Shown one piece after another: positions 1-64,000 of a stretch of DNA of 64,000 nt. The notes beneath the pieces were generated by a model. That model was not told the DNA's origin, did no database searches, and worked only from the letters and a program-made list of their open reading frames with translations. Source of the DNA: Mayamaea pseudoterrestris (lineage: Eukaryota); the NCBI GenBank assembly GCA_027923505.1, contig BROI01000017.1:558001-622000 (forward strand). Direction: 5' to 3'. Both the position numbers and the translations under genes were made by a program. Positions within the stretch are counted from its first letter, which is position 1. Each line of letters begins with the position of its first letter.

Positions 1-132
1 GGAAAGCGCCGCCTGAGACGCTTCGACAAGATGGCATGCGTCTCGTCACACTTAACAGCTGCGTTGTTTTGCTCAAAAGACATTTTTCACACCCATCGGC
101 TAGACGTACGGCCCAAGGCAAGGTCCACATAC

Positions 133-2676
133 TCAGATTTCGCGCACAAACGTCAAGACACCAAACCGCGGATTCACGGTATCGATTCTTAGTCGCAGCT
201 TCGCACCCGGGTCAAGACGTGCTGCTGGGGACGTGTAACGATGTTCGAGACCCAGCTCTTCCACAAAAATGGCGTATCTTCTTCGCTCTGGATCGACCGC
301 ACCAAGTACGAGCGCCATGTACGTCCGGTCAGGTTCCTGCGTAGAAAGGCGTCGCAGGTATTCGTACAGCCAGTATTGCTGGGATTGGCGCTGAAGTGTG
401 CGCGCTGCGCCCTGCAAGCCCAATCCTTCGAGAGGGTTTGTGTCTTGATCCAGATCATGCCTACTAAAAGACATGTTCGCTAAGACGCCAACAGTTAAGG
501 TGCCATCCGGGAAGCCAAAATCGCTGTCCCGCAGCTGAACCGGAAGCAACTGCTCTTGCTCAATAAGAACGTATGCGCGTTCGCGTCGAAGGCACCGTTT
601 GATGGTTCGATGCGTCAAAAGATCACTGTAACGCCTAATTGGTGACGTCCATTGGACGTAACTTCTCAATCCTAGACCAGAATGCGGGCCAGGTTCGTCA
701 GCAATTTTTAGCGATTGTAAAAACCGACGTGCATACCAGGTATAGCAGTAGCCACCACCCACGTTATATTTCAAAAGATCTCTCGCGACTCCATGCTCCC
801 GAGCGCGAGATTTGAAATCAGGACTAGGTTGCGTTCGATAAGGTAAAGAAAGACTGTTTGGAAACTTCTTGGCAAGTGTTCTTTTTCGACCATTTTCCAA
901 GTTCTCCTTCCAAATTCCAATGCCTTCTCCAGCAACAATCATCGACTCTGTCACTAGCAGAGTCGCGTCGGAGACATGGGTACAATCATCGTTTGAGTCG
1001 TCGGTTTCGTCAACGACAGTCTGATTCCTTCCCGCATTATGAGAGACGTCAACCGAAAGTGAGATTCCGATACCATCTGGTGACGCTCTGTCTTTGTATG
1101 CTGTGATTGTTGAGAACGGAATTGGTTTGCGAACGACTCCTTCAATCGACCCATTTCTGACGCGATAATTTCTCCGTCTCGTTGCCATGTCGAACAATGC
1201 ACCCAATTCCCATTCCTCCTGGTATGCAACACCCTCGGAAAGCATTTCGTCTGCATCCTCATAAGTGAGTCGATAGTCAACTCTTATCAACGATGGGGTT
1301 ATGAGCACGCTGCTAGGATCTATCGATCCATCCTCATTCAGCTCCACTCCCATGGATAACGCGCACGCGTCTTGTCCCGCAATAAGCGACATGGCATCGG
1401 AACTCATTGTCGAAGGAAGCATAGGAAAAGTTCCTGTAGGCAGGTACAATGATGTGAAACGCTTTCTCGCTACATTGTCCCACAACTCCGTCGTCATGTG
1501 GCGTTCGGCGTCAGCGATGTGAATCCAGTACCTTTGCTTCGTTGCTCCTCCATCGCGTCGTATGATTTCAACCGAGACACCGTCATCAATTTCGGATGTG
1601 GAAGCGCCATCTATTGTAAACATTTTGAGATGACGCAAATCTCGTCGGATACCCAAAAGCGCGTCAACATCCTCCTTGGGATTTTTGGCAGCGATCTCCG
1701 CCGCTTGTATCTCTCGTCGTGAGAAATGGATTGGAAAGCCGCTCCGAAGAAGAGCAAGGTCTTCATGCTTTGTAAACACACGCATCTCCAAAAGTAGATC
1801 GAAGGCACCCTGCGGTGTGCGCTTGTATAAAAGTGTACCAAGGAGCTCGATTGCCGGCGTCCGGTCTACTCGATACTTGAGACGCCGTATGCTATCGCTG
1901 TTCCACGATTCCAAATCCTGCATTGCTAGACTAGTATCGAATCTATCATCCAAATGTGCGACAAGCTTTCGAAGCTGCTCCGGATGCCCGGTAAGTCCAA
2001 CCTGGGTCGCTAGTACCAACAGCGATTGGACGACCATGACGGCTGCTGCTAGCACATCGTCTTTTAGCTCGCAAATCTTTTGCTCAAGTCGCTCGTCCAC
2101 GTCCACACCTTCTAGTATAAGTAGAGATTCATAATCTATAAAAATTGACTCGAGTAGTTCCTCGCCTCTCGTTTCGCAGGTCATGTCTCGAAAGCGGCCT
2201 TGCACGTGATAAGGAACGCTGTCACCTTGAACTTCCTGCAACAATTTTGGTTGCTGCTGCATGCGCATTTGTCTCTTTACAAGTCTTGCAGCAAGCTTGA
2301 CACCATGTTCCTGTACAAAGTCGCAGTCAACCGACGTTCGCGGATACCAAACTGGAGATTCCGGTTCATCCTGGTATACTTGAACAAGAGAAAAGTCTCG
2401 TCTTTTGCCCAAGCTGATTCTTCCTGTTGCAAAGTGACATGAGCTCTTGCTGTGAACGCTGCAGCTATTTTGAGAATAATGCCCAATAGCTCGGTTTACT
2501 GCGTTTGATGATCCAGGTAAAGACCAAGAATAGACCTTGGAGGGCAAAATTGCAAAAGACAGAAGAATTGGCAGCATGAATAGGAGAAGGGAGCTGCGAC
2601 ATAAATGATTAAAGCAGCGTCGCCGACAATTTTGTGCGGTGAGTACACGTCTACCCTCTGCATTTATGCGAGTCAT
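133..2676 (-). CDS. RNase II/RNB-family 3'-5' exoribonuclease, probably organelle-targeted (start ATG either 2676 or 2577)
   Basis: Long intronless ORF with RNB motifs FTIDGASTSEIDDG and YVQWTSPIRRYSDL. Hydrophobic segment MLPILLSFAILPSKVYSW resembles a signal peptide. Confidence 0.88.
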   Translation of the reverse strand: MTRINAEGRRVLTAQNCRRRCFNHLCRSSLLLFMLPILLSFAILPSKVYSWSLPGSSNAVNRAIGHYSQNSCSVHSKSSCHFATGRISLGKRRDFSLVQVYQDEPESPVWYPRTSVDCDFVQEHGVKLAARLVKRQMRMQQQPKLLQEVQGDSVPYHVQGRFRDMTCETRGEELLESIFIDYESLLILEGVDVDERLEQKICELKDDVLAAAVMVVQSLLVLATQVGLTGHPEQLRKLVAHLDDRFDTSLAMQDLESWNSDSIRRLKYRVDRTPAIELLGTLLYKRTPQGAFDLLLEMRVFTKHEDLALLRSGFPIHFSRREIQAAEIAAKNPKEDVDALLGIRRDLRHLKMFTIDGASTSEIDDGVSVEIIRRDGGATKQRYWIHIADAERHMTTELWDNVARKRFTSLYLPTGTFPMLPSTMSSDAMSLIAGQDACALSMGVELNEDGSIDPSSVLITPSLIRVDYRLTYEDADEMLSEGVAYQEEWELGALFDMATRRRNYRVRNGSIEGVVRKPIPFSTITAYKDRASPDGIGISLSVDVSHNAGRNQTVVDETDDSNDDCTHVSDATLLVTESMIVAGEGIGIWKENLENGRKRTLAKKFPNSLSLPYRTQPSPDFKSRAREHGVARDLLKYNVGGGYCYTWYARRFLQSLKIADEPGPHSGLGLRSYVQWTSPIRRYSDLLTHRTIKRCLRRERAYVLIEQEQLLPVQLRDSDFGFPDGTLTVGVLANMSFSRHDLDQDTNPLEGLGLQGAARTLQRQSQQYWLYEYLRRLSTQEPDRTYMALVLGAVDPERRRYAIFVEELGLEHRYTSPAARLDPGAKLRLRIDTVNPRFGVLTFVREI

Positions 2677-2958
2677 GCTATGGGCCGACTTGATCTGCGT
2701 CCGATGTCTTTCCTTTATTCTAGTACAAGTGCGTGAATGGAGAGGATGAAAAAGTGGAGGTGATGGACGCGAAATGGCGCGCCAATCTGTCACAGCAGTA
2801 ACGCTACGACTACATCTTAACCGATGAGACACATTTTTGCCAAACAACCAGCAATTACGACTATGATTCCATCATGCATGATGTGATGCTCTATATGTGG
2901 CCAAACGAATCGAAAACTACAATGGCTGACACTGCTCGAGAAACGAAATCCTGCCAAG

Positions 2959-4557
2959 ATGCCTTTAACGCGACATTTTAGCTGTCTCTTGCTTCTGCTT
3001 GCCTTTCTGATTATCTGGACGATTGGCATCCTCTTTGGACTCTCCACCCGAAACCTGCAGGCATGGGACACATCAGCTTTTGTCATGAAAGGCATGGCTC
3101 TTGCTGACATAACAAAAAGGAATACAACTTTAAATGAGACTGATTGCTATCAACCAGCTCTTCGCGCTAAGGCTCTGGCTCGAGAACATGTAGAGTGTCG
3201 TGACAAGGAACGGCTTCTCGACATTATCATTGACTCGCACCAGTCCGACAGTTCGGACCTTTTATCAAGCAAACTTGCACAGAAAACGTGTCGAATACTT
3301 CCGAAATTCTCTCAAATAACCAGCATTTACGGCAAAGGACCTTTTGTGGTTGGTTTGGAAACTTGTCGGGCGTACCAAGATTCGGTGCATCCGCTCATGG
3401 ACCCAATGCCAAGGGTGGCTGGACTGTACCATTCTGGCACCAATGCACTCTCCAAAACACTCGAGGCTAACTTGGGAATGATGCGTTATACTAGCGAGTA
3501 TAATCCTTACGAAGTACCGGTACGTAATGCTTGTATCTTGTTCCTTCGCTGACAGAAATTGCAAACAATATACCATCAATTTGTCTTCGTCTTATCTTAC
3601 TCAATTCTGTCTTCCATTTTTCAGTGGGGTAAACACGTTCCTGTTCAGTACCGCAGCATGAACAAGTTTCCGCCCGATAATTCCGAAATGCCCGAGCATG
3701 TATTACCCATTGTCGTCGTCCGCCATCCGCTCGATTGGATGCGCAGCATGTGTAGAGAAGGTTATGATGCCAAGTGGATGACTCGACCCAAGCGAAATTG
3801 TCCCAACTTGTTTCGACGGTTTGGTAGCAGCGAAATAAAAAACAAGGTTCATGTCAGGACGCATCAGACGGGGTTCAAGTATACCGACTACTACGACACG
3901 CTGGCCGACATGTGGACCGACTGGCATTGGGCTTATCTTAACGCGAGCTTTCCACGATTGTTGATTCGGTACGAAGACTTGGTTCTGTATCCGCAGCAGC
4001 TTGTCCGCATCATAAGCGAGTGCTCTGGCAAGCCTGCCAAACCTATATTTCGGTATTATACCAAGGAGGCCCGAGTTTTCGTCAAGGATGATATTCCACC
4101 GCATCCCCAGCAAAGTTTGATACAAGCACTACAGAAGCTGGGAGAACGGGACGACATGTATTGGACGATGAAGGAGCCTTCCAGGTCGTATGCCCTTCAG
4201 GCTCTGGATCCAGCTATCCTCGACCGCTTTCAGTATCAGCATTTGAATGATGTCAGGGTACCCAAAACTCGGCAGGAAGATGCCCCATCGCGCCTGTCGA
4301 GTCTACTGCGACCGAGGAGAAGGTATGCAAGCGCTCGGCCATCTATCACGGATCAGTTGCGTTGGTTTGCAAGTCGCCTTTTTGCATCAATGGGTGGGTG
4401 GTATCTGGACTCGGGGGAGCACTACAACCAACAACGTACAATAGCACCGACTATCATTAAGCATCGCAATGCTCAAATTTCCGCCGCCTTGGAAGCCAAG
4501 ATTGCCGAGATACGTGTCCGCCAGCAGGCACAACTGAAGCAACAGCACGACGAGTAA
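2959..4557 (+). CDS. Sulfotransferase-like (P-loop) type II membrane protein, 2 exons
   Basis: N-terminal TM helix. Motifs GLYHSGTN, VPWGKH, RHPLDWMRS and RYEDL. Intron 3520..3624 (GTACGT..TTCAG) joins the two ORFs in frame (VP|WGKH). Confidence 0.7.
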
Positions 4558-4820
4558 TTGAAGCCGCGGCATGAGCAGCTTCGCATCTCTTAATCATACA
4601 AGACGCAGACAGCATGACTGAAGGCGACTGAAGGCAAGACAAACCAACGATGTGTAAAGCGAAGGTAGCGGTCTCCACTTTTTGCATAAGGAAAAGTCAA
4701 CTGGCCTATTTGATGATCCGATTAATGCACAATGCACCACGTGAAACGATATGTAAGAATGAGCTTTTGCCGACAAGACCGATAAATTACATATAAAAAG
4801 TTAACAATTTCGCTATATAG

Positions 4821-5333
4821 TTATTTGCCATACTTGGCCAAGAGTTCATCGCGACGATTCTTTGCCTCTTGCGCATACGCCTGAGCCGCCATAAAGGTGC
4901 CGTTGATGCCTTGGTCGCTCGCTTTGAGGTCCGGATGGGCGCAGCCGTACATGGGCTATATGTTACCAATAAAGAACAATGAGTGAGCGAAATAGATTGC
5001 AAACGAATGTAATCAACAAAGAAGCAGTTTTGAAACAAACCGAACAAATTCTGATGACAACGTACGCGGTCCGTAATGAGGTAGTCTCCGCCAAGCATTT
5101 GCTTCAAGCTAAGAGTTGGCTTTGCTCTTTCATTTCTAAATTGTATCGCGCCACGTGATGTTCTAAACAAAGAAAGAGTAGACATAAAAGTTAAGAAACA
5201 TTGACCCAGAACGCAGCGGCAGCCTCAAAAGCTCCATCCAAGCAACGTACAATGAGACGCGAGCTCCCATCGTCTCATCCAGTCCAGACTGAGTCTCCAT
5301 CCCCCTGCGCGCAAGATCCGCAATAAAAGACAT
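4821..5333 (-). CDS. Small 86-aa hypothetical protein, 3 exons (5333-5251, 5108-5066, 4955-4821)
   Basis: Manual splicing: two GTACGT..TAG introns (5250-5109, 5065-4956) give an uninterrupted frame MSFIADLARRGMETQSGLDETMGARVSFLKQMLGGDYLITDRPMYGCAHPDLKASDQGINGTFMAAQAYAQEAKNRRDELLAKYGK*. Confidence 0.72.
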
Positions 5334-5540
5334 AATTATCTGAAAGTGAAGATACTTGTGCCGACTATAGAAGACGCGCTGTTTGCTCTTGTTTGGCAAT
5401 TGGGGTGCTTATCGTCTCGCACCGTCGTCGTCGATGACGCTAGACTTTGACTACCGGTACGACATGACGACAAGCTTCGTTAACGGTACGACATTTTAAC
5501 GACACGAAGATCGCCACCCGCGACGCAACGCGGGACGGCC

Positions 5541-6883
5541 ATGGCGCGCGGAAGTAGTCGCCATCGCAACAACCATTACGGCTCATTTGGTATATCTTGG
5601 AAGTGGGAATATCTCGAAAGTGCTCATATGAAGGAAATACAACTATTTCTGGTGCCAGAACCTGGTAAAAAGCCAGAGTTTTTAGCGACTGTCATTCCAA
5701 TAGATCCGGCGCCCATCGCTCTCAAGCAGTGGCAGACTTTACCTTCAAAGATTGTTTTGGAAGGTACGACAACGAAGACAAATTCCTCTTAAAAGGATGC
5801 AAGTAAATCTCTATCAGCGAAAGATGACATTCTGACCTATATCGTTCATTTTCAGCCTATACTCGCGACGCTTGGGCGTGGAAACCAAATTCTAAACTGC
5901 AAGCAATGAGCGTCAAGTCAACTGACGGACGGAACAAACTACCTGGATTTGTAGGATATTTGAAGCAGCGACAAAAGTCTGCATATGGAAGATTTCCTAC
6001 AAGAGGTGTCTTGATTGTATCTTACATTCAGTCATCCAAGGAAACCGATAGGATGGACTGCACCATCACGATGGACTTTGCGGATCTTCCCAACTGTGAA
6101 CTGAAACCAATGCCAGCAGCTGCGCAACAGCAACAACAAGCTGCTGCTATTCGACCCTCGTTAGCTACAGCGACTGTAGGAAAGAAGACTGGTTTACTGG
6201 GAAAGTTGGTGAGCGGAGCGCAACGGACGCAACAATCCATGCTTGCGACGGCCAAGTCGAATGTACAGCCAATTCCTACTGCCAGCATTAACGACAACCA
6301 AGTAACGAATTCTGACACCGCAATCGCGGCTTCCAATGCATCTGAAGCACTTACTCGTACTGCGCAGCAAGTACTGGCAGAGTTTCGAGAGTCTATGCAA
6401 CAAAGAATGCTGGACTTTGAACTCGCTCCGGACGAATGCACCAGGATTGAACTCTCATTGCCAGAATACATTGCTGGTCTTAACGATGATGAAAAGCCTC
6501 GCGTCACCATGGATGTGCTCAAGTATATGGTATATGAAGCTGCCGAGGAAGTTGACGAAGAATGGATCGCCTACAAGGAGCCGAGCGAGTTTATGGACGA
6601 GTGCGTCATTACAGTCTACAAGGAGGGAGCGGCGCCACCAGAAGTATTGGAGGAAACCAACCGAGCCGAATTGCCAGAAGAAGTGCGAGGACAGGAGCGT
6701 GCGATTGCACAAGAAAGGCAGCGGCAGTTGGAGCGCCAACAGATGCAGCAGCAAAAGTTTACGCAGAATCAAGCTCACAAACAACATATCAGCGATGAAG
6801 CTGACGAATTGGAAGCGTTGAATACGCATAAGCGAGATCGAAGAACGATTGAAGATTACGAACGCGAGAGACGGGCCCGATAG
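5541..6883 (+). CDS. Hypothetical protein with SPOC-like N-terminus and SPAG7/R3H-like C-terminus, 2 exons (start 5541 or 5628)
   Basis: Intron 5764..5855 (GTACGA..TTCAG) joins ORFs 5541 and 5906 in frame. C-terminal EFRESM..LDF, VYKEGAAP and HKRDRRTIED recall SPAG7 (from memory, not aligned). Confidence 0.6.
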
Positions 6884-7118
6884 ATCGTTTCTGGGCAATG
6901 CGGAGTAACTTCGCACAAAATGACAAGTGGGAAATACCACGTTTATAGCTTGACACTCGATTGCATTCAAGTATGAGCTCTCTAGCAGAGTGTTTTAATG
7001 CCAAAAGACTCTGTCGGAAATTTCGCTGAACGGTATATTTCTAAATCGCTCATTTTGTAATCAATTACTTGCAGCAGTCCTCGTACTAGCCTGCGTAATA
7101 CTATCAGATGACGAGAGC

Positions 7119-7312
7119 CCCACCAGAGTTCCCCGCTCGTTGCCAGGCTCTAAAGTTAAATTGCAGAAGACCAGGGGTGTCGGTTGAGACCCTGAAATCA
7201 TACATGTTTCTCAAGGGTTGCTTGGACCTTTGTATTGGAGGCATACCGCTTCGTTCCGGGCTTCAGAGCGCTTCGTTCAACGTTTTTACTGGTGGGCGAC
7301 GTGTTACAGTCG
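7119..7312 (-). ncRNA. Candidate structured RNA of unassigned family (or a 3'-UTR structure)
   Basis: Three nested helices (7119-26/7289-96, 7138-42/7278-82, 7147-55/7261-69, the last needing a G.U only on the minus strand) plus two local hairpins. Confidence 0.35.
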
Positions 7313-7376
7313 GGCACTTTTTTACATGTAAAGGAATAACATGCGAATAATGCTCATTTTATTATTATAAAAACGG

Positions 7377-10300
7377 TTAGATATACAAAAAGCTTGCCAA
7401 TAGACCATTAGTCGTCGCCCTTAAATTTTCAAGCTCGTGCAAATTCGACAAACTGCGCAACAACTCTAACTCGGAATGCATTTCCTCCTTGGTGATATCG
7501 AGCTTTAAACCTGCCGAGCAGTCGGAGAACGGGGCGAGTGCTCGCGTCGACACTCGATTGGTCTTAACGCATCGCAAGTCTTGGAGTTGATAGCGCGCCA
7601 CCTTTCGTTGCACTAAATTAATGAGCCGCTTTTCAATCGTCGTCACGTCGTAAGGCGTTTCGCAATCGCATATCCAAGCCTTGCGATACTCTTCATCGTC
7701 GGCATCACGAGGCGGGACGTAGCAAAGGTTTAAGTCCTTCGTCTCGTTGCACTCTAAGCAGAAGACGTCGGGCAAAATGAAGCTTGGACAAGGATTTTTC
7801 CACTGAGCAGCCTTGGCGTATTCAGCTACGCCAACCTGAGCAAGTAGACTCCTCTTCAGCGACTGCACTTCAATTTCTAAGTCGGTATCAAGCTCCAGGA
7901 TGGCAACGACATTTTTGATGAATTCAAGTGCCGGGACGATTGGTCCACCATGGCTAGAAGCGAGCGGCGGTTCAACTCGATTTTCCTCGCCATCCTTCAA
8001 AATGTCGTCGACGGCGCGAGTGCAAAGCGAAGCAAAATGTTTTGATACCATCTTCTTTCGATATTCCAATAACTGCTGTGTTCGAGCTTGTTGCGTCGAA
8101 AACGTGCTCAACACGTCTGCTCCTTCCAAGCTAATCTGACGCTCCAGCACCGACTTGCTGAAGCGACTGATAACCAGTTTAAAGTATTCCTGCGCGATGT
8201 CACTGCCAAGATAGTTAAGGAGCGACCAGTCAAAGTCACCCATGGCTATTACTACAGTGCCTTCTTCAACGCTATCATCTGGAACGACAATAGCTTTCAA
8301 ATCCTCTACTTCATCGCTCGCCACGCGTCGAAGGATCATGGAGCTCAGGTTGTATTCATCCAAAAAGACGAGCTGCGAGTGAAACAGCGTTGGACGAAGA
8401 GAAATTCTGGCCAACGCATCACCTAGTCCAGGGTTGTCAGATGCACGTTTGCGAATTGTCGATACAACAAAATCGACATACTCCTCCGCTTCCGAAAGAT
8501 GCACCTTGTTGGTGGCGATCGTGATCTTCGTGAACGACGCGAAGACGACTGAACAACCCAGGCGCTGTAGCTCGCCCAGCAAACGAAGAAAAGTAGCTTT
8601 CATTAAACCGTGCAAAACCCGGTGCAACGCTGGATCATGCAGCAGCGAATCAGGATTTGAGAAGAGGCGGTAGATGTGATGAAGTAGTTCATCGGCCACC
8701 AGACTGTTTAGTGTGAATGCATCTTTTAACCAGCCGCAGATGAGACCTCGAACTAAAGAGAGCGAGACAGACGTAGCTTGTTCATCGCCGAGTGGGCTGC
8801 ATAAAGCGCTCTTGGCTGCGTTGACAGCGAAGTCAAACTGAGCCACACTGGTCGGCGAGTCCACAGCGCCCTGTCCAGCCGACATTATGTTGAGAGTCGG
8901 CATGCTCGAAACAGTGTCAGTAATCGCCGCGATCGCCAGATCTTGTAGGTCAATGTCAACACAAACGAATCTATAGCATCCTGGGCGGCGCACAACCGGA
9001 CTGAGCATGTCATCGTCTCCCCAAATCTCGTCCTGACTATATGTATGAGCGTCGACGTCAACTAAGGGGAATATGCCGCCTCCGGCAGATGGCAGAAAGT
9101 TAATCCCGAGATTCGGACGACCAGGAACAACACTAGCCCAAGACAAAGCTCGATTCTTTTGTAGCATTCTGGACAGGGTGGTGTCATAGGTCTCCAAAAT
9201 TTCATCATCCCCGAGATTGCCCAGCGGTATCTGACCGTACCGAGCGTAGCTGATACGTTTGGGAAAAGCAATTACGACGGAAAACAGATATGCTTCGAGA
9301 CCCAACTGAATAGACGGCAGCTCCCAATTTAGAGGCGGAAGGCTTGATATCGCGGGATTGTGAAGTGGTCCTGGTGGGAAAGGGAGCGGCACAATGGGGA
9401 GTGAACCCAGCGACGACACATAGCGGCGCAGAAGTGATGTCGCCTTGCTGCTGGTACACATAACAAAAGTTGGGCCATGGTTGGATTTTGACACAGCGCT
9501 TATAGCTTCATTGGCACCTGCTAATGCAAGGGGCTCACTCTCAACAAAGCGAATGGACCCGATTTGAATGTTGCTCATCGATGAAACGCACGCGTATTCC
9601 GTATCGTTGCCTGTTCCCTCAATTGTTTCCATCAACTCTTGGATCGTTCGCTGACACTGTTTAGACGAGACATTCTTTTGAGCTCCAGGCTTGACAACCC
9701 AAATATGACATGTGGCGCCAACATCGAATGAATTGGGGCCAGCAGCGGACGGACGAGCGGCATCAACTGCTTCATTCGGTCCATCAATGGTGAACAGGCA
9801 CACCAGACCGGTCTTCAAGCGAGGGTGTATCCTCACATACAGATAGAGTCGCTTGAATGCATCAAATTGGCTGAGATACTCTCCATCCGACGGACGCTCC
9901 ACGCGAGACAAATCCGTGAGTGCATAAGTTTTCGATCCTTTCGCTCCAGAAGCTGAGGAAGACAGCTTAGAAATACATCCTATGTGGTTAACAGCGGCCT
10001 GTAACAAAGGCACCCCAGTTTCAAACATTGTTTCGAATACACTTCCATCCTTGCCAACAAAGCTTGGATTAAATGGGCGGATATTTTTGATCCACTCTTG
10101 TTTCTGGAATTCATACTCCGGCATAGTGACTTCGTATACGAACAGGGCTGCTTTATTGTGCGGCAAATGCTTCTCTACTCTCTTGAGATCCAGAGCGCTA
10201 GATTGGAGTTCGAAGCGAGACGAGATGAAAAATACTCGGGGCACTGATACTTTGATCCGTTGCAGTTGGTTGCCCACCATGACGAACACTGCAAGATCAC

Positions 10301-13300
10301 CCGAAGTTGAAGTTTTAGACAGTTGACCTACAGCGTCAAAGCCTGTCATTCCTCTAATCTCGACGATATGCCATTCTTTTGACGACATGTTGTTTGCTGC
10401 GTCCTGGACGAATCTGTCAATGGTCACTGCCGTTCTTGCCCGCTTTTCGTGTCCTCGGCTACCAGTCAACGTTTCCATCCTCTTCTCGCTTCTAGTTCGC
10501 CGCCAAGACGTCTTCTTTTGACGGAGCCACGCGGGAAAGTTATCTACTGAGAGCTGCACACGCTCTTCTGTCTTTGGCTCAGCCGCAGGCTCTGCTTCTG
10601 TTTCCGCTTGAATGGTAAGAGCTCGGCGGTGGGAGTGCACCACCGGCCGTTTGCCGCCACTGCTGGAGGTTCCGAAATCTTCGATATCTCCAAGCCTAGT
10701 CGCTTTGGTATCATTAGCAAACTTTTGGAACATTTCTCCTAGATTTTTCTGTTTGAAACGATCGTTCAAAGTGTTAACTTTTGACTCCAGCCAGCCAGGA
10801 TGCGCGACTCGAGGAACCGGATTCGCGATCTTCTGCAAAGCTGCAGGGATGGTAATAATCTTTCGAATAGTATTCGATAAGCGTTCTCGATAGTAATCCC
10901 AATCCAAGATGTTGCGTATGTCAAGCGCGTTACCGTCAAGTCCTGGATCTTTAAGCCATTTTCGCAGATAATGTTTGGTTACAGCCTCGCTTCCCGCGCT
11001 CCAAATAGCAATTGGAATCGCTCTATCAGTGACAGGGGCGCCGTAAGGTTGTTCAGCAATAATAAATCGACAGCTTAACCCCTTATCCTTGATGACATCT
11101 GCACCAAGGAACTCTCCAAGTCGACGAGCTGTAGTTAGAGCTGTTCCTTTTTGATCGGCTCCATAATTATCAAGTTGTCGACTCATATTTTTGTTCTCGC
11201 AAATTAGTTCAACGAGCTCTTCATCGCCAAGACTTTCTCCTCGAGTATCTATCACGTCGATCCAATGGTTCGCGACATCGGCAGCAGCTGCGTAACACTG
11301 TTCGAGGGTCTCACCATCCAAAAAGCGTCTGAGCAACAATACGAAACTGATTATTAACAATGGCTTCCTTTTCGCCTCTAGCACAGAATATTTGCAGTTT
11401 CCCACTTACTCGAACACTTGGGATTGGAATGTCTTGATAAGCTCGAGCTCGCCTCGTCGCTTTAATTCAAAACCCTTCAGTTCCGCTAGCGATTTGTCGA
11501 AATTAAAGACGGCGTATCGCTTCTTCAAAAGCTTGCCCTCCTCAGTACTGGCCGGGAGAAACATGCATCGATATGGCCCGTCAACTTCAAAGAAGATTGA
11601 GCACTCACTGCGAGTGTTATAGACGCCGCGTTCAGGATCTTCCAGTGTCTGATACTGATGATTCGTGAAGGTATCGTGGACAGCAGCGTTAAGCATCACG
11701 CATGGATATTCAAGCTTCATCTTGGAACCATCTGCGAGTTCGAACGTATACACATCGGGAAAACTAATCGGAAGGATACACCAGATACCATCGGTATCCA
11801 ATTCAATCGGCCGGCCAATTTGCTCGACCAAAATTCGTGCTTGGGTGATAATATCGGCGCCCGTTTTTGTAACGATTCCCGCCATCTCCATCGACCGCCA
11901 GCGAGCCCCTTTGCGCATGACGTACCCGTAAAAACTATCAAGCAAAAACACGTGAGCAAAAAGGTAGATAGTGGCGTCAGCAAATCCAGGAAACTGCGCA
12001 TTTCTTACCTGTTGAGAATACATTTGTGAGCCACTTGGAGAGAGTCGTAAACAAGTACTTTGTCCTCGCAAAACTTCTTGGTCGCCGCATCTTTGGCGGA
12101 TGCAACCTTTTTCTTCCAAGACTTATTTGCGCTCTTGTATTCGTAGCGACGGTCACGAAATTGCCGAACCGTATCCACATAGAAATCATTCTCTCGCATA
12201 CAAACGACGTCCTCGCGGGTAATTTCTTCCGTAATTTTGGTTTTTTTGTAAACGTTGCGACTGTAATCTTTCAATCGCTTGGCGACAATGGCAGCCTGGT
12301 CCTTCTCAGGCAGCTGACTGAACAATGTACCGTCTATGATTTCGCGAGAAAGCTGATCTCGGGTGCGATCGTAATCGTTCTTGGACGCCGGGTTGTAGTC
12401 TCCTCTCCATATCCATTCCATTTTACGTTTGCAGCCGTTCTTCGTCTGGTTAAAGTCGCAAGCCGCACAAGTCGCATCATCGACAATGGCACTTGGTTGC
12501 AATCGGTTTGTTAATATGATGTTCGGATACATAGCACCCACATCCCTGAAAAAATATAGTATCGCAGTCTGTAAGTGAGATGCAGCTCATGATTGACATA
12601 GACATTCAAGCGGAAGAATCTCTTACAAATGGTACACGTAAGGGCGCTCCTTTCGTTTCGGTCTTTCACGGAGTTCTTCGAGCTCTTTGATAATTGTTCT
12701 TCGAATCTTTAAGGTGTCAAGGCGAATGGTAGATGAGTAAGAATTTGAATTGTGATGGTGGCCCAATCTTCAGCTCTTTGTTCATTTACCTCGTCATAGT
12801 TGACAACGTCTTCCCTGCGCTTGTCGCCTTCCACTTCAATTGCGAAACACAAATCTCGGTCAACGTTCCCAATTAGCTGATCAAATGCCGCCGGCTTCAG
12901 GTCGAAGTCATATTCCAGGTCGCTTCGGTAGACACCAGCTTCGAGACACTCAACCTTGCCGCCAATGTAGGTTTCGCTTTCTAGCAAGTGTCCTTGATGA
13001 AAGTCGGCGAGTGAATCAGTTTGCTTATTTGGGCAGATGATGCCCTTTTGACAAGCCTGGACCATTAGTAGCGCCTCGCATAGAGTGCCTGATCCTTTGC
13101 GCAGCACGTCTTCAGGTCCCATTGGAATAATCGTGCAGAGGGAAAATATAAAGAGGTGGACGTATTTTTCGTGAAGATAGTATGTCGAGACGGCATCTGA
13201 TACAGAATACGTCGCCATGTGCACTGGTTTTTCTTGCGCATAGCGGACCATATCCTCAGGATCTACTTCGACTGGATCATAGCCAAGCTTGTACTTGGTG

Positions 13301-14822
13301 ACAGCCTTCAAGCCTTGAGCTCCTTGCGGCAAGTATGAGTCGCGCTGCACCCAGTGAAAAGCATCCAAGTGAACGCTGGAACGACCGCAATACTGGCCGT
13401 TAATCTCTTCTACTCCAGTGCGCTCAAACATGCTGATCCCATGATGCTTAGCTCTAGTGTCAACAAATGGCCAATCGAAAAAGTCGCCGTTATAGGTGAC
13501 TACAATGTGCGGTCGGTGTTTACGATACTCGTCAAAGAATCGCTCCAACAAAGCCTTTTCGTCAACTTCGTTGAAAATATGAAAGGGTCCGGGATAGTTT
13601 GGTTTCGGAGTATATTCAAAGTCGCCAACATCCTGCGAAACAACCGATCGACTCGTAATCAGGTAGCCCTGGCCACCACTTGGCGTTGAAACCATGTATG
13701 AAATCATGAAAATTTCGTCCACATCAGCGGAAGGAAACTTGAGCGGCGCCTTGGTGCACTCAATGTCAAATGCCAGGAACGTTGGCTCTGCTTTGCTTTC
13801 GCGGTCAGCCTCAAGCAGCGTGACACCGCCTGTTGATTGCTCATTCTCGTTTTCACTGAGCATGGTATCCGAGACTTGCACCGTGTACCATGTTCCGCAT
13901 CGAATATCCAAGTCGGTGCAGACACGAACTACGTATGGAACATCGTACTCGCGCATGTCCGTTAGTAATTGAAGAGGCTCCTTCCAGATGTCTTGCATGT
14001 GTTGATGAGGATCCATGGAGAAGGTGTACTGCGAGCGCTTCGTTTGAGCCGACTTGACAATGCTTCGAAGCTGTTCTCTAGCCTCGGTCAACTGCGATAC
14101 GTTGTCAAATAAGAGCTGAAGCATTGGCCGTCCCTTGTGATTGTTAGGTGACAAGTGGTTTGGCTGGTCAAGATCGAGCTTGTGGACGACTCGACACGAC
14201 GACAAGGTTCCTTCGAGAAGTCGATTCAAGTTGGATAGCAAAAGTTCCAAAACCACGTCAATCTGCGAACTATCTTGAATCAAAGACAGATCTGGCATGA
14301 GATAAAAGTAGGGCCGAAAGAGTACTGTGGACTTGAAAATATGTCTTGATTCCGTGCAAAAGTAAAGATCAAGGCCCGATCGTTCGGCTCCTCCGTCGTC
14401 TGCAGATGCCACTGAAACCTAATTGCGCAATGGAAGAGGTGAATGAGCATTAGATCTTCTCTATCTAGTACATAGCGCTGTCGAATCGTCACAATGCGCT
14501 ATTCGTCACTTACAGTCGTCGGCAAAACGTTGTAGAGCCATCCTCGTTTCCGCAAATCTTCAGGTTCCGTCGACTTGACATTTTGATACGAAAATCTCTC
14601 GACGCCAAAGCTTTCATCGACTACTTCTCCAGCATGTTGCTTGCGTCGTCTCCACTCCGCCTTAGTTTCAGCATTGTCGTCGGTTGATGATGATTTTGGA
14701 GCCTGTCGATAGGACGTTGCTCCTCCTCCACCAAACTGACGCTGGTAGTTGGATTTCTTGTTTCCATTGCCGCCCTTGCGCTTCTGCATGGCCTGCCCAA
14801 ACACTTGGTTGGTTGGCCCCAT
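7377..14822 (-). CDS. POLE: DNA polymerase epsilon catalytic subunit A, 6 exons
   Basis: Exonuclease motifs AFDIECTK and [11 protein letters not shown]; polymerase motifs [23 protein letters not shown] and ELDTDGIW; C-terminal Cys clusters. Introns 14513-14419, 12789-12707, 12626-12546, 12008-11935 and 11409-11329 restore the frame. Confidence 0.97.
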
Positions 14823-15064
14823 GATGGAAAGATAGTCTACTCGTCAATGCTGTGACAGAAAATCAATGATCGGTCACTGGCATGTGGCGCGGCGGAGATG
14901 AGACGAGGCTTGCGCGCGCTGGCAGCATCCAATGCGTTTTCACAAGCGGGAATGAAAAGACATTTTAGTGTTGCTGCGACGCTTTTTGGCCTCGGCAACT
15001 TTCGGCCTTTTCGTCACGTGCCTCGTCAACTTCATTGTCCTTGGTTCCTCGCCCATTTGCGACC

Positions 15065-16515
15065 ATGGCTTCAACAGCATCGGCTCTAGCAAGTCGAAGT
15101 ATATGGAACAAGCTTTCTTCCGTCCCAGCAAAGTATCCATTTGCCTTTGGCGTCGCCTTTTCCGGCTTCAAGACCTCCTTCAGCGACTTGCTTGTGCAAA
15201 CGGTTGTTGAGCAGAAGGAATGGAAAGAAGTCAACTGGAAACGCAATGGAGCTTTCGCAGCATTTGGATTTATATATTTGGGAGGAATCCAATATGTCTT
15301 GTATGTCCCAGTCTTTGGTAGAATGTTTCCACAGGCAGCTGCCTTTGCCAAGAAGGACTTGCGAGCCAAAATAAAGGATCGCGTCGGCGCATTTCAACTC
15401 GTGGCACAAGTCTTTATTGATCAGTTTATTCACCATCCAATCGCTTACTTTCCATGCTTTTACATAACTAAAGAACTCGTCATGAACCCGCAACCAGATA
15501 TTTGGAAAGCACTGGAAGTTTATCGAGGGAACATGTTCGAGGACTGGAAAGCTTTATGGAAAATCTGGGTTCCTGCTCAAATACTTAACTTTGCCTTGTA
15601 CGTATGCGAAAGTGGCTCATTTAACTCGATCTGCACTATATGAACTCACATTCTGAACTACGTACGCAGCATGCCAATGTACATGCGTATTCCATGCGTC
15701 GCCACCACGTCTCTCGTCTGGACATGTATACTCTCCGCAATGCGAGGTGGCGATCTTGCGCATGGCGAGGACATGGCGGGAGGAGCCATCACGGGAGCAA
15801 CTCTTATGATTATGAAGGAGGGACTGGGAAGTATACTTACCTCGCCAGCTGGAGACTTGGAGCGAGACAAGTCACACGTGGTTTTGACGGCAACCGGGCG
15901 CGACAAGACCGGTTGGGTGGCTGCACTCTCGCGGGCGGTTGCCAATGAAGGAGGCAACGTGACACACTCCAAGATGGTGCGACTGGGACATGAATTCATC
16001 ATTCAGATGCATGTCAGTGTCCCGCCGGAAAAGTCACGCCAATTTCTCAAGTCATTGCGGCGGAACCCGCAACTGAAGGGGCTCGACATTCGATCCAACT
16101 CAATTGCTCGACGAGGAACAGGTTCCTTTGAAGCTCCACAAATGAGCTTTCATGTACGCTGTGTGGGAGAAGATAAGTGAGTTATATACTGCATGCAAAT
16201 GGTGTTCATAAGGTTTATGCAATTTTCTAACCTTTCTTCTTATTCAAACCTTCCAAAAGAGTTGGCATGCTTGCCGCCATTTCCGAGTCTCTTCGAGACC
16301 ATGGATTGTCCGTCGAGAATGTTATGACTGAACTCCAAAGTAGCAAGACTCACGGCGTAGACTTTGTTGTACAAGCTGACTGCGTTTCATGTCGACACAT
16401 GAGTCATGATGAGATTATGAACTTGGTAAATGAGCTGAGCGATATGCGGGAGACTTTGAATTTGGATGTGGTTGACGTGCGCGTCCACAGGCTTGATCAT
16501 CAAGCTTGTGAATAG
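15065..16515 (+). CDS. Mpv17/PMP22-family membrane protein fused to two ACT domains, 3 exons
   Basis: SDLLVQ, DQFIHHP and WKIWVPAQILNFAF are Mpv17 motifs. TATGRDKTGWVAALS and CVGEDKVGMLAAIS are ACT motifs. Introns 15598-15669 and 16177-16259 splice in frame. Confidence 0.85.
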
Positions 16516-16664
16516 ATAGACGAAAGCATTATATGTTTTGTGCAACTACTATGTGCACTTGTAGGGAAGATAAGAGCTTGGCATTCTATCAACGAGTGGT
16601 CGGCTTCGATACGTCGCAAAGCAAGCGCTCACATAGTATGCCGTGAACGCGCAAAGCCACGTGT

Positions 16665-16800
16665 TTACGTCACAAGGCAATAGTATGAAACGAGTGCCAG
16701 TGTCAATGACGTCATAAGGCAATAATATGAAACAGGTGCCAGTGTCAATAACGTCACAAGGCAATACTAGGAAACGAGTGCCAGTGTCAATTACGTCATG
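16665..16800. repeat. 42-bp minisatellite, ~3.2 units (locus 1), just upstream of the TruA gene
   Basis: ACGTCA recurs at 16667, 16709, 16751 and 16793. Unit ~ACGTCACAAGGCAATAGTATGAAACGAGTGCCAGTGTCAATN. Confidence 0.95.
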
Positions 16801-16856
16801 ATAGAAGTGAATTCAACATCCATTCATGAAGATGTTGATCGTCGAGGCTAGCCACC

Positions 16857-17951
16857 ATGAAATTGACCATGGCGTTGCGTCCTGGATTCACGCGCTATGC
16901 CGTTCGCTTTCAGTATCATGGTGGACCGTTCCTAGGGTTCTCTCAACAAAAGCAAGAAGACTGCATAATGCCAGATGGTACTGATTTGAGGGGACACACA
17001 TCCGTCGAAACTCGACTCCGACGAGCCCTCCACAAACTTGTTCCGTCGCATGACGAAGATTTCCAACTGCAGGTTTCTAGTCGGACCGACCGCGGAGTCC
17101 ATGCATTGGGAAATACACTGCACGTCGATCTACCCTCGGGAATCGTCACACCGAAACAACTTCTACATGGATGGCAGTACCACTTGATGCGCGATGAGTT
17201 TTACCATTATACTGCCCCGCATTCTCCAATAGCAGCGAGAGCACAACGAATTAAGAACGCTAGTCTTTATAAACAAGGCGACGACTACATTCGAGCTGGA
17301 CCTGGAAAAGATATTAACATTCTTAATGCGGTCCAGGCCACACTCAGAATGCAAAACGGACGAACGGAAGAGGAGGAAGATTGGAACGCTAGATTCAGTG
17401 CGACGGAACGACTCTACGTTTACCGCATTCTTCAGCCATCATCTCAAAATCATGTGAGTATAGGCATTCCATTTGAATATGACAGATCTTGGCTTCTCAA
17501 ACCTAGCCGTAATCAGCGAGTGCTTGATCTTCAAGCTATGCAATGGGCTGCAGCCGCATTGGTCGGCGAACACGACTTTTCAAGCTTTCGAGCCAAGGGC
17601 TGCCAGCAAACCAGTCCTGTCATTCAATTGCGCGATATATCGGTGTACTCGCAGCCCTATGGTCTGCCTTTTGTACAAGGAAGTAATGGTGGTTTGTTGG
17701 GATTGGGAGCATCGCAAGGTGCGCAGCTGATTACTATTGCAGTCCGTGCGAACTCCTTCTTATATCGCATGGTTCGAAACCTTGTCGGCTATCTTGTTCA
17801 CGTTGGACAGCATGATGATACTACGCAAATGCAAGTTGAAGAACGCACGCGACAGCTGCTAGGTGCTCGTGATCGTAATCTTGCTCCCAGCATGGCACCC
17901 GCTCAAGGACTCTTTCTGGTGCACGTAAAGCACGGGGAGTTTGAATTTTGA
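16857..17951 (+). CDS. truA: tRNA pseudouridine synthase, TruA family
   Basis: FQYHGGPFLGF, catalytic SSRTDRGVHA, GEHDFSSFR, FLYRMVRNLVG, APAQGLFL. Confidence 0.93.
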   Translation: MKLTMALRPGFTRYAVRFQYHGGPFLGFSQQKQEDCIMPDGTDLRGHTSVETRLRRALHKLVPSHDEDFQLQVSSRTDRGVHALGNTLHVDLPSGIVTPKQLLHGWQYHLMRDEFYHYTAPHSPIAARAQRIKNASLYKQGDDYIRAGPGKDINILNAVQATLRMQNGRTEEEEDWNARFSATERLYVYRILQPSSQNHVSIGIPFEYDRSWLLKPSRNQRVLDLQAMQWAAAALVGEHDFSSFRAKGCQQTSPVIQLRDISVYSQPYGLPFVQGSNGGLLGLGASQGAQLITIAVRANSFLYRMVRNLVGYLVHVGQHDDTTQMQVEERTRQLLGARDRNLAPSMAPAQGLFLVHVKHGEFEF

Positions 17952-18740
17952 CTGCTTGGCTAAACGTATTGACTGGATCTTTGCAATTTTTAGGGCCTGC
18001 TTCCTTGTGCTGATGCGATAGCGCGCGGACGAGGCTGGCCGTTCTCAAAAAAAGACTGATCACCATGCTAATTTTTTGGCCAGCAATTGGACAATTACCT
18101 TCGCTGCACTTGTCATGCGACAACTCGCGAATCGTGCCGCTGTTACCGTGCTAATTTGAAGGCTTTCTACCTAGATGCCGAATAGGTTTACGATGATGAG
18201 GCGCAACAGTGTGAGTATACAGACGAGTAAAGAACTTGCTACCGTAGTCAATGCCTTGCTATGATTTTGCTAAACTTGTATGCGGCTAGGTAATCATTTC
18301 TTCAACCAGTTCTTAGTTTCGTTCTTTACTACTAGTAGTCGCTTGTATGATAGAAACACAATAGCTAAATGGCATGAACGAACCAATCGTTTCAATGGTG
18401 CGTACCTGATGTTTTACTATCAATCAATGTGTACTGATCGCGCGAGCGCGCCACACATCGAATTCGAGGACGAAAACTTCCGCCGGCCTTTCAATTTTCA
18501 CCGAAATCTCGACTTCGACACCTATGATCCAATTCAGCTCCTCGTAGGAACACCAACAACATCCTCACCTTTGGGTGCATTAGCTATTAAGAAAGAAGAC
18601 TGCTGTTAAAATTTTGGGAAGGAACAAGGCACGAGCGGGTCGCGTCGGGACGACTCGGTTACGGCAATCAAGCGAAGAAGCAACACGCTCCAAGCGCAAT
18701 TCTACAAACTTTACTGCGTGTCTTACTCGAAACAAAAAAC

Positions 18741-19835
18741 ATGCAGGTTCTTCAACACGATGCCATTCATGAACATCGCACTCTTATCATTAACGGCGTT
18801 GACGCCGACCCCGACGCCTTTCCATTTTTTGCCTACATTGGTTGGGGCGGAGGTGCATTGATCGCTCCTGACCTCGTCCTTACGGCGGGACATTGCTTGC
18901 CCGACGACCAAAAGACGCTGCGAAAAATGAAGGTCCAGGTGGGAAAGTACTATAGAAACGACGATGATGACAGGCACGGAGGCAGCCGGCGTCACCGAGA
19001 CGACGATACTTCAGCCGTTGAAACCTTTCGCGTCGCCAGAGCTATCCAGCATCCTCTATTTCGCATCGAGGAACATGAAGATGACGAAGATGTCTTTCAT
19101 CACGACTATCTACTGTTGAAGCTCGACGGCCGATCCAGCGCTCCGGTTGTCACCATTAATCGCGATCCCTCCTTTCCTCAACCCGGCGATTCGCTCACGG
19201 TGACTGGCATGGGCTGGATTGAGCCAGACTGGCCCGATGTTTTCCCAAAGGTTCTTCAAACGGTGCAACTCGACTATTTGCCAAGCGATCAGTGCGCTCG
19301 ATCGTCCGGACGAGGCATTTCCTACCGCCACAAGATTCAAGACTGGCATTTGTGCACGAGCGGTGGAAAGCACAATGAGCGTGATGCGTGCGCATATGAT
19401 TCTGGGAGTCCCATTTTGGCCAAAGATAGCAAGACGGGCAAGCAAGTCTTGGTGGGAACTGTCAGTTGGGGCGAGGAGTGCGCCGACGAAGATTTTCCGG
19501 GCGTCAATTCGCGGACGAGCTTGGCGAGCGAGTGGATCGATGCCGTTGTTTGCGAGTACAGTGACGATCCGCCCGCGGACTTTAACTGTGCGAGTCGTCA
19601 TCAAGGATCATTGTTGAATTTTGATGAGCATCATCAGCATCATCCGTTGGAACTGCTGGTCGGTATAACGTTGATGGTTGCATCGTTGCTCTTGTTGCGC
19701 TGGTTCAAGAGCAAGAATACGAAAAGGTTGCTGCCAGCGAATGGCAAACTGGATGGTTTCCGGCGCATTGTTCGGCAAGGCAGCTCCTACTCGTACGACT
19801 CGGTCGGTAGCGGTGGTGTTGAAATTATCACATGA
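18741..19835 (+). CDS. Trypsin-like (S1A) serine protease with C-terminal TM helix; 5' end uncertain
   Basis: R-TL-IING activation-like site, LTAGHC, HDYLLLKL, DACAYDSGSP and VSWGEEC. No signal peptide in this ORF. Confidence 0.88.
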   Translation: MQVLQHDAIHEHRTLIINGVDADPDAFPFFAYIGWGGGALIAPDLVLTAGHCLPDDQKTLRKMKVQVGKYYRNDDDDRHGGSRRHRDDDTSAVETFRVARAIQHPLFRIEEHEDDEDVFHHDYLLLKLDGRSSAPVVTINRDPSFPQPGDSLTVTGMGWIEPDWPDVFPKVLQTVQLDYLPSDQCARSSGRGISYRHKIQDWHLCTSGGKHNERDACAYDSGSPILAKDSKTGKQVLVGTVSWGEECADEDFPGVNSRTSLASEWIDAVVCEYSDDPPADFNCASRHQGSLLNFDEHHQHHPLELLVGITLMVASLLLLRWFKSKNTKRLLPANGKLDGFRRIVRQGSSYSYDSVGSGGVEIIT

Positions 19836-20011
19836 GCCATGCAGAGGCGACTCATTTTTGTGGTTTACATCTTTGATTCCCAAGATCATCTATAAGAGAT
19901 GATGTGTTTTGAAGTGGAGTGGAACCATTTCATTTTTGCATTCATTGGATATCTAATCTAGTGCTCCATTTTATTTAAGATTTAATCGTGCATAGGATGC
20001 GCTCACATAAT

Positions 20012-21133
20012 TTAATCAACCGTAATTTCCATCTTGACTCCCTCCATAGTCCCATCCTTGCTAGTGTCTCGATTAACACACTTTCTATATAGATCCAAAA
20101 ATGCTGTTTTGGCCTCCGGGGTTGTCAGTTCGTCCAGCGCTTGCACATCGTCTTCACTCAGCTGAAAATCGAAAACGCTGCCGTTCTCCACCATGCGTTC
20201 CTTCCGCGCCGACTTTGGCACATATGCAAACCCTTTTTGCACGCACCAGCGCCCAAGAATCTGGGCAGGTGTCTTGTCTTGACGCTTGGCAATTGATTGA
20301 ACGACTGGGTGGTCAAATGCCTTGCCGTCGCGGAGACTGCGATACGATTGCATCACGACGCCTTCCTGCTGAAACAATTCAATCGTCTTGCTGCGATATA
20401 GAAAGGGATTAATTTCAATTTGATTCACGGCAGGTAAATCTTCGGCGTGAATCGACTCGTCTTGCTTTAGCTCCAAAAAGTCTTCCCACGCGTAGTTGGA
20501 AACCCCAATGTTTCGAATCTTGCCTTGGCGCTTGAGTTCAATCAACGTCTTGTAGGCAGTCACGTGATGCTTGGGAACTGGCCAGTGAATGAGATACAAG
20601 TCAAGATAGTCGGTCCGAAGGTCAGAAAGCGTTTGCTCAAGTTGCTTGCACACCGCATCGGGACCTTGCTCAATTGTAGACGTCCAAACCTTGCTGCATA
20701 AAAATAATTCGTCTCGCGGAATACCGGATTGCGTGATAGCATTTCCAATCTCTCGCTCATTATTGTAAAATTGCGCGCATTCCAAGAATCTGTATCCGAC
20801 TTCAAGAGCGTCCTTGATAATTTCTTCCGCCGATCTCGTCGGTGCAGTCGAAGAAGCTGCTGCTGAAGCACTAGGTGGAATGTATCCGACCTTGTATGTT
20901 CCAAACCCGATAATGGGATGTTTCGTGCCGTCTCGAAGCTTCAAACTGGGGCAGTTGACGAAAGATGAAGGACCATGTTGGTCGAAAGTCGAGGAACTCA
21001 TTGTTCGAAGAATACACTTGAAAATTGGGAGTTTCGCGCGAGTTGCGATTGGATAATGTGTGAACGATAATGAGGAGCGTAGCAATAGAAGCATGAGACA
21101 AACGAAGCGGCACTTTTGTATGCTCATTCCCAT
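20012..21133 (-). CDS. Aldo/keto reductase (2,5-DKG reductase-like), probable plastid presequence
   Basis: IGFGTY, FYNNE, SKVW, DYLDLYLIHWP, IGVSNY, NQIEINP and PKS. N-terminal LMLLLLRSSLS-F. Confidence 0.92.
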   Translation of the reverse strand: MGMSIQKCRFVCLMLLLLRSSLSFTHYPIATRAKLPIFKCILRTMSSSTFDQHGPSSFVNCPSLKLRDGTKHPIIGFGTYKVGYIPPSASAAASSTAPTRSAEEIIKDALEVGYRFLECAQFYNNEREIGNAITQSGIPRDELFLCSKVWTSTIEQGPDAVCKQLEQTLSDLRTDYLDLYLIHWPVPKHHVTAYKTLIELKRQGKIRNIGVSNYAWEDFLELKQDESIHAEDLPAVNQIEINPFLYRSKTIELFQQEGVVMQSYRSLRDGKAFDHPVVQSIAKRQDKTPAQILGRWCVQKGFAYVPKSARKERMVENGSVFDFQLSEDDVQALDELTTPEAKTAFLDLYRKCVNRDTSKDGTMEGVKMEITVD

Positions 21134-21179
21134 GGTGAGATGATTGTGCCACTGCGTGCGAAAGATCGCGCGAAAGCAT

Positions 21180-21376
21180 AGTGCCAATGAAAACTACGTC
21201 ATGAGGCAATAGTATGAAACGAGTGCCAGTGAAAACTACGTCATGAGGCAATATTATGAAACGAGTGCCAGTGAAAATTACGTCACGAGGCAATAGTGTG
21301 AAACGAGTGCCAGTGAAAACTACGTCAATAGGCAATAGTATGAAACGAGTGCCAGTGAAAACTACGTCATGCGGCA
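21180..21376. repeat. 42-bp minisatellite, ~4.7 units (locus 2), in the divergent AKR/ankyrin intergenic region
   Basis: ACGTCA at 21196, 21238, 21280, 21322 and 21364. Unit ACGTCATGAGGCAATAGTATGAAACGAGTGCCAGTGAAAACT. Confidence 0.95.
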
Positions 21377-21582
21377 TACGTGTAACACGTCACTTTCAAG
21401 TCACCCTACGACCTTCGGTATAAATACAGGTCAGACTTCAAACTTGATGGCGTTTCTCGAGCGAGTCGGCCTCGCCGGAATTTTGCTTCGAACATCAGAC
21501 GAGAGGCGGCGATCCAACTAATCCGCTATACCGGACTGATACATTGTCAGAACGCTGAGCTAATCTTCATCAAGGCGGAGTA

Positions 21583-23958
21583 ATGATGGCGACGGTTGAG
21601 TCGAGGCTTCCTAGTTGGATTCATTTTCATATTGACGATCAGCAGGGGCCGAGGGATGATGCTTCCCACAGAACAAATGCACAAACACGCACCCCAAGTA
21701 CCAGCCCTCGCCGGTTGAGGCAGCAAGGGGTGACACCTTCCTCTTCACCTTCTGCACCTACATCTCCGATGTCGGTGATGTTTACAGAGTCGGTTCTGGT
21801 GCAGCTGATTCGACAAGGTCGTCATGACGACGCACTAAGTATTTGCACGTCGGATCCAAGTCAAGCAAGACCAGTTCCCATCCACCCGCAGATTCTTTCC
21901 AGTTCTCCGTCAAGTCGTTGGAGAAGTTATGACAGTTCGATCAACGATCGGCGAACAAGAAAGGTGTCAATACAACTATATCATCCAACTGCTTTGGGAG
22001 TTGCGCTCCAGCAGTTGTTCCATTCCCATTCCGTACAACAGACGTACTTGGGTCCATCAACGGCGGAAGGAGAAACGGCGAACGCCACTCTTATCAAGTT
22101 GCTTATTAAAGCTTGCCCCTGGCAACTTCGGTGTCCACAGGAAGTAGTGGGAGGTACGCCCCTGCGACAACTGCTTCAATATGCCCACAGCGATTTTGTG
22201 ACGCTGGATCTGTTGTCGATGCTCTTACAGGCGGATGAAGATCTGGAGGGGAGTCAAGCCCATATTGCTTGTATGAACACTGAACCTGAAAATTGCAACG
22301 ACGTTGACGCAGATAGTAACATACTCAGCAGCGCTTCATTATGGCCGGCCGTCAACCAGCGCGATTCTAGTGGTTTCGATGTGCTTGATTATGTTGTGTC
22401 TTCAGTTCATATTGGAACATTGACGATAGACAAGGCTATGGGGATTCTTCAACTCTTAATGGAATTTCATTCACCTATGCTAGCGACTCAAGATCACGAC
22501 TTGGCTGTCCTGGTGCGTCTCTTCTCACTGGGAACCTCCTTTGGCTACTCTCCTCCGTCGCTTGGTGCGCCGCGTATGCTCGCAAATCTGTCATCGCCGC
22601 TCCAGGTTGACGAGTCGGGTCGATTGGAACGTATGCTTGAAATTACTCACCGCTTATTGCTGTGGCGACCATCGCTTCTGCATGCCAAATCGTCTGTCAC
22701 TGGATGCACCCCGCTTCATGTGGCCATTCGCAACTACGGCAACTTTGATCGCTTGATTCGAGAACTGCTTCTGCATCAAGACGACTGCCAATGTATCATG
22801 CAGCATCGTAACGTTTACGGTGACCTACCGCTTCACGTCGCTTGTGCCGTTGGTGTTCCCATGGATATATTGCATTTGATACTCGCCAGAACTTTGCTTG
22901 CATCGGAGGAAACGGCAAGCGGCGACACGAATTCTTCTCGAGGCGACGGCCCACACAAACTCATTTGGAGCAGAAACCTTGCTGGTTATACTCCAGTGGA
23001 TTTGGAGTGGATTCGACACATTGAAGTAGGCAATGGCTTTTTCTCGCATCGGTCATTCTATCCACTGGACACGCGTGGTATTCGCAAGCTTCCCTCTAAT
23101 CGTGCCAATGACATGTATCAGACATTGCTAAGACAGGCCGTGGATCAAATCATATCGAACGATGGAGAACTTGCGAATGAGATTAATAACATTAACACGA
23201 ATTTGGGTACCTCCGTTGCAGCCCATCTTGCAGCGCGGGTGGACTGGACCTCTCGTGAGAATCGATCCTTCGGCTTGCTTCTCCATCGTATCTTTCTCAT
23301 TATACGTACAGCCTTTCGCGATTCATTCTCTACATACCCAGTTGATTTGTCTGGCGATATACTGCATTTGGCGACGACTTTGATAACACCAACAGTTCCG
23401 TCGCTGCCGCGACCAATCGGGGAGTTGATCCTATGGCAATATCCGGAGGAGCTTCAGCGACGCGATCATCTTGGCCGTTTACCTCTTCACTACTGTTTTG
23501 GAGCGGCTGCGAATGCATCTCCCGCTTTCGCGGCGAGTCTTACGCGGTTGGACGAAAATCAGTCAACTGTGGCATCAGAATGGACCGAATGGGTAAAAAG
23601 TATCATCGAACGAGATCCGTTAACATGTCACGTGAAGGATAACTTTGGACGTCTTCCTCTCCACTACGCATTGTTGCAACTTTGTCCATCATGCGCGGAT
23701 GAACGCTGGACTCAGCCTGTGATCATTGCCATGACAAATATAATCGAGCTATTAGTTGACTTTCACCCAGACTCAGTTCAAATTTGTGACCCTGTGACGG
23801 GCCTGTGCCCATTCATGATGGCTGCCAGTAATCGGTCCTTGCCTCTAAGCACAACTTACTCTTTGCTAAAGCATACTCCCGGCGTTTCGCTTTTGAGATT
23901 CAAAGGCGGATTTCGGCTGAGTACGCGCAATCGAAAAAGATCGCTCTCCGGCGTTTAA
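21583..23958 (+). CDS. Ankyrin-repeat-containing protein
   Basis: Repeated GCTPLHVA, GDLPLHVAC, GRLPLHY (x2) and TGLCPFMMAA. Confidence 0.8.
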   Translation: MMATVESRLPSWIHFHIDDQQGPRDDASHRTNAQTRTPSTSPRRLRQQGVTPSSSPSAPTSPMSVMFTESVLVQLIRQGRHDDALSICTSDPSQARPVPIHPQILSSSPSSRWRSYDSSINDRRTRKVSIQLYHPTALGVALQQLFHSHSVQQTYLGPSTAEGETANATLIKLLIKACPWQLRCPQEVVGGTPLRQLLQYAHSDFVTLDLLSMLLQADEDLEGSQAHIACMNTEPENCNDVDADSNILSSASLWPAVNQRDSSGFDVLDYVVSSVHIGTLTIDKAMGILQLLMEFHSPMLATQDHDLAVLVRLFSLGTSFGYSPPSLGAPRMLANLSSPLQVDESGRLERMLEITHRLLLWRPSLLHAKSSVTGCTPLHVAIRNYGNFDRLIRELLLHQDDCQCIMQHRNVYGDLPLHVACAVGVPMDILHLILARTLLASEETASGDTNSSRGDGPHKLIWSRNLAGYTPVDLEWIRHIEVGNGFFSHRSFYPLDTRGIRKLPSNRANDMYQTLLRQAVDQIISNDGELANEINNINTNLGTSVAAHLAARVDWTSRENRSFGLLLHRIFLIIRTAFRDSFSTYPVDLSGDILHLATTLITPTVPSLPRPIGELILWQYPEELQRRDHLGRLPLHYCFGAAANASPAFAASLTRLDENQSTVASEWTEWVKSIIERDPLTCHVKDNFGRLPLHYALLQLCPSCADERWTQPVIIAMTNIIELLVDFHPDSVQICDPVTGLCPFMMAASNRSLPLSTTYSLLKHTPGVSLLRFKGGFRLSTRNRKRSLSGV

Positions 23959-24034
23959 TACCGTTATGCAAGGCAGCCAAAGACATTTTTATAACGAGTT
24001 TGGAAGCAACAAATCATTAATTTATACAAGTTAT

Positions 24035-26659
24035 TTATACAGCTTCATAAAACAGCATGTATGCCTGTGTTGCTCGGACTTGTTCCCAAGAAACGGCTCT
24101 TACAGCGTCGTCTGATATGCGAAACCAGGATTTATCCACTGGATGACGTCGATAAGAAATGTAGTGACCAGAAAAGGCTCCTCCATGGTGCTCTATTAAA
24201 GCTTGCAGTTGAAAGATGATAGTCGACTGTGTGCCAAAACCTTTTAAGTTGGACGTGGCACTTCCAGCCCACTGAGCCTGGTTGTTCGATCCTCCACCGT
24301 AGACACAGAAAGGTGCGACATCCAAATACTCTGGGAAAACAACATGTTGCGCTGTTTTGGACATTCGATTAGTTGCTGGGTCGTAGAAGCGACGCTGTAC
24401 ATGAATCGCAAGAATCGAAGGAAGACGTGTCAAGAGTAGACGTTTGTATGCATCCTCACGTTCGATAGACAAGTATGAGGCCGGAAATGATTCATCAACA
24501 AGGTAATTTCCTGATGCGACAACTCGCTCAAGTGCTCCGTCTTCGTCGGGACTTGTCGATAAAAGATCTTCTAATTTTTGCTGAGCAATAATTAAGTCAT
24601 CGCGAAACTGTTTCGCCGGATCTTCATCGATCCCTGGCATCCCTGGCATACCCTCCGCAGCTCTCTTCGCTCGAGTCAACTTGGCTTTTATTCCCTCCTC
24701 CAAAAGCAGTATCTCCTCCTCCCAGTTTCTTATCTCTCGCTGCAGTGTACAATTGCGGCATTCTACATCATGCACCCGTTCCACTTCCGTAAATTGGAGC
24801 AACATTTCCTCCAATGAACACGGCGGACCACCGTTTGTCGGCGAGTATTTGACTGGCTCTATTCCCTTGTGTCGATGACTTCGCACAGATCCAGACAAGT
24901 ACCCGGCAACTGCTGTCGGGATGACTGGAATATCGAAAAAGGGAGCGTTCTGGATGGGTCGGACATGCTTGCACACGCTGCATCGTAGTGATGATCCCAG
25001 CCAGCCACAAAAAGGCGAGGGAGTAATGGACGAAGTCGAAGCCATCATCATTCGCATGGCTGCCGTTCGCTTTTGTTCTCGTGACGCCGCAGAACTGCTC
25101 ATCGACTCGCCTGGAAGAGGCGATATGCTTATATCGTCTAGCAGCACGTCGAAATGCTCAAGTGGCCGTCGCTGCGAAAGCAACGATTCCTCCGACGATA
25201 CATGAGGAATATGAGGATGATACTCGTCCTTTTTCTCATCTTGGTTCGTTGACATATAATCATCGTCGCTATCGGACTGGCTCGAATCCGCCGACTGACC
25301 GAATCCGTTTTGAGGTTGACGACACAGTACGCTTTCATTGGAAACATTGCAGTCGTAGTAGCACTCGCCGTTGCAGTCCTGTGCTGTATGGACTGCATCT
25401 GTACCTAATTTGACAGCTTCTATATTTTCGAGTCTCATTTCCGTCGTGGATCCCCATGCCGACGCCACCTCCCCACTGCCGGCATGCAATTCATCTATAT
25501 AACGATCATCAGCAATCGACTCCAAATTCGCAAAGTACGGCACGGCACTACTTGACTCATCCAGTTTAGCCGCTTGGACCACCATTCCGAGCAAAGCCTG
25601 CAACAGTTCCTGTGCGTCCTGCTGCTCCAATGTGGCGTCGTGGCTGCGCAAGACCGAGAGATTGCGAAATTGAGGATGATCGCGACTGACGGCAACTAGA
25701 ATTGGCCGCGGATCGATGAATGTCTGTGACTCTCGCTGTTTTCCATTAACGGCGATCAACAATTCAAGCAGTTGAGTCGGTAAAAAGGAGGCCGGTAACT
25801 GGTCTTGAGGAAAATGACGGCGCTGAGGTTGCCAACCACTGATTGTATCGTTGTCATCAAACTCGCTACTCAAGTCGTCCTGTTCATCGATTAGACACGA
25901 AATATGGAGCAAATAGGTTAAAAATGGATCAAGCGCGGCCAAACATTGTAGAACTGAATTTAAAAAGCAAGTCTGACCAAAGTTTGGTAGCCCCTTGACT
26001 GTCAAAATATGAGAACTGCTTGCAGAGGATTGGCTATCACGCAATCTTTTTGTAGATTGCTGTTTACTTTGCTGCTTTTGCAATGCAAGTCGGTGTTGAG
26101 AGCGTCCCAATTGTCGCGCCACTTCATGCTGCAGCAGTAATGACTCATCCATCAGCGTATTCAAGTATGAGCGGCAATATTGAATTATGAGATATCGGAA
26201 CCGATTCACTCTTTTTCTCGAGTATTGAATGAGACAGAAAGAAGGCAGTTTAAAAAGGAACCAGATACTATCAGTTGTTAGCAGATGATTGTTGCTTGCC
26301 GCCATCGCACCAGGCTCGTTCCAACGAGACTCGTTCAAAGTCTTCGTTGGCGCTGAAACTCCATCGTCATTACTTTCGTCGTCGTCAACATCGTCGTCAA
26401 CTTTGTCATCAAATCCCATAATAAGTCGCTGATGTTGAGCTTCCCGCTTCATCATGGCACTGGTTGGAATACTTCTCGTCATGACGATGGGTGCTTGGTT
26501 GGAATTTGAAAAGCGAGCTATCCGGGGTTGCTGCGGCGACAAGTTCGCGGCGGCACTCTTTGGGAGTTCAATCGATGGAAGCAAAGAAGTTGATTGGATC
26601 CTGTTTGAGATAATAGGCGTCGAAGCCTCCTGCGATACCGGTACACCTCCGTTCATCAT
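24035..26659 (-). CDS. Ubiquitin-specific protease (peptidase C19)
   Basis: Cys box GLPNFGQTCFLNSVLQ, EQQDAQE, His box EHHGGAFSGHYISYR, WFRISDD and AYMLFYE. Confidence 0.93.
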   Translation of the reverse strand: MMNGGVPVSQEASTPIISNRIQSTSLLPSIELPKSAAANLSPQQPRIARFSNSNQAPIVMTRSIPTSAMMKREAQHQRLIMGFDDKVDDDVDDDESNDDGVSAPTKTLNESRWNEPGAMAASNNHLLTTDSIWFLFKLPSFCLIQYSRKRVNRFRYLIIQYCRSYLNTLMDESLLLQHEVARQLGRSQHRLALQKQQSKQQSTKRLRDSQSSASSSHILTVKGLPNFGQTCFLNSVLQCLAALDPFLTYLLHISCLIDEQDDLSSEFDDNDTISGWQPQRRHFPQDQLPASFLPTQLLELLIAVNGKQRESQTFIDPRPILVAVSRDHPQFRNLSVLRSHDATLEQQDAQELLQALLGMVVQAAKLDESSSAVPYFANLESIADDRYIDELHAGSGEVASAWGSTTEMRLENIEAVKLGTDAVHTAQDCNGECYYDCNVSNESVLCRQPQNGFGQSADSSQSDSDDDYMSTNQDEKKDEYHPHIPHVSSEESLLSQRRPLEHFDVLLDDISISPLPGESMSSSAASREQKRTAAMRMMMASTSSITPSPFCGWLGSSLRCSVCKHVRPIQNAPFFDIPVIPTAVAGYLSGSVRSHRHKGIEPVKYSPTNGGPPCSLEEMLLQFTEVERVHDVECRNCTLQREIRNWEEEILLLEEGIKAKLTRAKRAAEGMPGMPGIDEDPAKQFRDDLIIAQQKLEDLLSTSPDEDGALERVVASGNYLVDESFPASYLSIEREDAYKRLLLTRLPSILAIHVQRRFYDPATNRMSKTAQHVVFPEYLDVAPFCVYGGGSNNQAQWAGSATSNLKGFGTQSTIIFQLQALIEHHGGAFSGHYISYRRHPVDKSWFRISDDAVRAVSWEQVRATQAYMLFYEAV

Positions 26660-29227
26660 GATTCTCTGCAATCTCTACGGACCCAAAGAATAGTGTCGTG
26701 CCGCGTGCCGCGTCCGATTTCTAAAGCTCCGTGGTCGTCAGCGCCGCTGTAAATGCGATTTAATACTATTCTTCAAACTTCAAATTTATTAATAGACACT
26801 TGATTTGGAAGCTAAATCTACTTCATTTCAATAGCTTGGTCGTAACAAGGTCGGCTGCCGCCGTTGGCACTGACCCAGCCTTTGGATTTGGATGGCAGGT
26901 AGGTCGATCAGTGGGCAGTTGCAATGGATATGTACCGGTACCGTAGGCAGTCGTGTACTGTTCGCATGAGAGAGCATCCGGTTCCAAGAGAGTCAAGGGT
27001 GCAGTGCTCAGGCAGTGGTTGAGTAGCTATCCAACTATTGCCTACACGAACTGGCGGGATCTGTTCGCAAGAGCTTCTTGGTGCAGCGGTTGCGCAGTGG
27101 TTGGGTAGCTATCCGACATAAATATGTCCTACTGGTGTTACTCACTCACACACGCACGCACACGAAAAACTTTTAACTCACTGAGCCCGTTCCGGGTCAG
27201 TGATATTCCCTGATGCTTTCTCGGCCCATCAAAAATTGATTCTCGCAGCAAAATGGCCTCGTCACATAAGCGTCGTACCGGTACTAGCTGTCAAAGCTGA
27301 TAGCAGTCACACTATGGCATCCATGGTGATGGATAATGAGGTGCCACTGACCACACAAAGGTTCCATCATGTCAACAAACATGAATTGAAAGGGATTGGT
27401 GGGATCAGTAGGCAATGCTGATGATTCCTGTAGCCAAAAAGGGGGCACTGCTGGCACATTCAACTATTGGTTGAATGTGCGGAGTTTTCTGGCATGGTGA
27501 TATTTCCACACCCTAAATGACAAGACTATCAGTCCCATTCAATGCTATACTCCATGTTTGTTGTATCTAGGGTCTGTGGGCCATTCAGGCAGTTGGACTT
27601 GCCCCATGAGGTGCATTACTTGCAGATCCAACAAGTTGTTGGATCTGCCAAGTATCACCAATAGCATCCATGGTGATGGATAATGAGGTGCATGTGACCA
27701 AATGCTTGCTCATCATGTCAACAAACCTGAATTGAAAGGGATTGAGGGGCTCAGTAGGCAATGTAGCCAAAAAGGGGGCACTGCTGGCACATTCAACCAT
27801 TGGTTGAATGTGCGGAGTTTTCCGGCATGGTGATGGGTTCCACACCCAAAATGACAAGACTGTCAGTCCCATTCAATGTTATACTCCATGTTTGTTGTAT
27901 CTAGGGTCTGTGGGCCATTCAGGCAGTTGGACTTGCCACATGAGGTGCATTGCTCGCAGATCCAACAACTTGTTGGATCTGCCAAGCATCACCAATAGCA
28001 TCCATGGTGATGGATAATGAGGTGCATGTGACCAAATTCCTCGCCCATCATGTCAACCAACATGAATTGAAAGGGATTGAGGGGTTGGCAGGCAATGCTG
28101 ATTATCCCTGTTGCCAAAAAGGGGGCACTGCTTGGTTGAATGTGCGGAGTTTTCCGGCATGGTGATGGGTTCCACACCCAATATGACAAGACTGTCAGTC
28201 CCATTCAATGCTATAATCCGTGTTTGTTGTATCTAGGGTCTGTGGGCCATTCAGGCAGTTGGACTTGCCCCTTGAGGTGCATTGCTCGCAGATCCAACAA
28301 GTTGTTGGATCTGCCAAGTATCACCAATAGCATCCATTGTGATGGATAATGAGGTGCATGTGACCAAATGCCTTGCTCATCATGTCAACAAACCTGAATT
28401 GAAAGGGATTGAGGGGCTCAGGAGGTGATGCTGATGATCCCTGTAGCCAAAAAGGGGGCACTGCTGGCACATTCAACCATTGGTTGAATGTGCGGAGTTT
28501 TCCGGCATGGTGATGGGTTCCACACCCTAAATGACAAGACTGTCAGTCCCATTCAATGTTATACTCCATGTTTGTTGTATCTAGGGTCTGCGGGCCATTC
28601 AGGCAGTTGGACTTGCCCCTTGAGGTGCATTACTCCCAGATCCAACAAATGTTTGATCTGCCAAGTATCACCAATAGCATCCATGGTGATGGATAATGAG
28701 GTGCATGTGACCAAATGCCTCACTCATCATGTCAACAAACCTGAATTGAAAGGGATTGAGGGGCTCAGCAGGCAATGCTGATGATTCCTGTAGCCAAAAA
28801 GGGGGCACTGCTAGCACATTCAACCATTTGTTGAATGTGCGGAGTTTTCCGGCATGGTGATGGGTTCCACACCCAATATGACAAGACTATCAGTCCCATT
28901 CAATGTTATACTCCATGTTTGTTGTATCTAGGGTCTGTGGGCCATTCAGGCAGTTGGACTTGCCCCTTGAGGTGCATTGCTCGCAGATCCAACAAGTTGT
29001 TGGATCTGCCAAGTATCACCAATAGCATCCATGGTGATGGATAAAGAGGTGCATGTGACCAAATGCCTCACTCATCATGTCAACAATCATGAATGGAAAG
29101 GGATTGAGGGGCTCAGCAGGCAATGCTGATGATTCCTGTAGCCAAAAAGGGGGCACTGCTGGCACATTCAACCATTGGATGAATGTGCGGAGTTTTCCGG
29201 CATGGTGATGGGTTCCACACCCAAAAT

Positions 29228-29400
29228 TGACACAATATTATTGAGTTGAGTTGACCTGCGTCTCATGACAAGACGGTTAGCTACCTGTGTTTTGTATGCA
29301 TTTAATCCTGTGCAGGGTTGAGTCACACTTGTGACCGAATCCTCACATACATGAGTGAAATCGCTGACGATCGAGGCGTGAACCTCGACCGTGAACCCAG
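29228..29400 (+). mobile_element. First 173 bp of the 5' LTR of the Copia element, preceded by target-site AAAAT (29223-29227)
   Basis: Reads identical to 34512-34684; starts TGACAC. Confidence 0.92.
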
Positions 29401-31849
29401 CACACGGTGATGGATAAAGAGGTGCATGTGACCAAATTCTTAGCCCAACATGTCAACAAACATGAATGGAAAGGGATTGAGGGGCTCTGGAGGCGATGCT
29501 GATGATCCCTGTAGCCAAAAAGGGGACACTGCTGGCACATTCAACCATTGGTTGAATGTGCGGAGTTTTCTGGCATGGTGAAGGGTTCCACACCCAAAAT
29601 GACAAGACTGTCAGTCCCATTCGATGTTATACTCCATGTTTGTTGTATCTAGGGCCTGTGGGCCATCCAGGCAGTTGGACTTGCCACATGAGTTGCCTTG
29701 CTTGCAGATCCAACAAGTTGTTGGATCTGCCAAGTATCACCAATAGCATCCACGGTGATGGATAAAGAGGTGCATGTGACCAAATTCCTAGCCCATCATG
29801 TCAACAAACATGAATGGAAAGGGATTAATGGGCTCAGCAGGCAATGCTGATGATTCCTGTAGCCAAAAAGGGGGCACTGCTGGCACATTCAACCATTGGT
29901 TGAATGTGCGGAGTTTTCCGGCATGGTGATGGGTTCCACACCCTAAATGACAAGACTATCAGTCCCATTCGATGTTATACTCCAAGTTTGTTGTATCTAG
30001 GGTCTGTGGGCCATTCAGGCAGTTGGACTTGCCACATGAGGTGCCTTGCTTGCAGATCCAACAAGTTGTTGGATCTGCCAAGCATCACCAATAGCATCCA
30101 TGCTGATGGATAATGAGGTGTATGTGACCAAATTCCTCGCCCATCATGTCTTTAAACATGAATTGAAAGGGATTGAGGGGCCAGGCGCAAAGGATTCCCT
30201 GTGCGGCTTACAGTGGCACATTCAGGGAATGATGCGGAGTTTTCGCTGGTGATGGGTGGGTTCCCCCGTCAGCCTCATCATTCTCCATCGTTTTTGTCGT
30301 GGGCCATTCTGGCCCTCGTTTGTCAACGAGCATTGGTGATGGATGGTCTGTATCGCCCATTCCAATCAGCTGTGAAGGGTTGGGGCTCAGAAGAATCTGA
30401 GTGGTCCCCTGTAATGCGAGACCCAGCCAAAAGAGGAGCACTACTGGCTTCAACCATTGGTTGAATGTGCGGGGTTTCCTGGCATGGTGATGGGTTCCAC
30501 ACCCAAAATGACAAGACTGTCAGTCCCATTCAATGTTATACTCCATGTTTGTTGTATCTAGGGGTCTGTGGGCCATTCAGGCAGTGCACATGAGGTGCAA
30601 CTCGAGATCCAACAACTTGTTGGATCTGCCAAGCATCACCAATAGCATCCATGGTGATGGATAATGAGGTGCATGCCAAATTCCTACCTCATCATGTCAA
30701 CAAACCTGGAATTGAAAGGGATTGAGGGGGCTCAGGAGGTGATGCTGATGATCCTGCAGCCAAAAAGAGGCACTGCTGGCACATTCAACCATTGGTTGAA
30801 TGTGCGGAGTTTTTCCGGCATGGTGATGGGTTCCACCCAAAATGACAAGACTGTCAGTCCCATTCAATGTTATTCCATGTTTGTTGTATCTAGTGTCTGT
30901 GGGCCATTCAGTGGACTTGCCACATGAGGTGCCTTGCTTGCAGATCCAACAAGTTGTTGGATCTGCCAAGCATCACCAATAGCATCCATGGTGATGGATA
31001 ATGAGGTGTATGTGACCAAATTCCGCCTCATCATGTCAACAATCATGAATTGAAAGGGATTGATGGGCCAGCGCAGCAATGCTGATGATTCCCTGTAGCC
31101 AAAAAGGGGCACTGCTGGCACATTCAACCATTGTTGAATGTGCGGAGTTTTCCGGCATGGTGATGGGTTCCCCCCCCAAAATGACAAGACTGTCGTCCCA
31201 TTCAATGTATACTCCATGTTTATTGTATCTAGGGTCTGTGGGCCATTCAGGCAGTTGGAATTGCCCCTTGAGGTGCATTGCTCGCAGATCCGGCAATGTT
31301 GTTGGATCTGCCAAGTATCACCCAATAGCATCCATTGTGATGGATAATGAGGTGCATGTGACCAAACCTCACTCATCATGTCAACAAACCTGAATTGAAA
31401 GGATTGAGGGGCTCAGCAGGCAATGCTGATGATTCCTGTAGCCAAAAAGGGGACACTGCTGGCACATTCAACCATTGGTTGAATGTGGAGTTCCAGCATG
31501 GTGATGGGTTCCACACCCAAAATGACAAGACTGTCAGTCCCATTCAATGCTATACTCCATGTTTGTTGTATCTTGGGTCTGTGGGCCATTCAGGCAGTTG
31601 GACTTGCCATGAGGTGCAGATCCAACAAGTTGTTGATCTGCGCATCACCAATAGCATCCATGGTGGTGGATAATGAGGTGCCATGTGACCAAATGCCTCT
31701 CATCATGTCAACGCAAGTGGATTGAAAGGGATTGAGGGGCTCAGCAGGCGATGCTGATGATTTCCTGTAGCCAAAGGGGCACTGTCGGCACATTCAAGCG
31801 TGGTGGTAATGCGGAATTGCGCATGCGGTGGTTACACCCAAAATGCAAC

Positions 31850-34840
31850 TGTTTGTCGCCTTTCCAGGGATCTTGCTGATGAGGATACCACTGAGAGCAG
31901 TGACATGCCCATAGCGCTAGACTTCATTCAAGACATTGGCGCTCACTTGCTCGTGCGATAACTTGCGAGGGTACACGGCTCGGGAAGCAAGTTGAAACCT
32001 TGTTGCGATTCTGTGCGATTCGTGACCAACAGAGCGAGCGGATAGAACAGAACCCTGCCGCGTCGCATAAGAAGTCAAGATCAGTCAGAACATCATAGAC
32101 CGTGCGGGCCACGGTGAAGCTCCTATGCGCTGTACTAATCGCCTTTTCAACAATCTGCGACCAGTCCCTCAGTTGGAAGCCCCTACAAGCCGCCAGCAAC
32201 CGGTACCCGACATTCGCGTTCCTGCAGTTCAAGTTCTGGGAACTTGAGTCCTGTACGAAGCTGGAGCCGACCGAACCGCTGACATTTCCTCACACGAGCT
32301 CAGCAGGACGCTGAGTCAGCATTGCAGAGAAAAAGGGTGACATCCTCACGTACCAAGATTCGATCGATCGGTTTTCCAACGTTCGATCCCTTCTCTGAAG
32401 GACGTAACCTGCGCGCTGAGCTCTCTCCTGAACCTGAGTCCGAACTCTGTTCGACCTGCTATCTTCGGCAGCGCGCCCATGGCGTGGAGACGAGTCAAGT
32501 CGAGAGCGTCGACGAGTTTTGAATAGTATGACCTGATCGGTCGTGTTTGAACACGACCTTACACCGACCCCCAGCGCCTGATTCTGGGGAACCGTGGAGA
32601 TGACACATTCCACGTTGGAAAGCGCTGCAAGTTAGCCGGTTTGGATCCCGACGGACCCATGCCGTCCTTTACTCCGGCTGAACTGATGGATTGACCGTCC
32701 TTCTTGACAGACGCACCGCCCACGCGTTACAAAGGTTATCGAGCAAACTGAAACGATCGCGATGCGAAGCCAACCACAAGATTATCAACGATTGAGTCTC
32801 GGCGACGGCGACGTCGACCAGCTTACTACCTGCACAACGAACTAGCTGCCTTCCTCTGTGCGAGCAGCAAAGATTTCTTTACGACGTGGGGGGACGATGA
32901 CAACGACGACCAGTACTAAGAAGACTTCATTGACGGACATGAAGGTCCACTGACACAAGCCACGGCCCCTTCGTATCGCGGCTCATCCTACAACTTGCTC
33001 ATCCAATGGGCAAATGGTGAGAAGACCTGGGAGCCACTCGACAACATTGATCATCAACGTCCCCCGTGTGACCGCCGGAGTATGCGGCAAGCGCAAGGGC
33101 ATGCTGGACAAGGATGGATGGAAGCGCGTGAAAGCCGCATGGCAGGACGCACTAAACTGTTTAACCGCATGTGCAAGGCTGCAAAGAAGAACCGTGTCCA
33201 AGAAGCGTTCGTTACGCGTTTATTGCGGTCTTCATGAAGGAAGGCCTGACGCTCGGCGCTGCTAATGGAAACACCCTGTGGACTGGCCGCAGCGTCCAAG
33301 ACTGAGAGGAGCAGACAGAGGACCGACCACGTCACACCTTTTCCGGGCATCGGATTGCCTTTCATGAGAAAGTGACTGAAGCGCATCAACGCGGCATCTT
33401 GTTTTTCGACTGCAAGAATGATCTACACGGCGCCCAACCCGTGGCTCGCGCGGGGAATTTGACCGCTCCGCCCAAGGGACTCGCCTACTCCGGGCGTTGT
33501 ATCTATGCGAAGCATCCGAACCATAGCACTGTTCAGCTGAATTGAATCTGACCTCAAGTTTTGGGCTGCCGGAGGTAAGCCACCTAGGCCTAAAGACCAA
33601 GGAAAAAGGTCTATTTTGTTCCGGTCGCGTTGACAGATATTGAACTTAGTTTCTCAGGCACCTTGTCAATACGAGATTGCGCACTTCTGGCGCGCGTTGG
33701 CATGAGCACTTTGCCAACCACACTCCGCGACATTGGATTCTACCTCATTCACGCGGGACCTGACGTCTGGATGCGGAAAGACGACGCGGCACTCCAAATG
33801 CGTACACGGGCGTGTTCGTCGACGATCTGGCTAATGGCCACAGAAAGATCCCACAAGCCTTCACCTCAACGACCTCGTCATGAGACAAGTACAAGCACAG
33901 AGCAGGCCGGCATCAATTGGTACCACCTTGGAGCCCATTCTATCGTGTGATCCCGATGGAAACCCTCTGCATGAGCGCCAACCTCGTGGGTCGCGATGCT
34001 CGAACCTACGGGTAACCATGTGTTTGGCGAAGAAGCGACGGCCACGCCGCAAGCCGCTGACGCGTTCGGCAATGGGAGTCCTGCGATCCTGAACCAGACG
34101 CCCGTCGAATGGTTCTGCAAGCGTCAGAAAAAACAATCATGAACAGCGAGTTCGTCGTAGCCAAGACCGCAACGCAACAGATTATGGATTCCGATACCCC
34201 TACGCATGTTGGGAGTTTCCTTTGAGTGGACCAGCCTGGATGTTCGGCGACAACGAAAGTGTCAAGAAGTCGTCAACGATCCCGCACTCCACACTTTCTA
34301 AGCGACACAATGCGCTCGCCTACCACCGAGTTCGCGAGGCCATTGCAAGCAATGTTCTGTACTTTGAGCACATCTTCGGCAAGCAGAACGTTGCCGACGT
34401 TCTTACTAAGTTCTTGCCGCACGCCACGTTCCGACCCCTGATCATTCCGATTCTTTTCTGGAAGGGTGATACGGCAAACCGATCGTTGTCACAAGCCTAG
34501 ATCAAGGGGGATGACACAATATTATTGAGTTGAGTTGACCTGCGTCTCATGACAAGACGGTTAGCTACCTGTGTTTTGTATGCATTTAATCCTGTGCAGG
34601 GTTGAGTCACACTTGTGACCGAATCCTCACATACATGAGTGAAATCGCTGACGATCGAGGCGTGAACCTCGACCGTGAACCCAGTGAGAACGAGAAAGAA
34701 GCGCACGAGTAGAGTAGCGAGTAACATGCACTATTCTAGCAATTGAGTTTGTTTGTTTGCTTTACGCTGGACGAAGAGGTTGATCGCTCCGAGTCCATTG
34801 TAGTCGCTGGAATAAAGGTTCGTCTGATATTATCGTGTCA
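31850..34840 (+). mobile_element. Ty1/copia (diatom CoDi-like) LTR retrotransposon: frameshifted pol remnant, PPT and complete 329-bp 3' LTR (34512-34840)
   Basis: Intact copia RNase H end MFGDNESV..LSKRHNALAYHRVREAIA..NVADVLTK (34222-34500); RT-like PDVWMR; PPT AAGGGGGA at 34504-34511; LTR TGACAC..GTGTCA followed by AAAAT. Confidence 0.9.
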
Positions 34841-37800
34841 AAAATGACAAGACTGTCAGTCCCATTCAATGCTATACTCCATGTTTGTTGTATCTAGGGT
34901 CTGTGGGCCATCCATGGTGATGGATAATGAGGTGCATGTGACCAAATTCCTTGCCCATCATGTCTTTAAACATGAAGTGAAAGGGATTGAGGGGCTCAGT
35001 AGGCAATGGTGATGATTCCTGTAGCCAAAAAGGGGGCACTGCTGGCACATTCAATCATTGGTTGAATGTGCGGAGTTTTCTGGCATGGTGATTGGTTCCA
35101 CACCCAAAATGACAAGACTGTCAGTCCCATTCAATGTTATACTCCATGTGTGTTGTATCTAGGGTCTGTGGGCCATTCAGGCAGTTGGACTTGCCCCTTG
35201 AGGTGCATTGCTCGCAGATCCAAGAACTTGTTGGATCTGCCAAGCATCACCAACAGCATCCATGGTGATGGATAATTAGGTGCATGTGACCAAATGCCTC
35301 TCTCATCATGTCAACCAACCTGAATTGAAAGTGATTGAGGGGCTCAGCAGGCAATGCTGATGATCCCTGTAGCCAAAAAGGGGGCACGGCTGGCACATTC
35401 AACCATTTGTTGAATGTGCGGAGTTTTCCGGCATGGTGATGGGTTCCTTACCCAAAATGACAAGACTGTCAGTCCCATTCAATGTTATACTCCATGTGTG
35501 TTGTATCTAGGGTCTGTGGGCCATTCAGGCAGTTGGACTTGCCCCTTGAGGTGCATTACTCCCAGATCCAACAAATGTTGGATCTTCCAAGCATCACCAA
35601 CAGCATCCATGGTGATGGATAATGAGGTGCATGTGACCAAATGCCTCTCTCATCATGTCAACCAACCTGAATTGAAAGTGATTGAGGGGCTCAGCAGGCA
35701 ATGCTGATGATCCCTGTAGCCAAAAAGGGGGCATGGCTGGCACATTCAACCATTTGTTGAATGTGCGGAGTTTTCCGGCATGGTGATGGGTTCCACACCC
35801 AATATGACAAGACTGTCAGTCCCATTCAATGCTATAATCCGTGTTTGTTGTATCTAGGGTCTGTGGGCCATTCAGGCAGTTGGACTTGCCCCTTGAGGTG
35901 CATGGCTCGCAGATCCAACAAGTTGTTGGATCTGCCAAGCATCACCAATAGCATCCATTGTGATGGATAATGAGGTGCATGTGATCAAATGCCTTGCTCA
36001 TCATGTCAACAAACCTGAATTAAAAGGGATTGAGGGGCTCAGGAGGTGATGCTGATGACCCCCGTAGCCAAAAAGGGGCACTGCTGGCACATTCAACCAT
36101 TGGTTGAATGTGCGGAGTTTTCCGGCATGGTGATGGGTTCCACACCCAAAATGACAAGACTGTCAGTCCCATTCAATGTTATACTCCATGTTTGTTGTAT
36201 CTAGGGCTGTGGGCCATTCAGGCAGTTGGACTTGCCCCTTTAGGTGCATTGCTTGCAGATCCAACAAGTTGTTGGATCTGCCAAGCATCGCCAAAAGCAT
36301 CCATGGTGATGGATAATGAGGTCCATGTGACCAAATTCCTCGCTCATCATGTCAACAAACCTGAATTGAAAGGAATTAAGGGGCTCAGCATGCAATGCTG
36401 ATGACCCCCGTAGCCAAAAAGGGGGCACTGCTGGCACATTCAACCATTGGTTGAATGTGCGGAGTTTTCCGGCATGGTGATGGGTTCCACACCCAATATG
36501 ACAAGACTATCAGTCCCATTCAATGCTATACTCCATGTTTGTTGTATCTAGGGTCTGTGGGCCATTCAGGCAGTTGGACTTGCCCCTTGAGGTGCATTGC
36601 TCGCAGATCCAACAAGTTGTTGGATCTGCCAAGTATCACCAATAGCATCCATGGTGATGGATAATGAGGTGCATGTGACCAAATGCCTCACTCATCATGT
36701 CAACAAACCTGAATTGAAAGGGATTGAGGGGCTCAGCAGGCAATGCTGATGATTCCTGTAGCCAAAAAGGGGGCACTGCTGGCACATTCAACCATTGGTT
36801 GAATGTGCGGAGTTTTCCGGCATGGTGATGGGTTCCACACCCAAAATGACAAGACTGTCAGTCCCATTCAATGCTATACTCCATGTTTGTTGTATCTAGG
36901 GTCTGTGGGCCATTCAGGCAGTTGGAATTGCCCCTTGAGGTGCATTGCTCGCAGATCCAACAAGTTGTTGGATCTGCCAAGCATCACCAATAGCATCCAT
37001 GGTGATGGATAATGAGGTGCATGTGACCAAATTCCTCGCCCATCATGTCTTTAAACATGAAGTGAAAGGGATTGAGAGGCTCAGGAGGTGATGCTGATGA
37101 TCCCTGTAGCCAGAAAGGGGGCACTGCTGGCACAATCAACCATTGGTTGAATGTGCGGAGTTTTCCGGCATGGTGATGGGTTCCACACCCAAAATGACAA
37201 GACTGTCAGTCACATTTAATGATATACTCCATGTTTGTTGTATCTAGGGTCTGTGGGCCATTCAGGCAGTTGGACTTGCCACTTGAGGTGCATTGCTCGC
37301 AGATCCAACAACTTGTTGGATCTGCCAAGCATCACCAATAGCATCCATGGTGATGGATAATTAAGTCCATGTGATCAAATTCCTTGCTCATCATGTAAAC
37401 AAACCTGAATTGAAAGGGATTGAGGGGCTCAGCAGGCAATGCTGATGATTCCTGTAGCCAAAAAGGGGGCACTGCTGGCACATTCAACCATTGGTTGAAT
37501 GTGCGGAGTTTTCTGGCATGGTGATGGGTTCCACACCCTAAATGACAAGATTGTCAGTCCCATTCAATATTATACTCCATGTTTGTTGTATCTAGGGTCT
37601 GCGGGCCATTCAGGCAGTTGGACTTGCCCCTTGAGGTGCATTACTCCCAGATCCAACAAGTTGTTGGATCTGCCAAGTATCGCCAATAGCATCCATGGTG
37701 ATGGATATTGAGGTGCATGTGACCAAATGCCTCACTCATCATGTCAACAAACATGAATTGAAAGGGATTGAGAGGCTCAGGAGGTGATGCTGATGATCCC

Positions 37801-40800
37801 TGTAGCCAAAAAGGGGGCACTGCTGGCACATTCAACCATTGATTGAATGTGCGGAGTTTTCCGGCATGGTGATGGGTTCCACACCCAAAATGACAAGACT
37901 GTCAGTCCCTTTAAATGTTATACTCCATGTTTGTTGTATCTAGGGTCTGTGGGCCATTCAGGCAGTTGGACTTGCCCCTTGAGGTGCATTGCTCGCAGAT
38001 CCAACAAGTTGTTGGATCTGCCAAGTATCACCAATAGCATCCATGGTGATGGATAATGAGGTGCATGTGACCAAATTCCTAGCCCATCATGTCAACAAAC
38101 ATGAATGGAAAGGGATTAAAGGGCTCAGGAGGCAATGCTGATGATCCCTGTAGCCAAAAAGGGGACACTGCTGGCACATTCAACCATTGGTTGAATGTGC
38201 GGAGTTTTCCGGCATGGTGAAGGGTTCCACACCCAAAATGACAAGACTGTCAGTCCCATTCGATGTTATACTCCATGTTTGTTGTATCTAGGGCCTGTGG
38301 GCCATTCAGGCAGTTGGACTTGCCACATGAGGTGCCTTGCTTGCAGATCCAACAAGTTGTTGGATCTGCCAAGTATCACCAATAGCATCCATGGTGATGG
38401 ATAATGAGGTGCATGTGACCAAATTCCTCGCCCATCATGTCAACAAACATGAATTGAAAGGGATTGAGGGGCTCAGCAGGCAATGCTGATGATCCCTGTA
38501 GCCAAAAAGGGGGCACTGCTGGCACATTCAACCATTGGTTGAATGTGCGGAGTTTTCTGGCATGGTGATGGGTTCCACACCCAAAATGACAAGACTGTCA
38601 GTCCCATTCAATGTTATACTCCATGTTTGTTGTATCTAGGGTCTGTGGGCCATTCAGGCAGTTGGACTTGCCACATGAGGTGCATTGCTCGCAGATCCAA
38701 CAACTTGTTGGATCTGCCAAGCATCACCAATAGCATCCATGGTGATGGATAATGATGTGCATGTGACCACATTCCTAGCCCATCATATCAACAAACATGA
38801 ATTGAAAAGGAATTGGAGGGCTCAGCAGGCAATGCTGATGATCCCTGTAGCCAAAAAGAGTGCACTGCTGGCACATTCAACCATTTGTTGAATGTGCGGC
38901 GTCTCCTGGCATGGTCATGGGTTCCACACCCAAAATGACAAGACTATCCATCCCATTCTATGTTAAACTCCATGTTTGTTGTTTTCTAGGGCTGGCGGTC
39001 CATTCAGGCAGTTGGACTTGCCCTTTGAGGTGCACGGCTCTTAGATTTAAGTTGTTGGATCTGCCAAGTATCACCAGTGGTATCCATGGTGATGGATAAT
39101 AAAGTGCATGTGACCAAACTTCTAGCCCATCATGTCATTGCTTGCAGATCCAACAAGTTGTTGGATCTGCCAAGCATCGCCAAAAGCATCCATGGTGATG
39201 GATAATGAGGTCCATGTGACCAAATTCCTCGCTCATCATGTCAACAAACCTGAATTGAAAGGAATTAAGGGGCTCAGCATGCAATGCTGATGACCCCCGT
39301 AGCCAAAAAGGGGGCACTGCTGGCACATTCAACCATTGGTTGAATGTGCGGAGTTTTCCGGCATGGTGATGGGTTCCACACCCAATATGACAAGACTATC
39401 AGTCCCATTCAATGCTATACTCCATGTTTGTTGTATCTAGGGTCTGTGGGCCATTCAGGCAGTTGGACTTGCCCCTTGAGGTGCATTGCTCGCAGATCCA
39501 ACAAGTTGTTGGATCTGCCAAGTATCACCAATAGCATCCATGGTGATGGATAATGAGGTGCATGTGACCAAATGCCTCACTCATCATGTCAACAAACCTG
39601 AATTGAAAGGGATTGAGGGGCTCAGCAGGCAATGCTGATGATTCCTGTAGCCAAAAAGGGGGCACTGCTGGCACATTCAACCATTGGTTGAATGTGCGGA
39701 GTTTTCCGGCATGGTGATGGGTTCCACACCCAAAATGACAAGACTGTCAGTCCCATTCAATGCTATACTCCATGTTTGTTGTATCTAGGGTCTGTGGGCC
39801 ATTCAGGCAGTTGGAATTGCCCCTTGAGGTGCATTGCTCGCAGATCCAACAAGTTGTTGGATCTGCCAAGCATCACCAATAGCATCCATGGTGATGGATA
39901 ATGAGGTGCATGTGACCAAATTCCTCGCCCATCATGTCTTTAAACATGAAGTGAAAGGGATTGAGAGGCTCAGGAGGTGATGCTGATGATCCCTGTAGCC
40001 AGAAAGGGGGCACTGCTGGCACAATCAACCATTGGTTGAATGTGCGGAGTTTTCCGGCATGGTGATGGGTTCCACACCCAAAATGACAAGACTGTCAGTC
40101 ACATTTAATGATATACTCCATGTTTGTTGTATCTAGGGTCTGTGGGCCATTCAGGCAGTTGGACTTGCCACTTGAGGTGCATTGCTCGCAGATCCAACAA
40201 CTTGTTGGATCTGCCAAGCATCACCAATAGCATCCATGGTGATGGATAATTAAGTCCATGTGATCAAATTCCTTGCTCATCATGTAAACAAACCTGAATT
40301 GAAAGGGATTGAGGGGCTCAGCAGGCAATGCTGATGATTCCTGTAGCCAAAAAGGGGGCACTGCTGGCACATTCAACCATTGGTTGAATGTGCGGAGTTT
40401 TCTGGCATGGTGATGGGTTCCACACCCTAAATGACAAGATTGTCAGTCCCATTCAATATTATACTCCATGTTTGTTGTATCTAGGGTCTGCGGGCCATTC
40501 AGGCAGTTGGACTTGCCCCTTGAGGTGCATTACTCCCAGATCCAACAAGTTGTTGGATCTGCCAAGTATCGCCAATAGCATCCATGGTGATGGATATTGA
40601 GGTGCATGTGACCAAATGCCTCACTCATCATGTCAACAAACATGAATTGAAAGGGATTGAGAGGCTCAGGAGGTGATGCTGATGATCCCTGTAGCCAAAA
40701 AGGGGGCACTGCTGGCACATTCAACCATTGATTGAATGTGCGGAGTTTTCCGGCATGGTGATGGGTTCCACACCCAAAATGACAAGACTGTCAGTCCCTT

Positions 40801-43800
40801 TAAATGTTATACTCCATGTTTGTTGTATCTAGGGTCTGTGGGCCATTCAGGCAGTTGGACTTGCCCCTTGAGGTGCATTGCTCGCAGATCCAACAAGTTG
40901 TTGGATCTGCCAAGTATCACCAATAGCATCCATGGTGATGGATAATGAGGTGCATGTGACCAAATTCCTAGCCCATCATGTCAACAAACATGAATGGAAA
41001 GGGATTAAAGGGCTCAGGAGGCAATGCTGATGATCCCTGTAGCCAAAAAGGGGACACTGCTGGCACATTCAACCATTGGTTGAATGTGCGGAGTTTTCCG
41101 GCATGGTGAAGGGTTCCACACCCAAAATGACAAGACTGTCAGTCCCATTCGATGTTATACTCCATGTTTGTTGTATCTAGGGCCTGTGGGCCATTCAGGC
41201 AGTTGGACTTGCCACATGAGGTGCCTTGCTTGCAGATCCAACAAGTTGTTGGATCTGCCAAGTATCACCAATAGCATCCATGGTGATGGATAATGAGGTG
41301 CATGTGACCAAATTCCTCGCCCATCATGTCAACAAACATGAATTGAAAGGGATTGAGGGGCTCAGCAGGCAATGCTGATGATCCCTGTAGCCAAAAAGGG
41401 GGCACTGCTGGCACATTCAACCATTGGTTGAATGTGCGGAGTTTTCTGGCATGGTGATGGGTTCCACACCCAAAATGACAAGACTGTCAGTCCCATTCAA
41501 TGTTATACTCCATGTTTGTTGTATCTAGGGTCTGTGGGCCATTCAGGCAGTTGGACTTGCCACATGAGGTGCATTGCTCGCAGATCCAACAACTTGTTGG
41601 ATCTGCCAAGCATCACCAATAGCATCCATGGTGATGGATAATGATGTGCATGTGACCACATTCCTAGCCCATCATATCAACAAACATGAATTGAAAAGGA
41701 ATTGGAGGGCTCAGCAGGCAATGCTGATGATCCCTGTAGCCAAAAAGAGTGCACTGCTGGCACATTCAACCATTTGTTGAATGTGCGGCGTCTCCTGGCA
41801 TGGTCATGGGTTCCACACCCAAAATGACAAGACTATCCATCCCATTCTATGTTAAACTCCATGTTTGTTGTTTTCTAGGGCTGGCGGTCCATTCAGGCAG
41901 TTGGACTTGCCCTTTGAGGTGCACGGCTCTTAGATTTAAGTTGTTGGATCTGCCAAGTATCACCAGTGGTATCCATGGTGATGGATAATAAAGTGCATGT
42001 GACCAAACTTCTAGCCCATCATGTCAACAAACATGAATTGCAAGGGATTGGAGGGCTCAGCGGGCAATGCTGATGATCCCTGTAGCCAAAAAGGGGGCAC
42101 TGCTGGCACATTCAACCATTGGTTGAATAGCGAAGTTTTCCGGTATGGTGATGGGTTCCACAACCTAAATGACAAGATTATCAGTCCCATTCAATGTTTA
42201 CTTTCTTGTTTGTTGTATCTAGGGTCTGTGGGCCATTCAGGCAGTTGGACTAGCCACTTGAGGTGCATGGCTCACAGATCCAAGTTGTTGGATCTGCCAA
42301 GTATCACCAGTAGTATCCATGGTGATGGATAATGAGGTGCATGTGACCACATTCCTAGCCCATCATGTCAACAAACATGAATTGAAAGGGATTGGAGGGC
42401 TCAGCAGGCAATGCTGATGATCCCTGTAGCCAAAAAGGGTGCACTGCTGGCACATTCAACCATTCATTGAATGTGCAGAATCTCTTGGCATGGTGATGGG
42501 TTCCACACCCAAAATGACAAGACTATCCATCCCATTCTATGTTAAACTCCATGTTTGTTGTATTCTAGGGTCTGTGGGCCATTCAGTCAGTCTGTCTGGC
42601 TTGCCACTTGAGGTGCACTGCTCGCAGATCCAACAAGTTGTTGGATCTGCCAAGCATCACCAATAGCATCCATGGTGATGGATAATGAGGTGCATGTGAC
42701 CAAATTCCTCGCCCATCATGTCTTTAAACATGAATTGAAAGGGATTGAGGGGCTCAGCAGGCAATGCTGATGATCCCTGTAGCCAAAAAGGGGGCACTGC
42801 TGGCACATTCAACCATTGGTTGAATGTGCGGAGTTTTCTGGCATGGTGATGGGTTCCACACCCTAAATGACAAGACTATCAGTCCCATTCAATGCTATAC
42901 TCCATGTTTGTTGTATCTAGGGTCTGTGGGCCATTCAGGCAGTTGGACTTGCCACTTGAGGTGCATGGCTCGCAGATCCAAGTTGTTGGATCTGCCAAGT
43001 ATCACCAGTGGCATCCATGGTGATGGATAATGAGGTGCATGTGACCAAATTCCTAGCCCATCATGTCAACAAACCTGAATTGAAAGGGATTGAGGGGCTC
43101 AGTAGGCAATGCTGATGATTCCTGTAGCCAAAAAGGGGGCACTGCTGGCACATTCAACCAATTTCCGGCATGGTGATGGGTTCCACACCCGAAATGACAA
43201 AACTGACAGTCCCATTCAATCTTATACTCCATGTTTGTTGTATTCTAGTGTCTGTGGGCCATTCAAGCAGTTGGACTTGCTACTTGAGGTGCTTTGCTTG
43301 CAGATCCAACAAGTTGTTGGATCTGCCAAGTATCACCAATAGCATCCATGGTGATGGATAATGAGGTGCATGTGACCAAATGCCTCGCTCATCATGTCAA
43401 CAAACCTGAATTGAAAGGGATTGAGGGGCTCAGCAGGCAATGCTGATGATCCCTGTAGCCAAAAAGGGTGCACTGCTGGCACATTCAACCATTTGTTGAA
43501 TGTGCGGAATCTCTTGGCATGGTGATGGGTTCCACACCCAAAATGACAAAATTATCCATCCCATTCTATGTTAAACTCCATATTTGTTGTATTCTAGGGT
43601 CTTTGGGCAATTCAGGCAGTTGGACTTGCCACTTGAGGTGCATGGCTTGCAGATCCAAGTTGTTGGATCTGCCAAGTATCACCAGTGGCATCCATGGTGA
43701 TGGATAATGAGGTGCATGTGACCAAATTCCTAGCCCATCATGTCAACAAACATGAATTGAAAGGGATTGAGGGGCTCAGCAGGCAATGCTGATGATCCCT

Positions 43801-46711
43801 GTAGCCAAAAAGGGGGCACTGCTGGCACATTCAACCATTTGTTGAATGTGCGGAGTTTTCCGGCATGGTGATGGGTTCCACACCCAAAATGACAAGACTG
43901 TCAGTCCCATTCAATGTTATACTCCATGTTTGTTGTATTCTAGGGTTGGTTGGCCATTCCAACAGTCTGGCTTGCCACTTGAGGTGCTCTGCTCACAGAT
44001 CCAACAAGTAGTTGGATCTGCCAAGTATCACCAGTGGTATCCATGGTGATGGATAATGAGGTGCATGTGACCAAATTCCTAGCCCATCATGTCAACAAAC
44101 ATGAATTGAAAGGGATTGGAGGGCTCAGCAGGCAATGCTGATGATCCCTGTAGCCAAAAAGGGTGCACTGCTGGCACATTCAACCATTCATTGAATGTGC
44201 GGAATCTCTTGGCATGGTGATGGGTTCCACACCCAAAATGACAAGACTATCCATCCCATTCTATGTTAAACTCCATGTTTGTTGTATGCTAGGGTCTGTG
44301 GGCCATTCGGGCAGTTGGACTTGCCACTTGAGGTGCATGGCTCACAGATCCAAGTTGTTGGATCTGCCAAGTATCACCAGTGGCATCCATGGTGATGGAT
44401 AATGAGGTGCATGTGACCACATTCCTAGCCCATCATGTCAACAAACATGAATTGAAAGGGATTGGAGGGCTCAGCAGGCAATGCTGATGATCCCTGTAGC
44501 CAAAAAGGGTGCACTGCTGGCACATTCAACCATTGGTTGAATGTGCGGAGTTTTCCGGCATGGTGATGGGTTCCACACCCAAAATGACAAGACTGTCAGT
44601 CCCATTCAATGTTATACTCCATGTTTGTTGTATCTAGGGTCTGTGGGCCATTCAGGCAGTTGGACTTGCCACATGAGGTGCATTGCTCGCAGATCCAACA
44701 AGTTGTTGGATCTGCCAAGCATCACCAATAGCATCCATGGTGATGGATAATGAGGTGCATGTGACCAAATTCCTCGCCCATCATGTCAACAAACATGAAT
44801 TGAAAGGGATTGAGGGGCTCAGCAGGCAATGCTGATGATCCCTGTAGCCAAAAAGGGGGCACTGCTGGCACATTCAACCATTGGTTGAATGTGCGGAGTT
44901 TTCCGGCATGGTGATGGGTTCCACACCCTAAATGACAAGACTATCAGTCCCATTCAATGCTATACTCCATGTTTGTTGTATCTAGGGTCTGTGGGCCATT
45001 CAGGCAGTTGGACTTGCCCCTTGAGGTGCATTGCTCGCAGATCCAACAAGTTGTTGGATCTGCCAAGCATCACCAATAGCATCCATGGTGATGGATAATG
45101 AGGTGCATGTGACCAAATGCCTCATTCATCATGTCAACAAACCTGAATTGAAAGGGATTGAGGGGCTCAGCAGGCAATGCTGATGATCCCTGTAGCCAAA
45201 AAGGGGGCACTGCTGGCACATTCAACCATGGAGTTTTCCGGCATGGTGATGGGTTCCACACCCAAAATGACAAGACTGTCAGTCCCATTCAATGTTATAC
45301 TCCATGTTTGTTGTATCTAGGGTCTGTGGGCCATTCAGGCAGTTGGACTTGCCACTTGAGGTGCATTGCTCGCAGATCCAACAAGTTGTTGGATCTGCCA
45401 AGTATCACCAATAGCATCCATGGTGATGGATAATGAGGTGCATGTGACCAAATGCCTCTCTCATCATGTCAACAAACATGAATTGAAAGGGATTGAGGGG
45501 CTCAGCAGGCAATGCTGATGATCCCTGTAGCCAAAAAGGGGGCACTGCTGGCACATTCAACCATTGGTTGAATGTGCGGAGTTTTCCGGCATGGTGATGG
45601 GTTCCACACCCAAAATGACAAGACTGTCAGTCCCATTCAATGTTATACTCCATGTTTGTTGTATCTAGGGTCTGTGGGCCATTCAGGCAGTTGGACTTGC
45701 CACATGAGGTGCATTGCTCGCAGATCCAACAACTTGTTGGATCTGCCAAGTATCACCAATAGCATCCATGGTGATGGATAATGAGGTGCATGTGACCAAA
45801 TGCCTTGCTCATCATGTCAACAAACCTGAATTGAAAGGGATTGAGGGGCTCAGCAGGCAATGCTGATGATTCCTGTAGCCAAAAAGGGGGCACTGCTGGC
45901 ACATTCAACCATTGGTTGAATGTGCGGAGTTTTCCGGCATGGTGATGGGTTCCACACCCAACATGACAAGACTATCAACCCCATTCAATGTTCTACTCCA
46001 TGTTTGTTGTATTCCAGGGTCTGTGGGCAATACAGGCAGTTGGACTTGCCACCTGAGGTGCATTACTCACAGATCCAACAAGTTGTTGGATCTGCCAAGT
46101 ATCACCAATAGCATCCATAATGATGGATAACGAGGTGCAAGTGGCCAAATGTCTAGCCCATCATGTCAACAAACATGGATTGAAAGTGATTGAGGGGCTC
46201 AGCAGGCAATGCTGATGATTCCTGTAGCCAAAAAAGGGGCACTGCTGGCACATTCAACCATTGGTTGAATGTGCGTAGTTTTCCGGCATGGTGATGGGTT
46301 CCACACCCAAAATGACAAGACTGTCAGTCCCATTCAATGTTAAACTCCATGTTCACTGTATTCTGGGGTCAGCGGGCCATTCCGGCAGTCTGGCTTGCTA
46401 CTTGAGGTGCACTGCTTGCAGACCTAACATGATTCATCCAGAGTCAGATTGGTCCCTTCCCCTGGTGCAAAGTAAAAATTCCTGCATGCTGAACGCATTT
46501 GCCAACATTTCAGCTGCATTTTGTTGTTCCATTGGAACTGCCACGCAGCCAGGTAAGACCCCGCGGTCGCTCCAAGGGAGATGTGTAATAGCTCGGCAAA
46601 CGAAACCGGAACGACATGAAGCAACCTTCGCGGCGCGAGCCTTTCACTTTTCCACCATGGAAAGGATCTGAACGGGAACTGCATCATTTTTTCCCACTTA
46701 CCAATTCCAAC

Positions 46712-47294
46712 ATGTTGACTGCTATTGACGAGTACGACATTCGACAAGCCTTTGATGTCTTGGACGCTGAGAAGGACGAAGTCATTACCTTGGCGGATCT
46801 GGAGACGATTCTTTTGGGACTTGGATTTGCCGACCGCGTCGACTCACTGACGCTGGAGCGCCAACTGAGCGAAGTTGCCATAGGAGCAAGCAATAATTCA
46901 AGCATTGATATTGAGACTGTACTCGGTATTATTCGCAGATATGTAAGTGCGGTCTTGATTTGGGGTGCATGGAACATGGCAGGAGTTGATGTGTCTTACC
47001 TCATCGTTCGAATTGTGAACTGCTCAATAATGCATTATTGCACTGTTATAACGCTTACAGTATCCACGCCAGATTGATCGCGAGACATTCATGCAGCAAA
47101 GCTTTCAGCTTGTCGATACGGACAATAAGGGATACATTAATGCTTGCGATGTTCAAAAGCTTGCCAGTGACGTGGGACAATCCTTTTCCGAGCGACAGGC
47201 CGAGACCGTCATTGCTCATACGTCGACCAAGAATGCAAACAAGGTGGACGCATCTGAATTCTATGCAATGTTTACGCCGCCCGATCCTAATTGA
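46712..47294 (+). CDS. EF-hand calmodulin/centrin-like protein, 2 exons
   Basis: IRQAFDVLDAEKDEVITLADL and FQLVDTDNKGYINACDV. Intron 46943..47060 (GTAAGT..TACAG) is phase 0. Confidence 0.82.
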
Positions 47295-47731
47295 AGACTG
47301 GCTTGGAAGACTGCTTGTATGATTGCTCTGCAAGAAGGACGTTGAGGCCCCAGTATTCCATTGACAAGCATACCGTGTTAATCCTTTTTAAGGCAAACTA
47401 ATTAATGATTGCTTGCGAATCGACAGTGATCAAACTGGGGCATGATTAACACGTTTGGAAAATGCTGGCTTGCGACAATATCGCACGCAAAGAGCCCTAG
47501 CTGACGACGGTGCCGAGTAGAGCGGCAAATTCGTTAAGAGGAGTAAACTACTTGTATGACCAAGCAGACAAAACTTTAAGCCATAAGCATTAGTGCTAAG
47601 AATTGTTTACTCATCCTCAATTCTTGTGTCAGATAGAAGAAGTAAAGTTTAACTTTGCGCATACTGTCACAAGTTTTGCAGCATCGATGTCGTTTGTTTA
47701 TAACACATCCATGATGGTCCATTACGCTCTT

Positions 47732-48754
47732 TTAAACCGGCTTGAAATCCTTGTGCGTCTCCCTGTACTTGCCGATCAAATGATCGCCCGCCGTCGTGGG
47801 TGGATACCTCGCCGGCTGCTCCGGACTGCAGCAAACGTCCAAACATTCCACAAGTGTCTCAAAGGAGGGTTCGAAAAAGAAGGGAATCGAGTAACGATCA
47901 ACTTGATTGGCCGTCATGACGACCCGATGTCGAGTGGAACGAAATTGCCCATTGGTCCATCGCTCCAGCATGTCACCCAAATTGACAATCATCGTGGTGG
48001 CGTCGCGAGGCGGAGGAGCATCCATCCATTCGCCATTGAGGGATTGGATTTGCAAACCACCGGCAGAAGGTTGTTTCTGGTTTTGTTCGACGAGGAGCAG
48101 AGTAATCATGCCGTAATCCGAATGCGCTCCGCAGGCAAACAATCCTTCGGTGGGGTTTGATGCCACTGGGGGATAATGAAGAAGGCGAAGGGACGCCATC
48201 GGCTCTATAAACGCCGCGTCGAAATAGTGATCATCCTCCAGTCCAACTGCGAACGCTAGCATTTGTACCACTTGAACGGCAAGCTCGCTCATGGATGCAT
48301 GGTATGTATTCATGACACGCTTGAACTCGAGACACTCTAGCTCCGACCATGGCGTTGTCACTGGAGTCGGATATTGGTTCGGACCTCGTAGCTTTGTCAA
48401 ATCATATCGATCGTCATCCTTTGGAATATGTCGTCCAATGTAAAAGCCTTCCTTGGTATCGCCACGCGACACTTGAACCTCTGGATCAAGTGTTTCCTCC
48501 TCCATGGCAGTGTAGCCGCGTGAAAGTACATGGTCCGAGAGCAAACGTTTGGAAGATTCTGATAGAGCAAATAGCTTTTTTGATTGCTCAAAGACAGAAT
48601 TAATTAGTGACGGGTCAATGGAATGACCTTGTAAGTAGAAGAATCCAACGTTGATGCAGGCATCGCGAAGGCGCTGGACAGTCGCCATCCGATTGGCGAC
48701 AAACTCGTCCATGCGAATCACCGGAATCGCAGCGTCAGAGGCGATTTCAAGCAT
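47732..48754 (-). CDS. 2-oxoglutarate/Fe(II)-dependent oxygenase (IPNS/DIOX-like)
   Basis: ACINVGFFYL, HxD (AHSDYG), NLGDMLERWTNG, distal His (STRHRV) and RxS (RYSIPFF). Confidence 0.93.
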   Translation of the reverse strand: MLEIASDAAIPVIRMDEFVANRMATVQRLRDACINVGFFYLQGHSIDPSLINSVFEQSKKLFALSESSKRLLSDHVLSRGYTAMEEETLDPEVQVSRGDTKEGFYIGRHIPKDDDRYDLTKLRGPNQYPTPVTTPWSELECLEFKRVMNTYHASMSELAVQVVQMLAFAVGLEDDHYFDAAFIEPMASLRLLHYPPVASNPTEGLFACGAHSDYGMITLLLVEQNQKQPSAGGLQIQSLNGEWMDAPPPRDATTMIVNLGDMLERWTNGQFRSTRHRVVMTANQVDRYSIPFFFEPSFETLVECLDVCCSPEQPARYPPTTAGDHLIGKYRETHKDFKPV

Positions 48755-49095
48755 GATTTGGTGCAATACGTTAAACTTTGGTTCAGTTTGTAAAAGCTAC
48801 TGGTTTATTTGTGAGGTTTGTTGGACAATGAAACAATTCTGTCGAGGGCGAAGGCGATGCGTGCCGGGTCCATCTATGTCGTAGCGTTTTCCATCGGACA
48901 TCCACTTACTACGTAGGTATTTAGCTATGTACCGACACGTTATCCAATCCGTCGCCGAGCTACGTTACATTTCTGTACACCAACTTATCACACTCAGCTG
49001 CTAATATAGAGTAAAGTATCAAACTTAATGAACAATCTCTGACAGCATCATGGAGTCACGTCAATTCTTTTAGATATATATGTAAGGTGCCATGT

Positions 49096-49680
49096 TCACT
49101 CATCATCAAGCTCCAACTCCTTATTCAACTTCTTCTCCTTTTGCATATCCGCTGCAATGGCACCAAGGGCAAGCGTCGTTCCGATTGCCGAACCATGGCT
49201 CAGCACTTGCGCCACGCCTAGCGCTCCTGCGCTGTATCCAAGTCGAGACGGTGACAATCGCGCCAGCATCAAGGCACCTGCCGCCACACCCATGCCTGTC
49301 CAGTGCAAGGCATCCATGACGCGGATGCGCTCATTGTGCAAAATGCCATTGGCACGCAATTCAATGCCTTCCTCATCCCAGGCTGGAAAGTTTGGATCAT
49401 TCTTTTTCTTGGCCTCCTGCAAGCCGACGTATCCAAAGACTGCACCGAAAGCGCCGAGCGCCAATGACGCCGTTCCCATGGATACCAACAATGAAGGTCT
49501 TCTTCGAACTGCATATGCAGCTACTCCCAATAGATTTCCAACGGCCGAAAAAGCAGCGAATCCACTGTCCATGACGTGATAGACAATTGCTGTCTCGGGG
49601 TTGGTTGTGTGCTGTGAAACGAGATCAGCAACAGTAAACTTTATTTTGAGAAACGACTCATTAAAATTTGTTGGCGACAT
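49096..49680 (-). CDS. Hypothetical membrane protein
   Basis: ~194-aa ORF with four Gly/Ala-rich hydrophobic segments; family not recognised. Confidence 0.65.
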   Translation of the reverse strand: MSPTNFNESFLKIKFTVADLVSQHTTNPETAIVYHVMDSGFAAFSAVGNLLGVAAYAVRRRPSLLVSMGTASLALGAFGAVFGYVGLQEAKKKNDPNFPAWDEEGIELRANGILHNERIRVMDALHWTGMGVAAGALMLARLSPSRLGYSAGALGVAQVLSHGSAIGTTLALGAIAADMQKEKKLNKELELDDE

Positions 49681-50079
49681 AATTGCAACAGAGTTTTGTT
49701 TTGCGTCCGTCACTTTTCGAACTTGAAACGAGAAGCGGCGAAGTCTTTGTTCTTTGTCCTTGCGTCTTGCGTCAGCAAAGAAAGAGGAGAAAGAGCCAGC
49801 GCTTTACTGATCTGAGAAAATGCTGCCTTTAAAACTTTTTGATGGATAAGTTGCAAAGCAGCTCCTTCTTTGCTGCAATCTTTATGACAACAAAATCTTT
49901 TCCAGTCAATGCGCTTCGCTTTGCAGAGAAGCACTTACTTTGTGTCGTAGCGCGACTGACAAGGCTATACCGGTACGACTTACTCGAGCACCAATTATCA
50001 CTCGATTATCGCCATGTTCGATCGCATCTCATGTCAAGCATCAGCTAAGCCACTTGTTCCCGTCGTTGGCATAGTTAAC

Positions 50080-51570
50080 ATGCATCATTCTATATCAGTA
50101 ACATTATTCATAGTAAAATGCTGCTTATTTGATCTAGCAACTGCCTTTGTGACGCATTCAACGAGCTCCAAAAGGCTATCCTCCTCGCCATCATTCCTTC
50201 CACTCCATGAAACGACGCCATTAAGTCTTATTGACGCTACATCCTTGGAAAGTTCATCGCTAGAGACTACATCTAGAGCTTCCCAGCTCCAAGTCACTCG
50301 AACAAAGTGTATCACTGGAGTTGTTCCTCGGGCTGGTCCATTGAATCAAGCAGTAGCACACATTCTCGCAATTATCAATCCGTCAGACCAAGCAGATGCA
50401 AACAATGAAAACACCATGACCGAGGCAGATTTGCTGCAGCAAGCGAATGATTTGATTGCCATTGGAGCTGTCTGGGCTCGCATGGAAACGCTGGATCAAA
50501 CCGATGTGCTCAACCAGTACGATCCTTCCATGGGCTCGCGCGCCAGCAGTCGCGTCCGGTACGCCGACGTTGCCATTTCGTATAACGACGAATCGTCGGC
50601 GAATGATGACAGCCACGAGGAGGGAGACTTGGATGTTTACGTGGAGCAAATGGAGTCACTCCGCTACCGACGCGTGCTGACGCCCGGTTGGATGGAGGCG
50701 GGCACCGACGTTCGCGTCTATCCAGAGCCGCGCAAATTTCCAGCCTGCGCGCAGTTTCAAGATCCGTCGCGACTCTTGTACGAGGACACAACCTTTGTTG
50801 TAGTTGACAAGCCTCCCATGCTGCCCACGCAGCCGGATGCATCCAACTACTTTGAGTGCTGTCCTGGTTGCGTGGAAACACACATGAAACCCTTTGTCGA
50901 TATTCGCAACAATCCAGTCAAGCGATTGGTCTTGTGTCATCGCGTCGACTCGTGCGTTGGTGGCTGCGTCGTACTTAGCAAGGACCGCAATGGCCAAAAG
51001 GTTTTCCAGGACTGGCAGCAGGACCGCAAGCTGCGCAAGGTGTACCTGGCTGTCACTACTTCGCCAGTGCCAGTCGGCATGCACATTCAGTGGATGTGGT
51101 CGCCGCAAACGGTGCGTGGACAATCCGGCGGACCGCCGTGTCAGCTGGTGCGAACATCGCCGCCAGAGTCGCGACGAAAGGCGCGTCAGTTTTGGAATCG
51201 GTGTGTGCTGGAGGTTGTCAAGTGCGAACCAATTGACATATACGCAAGCGATGGACATGGCTACGAACCTGGAGAGCAGCAGCACTATCAAAGTACAATT
51301 CGACTCGTGACGGGACGCAAGCATCAAGTGCGAGCGCAATTGGCAGCTTTGGGAAGTCCCATTATACGTGATTCACTCTATGGGCCAATGGCAGGCATTA
51401 CGTTAGACAGTTTGGAAATGTCCGAGGAAATCATGGATCATGCCGTTGCGCAATGTTGTGTGCCGGCCGAGCCGATTGGTTTGCAGGCGCATGCAATATT
51501 GTTTGGAGGCGTGCGAGCCAAGGCTGGAACTCCCTGGTGGGGAGACCGTATTGCAAAAGTTGACAAGTAG
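50080..51570 (+). CDS. RluA-family pseudouridine synthase, probable plastid presequence
   Basis: VVDKPPMLPT, catalytic CHRVDSCVGG, TGRKHQVRAQ and IIRDSLYG. Signal peptide ends LATA-FV. Confidence 0.9.
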   Translation: MHHSISVTLFIVKCCLFDLATAFVTHSTSSKRLSSSPSFLPLHETTPLSLIDATSLESSSLETTSRASQLQVTRTKCITGVVPRAGPLNQAVAHILAIINPSDQADANNENTMTEADLLQQANDLIAIGAVWARMETLDQTDVLNQYDPSMGSRASSRVRYADVAISYNDESSANDDSHEEGDLDVYVEQMESLRYRRVLTPGWMEAGTDVRVYPEPRKFPACAQFQDPSRLLYEDTTFVVVDKPPMLPTQPDASNYFECCPGCVETHMKPFVDIRNNPVKRLVLCHRVDSCVGGCVVLSKDRNGQKVFQDWQQDRKLRKVYLAVTTSPVPVGMHIQWMWSPQTVRGQSGGPPCQLVRTSPPESRRKARQFWNRCVLEVVKCEPIDIYASDGHGYEPGEQQHYQSTIRLVTGRKHQVRAQLAALGSPIIRDSLYGPMAGITLDSLEMSEEIMDHAVAQCCVPAEPIGLQAHAILFGGVRAKAGTPWWGDRIAKVDK

Positions 51571-51929
51571 CGGAAGAAAGGTAATCGTTGATTCATCAAG
51601 TTCCTTCGCCGCCACTCGTTTTGCGTTGTCATAGGTAGTCTCTTTTAAAGACGCTACCTTTCCGCCTTTTGAGTCATCAATACAACGGATGAGGCGTTGG
51701 TCCACCAAGTGAGACCACCGATCCTCTTGGTGTCGTATAGTTCAATAATCATAAATAAGACGATATGATGATGTTTTGTACTAGTAGTAACATACCTGTA
51801 CAACGCGTGGCCTACCATAGCTCATTCTATGCTGCTGGGCTCGACAAGAAAAATGAAAACAACAACACAAAATAGGAAAAGGGAGGTAATCTAAGCTATC
51901 AAGCGACAGACACCATAAAAGCACAGCGA

Positions 51930-54900
51930 CTAGCGGCGAGACTTTGTCGTGCGTGACGATGCAGCACTATTAGTCTTTGGTTTCTTGACAATGGTAGGCT
52001 TGCTCGTGCGGTTCCCAGTGTTTTCAAAGTCAAAGTCAAGGTCAGAGTAATCTGACTTGGATGATCGACTCCCGCGCTTCTTGGCAATTTTCCTGGCACC
52101 AGTTGGTTGATCGGAATCCATGGACGAAGGCAGCATTTCAGCATGATTTATTTTGATTTGAGTCGGGACTCCCTTGGTAGTTTTTCGAGATTTCAACGTG
52201 CCACGTTTTCTTGTCGCAATCTCTTCCTGGAAAGAGTCGTCTTGCGATAGCGTCGCGGGCTTCGAAACTCGGGTGGGCGCACGACGGTTGTCACGAGGCG
52301 GCTTTTCCCCTGCAATAACCTTTCTCTTCTTGTTTCCCTCTTGCGATATCGCCAAATCAGGTTGGCCAAATGACAATGCAATGTCTTCATCCTCCGCGGA
52401 TGCTGTATCCTCAGAACTAATTTTCGGCGGTAAACTATGAGGCGGAAGCACTTGCGACTGCTCTTGAACACCACTAGTTCCTTCAAGCAATGACTTGCGA
52501 CTGCTCGATGTACGGGGAGTCGTGGATGGCATGGTTGAGCCACGCAATATAGAAGGCGGCGTAGTCCCAAGTGTGGGAATGGAGCAGCTCAACCGGGTGC
52601 TTCTACGACTGCCATGGCTTGGCGACTCTGTATTGGAAGATGCGGGTGATCCAGACTGTGCAATTGGACTCATATCTCCGAAATGTTCGCTGCCTGTCTC
52701 GGCACTGAGCATTGATTGATGAGCTGCGCTGCCTGGTTTAAACTGCACATCTGGTGAGAAGTGCACATTCCTCTTTTTAGAACTCAAAGGAGAGGCATCA
52801 TTGATGCCCATTGACTCGTCGGGTACGCTCTCGAGAGCTTGGCTCGGAGACTTTTCATTTGTAGACGTACGTGCAGCGGGAGAGAGATCCCTTTTCCGTT
52901 TTGTTTGTAATGGGCTTGTCGTCTTCATAGAATGGCTATGGCTGGACGCTGTGTCTTGACTTGACAATGTGACGGATTCAGTGCGCCGGTCTGATCGTCG
53001 TGATTTGCTGTGTATTTTCTTAAAGAGAAAGCTTGGTAGCAGGATGCTGCCGGGATATTGATTCAAGTTCGTGTCTTTCTTGACAAAGCCTAGCAGTACT
53101 TCTCTGGCGGCGGTTGCTACAGATTTCAGCTTAGCTTCCAATACAATGTCGCGCTTGTTCTCAGCAGTCTCTGCCTCAGAAGTTTTTAAATCAATCAAGT
53201 GAAGCGATGTACAATTGCCGCTTCCCCTGTGAAAACCGGGTGCAATGTCTACTGGGCGAAAGTTCTTTCCAAGCATCTCCGTCATTCGAAGCAAGAATGA
53301 AATATTGTCCGCATTCTCCCCCAGGCTCAAAATCAGCGGTTCAAGCAGGATTCTCAGACGCTTTCGTAGAACTTTGTTTTGAGCTTCGTCATCTGCAAGT
53401 TTATGATTATCTGGGTCAGCGTCAGCATCGACTACTCCTCCGGCGTAAGGAGTTTCTCGGCGGTGTGTCAACAAATGTATTGCATAGGGCACCATATATT
53501 CAGGCATTAGTCCAGTCTTGGTTGTGTCAAATTCCCTTTCGCGTCCATTGGCCTTGCATTGGTTGTAGTAAGAATCACACACCTTGCGCAGATTCGCAAC
53601 ACAAGCCAAAGCAGAATGCTTTATGGTAACCGATACCTTACCAATTTTAGCAGCATTGCCACATGCAGCGCTAGCATCGCCTTCGCTGCAAAAGACAACC
53701 AGTGACACAAAGCGGAGAGCTGGAGATGCTGGTCGACTGTTGGGACTGGAGTAGACCCCTTTACCGGTTATCATTTGCGACAATTCCTCGATGCACGCTT
53801 CTCGTACAACACGTTCTTCGCCCAGCAACATGTCGGCAAGGCATTTCCAACCGGTCAAATCGAGGTATCTGCTTTCGAGGCCAAGGCGAGGGTCGCATAG
53901 ACGAAATAGGTGCACGCTAGCACATTGCCGGAGGGCAGCGCGATCTTGTCGCGCATTACAGCGCCGACGGTCGGATTCAGACGGTGGAAGACCTTGATCA
54001 CGCAGCATTTGAATCAGTTGCTGGAACACTTTGCCAATAAACGGCGTTATTTGTTCGCGTAGACCGTCCGATTTGTTCTGAAAAGAATACAGAAGTGCTG
54101 AGCGAATTGTACAGACCAAGAAATCAATCGCGGCGCACACTGTCCGACAAGTTATTGACAGGTTTTCGTCCTCAAGAAGGCTGGACGCCATTTCCGGTGT
54201 TATGTGTTTACGTGAAGACCCAACACTTCGTTGCTTGCGACCAGAGCTCGGAGTTTTCGCTTCCGCTGTCGAAGCAGCAGTCGACTCATCTTCGCCCGCT
54301 TCGTCTGAACGGTTCCGGCCCATTAGCAACGTTTCCAAAGCGAACTTCATCGCTTTCTGTCCACGGTCGCTTGAGAGCAAGACTTCGGATGCACAGTCCG
54401 ACAGTGCGGATAGTGCAGACATTGTACGAACCAGGTTCAAGGATTTTTCGGAACTTGCTATCACAAGCTTATTTGGTGCGGTCAGCACGCTGATCACGTG
54501 TGAAAGCGTCTGCTTCTTCGCTTTTGCGGACTGTGACGAATGCGCTTCGTCAGCAGCGGCTTTAGGAAGTAATACTCTGGCCAACGTGTACATCGCATGC
54601 CGCGCTTGTTCTGGCGTTCCATCTCGTGTGCATAGTTGCATCAACTCCTCTTGTAATTGCGTCGTGTTGACATCATCTTCAATATCCATGTTATCCGAAG
54701 CTTTCGGCGCGGGAGCTGCCACCGCGAGGATGGAGCTCAAAGTCGTAAGAATTCCATTTTCAGCAAGATCCTTCTTCCTGTCCTTGTCGTCGATCGCACG
54801 GCAACTACTAAACAAATCCGTCAGATTTGAAAAGGTTTCGGACACTCCACCCAACGTCGGAAAGATATCTATAATAGTCTTGATGGAAGAAAGAAAGGCG

Positions 54901-57449
54901 GCGCACGCCGTAATGTCCTCTTCATTGAAACTTTCGTGCGCGAGCCGGGCGCATTCGGCGGCAACACTGGCATTCATAAAATCTCCCATGCAGCAACGCC
55001 GGACCAGATTCTTAATCCATATCGACGCATTGTCACTGGCTGCCGACTTCATGCGCTTCGGAAGGTCGTCAAGTGCCTTGAAGCGAACCTTATTGCTTTG
55101 CTTTGGATCCACAACCAAAGCAAGCTGCCGAAATATATGCTTGTCGCGAGCCTTGTGGAAGTCTTCAAGCACCTTGGCTTGGTCGTTGCCGGGCGCCGGT
55201 GGCGCCAATGTCGCCACCTTTTCGAGCAGATCCAGCGTATTAGCTTGTGCCGTATAAAAGTCTTCCGATCCGTGTTCTAAATCCTTCATGGCCATGCGAG
55301 CTTCCAAGTACTTGAACAAGCTTTTCTGCAAAGCAGCTCGCTGTCCAAACAATTGCCTCATGTATTTAAAGGCGTTAGTTTGCGTCGCCTCATTGTAATG
55401 CATCAGGAAGTCGCCTTCCGATATTGTGTTAAGAATCATGGTGAAACCGACGGCTCGAGCCGTGACAGACAAGTGCTTATAGCTAGTCGACGACGTATCA
55501 CTGCCCAGTAGGACCTCATCGAGAACTTGAACAACGCGGCTGCGCATATCCGAGTCCATTGCATCGGTAAAATAGGCACATTCGAAAATTTTTGAGGGTA
55601 TCCAGCCAAATGTCTCGTCATCAATATCCTTGTACCCGTCGCCATCATCAACATCATCGTCGCCAAAATCCAATTTTTTGTTATTGTTATTGTGGCGCCG
55701 CTTCTTGGTTTGCCGACTGCCTCGGTGTCCTGGTCGTAGATGACATGCCTCATGAAGCACCTCCAAAACGCGAGAAACGTCAAGAATGTCACGAGTAGCG
55801 TCCCCGTCGATAGGCACTAAGGATGCCACCTTTTCGCGCAAATACTGTCGAAAGTATATTTGCGCTAAGCCCGTCATGGCATTCTTGCGCTCCTCCTTGT
55901 GCTTACTGCTCACGCGCGTCCCGACAGCATGGAGCAGCCCTGGCGAGGCGCGAATCGCCACTGGGCTTGGACTCCGATAGACCCAATCACAAACAGCAAA
56001 AATTGCTTCCATTCGCACGCTAACATCGGGATCTTCCTTAATCATACCAACTAATGTCATGGTAACATCGTCGCGCGTCGTCCAGTGACTCGTTGTTGCA
56101 TTGCTTCCCGTCGTTACAACAACTTCGCCAGACGCACTCGTCTCTCCCGCCTGAGCAGCCAAAATCTTGACAAGGCAGTCCACCATGCAGCGCCGAATCG
56201 AAACGGAAACATCGTTGCGTCGACCGAGCCATTCCTTGAAGACAAGTCGAAAATCAGCCGCCAGATTGCTGTTTGTGCCTTTCTTGTGACTCGCTGCAAA
56301 TAAATCACCAAGCAATTTTGTCGCAGCAAGTCGCGTCACTTCATCATGCACAACAAGCCCATGTGAGACTGTTCCAATGACAGTCGTTAAAATGGATGGA
56401 GCGAGAACGAACAATTGACGTATTATTGTGTAGACACTGTCTTGGTGATTCGTAGACGCCGCAGCGTCCGCTGTATTGGCAAATGTAACGGGCGGCTCAA
56501 TGGAAATGTTGCTTCGTTCGATCGTTTGCGAGTCGCCATTCAAAAGTCCATTCAGCAAGGTCGCAATAGGAGTACTGAGTCTGTTGAGCGTGCTTTGTAT
56601 GACCTTTGCGGCGCAAACGTAACTGGGATTGGGAACCTTCCTTTGAATCAACAGAGAAGCCTGTGAAGATGGAGTACCCTTCTTGGCACTTCGAACCTTC
56701 TTGCTGCTTCCGCCGACACTTGCACTACCATTTCCTTGAGCAGCTGCATTCTCCGTAATGGTAATGCTAGGTCCTTGACCAATGCACAGAAGCAATTCAT
56801 CCAAGACGGCAATGGGAACATTTTGCGGATCATATTCATCCAGAACCGCGACAATCGCCTTTTGCGCCAACTCCAAAACAATGGGCGGATGATCATGTCG
56901 GAGGCAGTGCAGTAATGCTTGAACAAATTCCGCCAAGAGTTCCATCGCTTCCTTTCCGCTTGGAATACAATCAGCTTCGTCTAAATCGTCGCGACTAGCA
57001 TCCGCCGCTGCACAATGCTTGGCAACTTCCACGAGAACAACTCCAATCTTGACTTGCGCCAGCAGTATCAATATTCGCTCATACTGCGCAAAGTAGTCGT
57101 GATTCGGATCCGTGACAGTCGCTAGTGAGGCAAGCTGCGGAATTAATTGTCGAAAGACTTGCAACACTTCCGCTTCATCGTAGGGACAGTCAGGAGCAAA
57201 GATTGCTAGAATTTCAAGCGACGCCAAGAGCGCCAGCAGTCGCACTTGCTTGTCCTTGTGATTGAAATAATCCAGCAAGGAGGATGCCGTCGCCGTCAAG
57301 TGATCGGGCTCAAGACGCTCGTCCGTTTGCAAAAAGTGCACAAGCTTGTCAAGCCGGCGAAGCAAATCGGGCTTGCTGCGAGCCACTTCCTTGAGATAGG
57401 CCGGTGCAATCACGCGGAGTGTAGCCTGGTCCGGTCCGCTGGACGTCAT
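51930..57449 (-). CDS. PDS5: Sister chromatid cohesion protein PDS5 homolog
   Basis: HKDKQVRLL..ILAIFAPDCPY, WLGRRND, FGWIPSKI, GTPEQARHA and MPEYMVPYAIHLLTH; HEAT-repeat body with a low-complexity Ser/Lys tail. Confidence 0.88.
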   Translation of the reverse strand: MTSSGPDQATLRVIAPAYLKEVARSKPDLLRRLDKLVHFLQTDERLEPDHLTATASSLLDYFNHKDKQVRLLALLASLEILAIFAPDCPYDEAEVLQVFRQLIPQLASLATVTDPNHDYFAQYERILILLAQVKIGVVLVEVAKHCAAADASRDDLDEADCIPSGKEAMELLAEFVQALLHCLRHDHPPIVLELAQKAIVAVLDEYDPQNVPIAVLDELLLCIGQGPSITITENAAAQGNGSASVGGSSKKVRSAKKGTPSSQASLLIQRKVPNPSYVCAAKVIQSTLNRLSTPIATLLNGLLNGDSQTIERSNISIEPPVTFANTADAAASTNHQDSVYTIIRQLFVLAPSILTTVIGTVSHGLVVHDEVTRLAATKLLGDLFAASHKKGTNSNLAADFRLVFKEWLGRRNDVSVSIRRCMVDCLVKILAAQAGETSASGEVVVTTGSNATTSHWTTRDDVTMTLVGMIKEDPDVSVRMEAIFAVCDWVYRSPSPVAIRASPGLLHAVGTRVSSKHKEERKNAMTGLAQIYFRQYLREKVASLVPIDGDATRDILDVSRVLEVLHEACHLRPGHRGSRQTKKRRHNNNNKKLDFGDDDVDDGDGYKDIDDETFGWIPSKIFECAYFTDAMDSDMRSRVVQVLDEVLLGSDTSSTSYKHLSVTARAVGFTMILNTISEGDFLMHYNEATQTNAFKYMRQLFGQRAALQKSLFKYLEARMAMKDLEHGSEDFYTAQANTLDLLEKVATLAPPAPGNDQAKVLEDFHKARDKHIFRQLALVVDPKQSNKVRFKALDDLPKRMKSAASDNASIWIKNLVRRCCMGDFMNASVAAECARLAHESFNEEDITACAAFLSSIKTIIDIFPTLGGVSETFSNLTDLFSSCRAIDDKDRKKDLAENGILTTLSSILAVAAPAPKASDNMDIEDDVNTTQLQEELMQLCTRDGTPEQARHAMYTLARVLLPKAAADEAHSSQSAKAKKQTLSHVISVLTAPNKLVIASSEKSLNLVRTMSALSALSDCASEVLLSSDRGQKAMKFALETLLMGRNRSDEAGEDESTAASTAEAKTPSSGRKQRSVGSSRKHITPEMASSLLEDENLSITCRTVCAAIDFLVCTIRSALLYSFQNKSDGLREQITPFIGKVFQQLIQMLRDQGLPPSESDRRRCNARQDRAALRQCASVHLFRLCDPRLGLESRYLDLTGWKCLADMLLGEERVVREACIEELSQMITGKGVYSSPNSRPASPALRFVSLVVFCSEGDASAACGNAAKIGKVSVTIKHSALACVANLRKVCDSYYNQCKANGREREFDTTKTGLMPEYMVPYAIHLLTHRRETPYAGGVVDADADPDNHKLADDEAQNKVLRKRLRILLEPLILSLGENADNISFLLRMTEMLGKNFRPVDIAPGFHRGSGNCTSLHLIDLKTSEAETAENKRDIVLEAKLKSVATAAREVLLGFVKKDTNLNQYPGSILLPSFLFKKIHSKSRRSDRRTESVTLSSQDTASSHSHSMKTTSPLQTKRKRDLSPAARTSTNEKSPSQALESVPDESMGINDASPLSSKKRNVHFSPDVQFKPGSAAHQSMLSAETGSEHFGDMSPIAQSGSPASSNTESPSHGSRRSTRLSCSIPTLGTTPPSILRGSTMPSTTPRTSSSRKSLLEGTSGVQEQSQVLPPHSLPPKISSEDTASAEDEDIALSFGQPDLAISQEGNKKRKVIAGEKPPRDNRRAPTRVSKPATLSQDDSFQEEIATRKRGTLKSRKTTKGVPTQIKINHAEMLPSSMDSDQPTGARKIAKKRGSRSSKSDYSDLDFDFENTGNRTSKPTIVKKPKTNSAASSRTTKSRR

Positions 57450-57821
57450 GATGCTGGCTTGATTGTCTTGTTCCTCGTGTTTTTTATGTGATGGTATGAT
57501 ATACCGTGAGAGGGAATAAGGATGAGCGACGGATGTGAGTTCTCGTGCACGCCAAAGTGTGCATCCATGGCAGCAGCAAAGAAGCAAGGAAGCTCTGCAT
57601 CCAACCTCCGAGCCCGCGAAACGCCTCGGCGAGGCTGGCGCGGGGGTTTCGCGCCACACACAAATGACGTCACATCGTAACGGTACTCACGACGACATCT
57701 CGCCGGACGAAACGATGGCCGGCACCATGACGGAATCGATGAGGCTGCACTGTGCTTATATCGCTCCCAATTAACTGTACGACGGCAATGAAGGGGTAAA
57801 AATAGAAAGAATTCAAAGGAC

Positions 57822-58820
57822 ATGGTGATGCGACTTTCTCTTTGTGGTCTCGCTTGGATTATCGCACAAGCAAACGTCACGCTCGTCGCGGCATGGCTGT
57901 CACACCAAAGGAAAAGTCATATAAGCTTTCGATCAATATGGAGTATTCACAAACGTCAAGCGGTTGCGGATCAACAGCTTGGTTCCTTTGAATCTCTCCT
58001 ACTTGACGAAACGGGTGATCAACGTCGTGTCTTGCTGGAAAGCTACCTCGAAGACGACGCACTCGTTCCATTTAGTGATGCATGGCGACGACAAAAGGAG
58101 CTTCTACAGGACCAAGTGGATCGCATTAAACGAGATTTGCAATCAAACTCCTTTGTCTCTACCAGTAACATTGACTCTTCACGGGGGTGCGATCGCATAC
58201 TCATGCTGCAACATGCGCCCGTATACACGTTGGGAACGGCTTCAGACGAACGTTATATTCTTAGTCAACAGTCCTCCACATCATCAACAAATAAATCATC
58301 AGGCGATACTCAAGCACCCGCTGATACTCTTGCCACTTCCGACATTCCAATCGTTCGCATGGACCGCGGCGGCGAAGTCACCTACCACGGACCCGGCCAG
58401 CTCGTCGTGTACCCAATACTTGATTTGCGAAGCTACCGGCAAGACATTCACTGGTACATGCGTGCCCTCGAGCAGGTTGTTTTATTGGCCTGCCAAAAAT
58501 TACAACTGTCAAGACCGGCAGTGCGACAAGATGATACAACGGGCATTTGGATCGACAATTACAAGATTGCCGCCATGGGCGTCAAGTGCAGTCGATGGAT
58601 CACGCAGCATGGACTCGCCGTCAATGTGGAGGAGACTAGTCTGCGTGGTTTTGATGGCATTGTTCCTTGCGGACTTGAGGGACGCAAGGTGGGGTCCTTG
58701 AACCAGTTTCTGGATGAGCCGATCACAGTCCGCGAGTTTGCAGTATTCGTTCAGGAGGCACTCGAAGAAGTGTTTGGCATACAACTGGTGGACGCGAGTC
58801 ACTTTAAAGTATGCTCTTAA
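57822..58820 (+). CDS. lipB: Octanoyl/lipoyl transferase LipB, probable plastid presequence
   Basis: LQHAPVYTLG, DRGGEVTYHGPGQL, KIAAMG, HGLAVNV and IVPCGL. Confidence 0.95.
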   Translation: MVMRLSLCGLAWIIAQANVTLVAAWLSHQRKSHISFRSIWSIHKRQAVADQQLGSFESLLLDETGDQRRVLLESYLEDDALVPFSDAWRRQKELLQDQVDRIKRDLQSNSFVSTSNIDSSRGCDRILMLQHAPVYTLGTASDERYILSQQSSTSSTNKSSGDTQAPADTLATSDIPIVRMDRGGEVTYHGPGQLVVYPILDLRSYRQDIHWYMRALEQVVLLACQKLQLSRPAVRQDDTTGIWIDNYKIAAMGVKCSRWITQHGLAVNVEETSLRGFDGIVPCGLEGRKVGSLNQFLDEPITVREFAVFVQEALEEVFGIQLVDASHFKVCS

Positions 58821-58995
58821 TGGTTGAAGCTTACTAAAAGATAGGCAAATGTATAGCATCTCATGCAGCCAACCTCCTTTTTTGGACGTTCTTGATAACC
58901 GGTGTGACTTTTAGTCGATGAAGGTGCAACCTGCATCGTTGCGGCCATGACAGGGGTGCAAAAGCCACGGCTATTACCGCTATTGTAATTCGACA

Positions 58996-61254
58996 ATGAA
59001 GAGAGTCATAAGTAAGACACATCATACACTATCTTCGTTTGTTTTTCGACAAAGTGCAGAAAGTCGAGCGGCAGGAAGACCCGCAGCAGTCGGTTCATCC
59101 CTCGACTACCTACGTTGGTATGCTTCTGCCCCCTTGATTTCCTCAAAAGAACGACATGAACCAACGTTTCAAGAGCAGAATCGTTCAGTTATGCCGCATT
59201 TTGATCCTTCGATCTCCGACACGGAATGGCGGGAAAGGACCGAGCAACTCCTCCAATCGGCTCGGGCGCAAGAGGAAGCTGATGCTGTCACACCTCGCAC
59301 TATTATTAACATGGAACAAACCATTCGCTACTGGACAACGCAGCGGACACCTGAAGCAGTCAACAATTGCTTCAAGTTGTTTGATCTCATGATCCAGCAG
59401 CTGCATGACCGCCCAGAATTGCTCAAGACACGCGACTTGTCGTATTTCTACACTGGCAATTATCCGAGGGCGACGCATCTTTTGAATGCCGTACTTGATG
59501 CTTGGAGAATACAGTTTGAATTGCAAGACAAAAAGCGTATGGAAGAATCTACTCATACGCTTTTGAATCCATATCGAGTCGTTGATAGGGTTGAGCATTA
59601 TGCTAAACGCGGCGTCACGATGAATTGTCGAGTATACTCCATCATCATGCAAGCGTCGCTTTGCGACAAGCACTTTCACAAGGATACTCCCATTGTCTGT
59701 GAACAGCTTCTCAATTACATGCTGCAAAACCCTCATACCATGCCTGATACCGTTGCGTTTACAACTGCTATTCGAGCGTGGGGCAAGTCAAGCCGTCCCG
59801 AAGCAGCAGAGCGAGCCGAGCAAATGTTTCTGGAACTCGTCAACTTGTATGACAGCAATCTACTTCAAGATCCGCCCAATACAGTCACCTACAATACTGT
59901 TTTGGACGCCATGTGTCGGTCGACGCAGCGAGATGTGATGCAGCGAGCGCATAATTTATTTTGTGATATGCGCTCAAGTCCCTATCCGCAAGTGGCGCCC
60001 AATACAATTAGTTACCGCATCATGATTACTGGCTGGGCCTCGATTCAGGTCATGGATAAGGCTTGCTCGTTGCTGCATGAAATGGTCCAGTTATATCAAA
60101 CTGGCAGCACGGACGTTCAATTGGATGCTACCTTTTTCTCCAAACTCATTTCCATCTTGGCCAAGAGTAAGGAACGACAGAACCACATTCGCGCGCGTGA
60201 ATTGTACCAAGTGTTGCAGCGGCTTCACCAGGAAACCAGGGATGCACGGTTTTCTCCCGATGAGTTGTTTACGACACGTGCCATGATTATCGTGTACAGT
60301 AAACTCCAGCAACCCGACCTGGCCGAGGCACTCTTGCAGCGACTTGAAAAACAAGCGCTCCGGCAGAGAGACGCGTCAAAGCGAAAAAATATATCGCCAA
60401 AGCGAGGACACTATCGAGACGTTATATTTGCCTGGTCCAAGAGCAATGATGCAAAGTCGGCGGAGCGCGCGGAGCGAGTGCTGCTGCGTATGATCCACGT
60501 GCTAGATGCAGAGCATGAGCTGGTCGACAAGTTTACGGTCGATACGGTTCTTGCGCTGTGGTTTCAACAGAGTCGAAAAGGGCAGGCGGATGCGGCTCAG
60601 CGAGGAGAGTCCTTGTTACGACGTATTCAAAAATCAAATGATGAAAAGAGCCTTTCCGTTTGCCAGCTTGGAAGGTCGTCGTACATGCAGGTCATGAAAG
60701 GTTGGGCGTCGTCCACTCAATCAGCCGCCCCTGAGCATATTATGAAACTTCTTTCGGAACTGGAGCAGCTGGCCAGTTCTGATCTAGACATGATGCCGAC
60801 AAGAGCACATTATACAATTGCAGCCGCAGCTTGGATGAAGCGAAAGCGTCCCGGTGCGGCGGCTCAGATACGTCGTTTGCTGGATGACGCACACCGAGCT
60901 TATGGGCAAGGCTGTGAAGATGCTCTCCCGGATAAAGCACTATATAATACTCTTGTTCACTCTCATGCTCAACAAGGGGATGTTGAAGAAGCCGTAAAGA
61001 CGTTGAATGAAATGGTAATTCAAGGTGATCTTGGAAACGTACATGCCCTGCCAGCAATTGGTGAGTTAAATCTTGCCTTACTCGCGTGCTTGCGGTCGGA
61101 AGGCAATAAGGCGGACGTGATTGGTTGTTTAGAAAGCATTCGATTATTGATGCATCAACTTGGCTTGTCCCCAAATGAGCGCACAAAAAATTTGCTTTTA
61201 GACGTCGAGCGCTCACTCGCCGATAAAAAACGATTCGTTACACAAGGCAAATAA
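58996..61254 (+). CDS. Pentatricopeptide-repeat (PPR) protein, likely mitochondrial
   Basis: Repeats PDTVAFTTAIRAW, PNTVTYNTVLDA, PNTISYRIMITGW and PDKALYNTLVH. Confidence 0.88.
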   Translation: MKRVISKTHHTLSSFVFRQSAESRAAGRPAAVGSSLDYLRWYASAPLISSKERHEPTFQEQNRSVMPHFDPSISDTEWRERTEQLLQSARAQEEADAVTPRTIINMEQTIRYWTTQRTPEAVNNCFKLFDLMIQQLHDRPELLKTRDLSYFYTGNYPRATHLLNAVLDAWRIQFELQDKKRMEESTHTLLNPYRVVDRVEHYAKRGVTMNCRVYSIIMQASLCDKHFHKDTPIVCEQLLNYMLQNPHTMPDTVAFTTAIRAWGKSSRPEAAERAEQMFLELVNLYDSNLLQDPPNTVTYNTVLDAMCRSTQRDVMQRAHNLFCDMRSSPYPQVAPNTISYRIMITGWASIQVMDKACSLLHEMVQLYQTGSTDVQLDATFFSKLISILAKSKERQNHIRARELYQVLQRLHQETRDARFSPDELFTTRAMIIVYSKLQQPDLAEALLQRLEKQALRQRDASKRKNISPKRGHYRDVIFAWSKSNDAKSAERAERVLLRMIHVLDAEHELVDKFTVDTVLALWFQQSRKGQADAAQRGESLLRRIQKSNDEKSLSVCQLGRSSYMQVMKGWASSTQSAAPEHIMKLLSELEQLASSDLDMMPTRAHYTIAAAAWMKRKRPGAAAQIRRLLDDAHRAYGQGCEDALPDKALYNTLVHSHAQQGDVEEAVKTLNEMVIQGDLGNVHALPAIGELNLALLACLRSEGNKADVIGCLESIRLLMHQLGLSPNERTKNLLLDVERSLADKKRFVTQGK

Positions 61255-61306
61255 AGACAATACATAGAAATAGAAGTTTTATAAATTATGTACTATGAAC
61301 TATGTG

Positions 61307-64000
61307 TTAGTCGATATCTAACGCCTGAAAGACGGCGCGTAATTCAAGTTCATCCTCACGAGAACGATGACGACGGTATGTATTAGGACAGTCAATGCAC
61401 GTGCAATTCGCGATCGGTGTCTGAATTTTCCCTGACTTTAGTTTGCCTTTTAAACCAGGTCGCGCCTCCTCCAGAGCAGCAAAAGTTTCAGAGCTTTCAA
61501 AGCAAAAGTTGCATCGGCTACATGTTTGCGCGAGCACCTGACTCTCCGCTTGTATCTGATTCATCCGCCTCGTCGCCACTTCCACTACCCGCGATTCGCA
61601 TGAACGACACTCGGAACATATCGACACATGCGATCGACCTGAAATTTTAGATTTCCTGCCACAAAACCAGCATAGGTCCGACCCAAAGAAAGATGAAATC
61701 ATCGCGTTTCTCCCAGTGGTTGGCCAAAAGTGGATCCGTCGCCGCGGCTTGGGAGAGGATTTATACCATTCATGCACGTCTACATTGTGCGGATTGAGAC
61801 CAAGACATCTTTGCAAAGCTGCATTGACGTGCTTCGTAATGTAGTATGAGGTATTCACAGTGTATAAATCCCAATGTTCCATTAGCTCAAGTGGTGTCAG
61901 GACAGCGTCGCTGAGGCGTACTGCCTTGCCAGGAGAAGCGACAATAACATAAGCCAGCCTCTCCTTATGTCGAACAACGCGACCCGGGTCGTTTTCAGTC
62001 AATCGTCGTGCAAGGGCGGCTTGGACGGGCAACGATGCTCGATATTTGCTTCGCACACGTCCTGTAAGAATAAAATCAGAGACTGGGAGCTTTCCGGACT
62101 CAATTAGCCGCCATTGTCTCACAAGATAATCCTTGACAGCAGGTACACCGTGACTAAACAACGTCTTCAGAGCGTTTGCCAGCACCTTCTGTGTCAAATT
62201 GCATTGATCGCGGCGAATTGTCTCGATACCTTTCGCTTCGAATTCTGGCTTCCTCTGGTCTATGGACTCGTATTTCATCCCGCAATACTTCTTCTTTGTC
62301 TGCATGATGGAACCCGCATAAACCTTTTCGAGTTTAAGCTGGACAGGCGGTGGATTATTTTTAGTTACCGCTGTGCAAAACTCTTCGCCAAACCGGAAAG
62401 CCTCATGAACGGATCGACCTGGCAATCGAACGAAGACCGAATCCGTGTCCCCATATATTACGGTGCAGCCTTTCCATCGACCATTAAGTTCGCTTCCCCA
62501 TCTGTTTGCGAGATTGATCGCGTCCGTTAAAGTCCGTCTCCCACATTCAACGATCGTATCGGCAAGCAAGGGCATTGCGCAGCGGCCACTAAAAGTTGCG
62601 CTCGTATAGCCATAAGTCACATTGGCAACGTACTTAAGAGCAAGCTGCCTTGCTTCGAGCTGCCTCAATACGGCACTTGGCAAGTCCTTAACGTTCCGCT
62701 TATACAGTTTAGCCGCCCTTTTCAACATGGCGCGAGTCGTTAGCATCTCATCCAATACTTGTGGAAGCACTCCTTTCACCACGGTTTCAGATACATAGAT
62801 GTCGCCAGTTGGTGCAATGTAAGCTCTGTCACTTCTATCGCTAAACAAAGACTTTAGATGATGCTTGAGTATCGTAGCGGACCGTCCTTCCGGATATGAG
62901 AATGGTCCAATCTTGCCCGACGTACGTCCCTTTCTCCGCATCTCGCTTCGTGTACTTTGATATTCCAAATGACCTCCTATTGTCGAGTAGCATAAATTAT
63001 ATGCGATGACTAATGACGGATATAACGCCGTAAAATCACATACGACGACTGGATCATTGTAATGCCCAGATTTTGGTTCGAGAGTCAAGGCTTGGACTTG
63101 CAACGCCTCTTGACGGTCGGCGGCATGGAGCGACGGTGAGTAGAAAAAGTATCTCCTTCCAAGAAGTCCTTGACCTGATATGTCCTTATTATCTGGCTCG
63201 TTCTCTTGGCGATTTAATCCACGCCTCTCTTTCCATGGGCTTTGGGTCTGTGAGACGCTCCCGCTGCCCAAGCTTGATAATGCATCCAAAGAAGAAGGCC
63301 TCATGCCGGCTTTTGTTCCCCTTTCTCCCGAGTCCAAGCTCTGTAAAGCGCGAAGCAAAACACCCTCAACCTTGTATTGCGACCCTCTAATGCCAGGAAA
63401 ACTTTGACTCAACTCAACTCCACTTAAACGCGCAGCTTCGCCAGCCCTTCCTATCACATCCATTGCATCGAACAATACAATAGTAGACATGGCTTGAACA
63501 AGTCTGTAATGAAGGACACGCCATCTCTCTCTTCCTTTCTTTTCGCTGTACCATTGGGTGAGTTTAAGATTGTCATGAAACGGTATGCGTTTGCCTGTGA
63601 CCGTAGCTACGACAGCCTGCAGATAAGATGCATTTGGGTGTTTCACCTCTTCCGCTACAAGCTTCCATGACGCAAATACAAGCCTTCCGACGATTGATGA
63701 CGCTGCAACGCCGGCGCCGACGCGTTCGTCCCAATCGGCACCCATTCCACTTCCTTTCCACTTGTCTTTCTTCTCGTCAAGAGGTGTTTTTCCGTCCGCA
63801 ACGCCACCAGTTTCAATTTGAAAAACATTATCGCGATCGTTGGCTTCAGCGAGTGCCGAAACAGTCGGCGTGCGTCCCAAAAGCTTCGCAAGATCGATTC
63901 CGCATGGCGCATTGTTAGAATCTTTCATCATTGAGCTTCTCTCAATCAAAAAACCCAGCCCAGCTCCTTGGGTATCCCACGAGCACATAAGATCTGGATC
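61307..64000 (-). CDS. REV3: DNA polymerase zeta catalytic subunit (C-terminal part; runs off the window edge)
   Basis: RGSQYKVE, DFTALYPS, KYVANVTYGYTSATFSGR, YGDTDS and C-terminal Cys clusters. Confidence 0.95.
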   Translation of the reverse strand, partial: DPDLMCSWDTQGAGLGFLIERSSMMKDSNNAPCGIDLAKLLGRTPTVSALAEANDRDNVFQIETGGVADGKTPLDEKKDKWKGSGMGADWDERVGAGVAASSIVGRLVFASWKLVAEEVKHPNASYLQAVVATVTGKRIPFHDNLKLTQWYSEKKGRERWRVLHYRLVQAMSTIVLFDAMDVIGRAGEAARLSGVELSQSFPGIRGSQYKVEGVLLRALQSLDSGERGTKAGMRPSSLDALSSLGSGSVSQTQSPWKERRGLNRQENEPDNKDISGQGLLGRRYFFYSPSLHAADRQEALQVQALTLEPKSGHYNDPVVVCDFTALYPSLVIAYNLCYSTIGGHLEYQSTRSEMRRKGRTSGKIGPFSYPEGRSATILKHHLKSLFSDRSDRAYIAPTGDIYVSETVVKGVLPQVLDEMLTTRAMLKRAAKLYKRNVKDLPSAVLRQLEARQLALKYVANVTYGYTSATFSGRCAMPLLADTIVECGRRTLTDAINLANRWGSELNGRWKGCTVIYGDTDSVFVRLPGRSVHEAFRFGEEFCTAVTKNNPPPVQLKLEKVYAGSIMQTKKKYCGMKYESIDQRKPEFEAKGIETIRRDQCNLTQKVLANALKTLFSHGVPAVKDYLVRQWRLIESGKLPVSDFILTGRVRSKYRASLPVQAALARRLTENDPGRVVRHKERLAYVIVASPGKAVRLSDAVLTPLELMEHWDLYTVNTSYYITKHVNAALQRCLGLNPHNVDVHEWYKSSPKPRRRIHFWPTTGRNAMISSFFGSDLCWFCGRKSKISGRSHVSICSECRSCESRVVEVATRRMNQIQAESQVLAQTCSRCNFCFESSETFAALEEARPGLKGKLKSGKIQTPIANCTCIDCPNTYRRHRSREDELELRAVFQALDID

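What the first reader, a model, noticed from the sequence alone, without database searches (positions are those of the whole stretch)
36434..36808. Two homologous perfect palindromes per satellite unit that differ by three compensatory base-pair swaps
Seen: intact units have A=GCAGATCCAACAA-G-TTGTTGGATCTGC (e.g. 36603-36629) and B=GCACATTCAACCA-T-TGGTTGAATGTGC (e.g. 36434-36460). Both have 13-bp arms and a 1-nt centre. They differ at positions 4/24, 7/21, 12/16 and the centre, so every arm change is matched by its partner. Inference: dyad symmetry, not primary sequence, has been maintained. Possible causes are selection for a cruciform or homodimer-binding site, or arm-to-arm template-switch correction. 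This is the most unusual signal in the window.
Basis: partly seen in the sequence, partly recalled or inferred. Interest (0 to 1): 0.82.

Follow-up and report, generated by a model that had tools for sequence, protein, structure and literature searches.

The report
Paired palindromes in a diatom satellite
A 348-base tandem repeat in a diatom genome carries two related, perfectly symmetric 27-base sites per unit whose differences are mirrored on both arms; this is real, but a known replication error followed by repeat amplification explains it most simply.

Summary
A and B are perfect 13-1-13 palindromes at the stated coordinates, each present 22 times exactly. They differ at 4/24, 7/21, 12/16 and the centre.

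They are paralogous. They share a 12-nt left flank, and the two half-units align in direct orientation outside the palindromes (z 3.2). The unit is therefore an old ~174-bp dimer.

The inference of maintained symmetry is only partly supported:
- Of 21 arm-variant types in the window, none is compensated.
- In public contigs, 40-64% of depth at B position 16 is T, which unpairs 12/16. No partner change is among the listed rows.
- One arm-homogenising template switch can create all three swaps at once (PMC8794818).

Three things suggest the sites are more than passive sequence. The palindrome blocks carry 7-100 times the contig depth of the rest of the unit. Rearrangement ends cluster in them. 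Both array right ends lie in a left arm.

Best reading: hairpin-forming, break-prone cores symmetrised by template switching and spread by satellite amplification. Selection for a cruciform, for example at a centromere, is not excluded. This is a new member of a known kind, in a diatom whose genome paper lists no satellites.

The parts
27314..31797 (+). Older arrays of the 348-bp satellite, about 13 monomers, some with indels and two diverged inserts
   Evidence: TRF: period 348 with 8.3 copies at 83% matches, and period 339 with 4.1 copies at 85%. BLAST tiling.
34841..46429 (+). Younger arrays of the same satellite, about 33 monomers. They include a 2889-bp internal duplication (36461-39137 against 39350 onward).
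   Evidence: TRF: 12.2 and 21.1 copies at 93% and 91% matches. Seven monomer pairs are identical.
36461..36808 (+). Reference 348-bp unit, with A at unit positions 143-169 and B at 322-348. It is non-coding.
   Evidence: Every one of the six frames has at least 2 stops per unit: 6 to 18 stops per three concatenated consensus units. No Rfam family matched and no tRNA was found.
36603..36629 (.). Palindrome A, perfect 13-1-13
   Evidence: The DNA hairpin energy is -12.3 kcal/mol with z -8.3.
36434..36460 (.). Palindrome B, perfect 13-1-13. The next copy is at 36782-36808.
   Evidence: The DNA hairpin energy is -12.1 kcal/mol with z -6.3.
36591..36602 (+). Non-symmetric left flank of A (GGTGCATTGCTC), paralogous to the left flank of B at 36770-36781 (GGGGCACTGCTG)
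   Evidence: 9 of 12 positions are identical. The commonest contig variants (36597 T>C; 36772 G>T or G>A) would raise this.
38871..38897 (.). Example of variant B' (position 16 G>T), in which pair 12/16 is unpaired
   Evidence: 7 of 41 B sites in the window. 54%, 42%, 40% and 64% of contig depth at 36797 in X1, X2, X6 and X7. The hairpin energy is -10.9 kcal/mol and only the loop widens.
37299..37325 (.). Example of A with centre C, the complement of G. It is still a perfect palindrome.
   Evidence: 8 of 43 A sites have centre C and none has A or T.
45216..45229 (+). B with its right arm deleted exactly at the centre
   Evidence: Sequence read. Monomer end at unit position 335.
43148..43160 (+). 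B cut at the centre, by a deletion of about 19 nt running into the next unit
28133..28145 (+). B with its left arm and centre deleted, so that only the right arm remains
31788..31797 (+). Right end of the first array block, inside the left arm of B
46418..46429 (+). Right end of the whole satellite domain, inside the left arm of A, 1-2 nt from the centre
34222..34500 (+). Context: the tail of a Ty1/copia polyprotein in the 3-kb non-satellite insert (31798-34840) between the arrays
   Evidence: 379 hits at E<=0.001, many carrying PF07727. The best hit is 99% identical. Pfam itself gave no hit on the 92-aa piece.

Best explanation
The window holds about 19 kb of an undescribed 348-bp satellite of a diatom, most likely Mayamaea pseudoterrestris or a near relative. 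The unit is an old direct dimer of subrepeats of about 174 bp. Each subrepeat keeps one copy of a conserved block that ends in a 27-bp perfect palindrome, with spacing 179 and 169 bp.

Shown:
- A and B are paralogous.
- Both fold as 12-bp DNA hairpins.
- Their three arm differences are mirrored.
- Present-day arm mutations are not compensated.
- Deletions and array ends cluster in the palindromes.
- The palindrome blocks have far more contig depth than the rest of the unit.

Inferred: on single-stranded DNA during replication or repair the palindromes fold back, and the nascent strand copies one arm from the other (intra-strand template switching, also called quasipalindrome correction). One such event turns an arm that has drifted at several positions into a perfect palindrome of new sequence. 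That creates all of the 'compensatory swaps' at once. Satellite amplification from that founder monomer then multiplies the perfect site.

The same hairpins make the sites break-prone and recombinogenic. This would explain the centre-anchored deletions and array ends. It may also explain why these blocks are the most widely shared, best homogenised part of the family. Perfect symmetry is then a by-product of mutation and amplification rather than proof of a selected structure.
For: - A and B are paralogous. 10 of 13 arm positions and 9 of 12 left-flank positions are identical. The halves align in direct orientation with z 3.17 (1 of 1000 shuffles), while the inverted orientation gives z 1.32 (109 of 1000).
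- Hairpin energies are -12.3 (A), -12.1 (B) and -10.9 (B') kcal/mol, and 0 of 200 shuffles fold as well as any of them.
- There is no ongoing compensation. 15 of 43 A sites and 19 of 41 B sites are imperfect, and 0 of 21 arm-variant types is compensated.
- In contigs, B position 16 G>T takes 54%, 42%, 40% and 64% of depth in four runs. A position 17 G>A takes 13-20%. Neither has a partner change among the 40 listed rows.
- B' carries the same T16 as A, so it looks like a half-changed intermediate.
- The only centre variant of A is the complement (C in 8 of 43 sites; A or T in 0). Spacer inversion by template switching gives exactly this (PMC8604942, abstract in the listing).
- Template switching creates perfect stems and multi-base compensatory changes in a single event (PMC8794818, abstract).
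- Fragility: 12 of 36 rearrangement endpoints fall in the palindromes, which make up 15.5% of the unit (P 0.006, endpoints not independent). 4 lie within 2 nt of a centre against 1.0 expected. 8 of 20 events touch a palindrome.
- Summed contig depth in X1 is 640,000-980,000 on the palindromes. It is about 91,000-102,000 on the boxes best conserved inside the window, and 8,000-31,000 on the lowest bins. The other three runs have the same shape.
Against: - Template switching alone does not slow divergence. Yet the arms differ at only 3 of 13 pairs, against 47% mismatch in the aligned remainder of the halves. This is not significant (Fisher P 0.15).
- The blocks, including non-symmetric flanks, are the most abundant part of the family. 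That points to some constraint or to preferential homogenisation, and I did not demonstrate either.
- Within the window, arm substitution rates (2.6% for A, 1.6% for B) are about half the non-arm rate (4.8%). With gaps counted they are similar (4.3% and 5.4% against 5.8%), and a 27-nt sliding window ranks A and B only 163rd and 182nd of 348.
- No template-switch event was observed directly.
- Most centre-C monomers carry CAAGCAT just after A (seen by eye, not counted). The monomer tree is poorly resolved (17 of 29 inner branches open). Centre C may therefore have arisen once.
- Contig depth is a summed k-mer figure. Short contigs from variable parts may have been filtered out (caveat stated).
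Confidence: 0.5

Rival explanations
1. The dyad is kept by selection because the DNA must extrude a cruciform or hairpin. An example would be a structural mark of centromeric or heterochromatic chromatin, with one hairpin per nucleosome-length (~174 bp) subrepeat. The mirrored differences would then be true compensatory evolution.
For: - There are two perfect 13-bp-arm palindromes per unit, spaced 169 and 179 bp apart.
- All three A/B arm differences keep pairing.
- The palindrome blocks are the most abundant part of the family in four runs.
- The two common arm variants in contigs (B position 16, A position 17) sit next to the loop. The B' change costs 1.2 kcal/mol.
- The arrays are long, interrupted by a copia fragment and embedded among housekeeping genes, as small regional centromeres can be.
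- Dyad symmetries are enriched in centromeric satellites of many eukaryotes (PMC5889037, abstract and passages).
Against: - 0 of 21 arm-variant types is compensated, and a third to a half of the sites in the window are imperfect yet were amplified.
- The two arms are unequally variable. In A the left arm varies and in B the right arm varies (per-column counts). Selection for pairing does not predict this.
- Non-symmetric flanks are conserved as well.
- Diner et al. report that the centromeres of Phaeodactylum, the one diatom studied, are not satellites (recalled; I saw only the search listing).
- I have no data on chromosome-wide distribution, CENH3 or extrusion.
Confidence: 0.2
2. A and B are binding sites of a homodimeric sequence-specific DNA-binding protein, or of two paralogous dimers. 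Symmetry would then reflect two identical half-site contacts.
For: - Ten of 13 half-site positions are invariant between A and B, and a fixed asymmetric flank lies beside both.
- The blocks are conserved genome-wide.
- Perfect symmetry with an odd centre is typical of dimer sites (general knowledge).
Against: - A position that a dimer tolerates changing has no need of a matched change in the other half-site. Three mirrored differences therefore require a second protein of altered specificity, or an extra symmetrising mechanism.
- B', with one half-site changed, takes about half of the depth at that position.
- The two arms vary unequally within the window.
- No candidate protein was sought or found.
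Confidence: 0.13
3. The palindromes are relics of a mobile element: abutted terminal inverted repeats of a MITE, or Helitron/Helentron-type hairpins. The satellite would have grown from the element's internal repeats.
For: - Read from centre to centre, each half-unit has 13-nt ends that are 10 of 13 inverted repeats of each other (follows).
- Satellites carried by MITEs and Helentrons with conserved palindromes near repeat junctions are known in bivalves (PMC5139131 passages; PMC7492417 and PMC3879986 seen only in the listing).
Against: - The half-units are homologous in direct orientation, not inverted.
- No CTRR motif lies 10-12 nt after either hairpin on either strand. I checked this by eye, and the Helitron rule itself is recalled.
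- No isolated copy of A or B lies outside the arrays in the window: 0 hits with up to 6 mismatches.
- The species' genome paper lists 0 DNA transposons and 0 rolling-circle elements (Table S3).
Confidence: 0.05
4. The arrays are transcribed and the palindromes act as RNA hairpins, for example as small-RNA precursors or processing signals. Pairing would then be selected at the RNA level.
For: - The stems are stable and the whole unit folds better than shuffles do (z -4.05 with DNA parameters).
- The common A position 17 G>A variant would be a G-U wobble in a minus-strand transcript (inference).
Against: - No Rfam family matched, even at E<=10, apart from chance-level hits.
- B' gives C-U or A-G, not a wobble pair, on either strand.
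- No compensated variants were found.
Confidence: 0.05

Closest known systems
phBglII400 satellite DNA of clams (Satovic et al. 2016, PMC5139131; passages read)
   Same: - The monomer is of similar size and is internally repetitive, with two halves.
- The monomer carries two palindromes.
- Junctions between the satellite and other DNA map non-randomly within the palindromes (13 of 16 at the longer one, the rest at the shorter). Here both array right ends and three internal deletions likewise lie in A or B.
   Different: - Its palindromes are 12 and 10 bp, against 27 bp here.
- The passages I read say nothing about mirrored differences between the two palindromes.
- It is from molluscs, and no sequence relation was tested.
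Template-switch (quasipalindrome) mutation that perfects and maintains hairpin stems (Monttinen and Loytynoja 2022, PMC8794818, abstract; PMC8604942, abstract in the listing)
   Same: - It accounts for perfect stems and for several compensatory changes arising in one event.
- It accounts for arm homogenisation.
- It accounts for spacer inversion, which here would be the A centre changing from G to its complement C.
   Different: - It has been documented in RNA genes, yeast coding genes and bacterial reporters, not in satellite DNA.
- No event was caught here. The link is an inference from pattern.
Dyad symmetries / non-B-form DNA in centromeric satellites (Kasinathan and Henikoff 2018, PMC5889037; abstract and passages)
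   Same: The DNA is a tandem satellite with subunits of nucleosome-scale length, each carrying a dyad predicted to form a hairpin or cruciform.
   Different: - That work concerns dyads shorter than 10 bp, where these have 13-bp perfect arms.
- The words 'compensat' and 'covar' do not occur in that paper.
- A centromeric location for this satellite is untested.
Palindromes at junctions of satellite arrays on the Nasonia PSR chromosome (Reed et al. 1994; known only from the citation and one sentence in PMC5139131)
   Same: Palindromes are associated with recombination junctions between repeat arrays.
   Different: I did not read the paper. It concerns a different organism and different repeat families.

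Membership tests
Satellite DNA (long head-to-tail arrays of a non-coding monomer) | Tandem head-to-tail monomers in long arrays | tested here: met
   Four TRF arrays of period 348 or 339, about 46 copies in total. BLAST tiling, all pieces on the + strand.
Satellite DNA (long head-to-tail arrays of a non-coding monomer) | Non-coding, and not a known RNA gene | tested here: met
   At least 2 stops per unit in every frame. 0 Rfam matches at gathering score. 0 tRNA genes.
Satellite DNA (long head-to-tail arrays of a non-coding monomer) | High copy number genome-wide | tested here: inconclusive
   1759 and 638 contigs of two runs lie on the unit with very high summed depth. No single-copy depth and no assembly were available, so no copy number can be given.
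Dimeric (higher-order) satellite unit | The two halves of the unit are homologous in direct orientation | tested here: met
   Global alignment outside the palindromes gives z 3.17, reached by 1 of 1000 shuffles. The halves also share a flank and the CATGGTGATGG box.
Centromeric satellite with dyad symmetry (Kasinathan-Henikoff type) | Dyad symmetry predicted to form non-B DNA in each unit | tested here: met
   Hairpins of -12.3 and -12.1 kcal/mol, with z -8.3 and -6.3.
Centromeric satellite with dyad symmetry (Kasinathan-Henikoff type) | Occupancy by CENH3, or one array per chromosome | not testable with these tools
   No genome is held for this window and there are no ChIP data.
Structure under selection for base pairing (covariation criterion) | Several independent compensated changes, with few unpaired intermediates | tested here: not met
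   The only compensated differences are the three between A and B, and these may be one event. 0 of 21 variant types within the window is compensated. The unpaired B' takes 40-64% of contig depth at that position.
Template-switch-corrected quasipalindrome | Clustered changes in one arm that are the exact complement of the other arm, and a spacer that may invert | tested here: inconclusive
   The pattern fits: the differences are mirrored, and the centre of A is G or its complement C only. No ancestral state or outgroup was available to show an event.
Helitron / Helentron 3' hairpin | A hairpin about 10-12 nt upstream of a CTRR terminus (rule recalled) | tested here: not met
   No CTRR lies at that distance after A or B on either strand (read by eye).
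Ribozyme-bearing satellite (hammerhead type) | A match to a self-cleaving ribozyme model | tested here: not met
   A CTGATGA word occurs upstream of B, but no ribozyme family appears even at E<=10.

The most novel reading that the evidence does not exclude
These arrays are the centromeric, or centromere-defining heterochromatic, satellite of this diatom. The two 27-bp palindromes per unit are hairpin or cruciform elements kept by selection, one per nucleosome-length subrepeat. The A/B swaps and the half-changed B' variant would then be compensatory evolution caught in progress. This would be the first satellite-based, structure-specified centromere described in a diatom, in contrast to what I recall of the AT-rich, non-satellite centromeres of Phaeodactylum.
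Probability: 0.15. Interest if true: 0.75.

Novelty: new member of a known kind. Interest (0 to 1): 0.4.

Why it matters
Satellite DNAs with conserved palindromes are known, and so is the idea that template switching can imitate compensatory evolution. This case brings the two together unusually clearly. It has two paralogous perfect palindromes in one unit and a frequent half-changed intermediate. It also has centre-anchored deletions and array ends inside the palindromes.

It is a warning that mirrored differences in a repeat family are not by themselves evidence of selection for structure.

It also marks an undescribed, abundant satellite in a small (about 30 Mb) diatom genome whose paper lists zero satellites. 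If the arrays prove to occur once per chromosome, they become direct candidates for diatom centromeres. The palindromes would then give a simple handle for probing and mutating them.

Tried and rejected
- Whole-genome search: no genome is held for this window.
- Relatives elsewhere: a pattern with N at all seven differing places found one unrelated coding contig in metagenome contigs. It is not symmetric at the N places and I judge it a chance match. It found 0 in genome contigs and 0 in viral contigs. These collections hold few or no diatom genomes, so this says little.
- Earlier findings of this scan: nothing on this genome or this sequence.
- Literature search for the two 27-mers: 0 papers. 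Searches for diatom satellite and palindrome gave nothing on diatom satellites.
- RNA families: none at gathering score. Only chance-level hits at E<=10. No tRNA or tmRNA.
- Coding repeat (348 = 3 x 116): rejected, because all frames have stops.
- Unit as a giant degenerate palindrome (inverted dimer): rejected, z 1.32.
- A first harsh-scoring alignment of the halves was uninformative.
- Monomer tree made to time the B/B' and centre G/C changes: it needs 7 and 5 changes. However, 17 of 29 inner branches are unresolved and monomers exchange sequence, so I drew no conclusion.
- Arm against flank divergence between A and B: 3 of 13 against 65 of 139, Fisher P 0.15, not significant.
- Expression: no RNA holder was listed among the sequencing runs. 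All laid runs are contigs, so they carry no information on transcripts.
- Pfam on ORFs of the 31.8-34.8 kb insert: nothing. The copia nature came from the protein search.
- Short dyads at the A- and B-equivalent places of a diverged monomer (30182-30424): a single case from a heavily gapped alignment, not used as evidence.
Full report
WHAT IS THERE

The window is nuclear DNA of a compact eukaryote. Its long ORFs encode DNA polymerase epsilon, PDS5, an RNB nuclease, PPR proteins, a UCH hydrolase and others. No whole genome is held for it.

Between 27.3 and 46.4 kb lie four tandem arrays of one 348-bp unit, about 46 copies at 83-93% matches. All are on the + strand. They are interrupted at 31.8-34.8 kb by a GC-richer insert. 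That insert ends with the tail of a Ty1/copia polyprotein: 379 hits, many carrying PF07727. The best hit is 99% identical and is named by its source as a hypothetical protein of the diatom Mayamaea pseudoterrestris.

The unit is non-coding, with at least 2 stops per unit in every frame. It matches no Rfam family and no tRNA.

CHECK OF THE OBSERVATION

A (36603-36629) and B (36434-36460 and 36782-36808) are perfect palindromes with 13-nt arms and one central base. They differ at positions 4, 7, 12, 14, 16, 21 and 24. These are three mirrored pairs plus the centre.

The window has 22 exact A, 22 exact B and 6 perfect A with centre C. A pattern with N at the seven variable places matches 58 times, against 0.00 expected. 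Outside the arrays there is a single perfect palindrome with arms of 9 or more, in about 45 kb.

ARE A AND B HOMOLOGOUS?

Yes. Four lines of evidence agree:
- 10 of 13 arm positions are identical.
- The 12 nt to the left are 9 of 12 identical: GGTGCATTGCTC against GGGGCACTGCTG. The commonest variants in public contigs would raise this.
- The same CATGGTGATGG lies 20 nt (A) and 12 nt (B) to the right.
- The remaining 152 and 142 nt of the two half-units align globally in direct orientation better than 999 of 1000 shuffles (z 3.17). The inverted orientation does not (z 1.32).

The unit is therefore an old direct dimer of subrepeats of about 174 bp, with spacing 179 and 169 bp and one palindrome each. 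It is not a giant palindrome.

IS SYMMETRY BEING MAINTAINED NOW?

I found no sign of it within the window. Among 43 A sites and 41 B sites, 28 and 22 are perfect. The other sites comprise 21 arm-variant types, and none of these is compensated. Several imperfect types have themselves been amplified:
- B' (position 16 G>T) occurs in 7 sites.
- A 3-bp deletion in the left arm of A occurs in 6 monomers.

In 32 distinct near-full monomers, arm substitution rates are 2.6% (A) and 1.6% (B), against 4.8% elsewhere. With gaps counted the figures are 4.3% and 5.4% against 5.8%. In a 27-nt sliding window A and B rank 163rd and 182nd of 348. Two non-palindromic boxes around CATGGTGATGG are at least as invariant.

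The arms are also unequal. In A the left arm varies, and in B the right arm varies.

GENOME-WIDE VIEW FROM PUBLIC CONTIGS (Logan contigs of four coded runs, laid at 80% likeness or more)

Of the 40 variant rows shown (26 more were not shown), only two lie in the 54 palindrome positions:
- B position 16 G>T takes 54%, 42%, 40% and 64% of depth.
- A position 17 G>A takes 13-20% of depth.

Neither has a listed partner change. B' unpairs pair 12/16, which is one of the three 'swapped' pairs. It carries the T that A has at that place, so it looks like a half-way state. In a DNA hairpin it only widens the loop, at -10.9 against -12.1 kcal/mol.

Summed contig depth peaks sharply on the two palindrome blocks. 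In X1 it is 640,000-980,000 there, against about 91,000-102,000 on the boxes best conserved in the window and 8,000-31,000 in the troughs. All four runs have the same shape. For B the high-depth block extends about 50 nt upstream into non-symmetric sequence.

My reading is that these blocks are shared by more, and more diverged, copies than the rest of this monomer. There are caveats. Depth is one summed figure per contig, and short contigs from variable parts may have been left out.

SIGNS THAT THE PALINDROMES FOLD OR BREAK IN VIVO

I listed the 20 rearrangements of 3 nt or more. Eight of them touch a palindrome. 12 of 36 endpoints lie in the palindromes, which make up 15.5% of the unit (binomial P 0.006, endpoints not independent). 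Four lie within 2 nt of a centre, against 1.0 expected.

Examples:
- The right arm of B is deleted exactly at the centre (45229/45230).
- The left arm plus the centre of B is deleted (28132/28133).
- One deletion starts at the centre of B (43160).
- Both right ends of the satellite blocks lie inside a left arm (31797 in B; 46429 in A).

The numbers are small, but the pattern is the one described for the clam satellite phBglII400. That satellite also has an internally dimeric monomer, and its junctions map within its two palindromes (PMC5139131, passages).

The centre of A is G or its complement C (8 of 43 sites) and never A or T. The centre of B is always T. Centre C sits mostly on monomers with CAAGCAT just after A (by eye), so it may have arisen once. 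The monomer tree is too poorly resolved to tell.

MECHANISM

The mirrored differences mean that the arms of at least one palindrome changed in concert. Independent drift cannot do this.

Selection for pairing could. So could intra-strand template switching, which copies one arm from the other. It is documented to create perfect stems and multi-base compensatory changes in a single event (PMC8794818, abstract). It is also documented to homogenise arms and invert spacers (PMC8604942, abstract in the listing).

The three swaps may therefore be one event in a founder monomer, multiplied by satellite amplification. That removes most of their weight as evidence for selection. The free decay of symmetry in present copies and the abundance of B' fit this reading.

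A homodimer site explains the mirrored differences poorly. A tolerated change in one half-site needs no partner change in the other.

Template switching alone does not explain why the blocks, including their asymmetric flanks, are the best conserved and most abundant part of the family. Either there is constraint (structure or protein), or the hairpins are break and repair hotspots around which homogenisation is most efficient. I favour the second, because of the endpoint clustering, but I have not shown it.

COMPARISON WITH WHAT IS KNOWN, AND NOVELTY

The kind is known: satellite DNAs with conserved palindromes, junctions in palindromes, and dyad symmetry in centromeric satellites (PMC5889037). 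That paper deals with dyads shorter than 10 bp and does not mention compensation or covariation.

What is new is the member. The genome paper for Mayamaea pseudoterrestris does not mention satellite, tandem or centromere in its main text. Its repeat table lists Satellites 0 and Unclassified 7.36% (Table S3). My searches found no paper holding either 27-mer and nothing on diatom satellites of this kind.

Whether the arrays are centromeric could not be tested.

VERDICT

The best explanation (confidence 0.5) is hairpin-forming, break-prone cores symmetrised by template switching and spread by amplification. Selection for a cruciform, possibly at centromeres, stays open at about 0.2.

Noticed in passing
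window 36461-39137 and 39350-42128: A segment of about 2.9 kb of the array is duplicated in tandem. Seven consecutive monomers are identical between the two copies, so monomers are not independent samples.
   Followed up: partly
window 31798-34840: A GC-richer (54.6%) non-satellite insert splits the arrays. Its last ORF (34222-34500) is the tail of a Ty1/copia polyprotein, 99% identical to a protein that its source names from Mayamaea pseudoterrestris. The rest is broken, and Pfam recognises nothing in it.
   Followed up: partly
window 30182-30424: A strongly diverged, shortened monomer. At the B-equivalent place it keeps only 8-bp arms (GCACATTC..GAATGATGC, with the centre lost). At the A-equivalent place it has an unrelated 6-bp-arm dyad (CTCGTT-TGTC-AACGAG). 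This is a single case from a gapped alignment.
   Followed up: partly
window 36472-36482 and 36649-36659 (unit positions 12-22 and 189-199): CATGGTGATGG occurs once in each half-unit and lies in the least variable stretches of the monomers in the window. In the A half it is part of a 6-4-6 dyad (ATCCAT-GGTG-ATGGAT).
   Followed up: partly
window 16667-16798 and 21180-21376: Two short arrays of a related 42-bp tandem repeat lie near two ORFs of identical length (364 aa) at 16857-17951 and 18741-19835. The first of these matches a pseudouridine synthase domain, which suggests a local gene duplication.
   Followed up: no
window 7377-14412 and 61307-64000: DNA polymerase epsilon is read from several adjacent minus-strand ORFs (7377-11405, 11406-12119, 12709-14412), presumably separated by introns. 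A second family-B polymerase ORF runs off the right end of the window.
   Followed up: no
window 42134-42476 and 43852-44200: Two monomers carry an adjacent double change in the right arm of B (TTGGTTG to TTCATTG). Two others have a complex change at the centre of A (AAGTTG to AAATG). These are clustered multi-base changes next to the loop.
   Followed up: no
L001 1498-1524: The only metagenome match to the degenerate palindrome pattern lies in a coding region of an unrelated contig. It is not symmetric at the free positions, and I judge it a chance match.
   Followed up: yes
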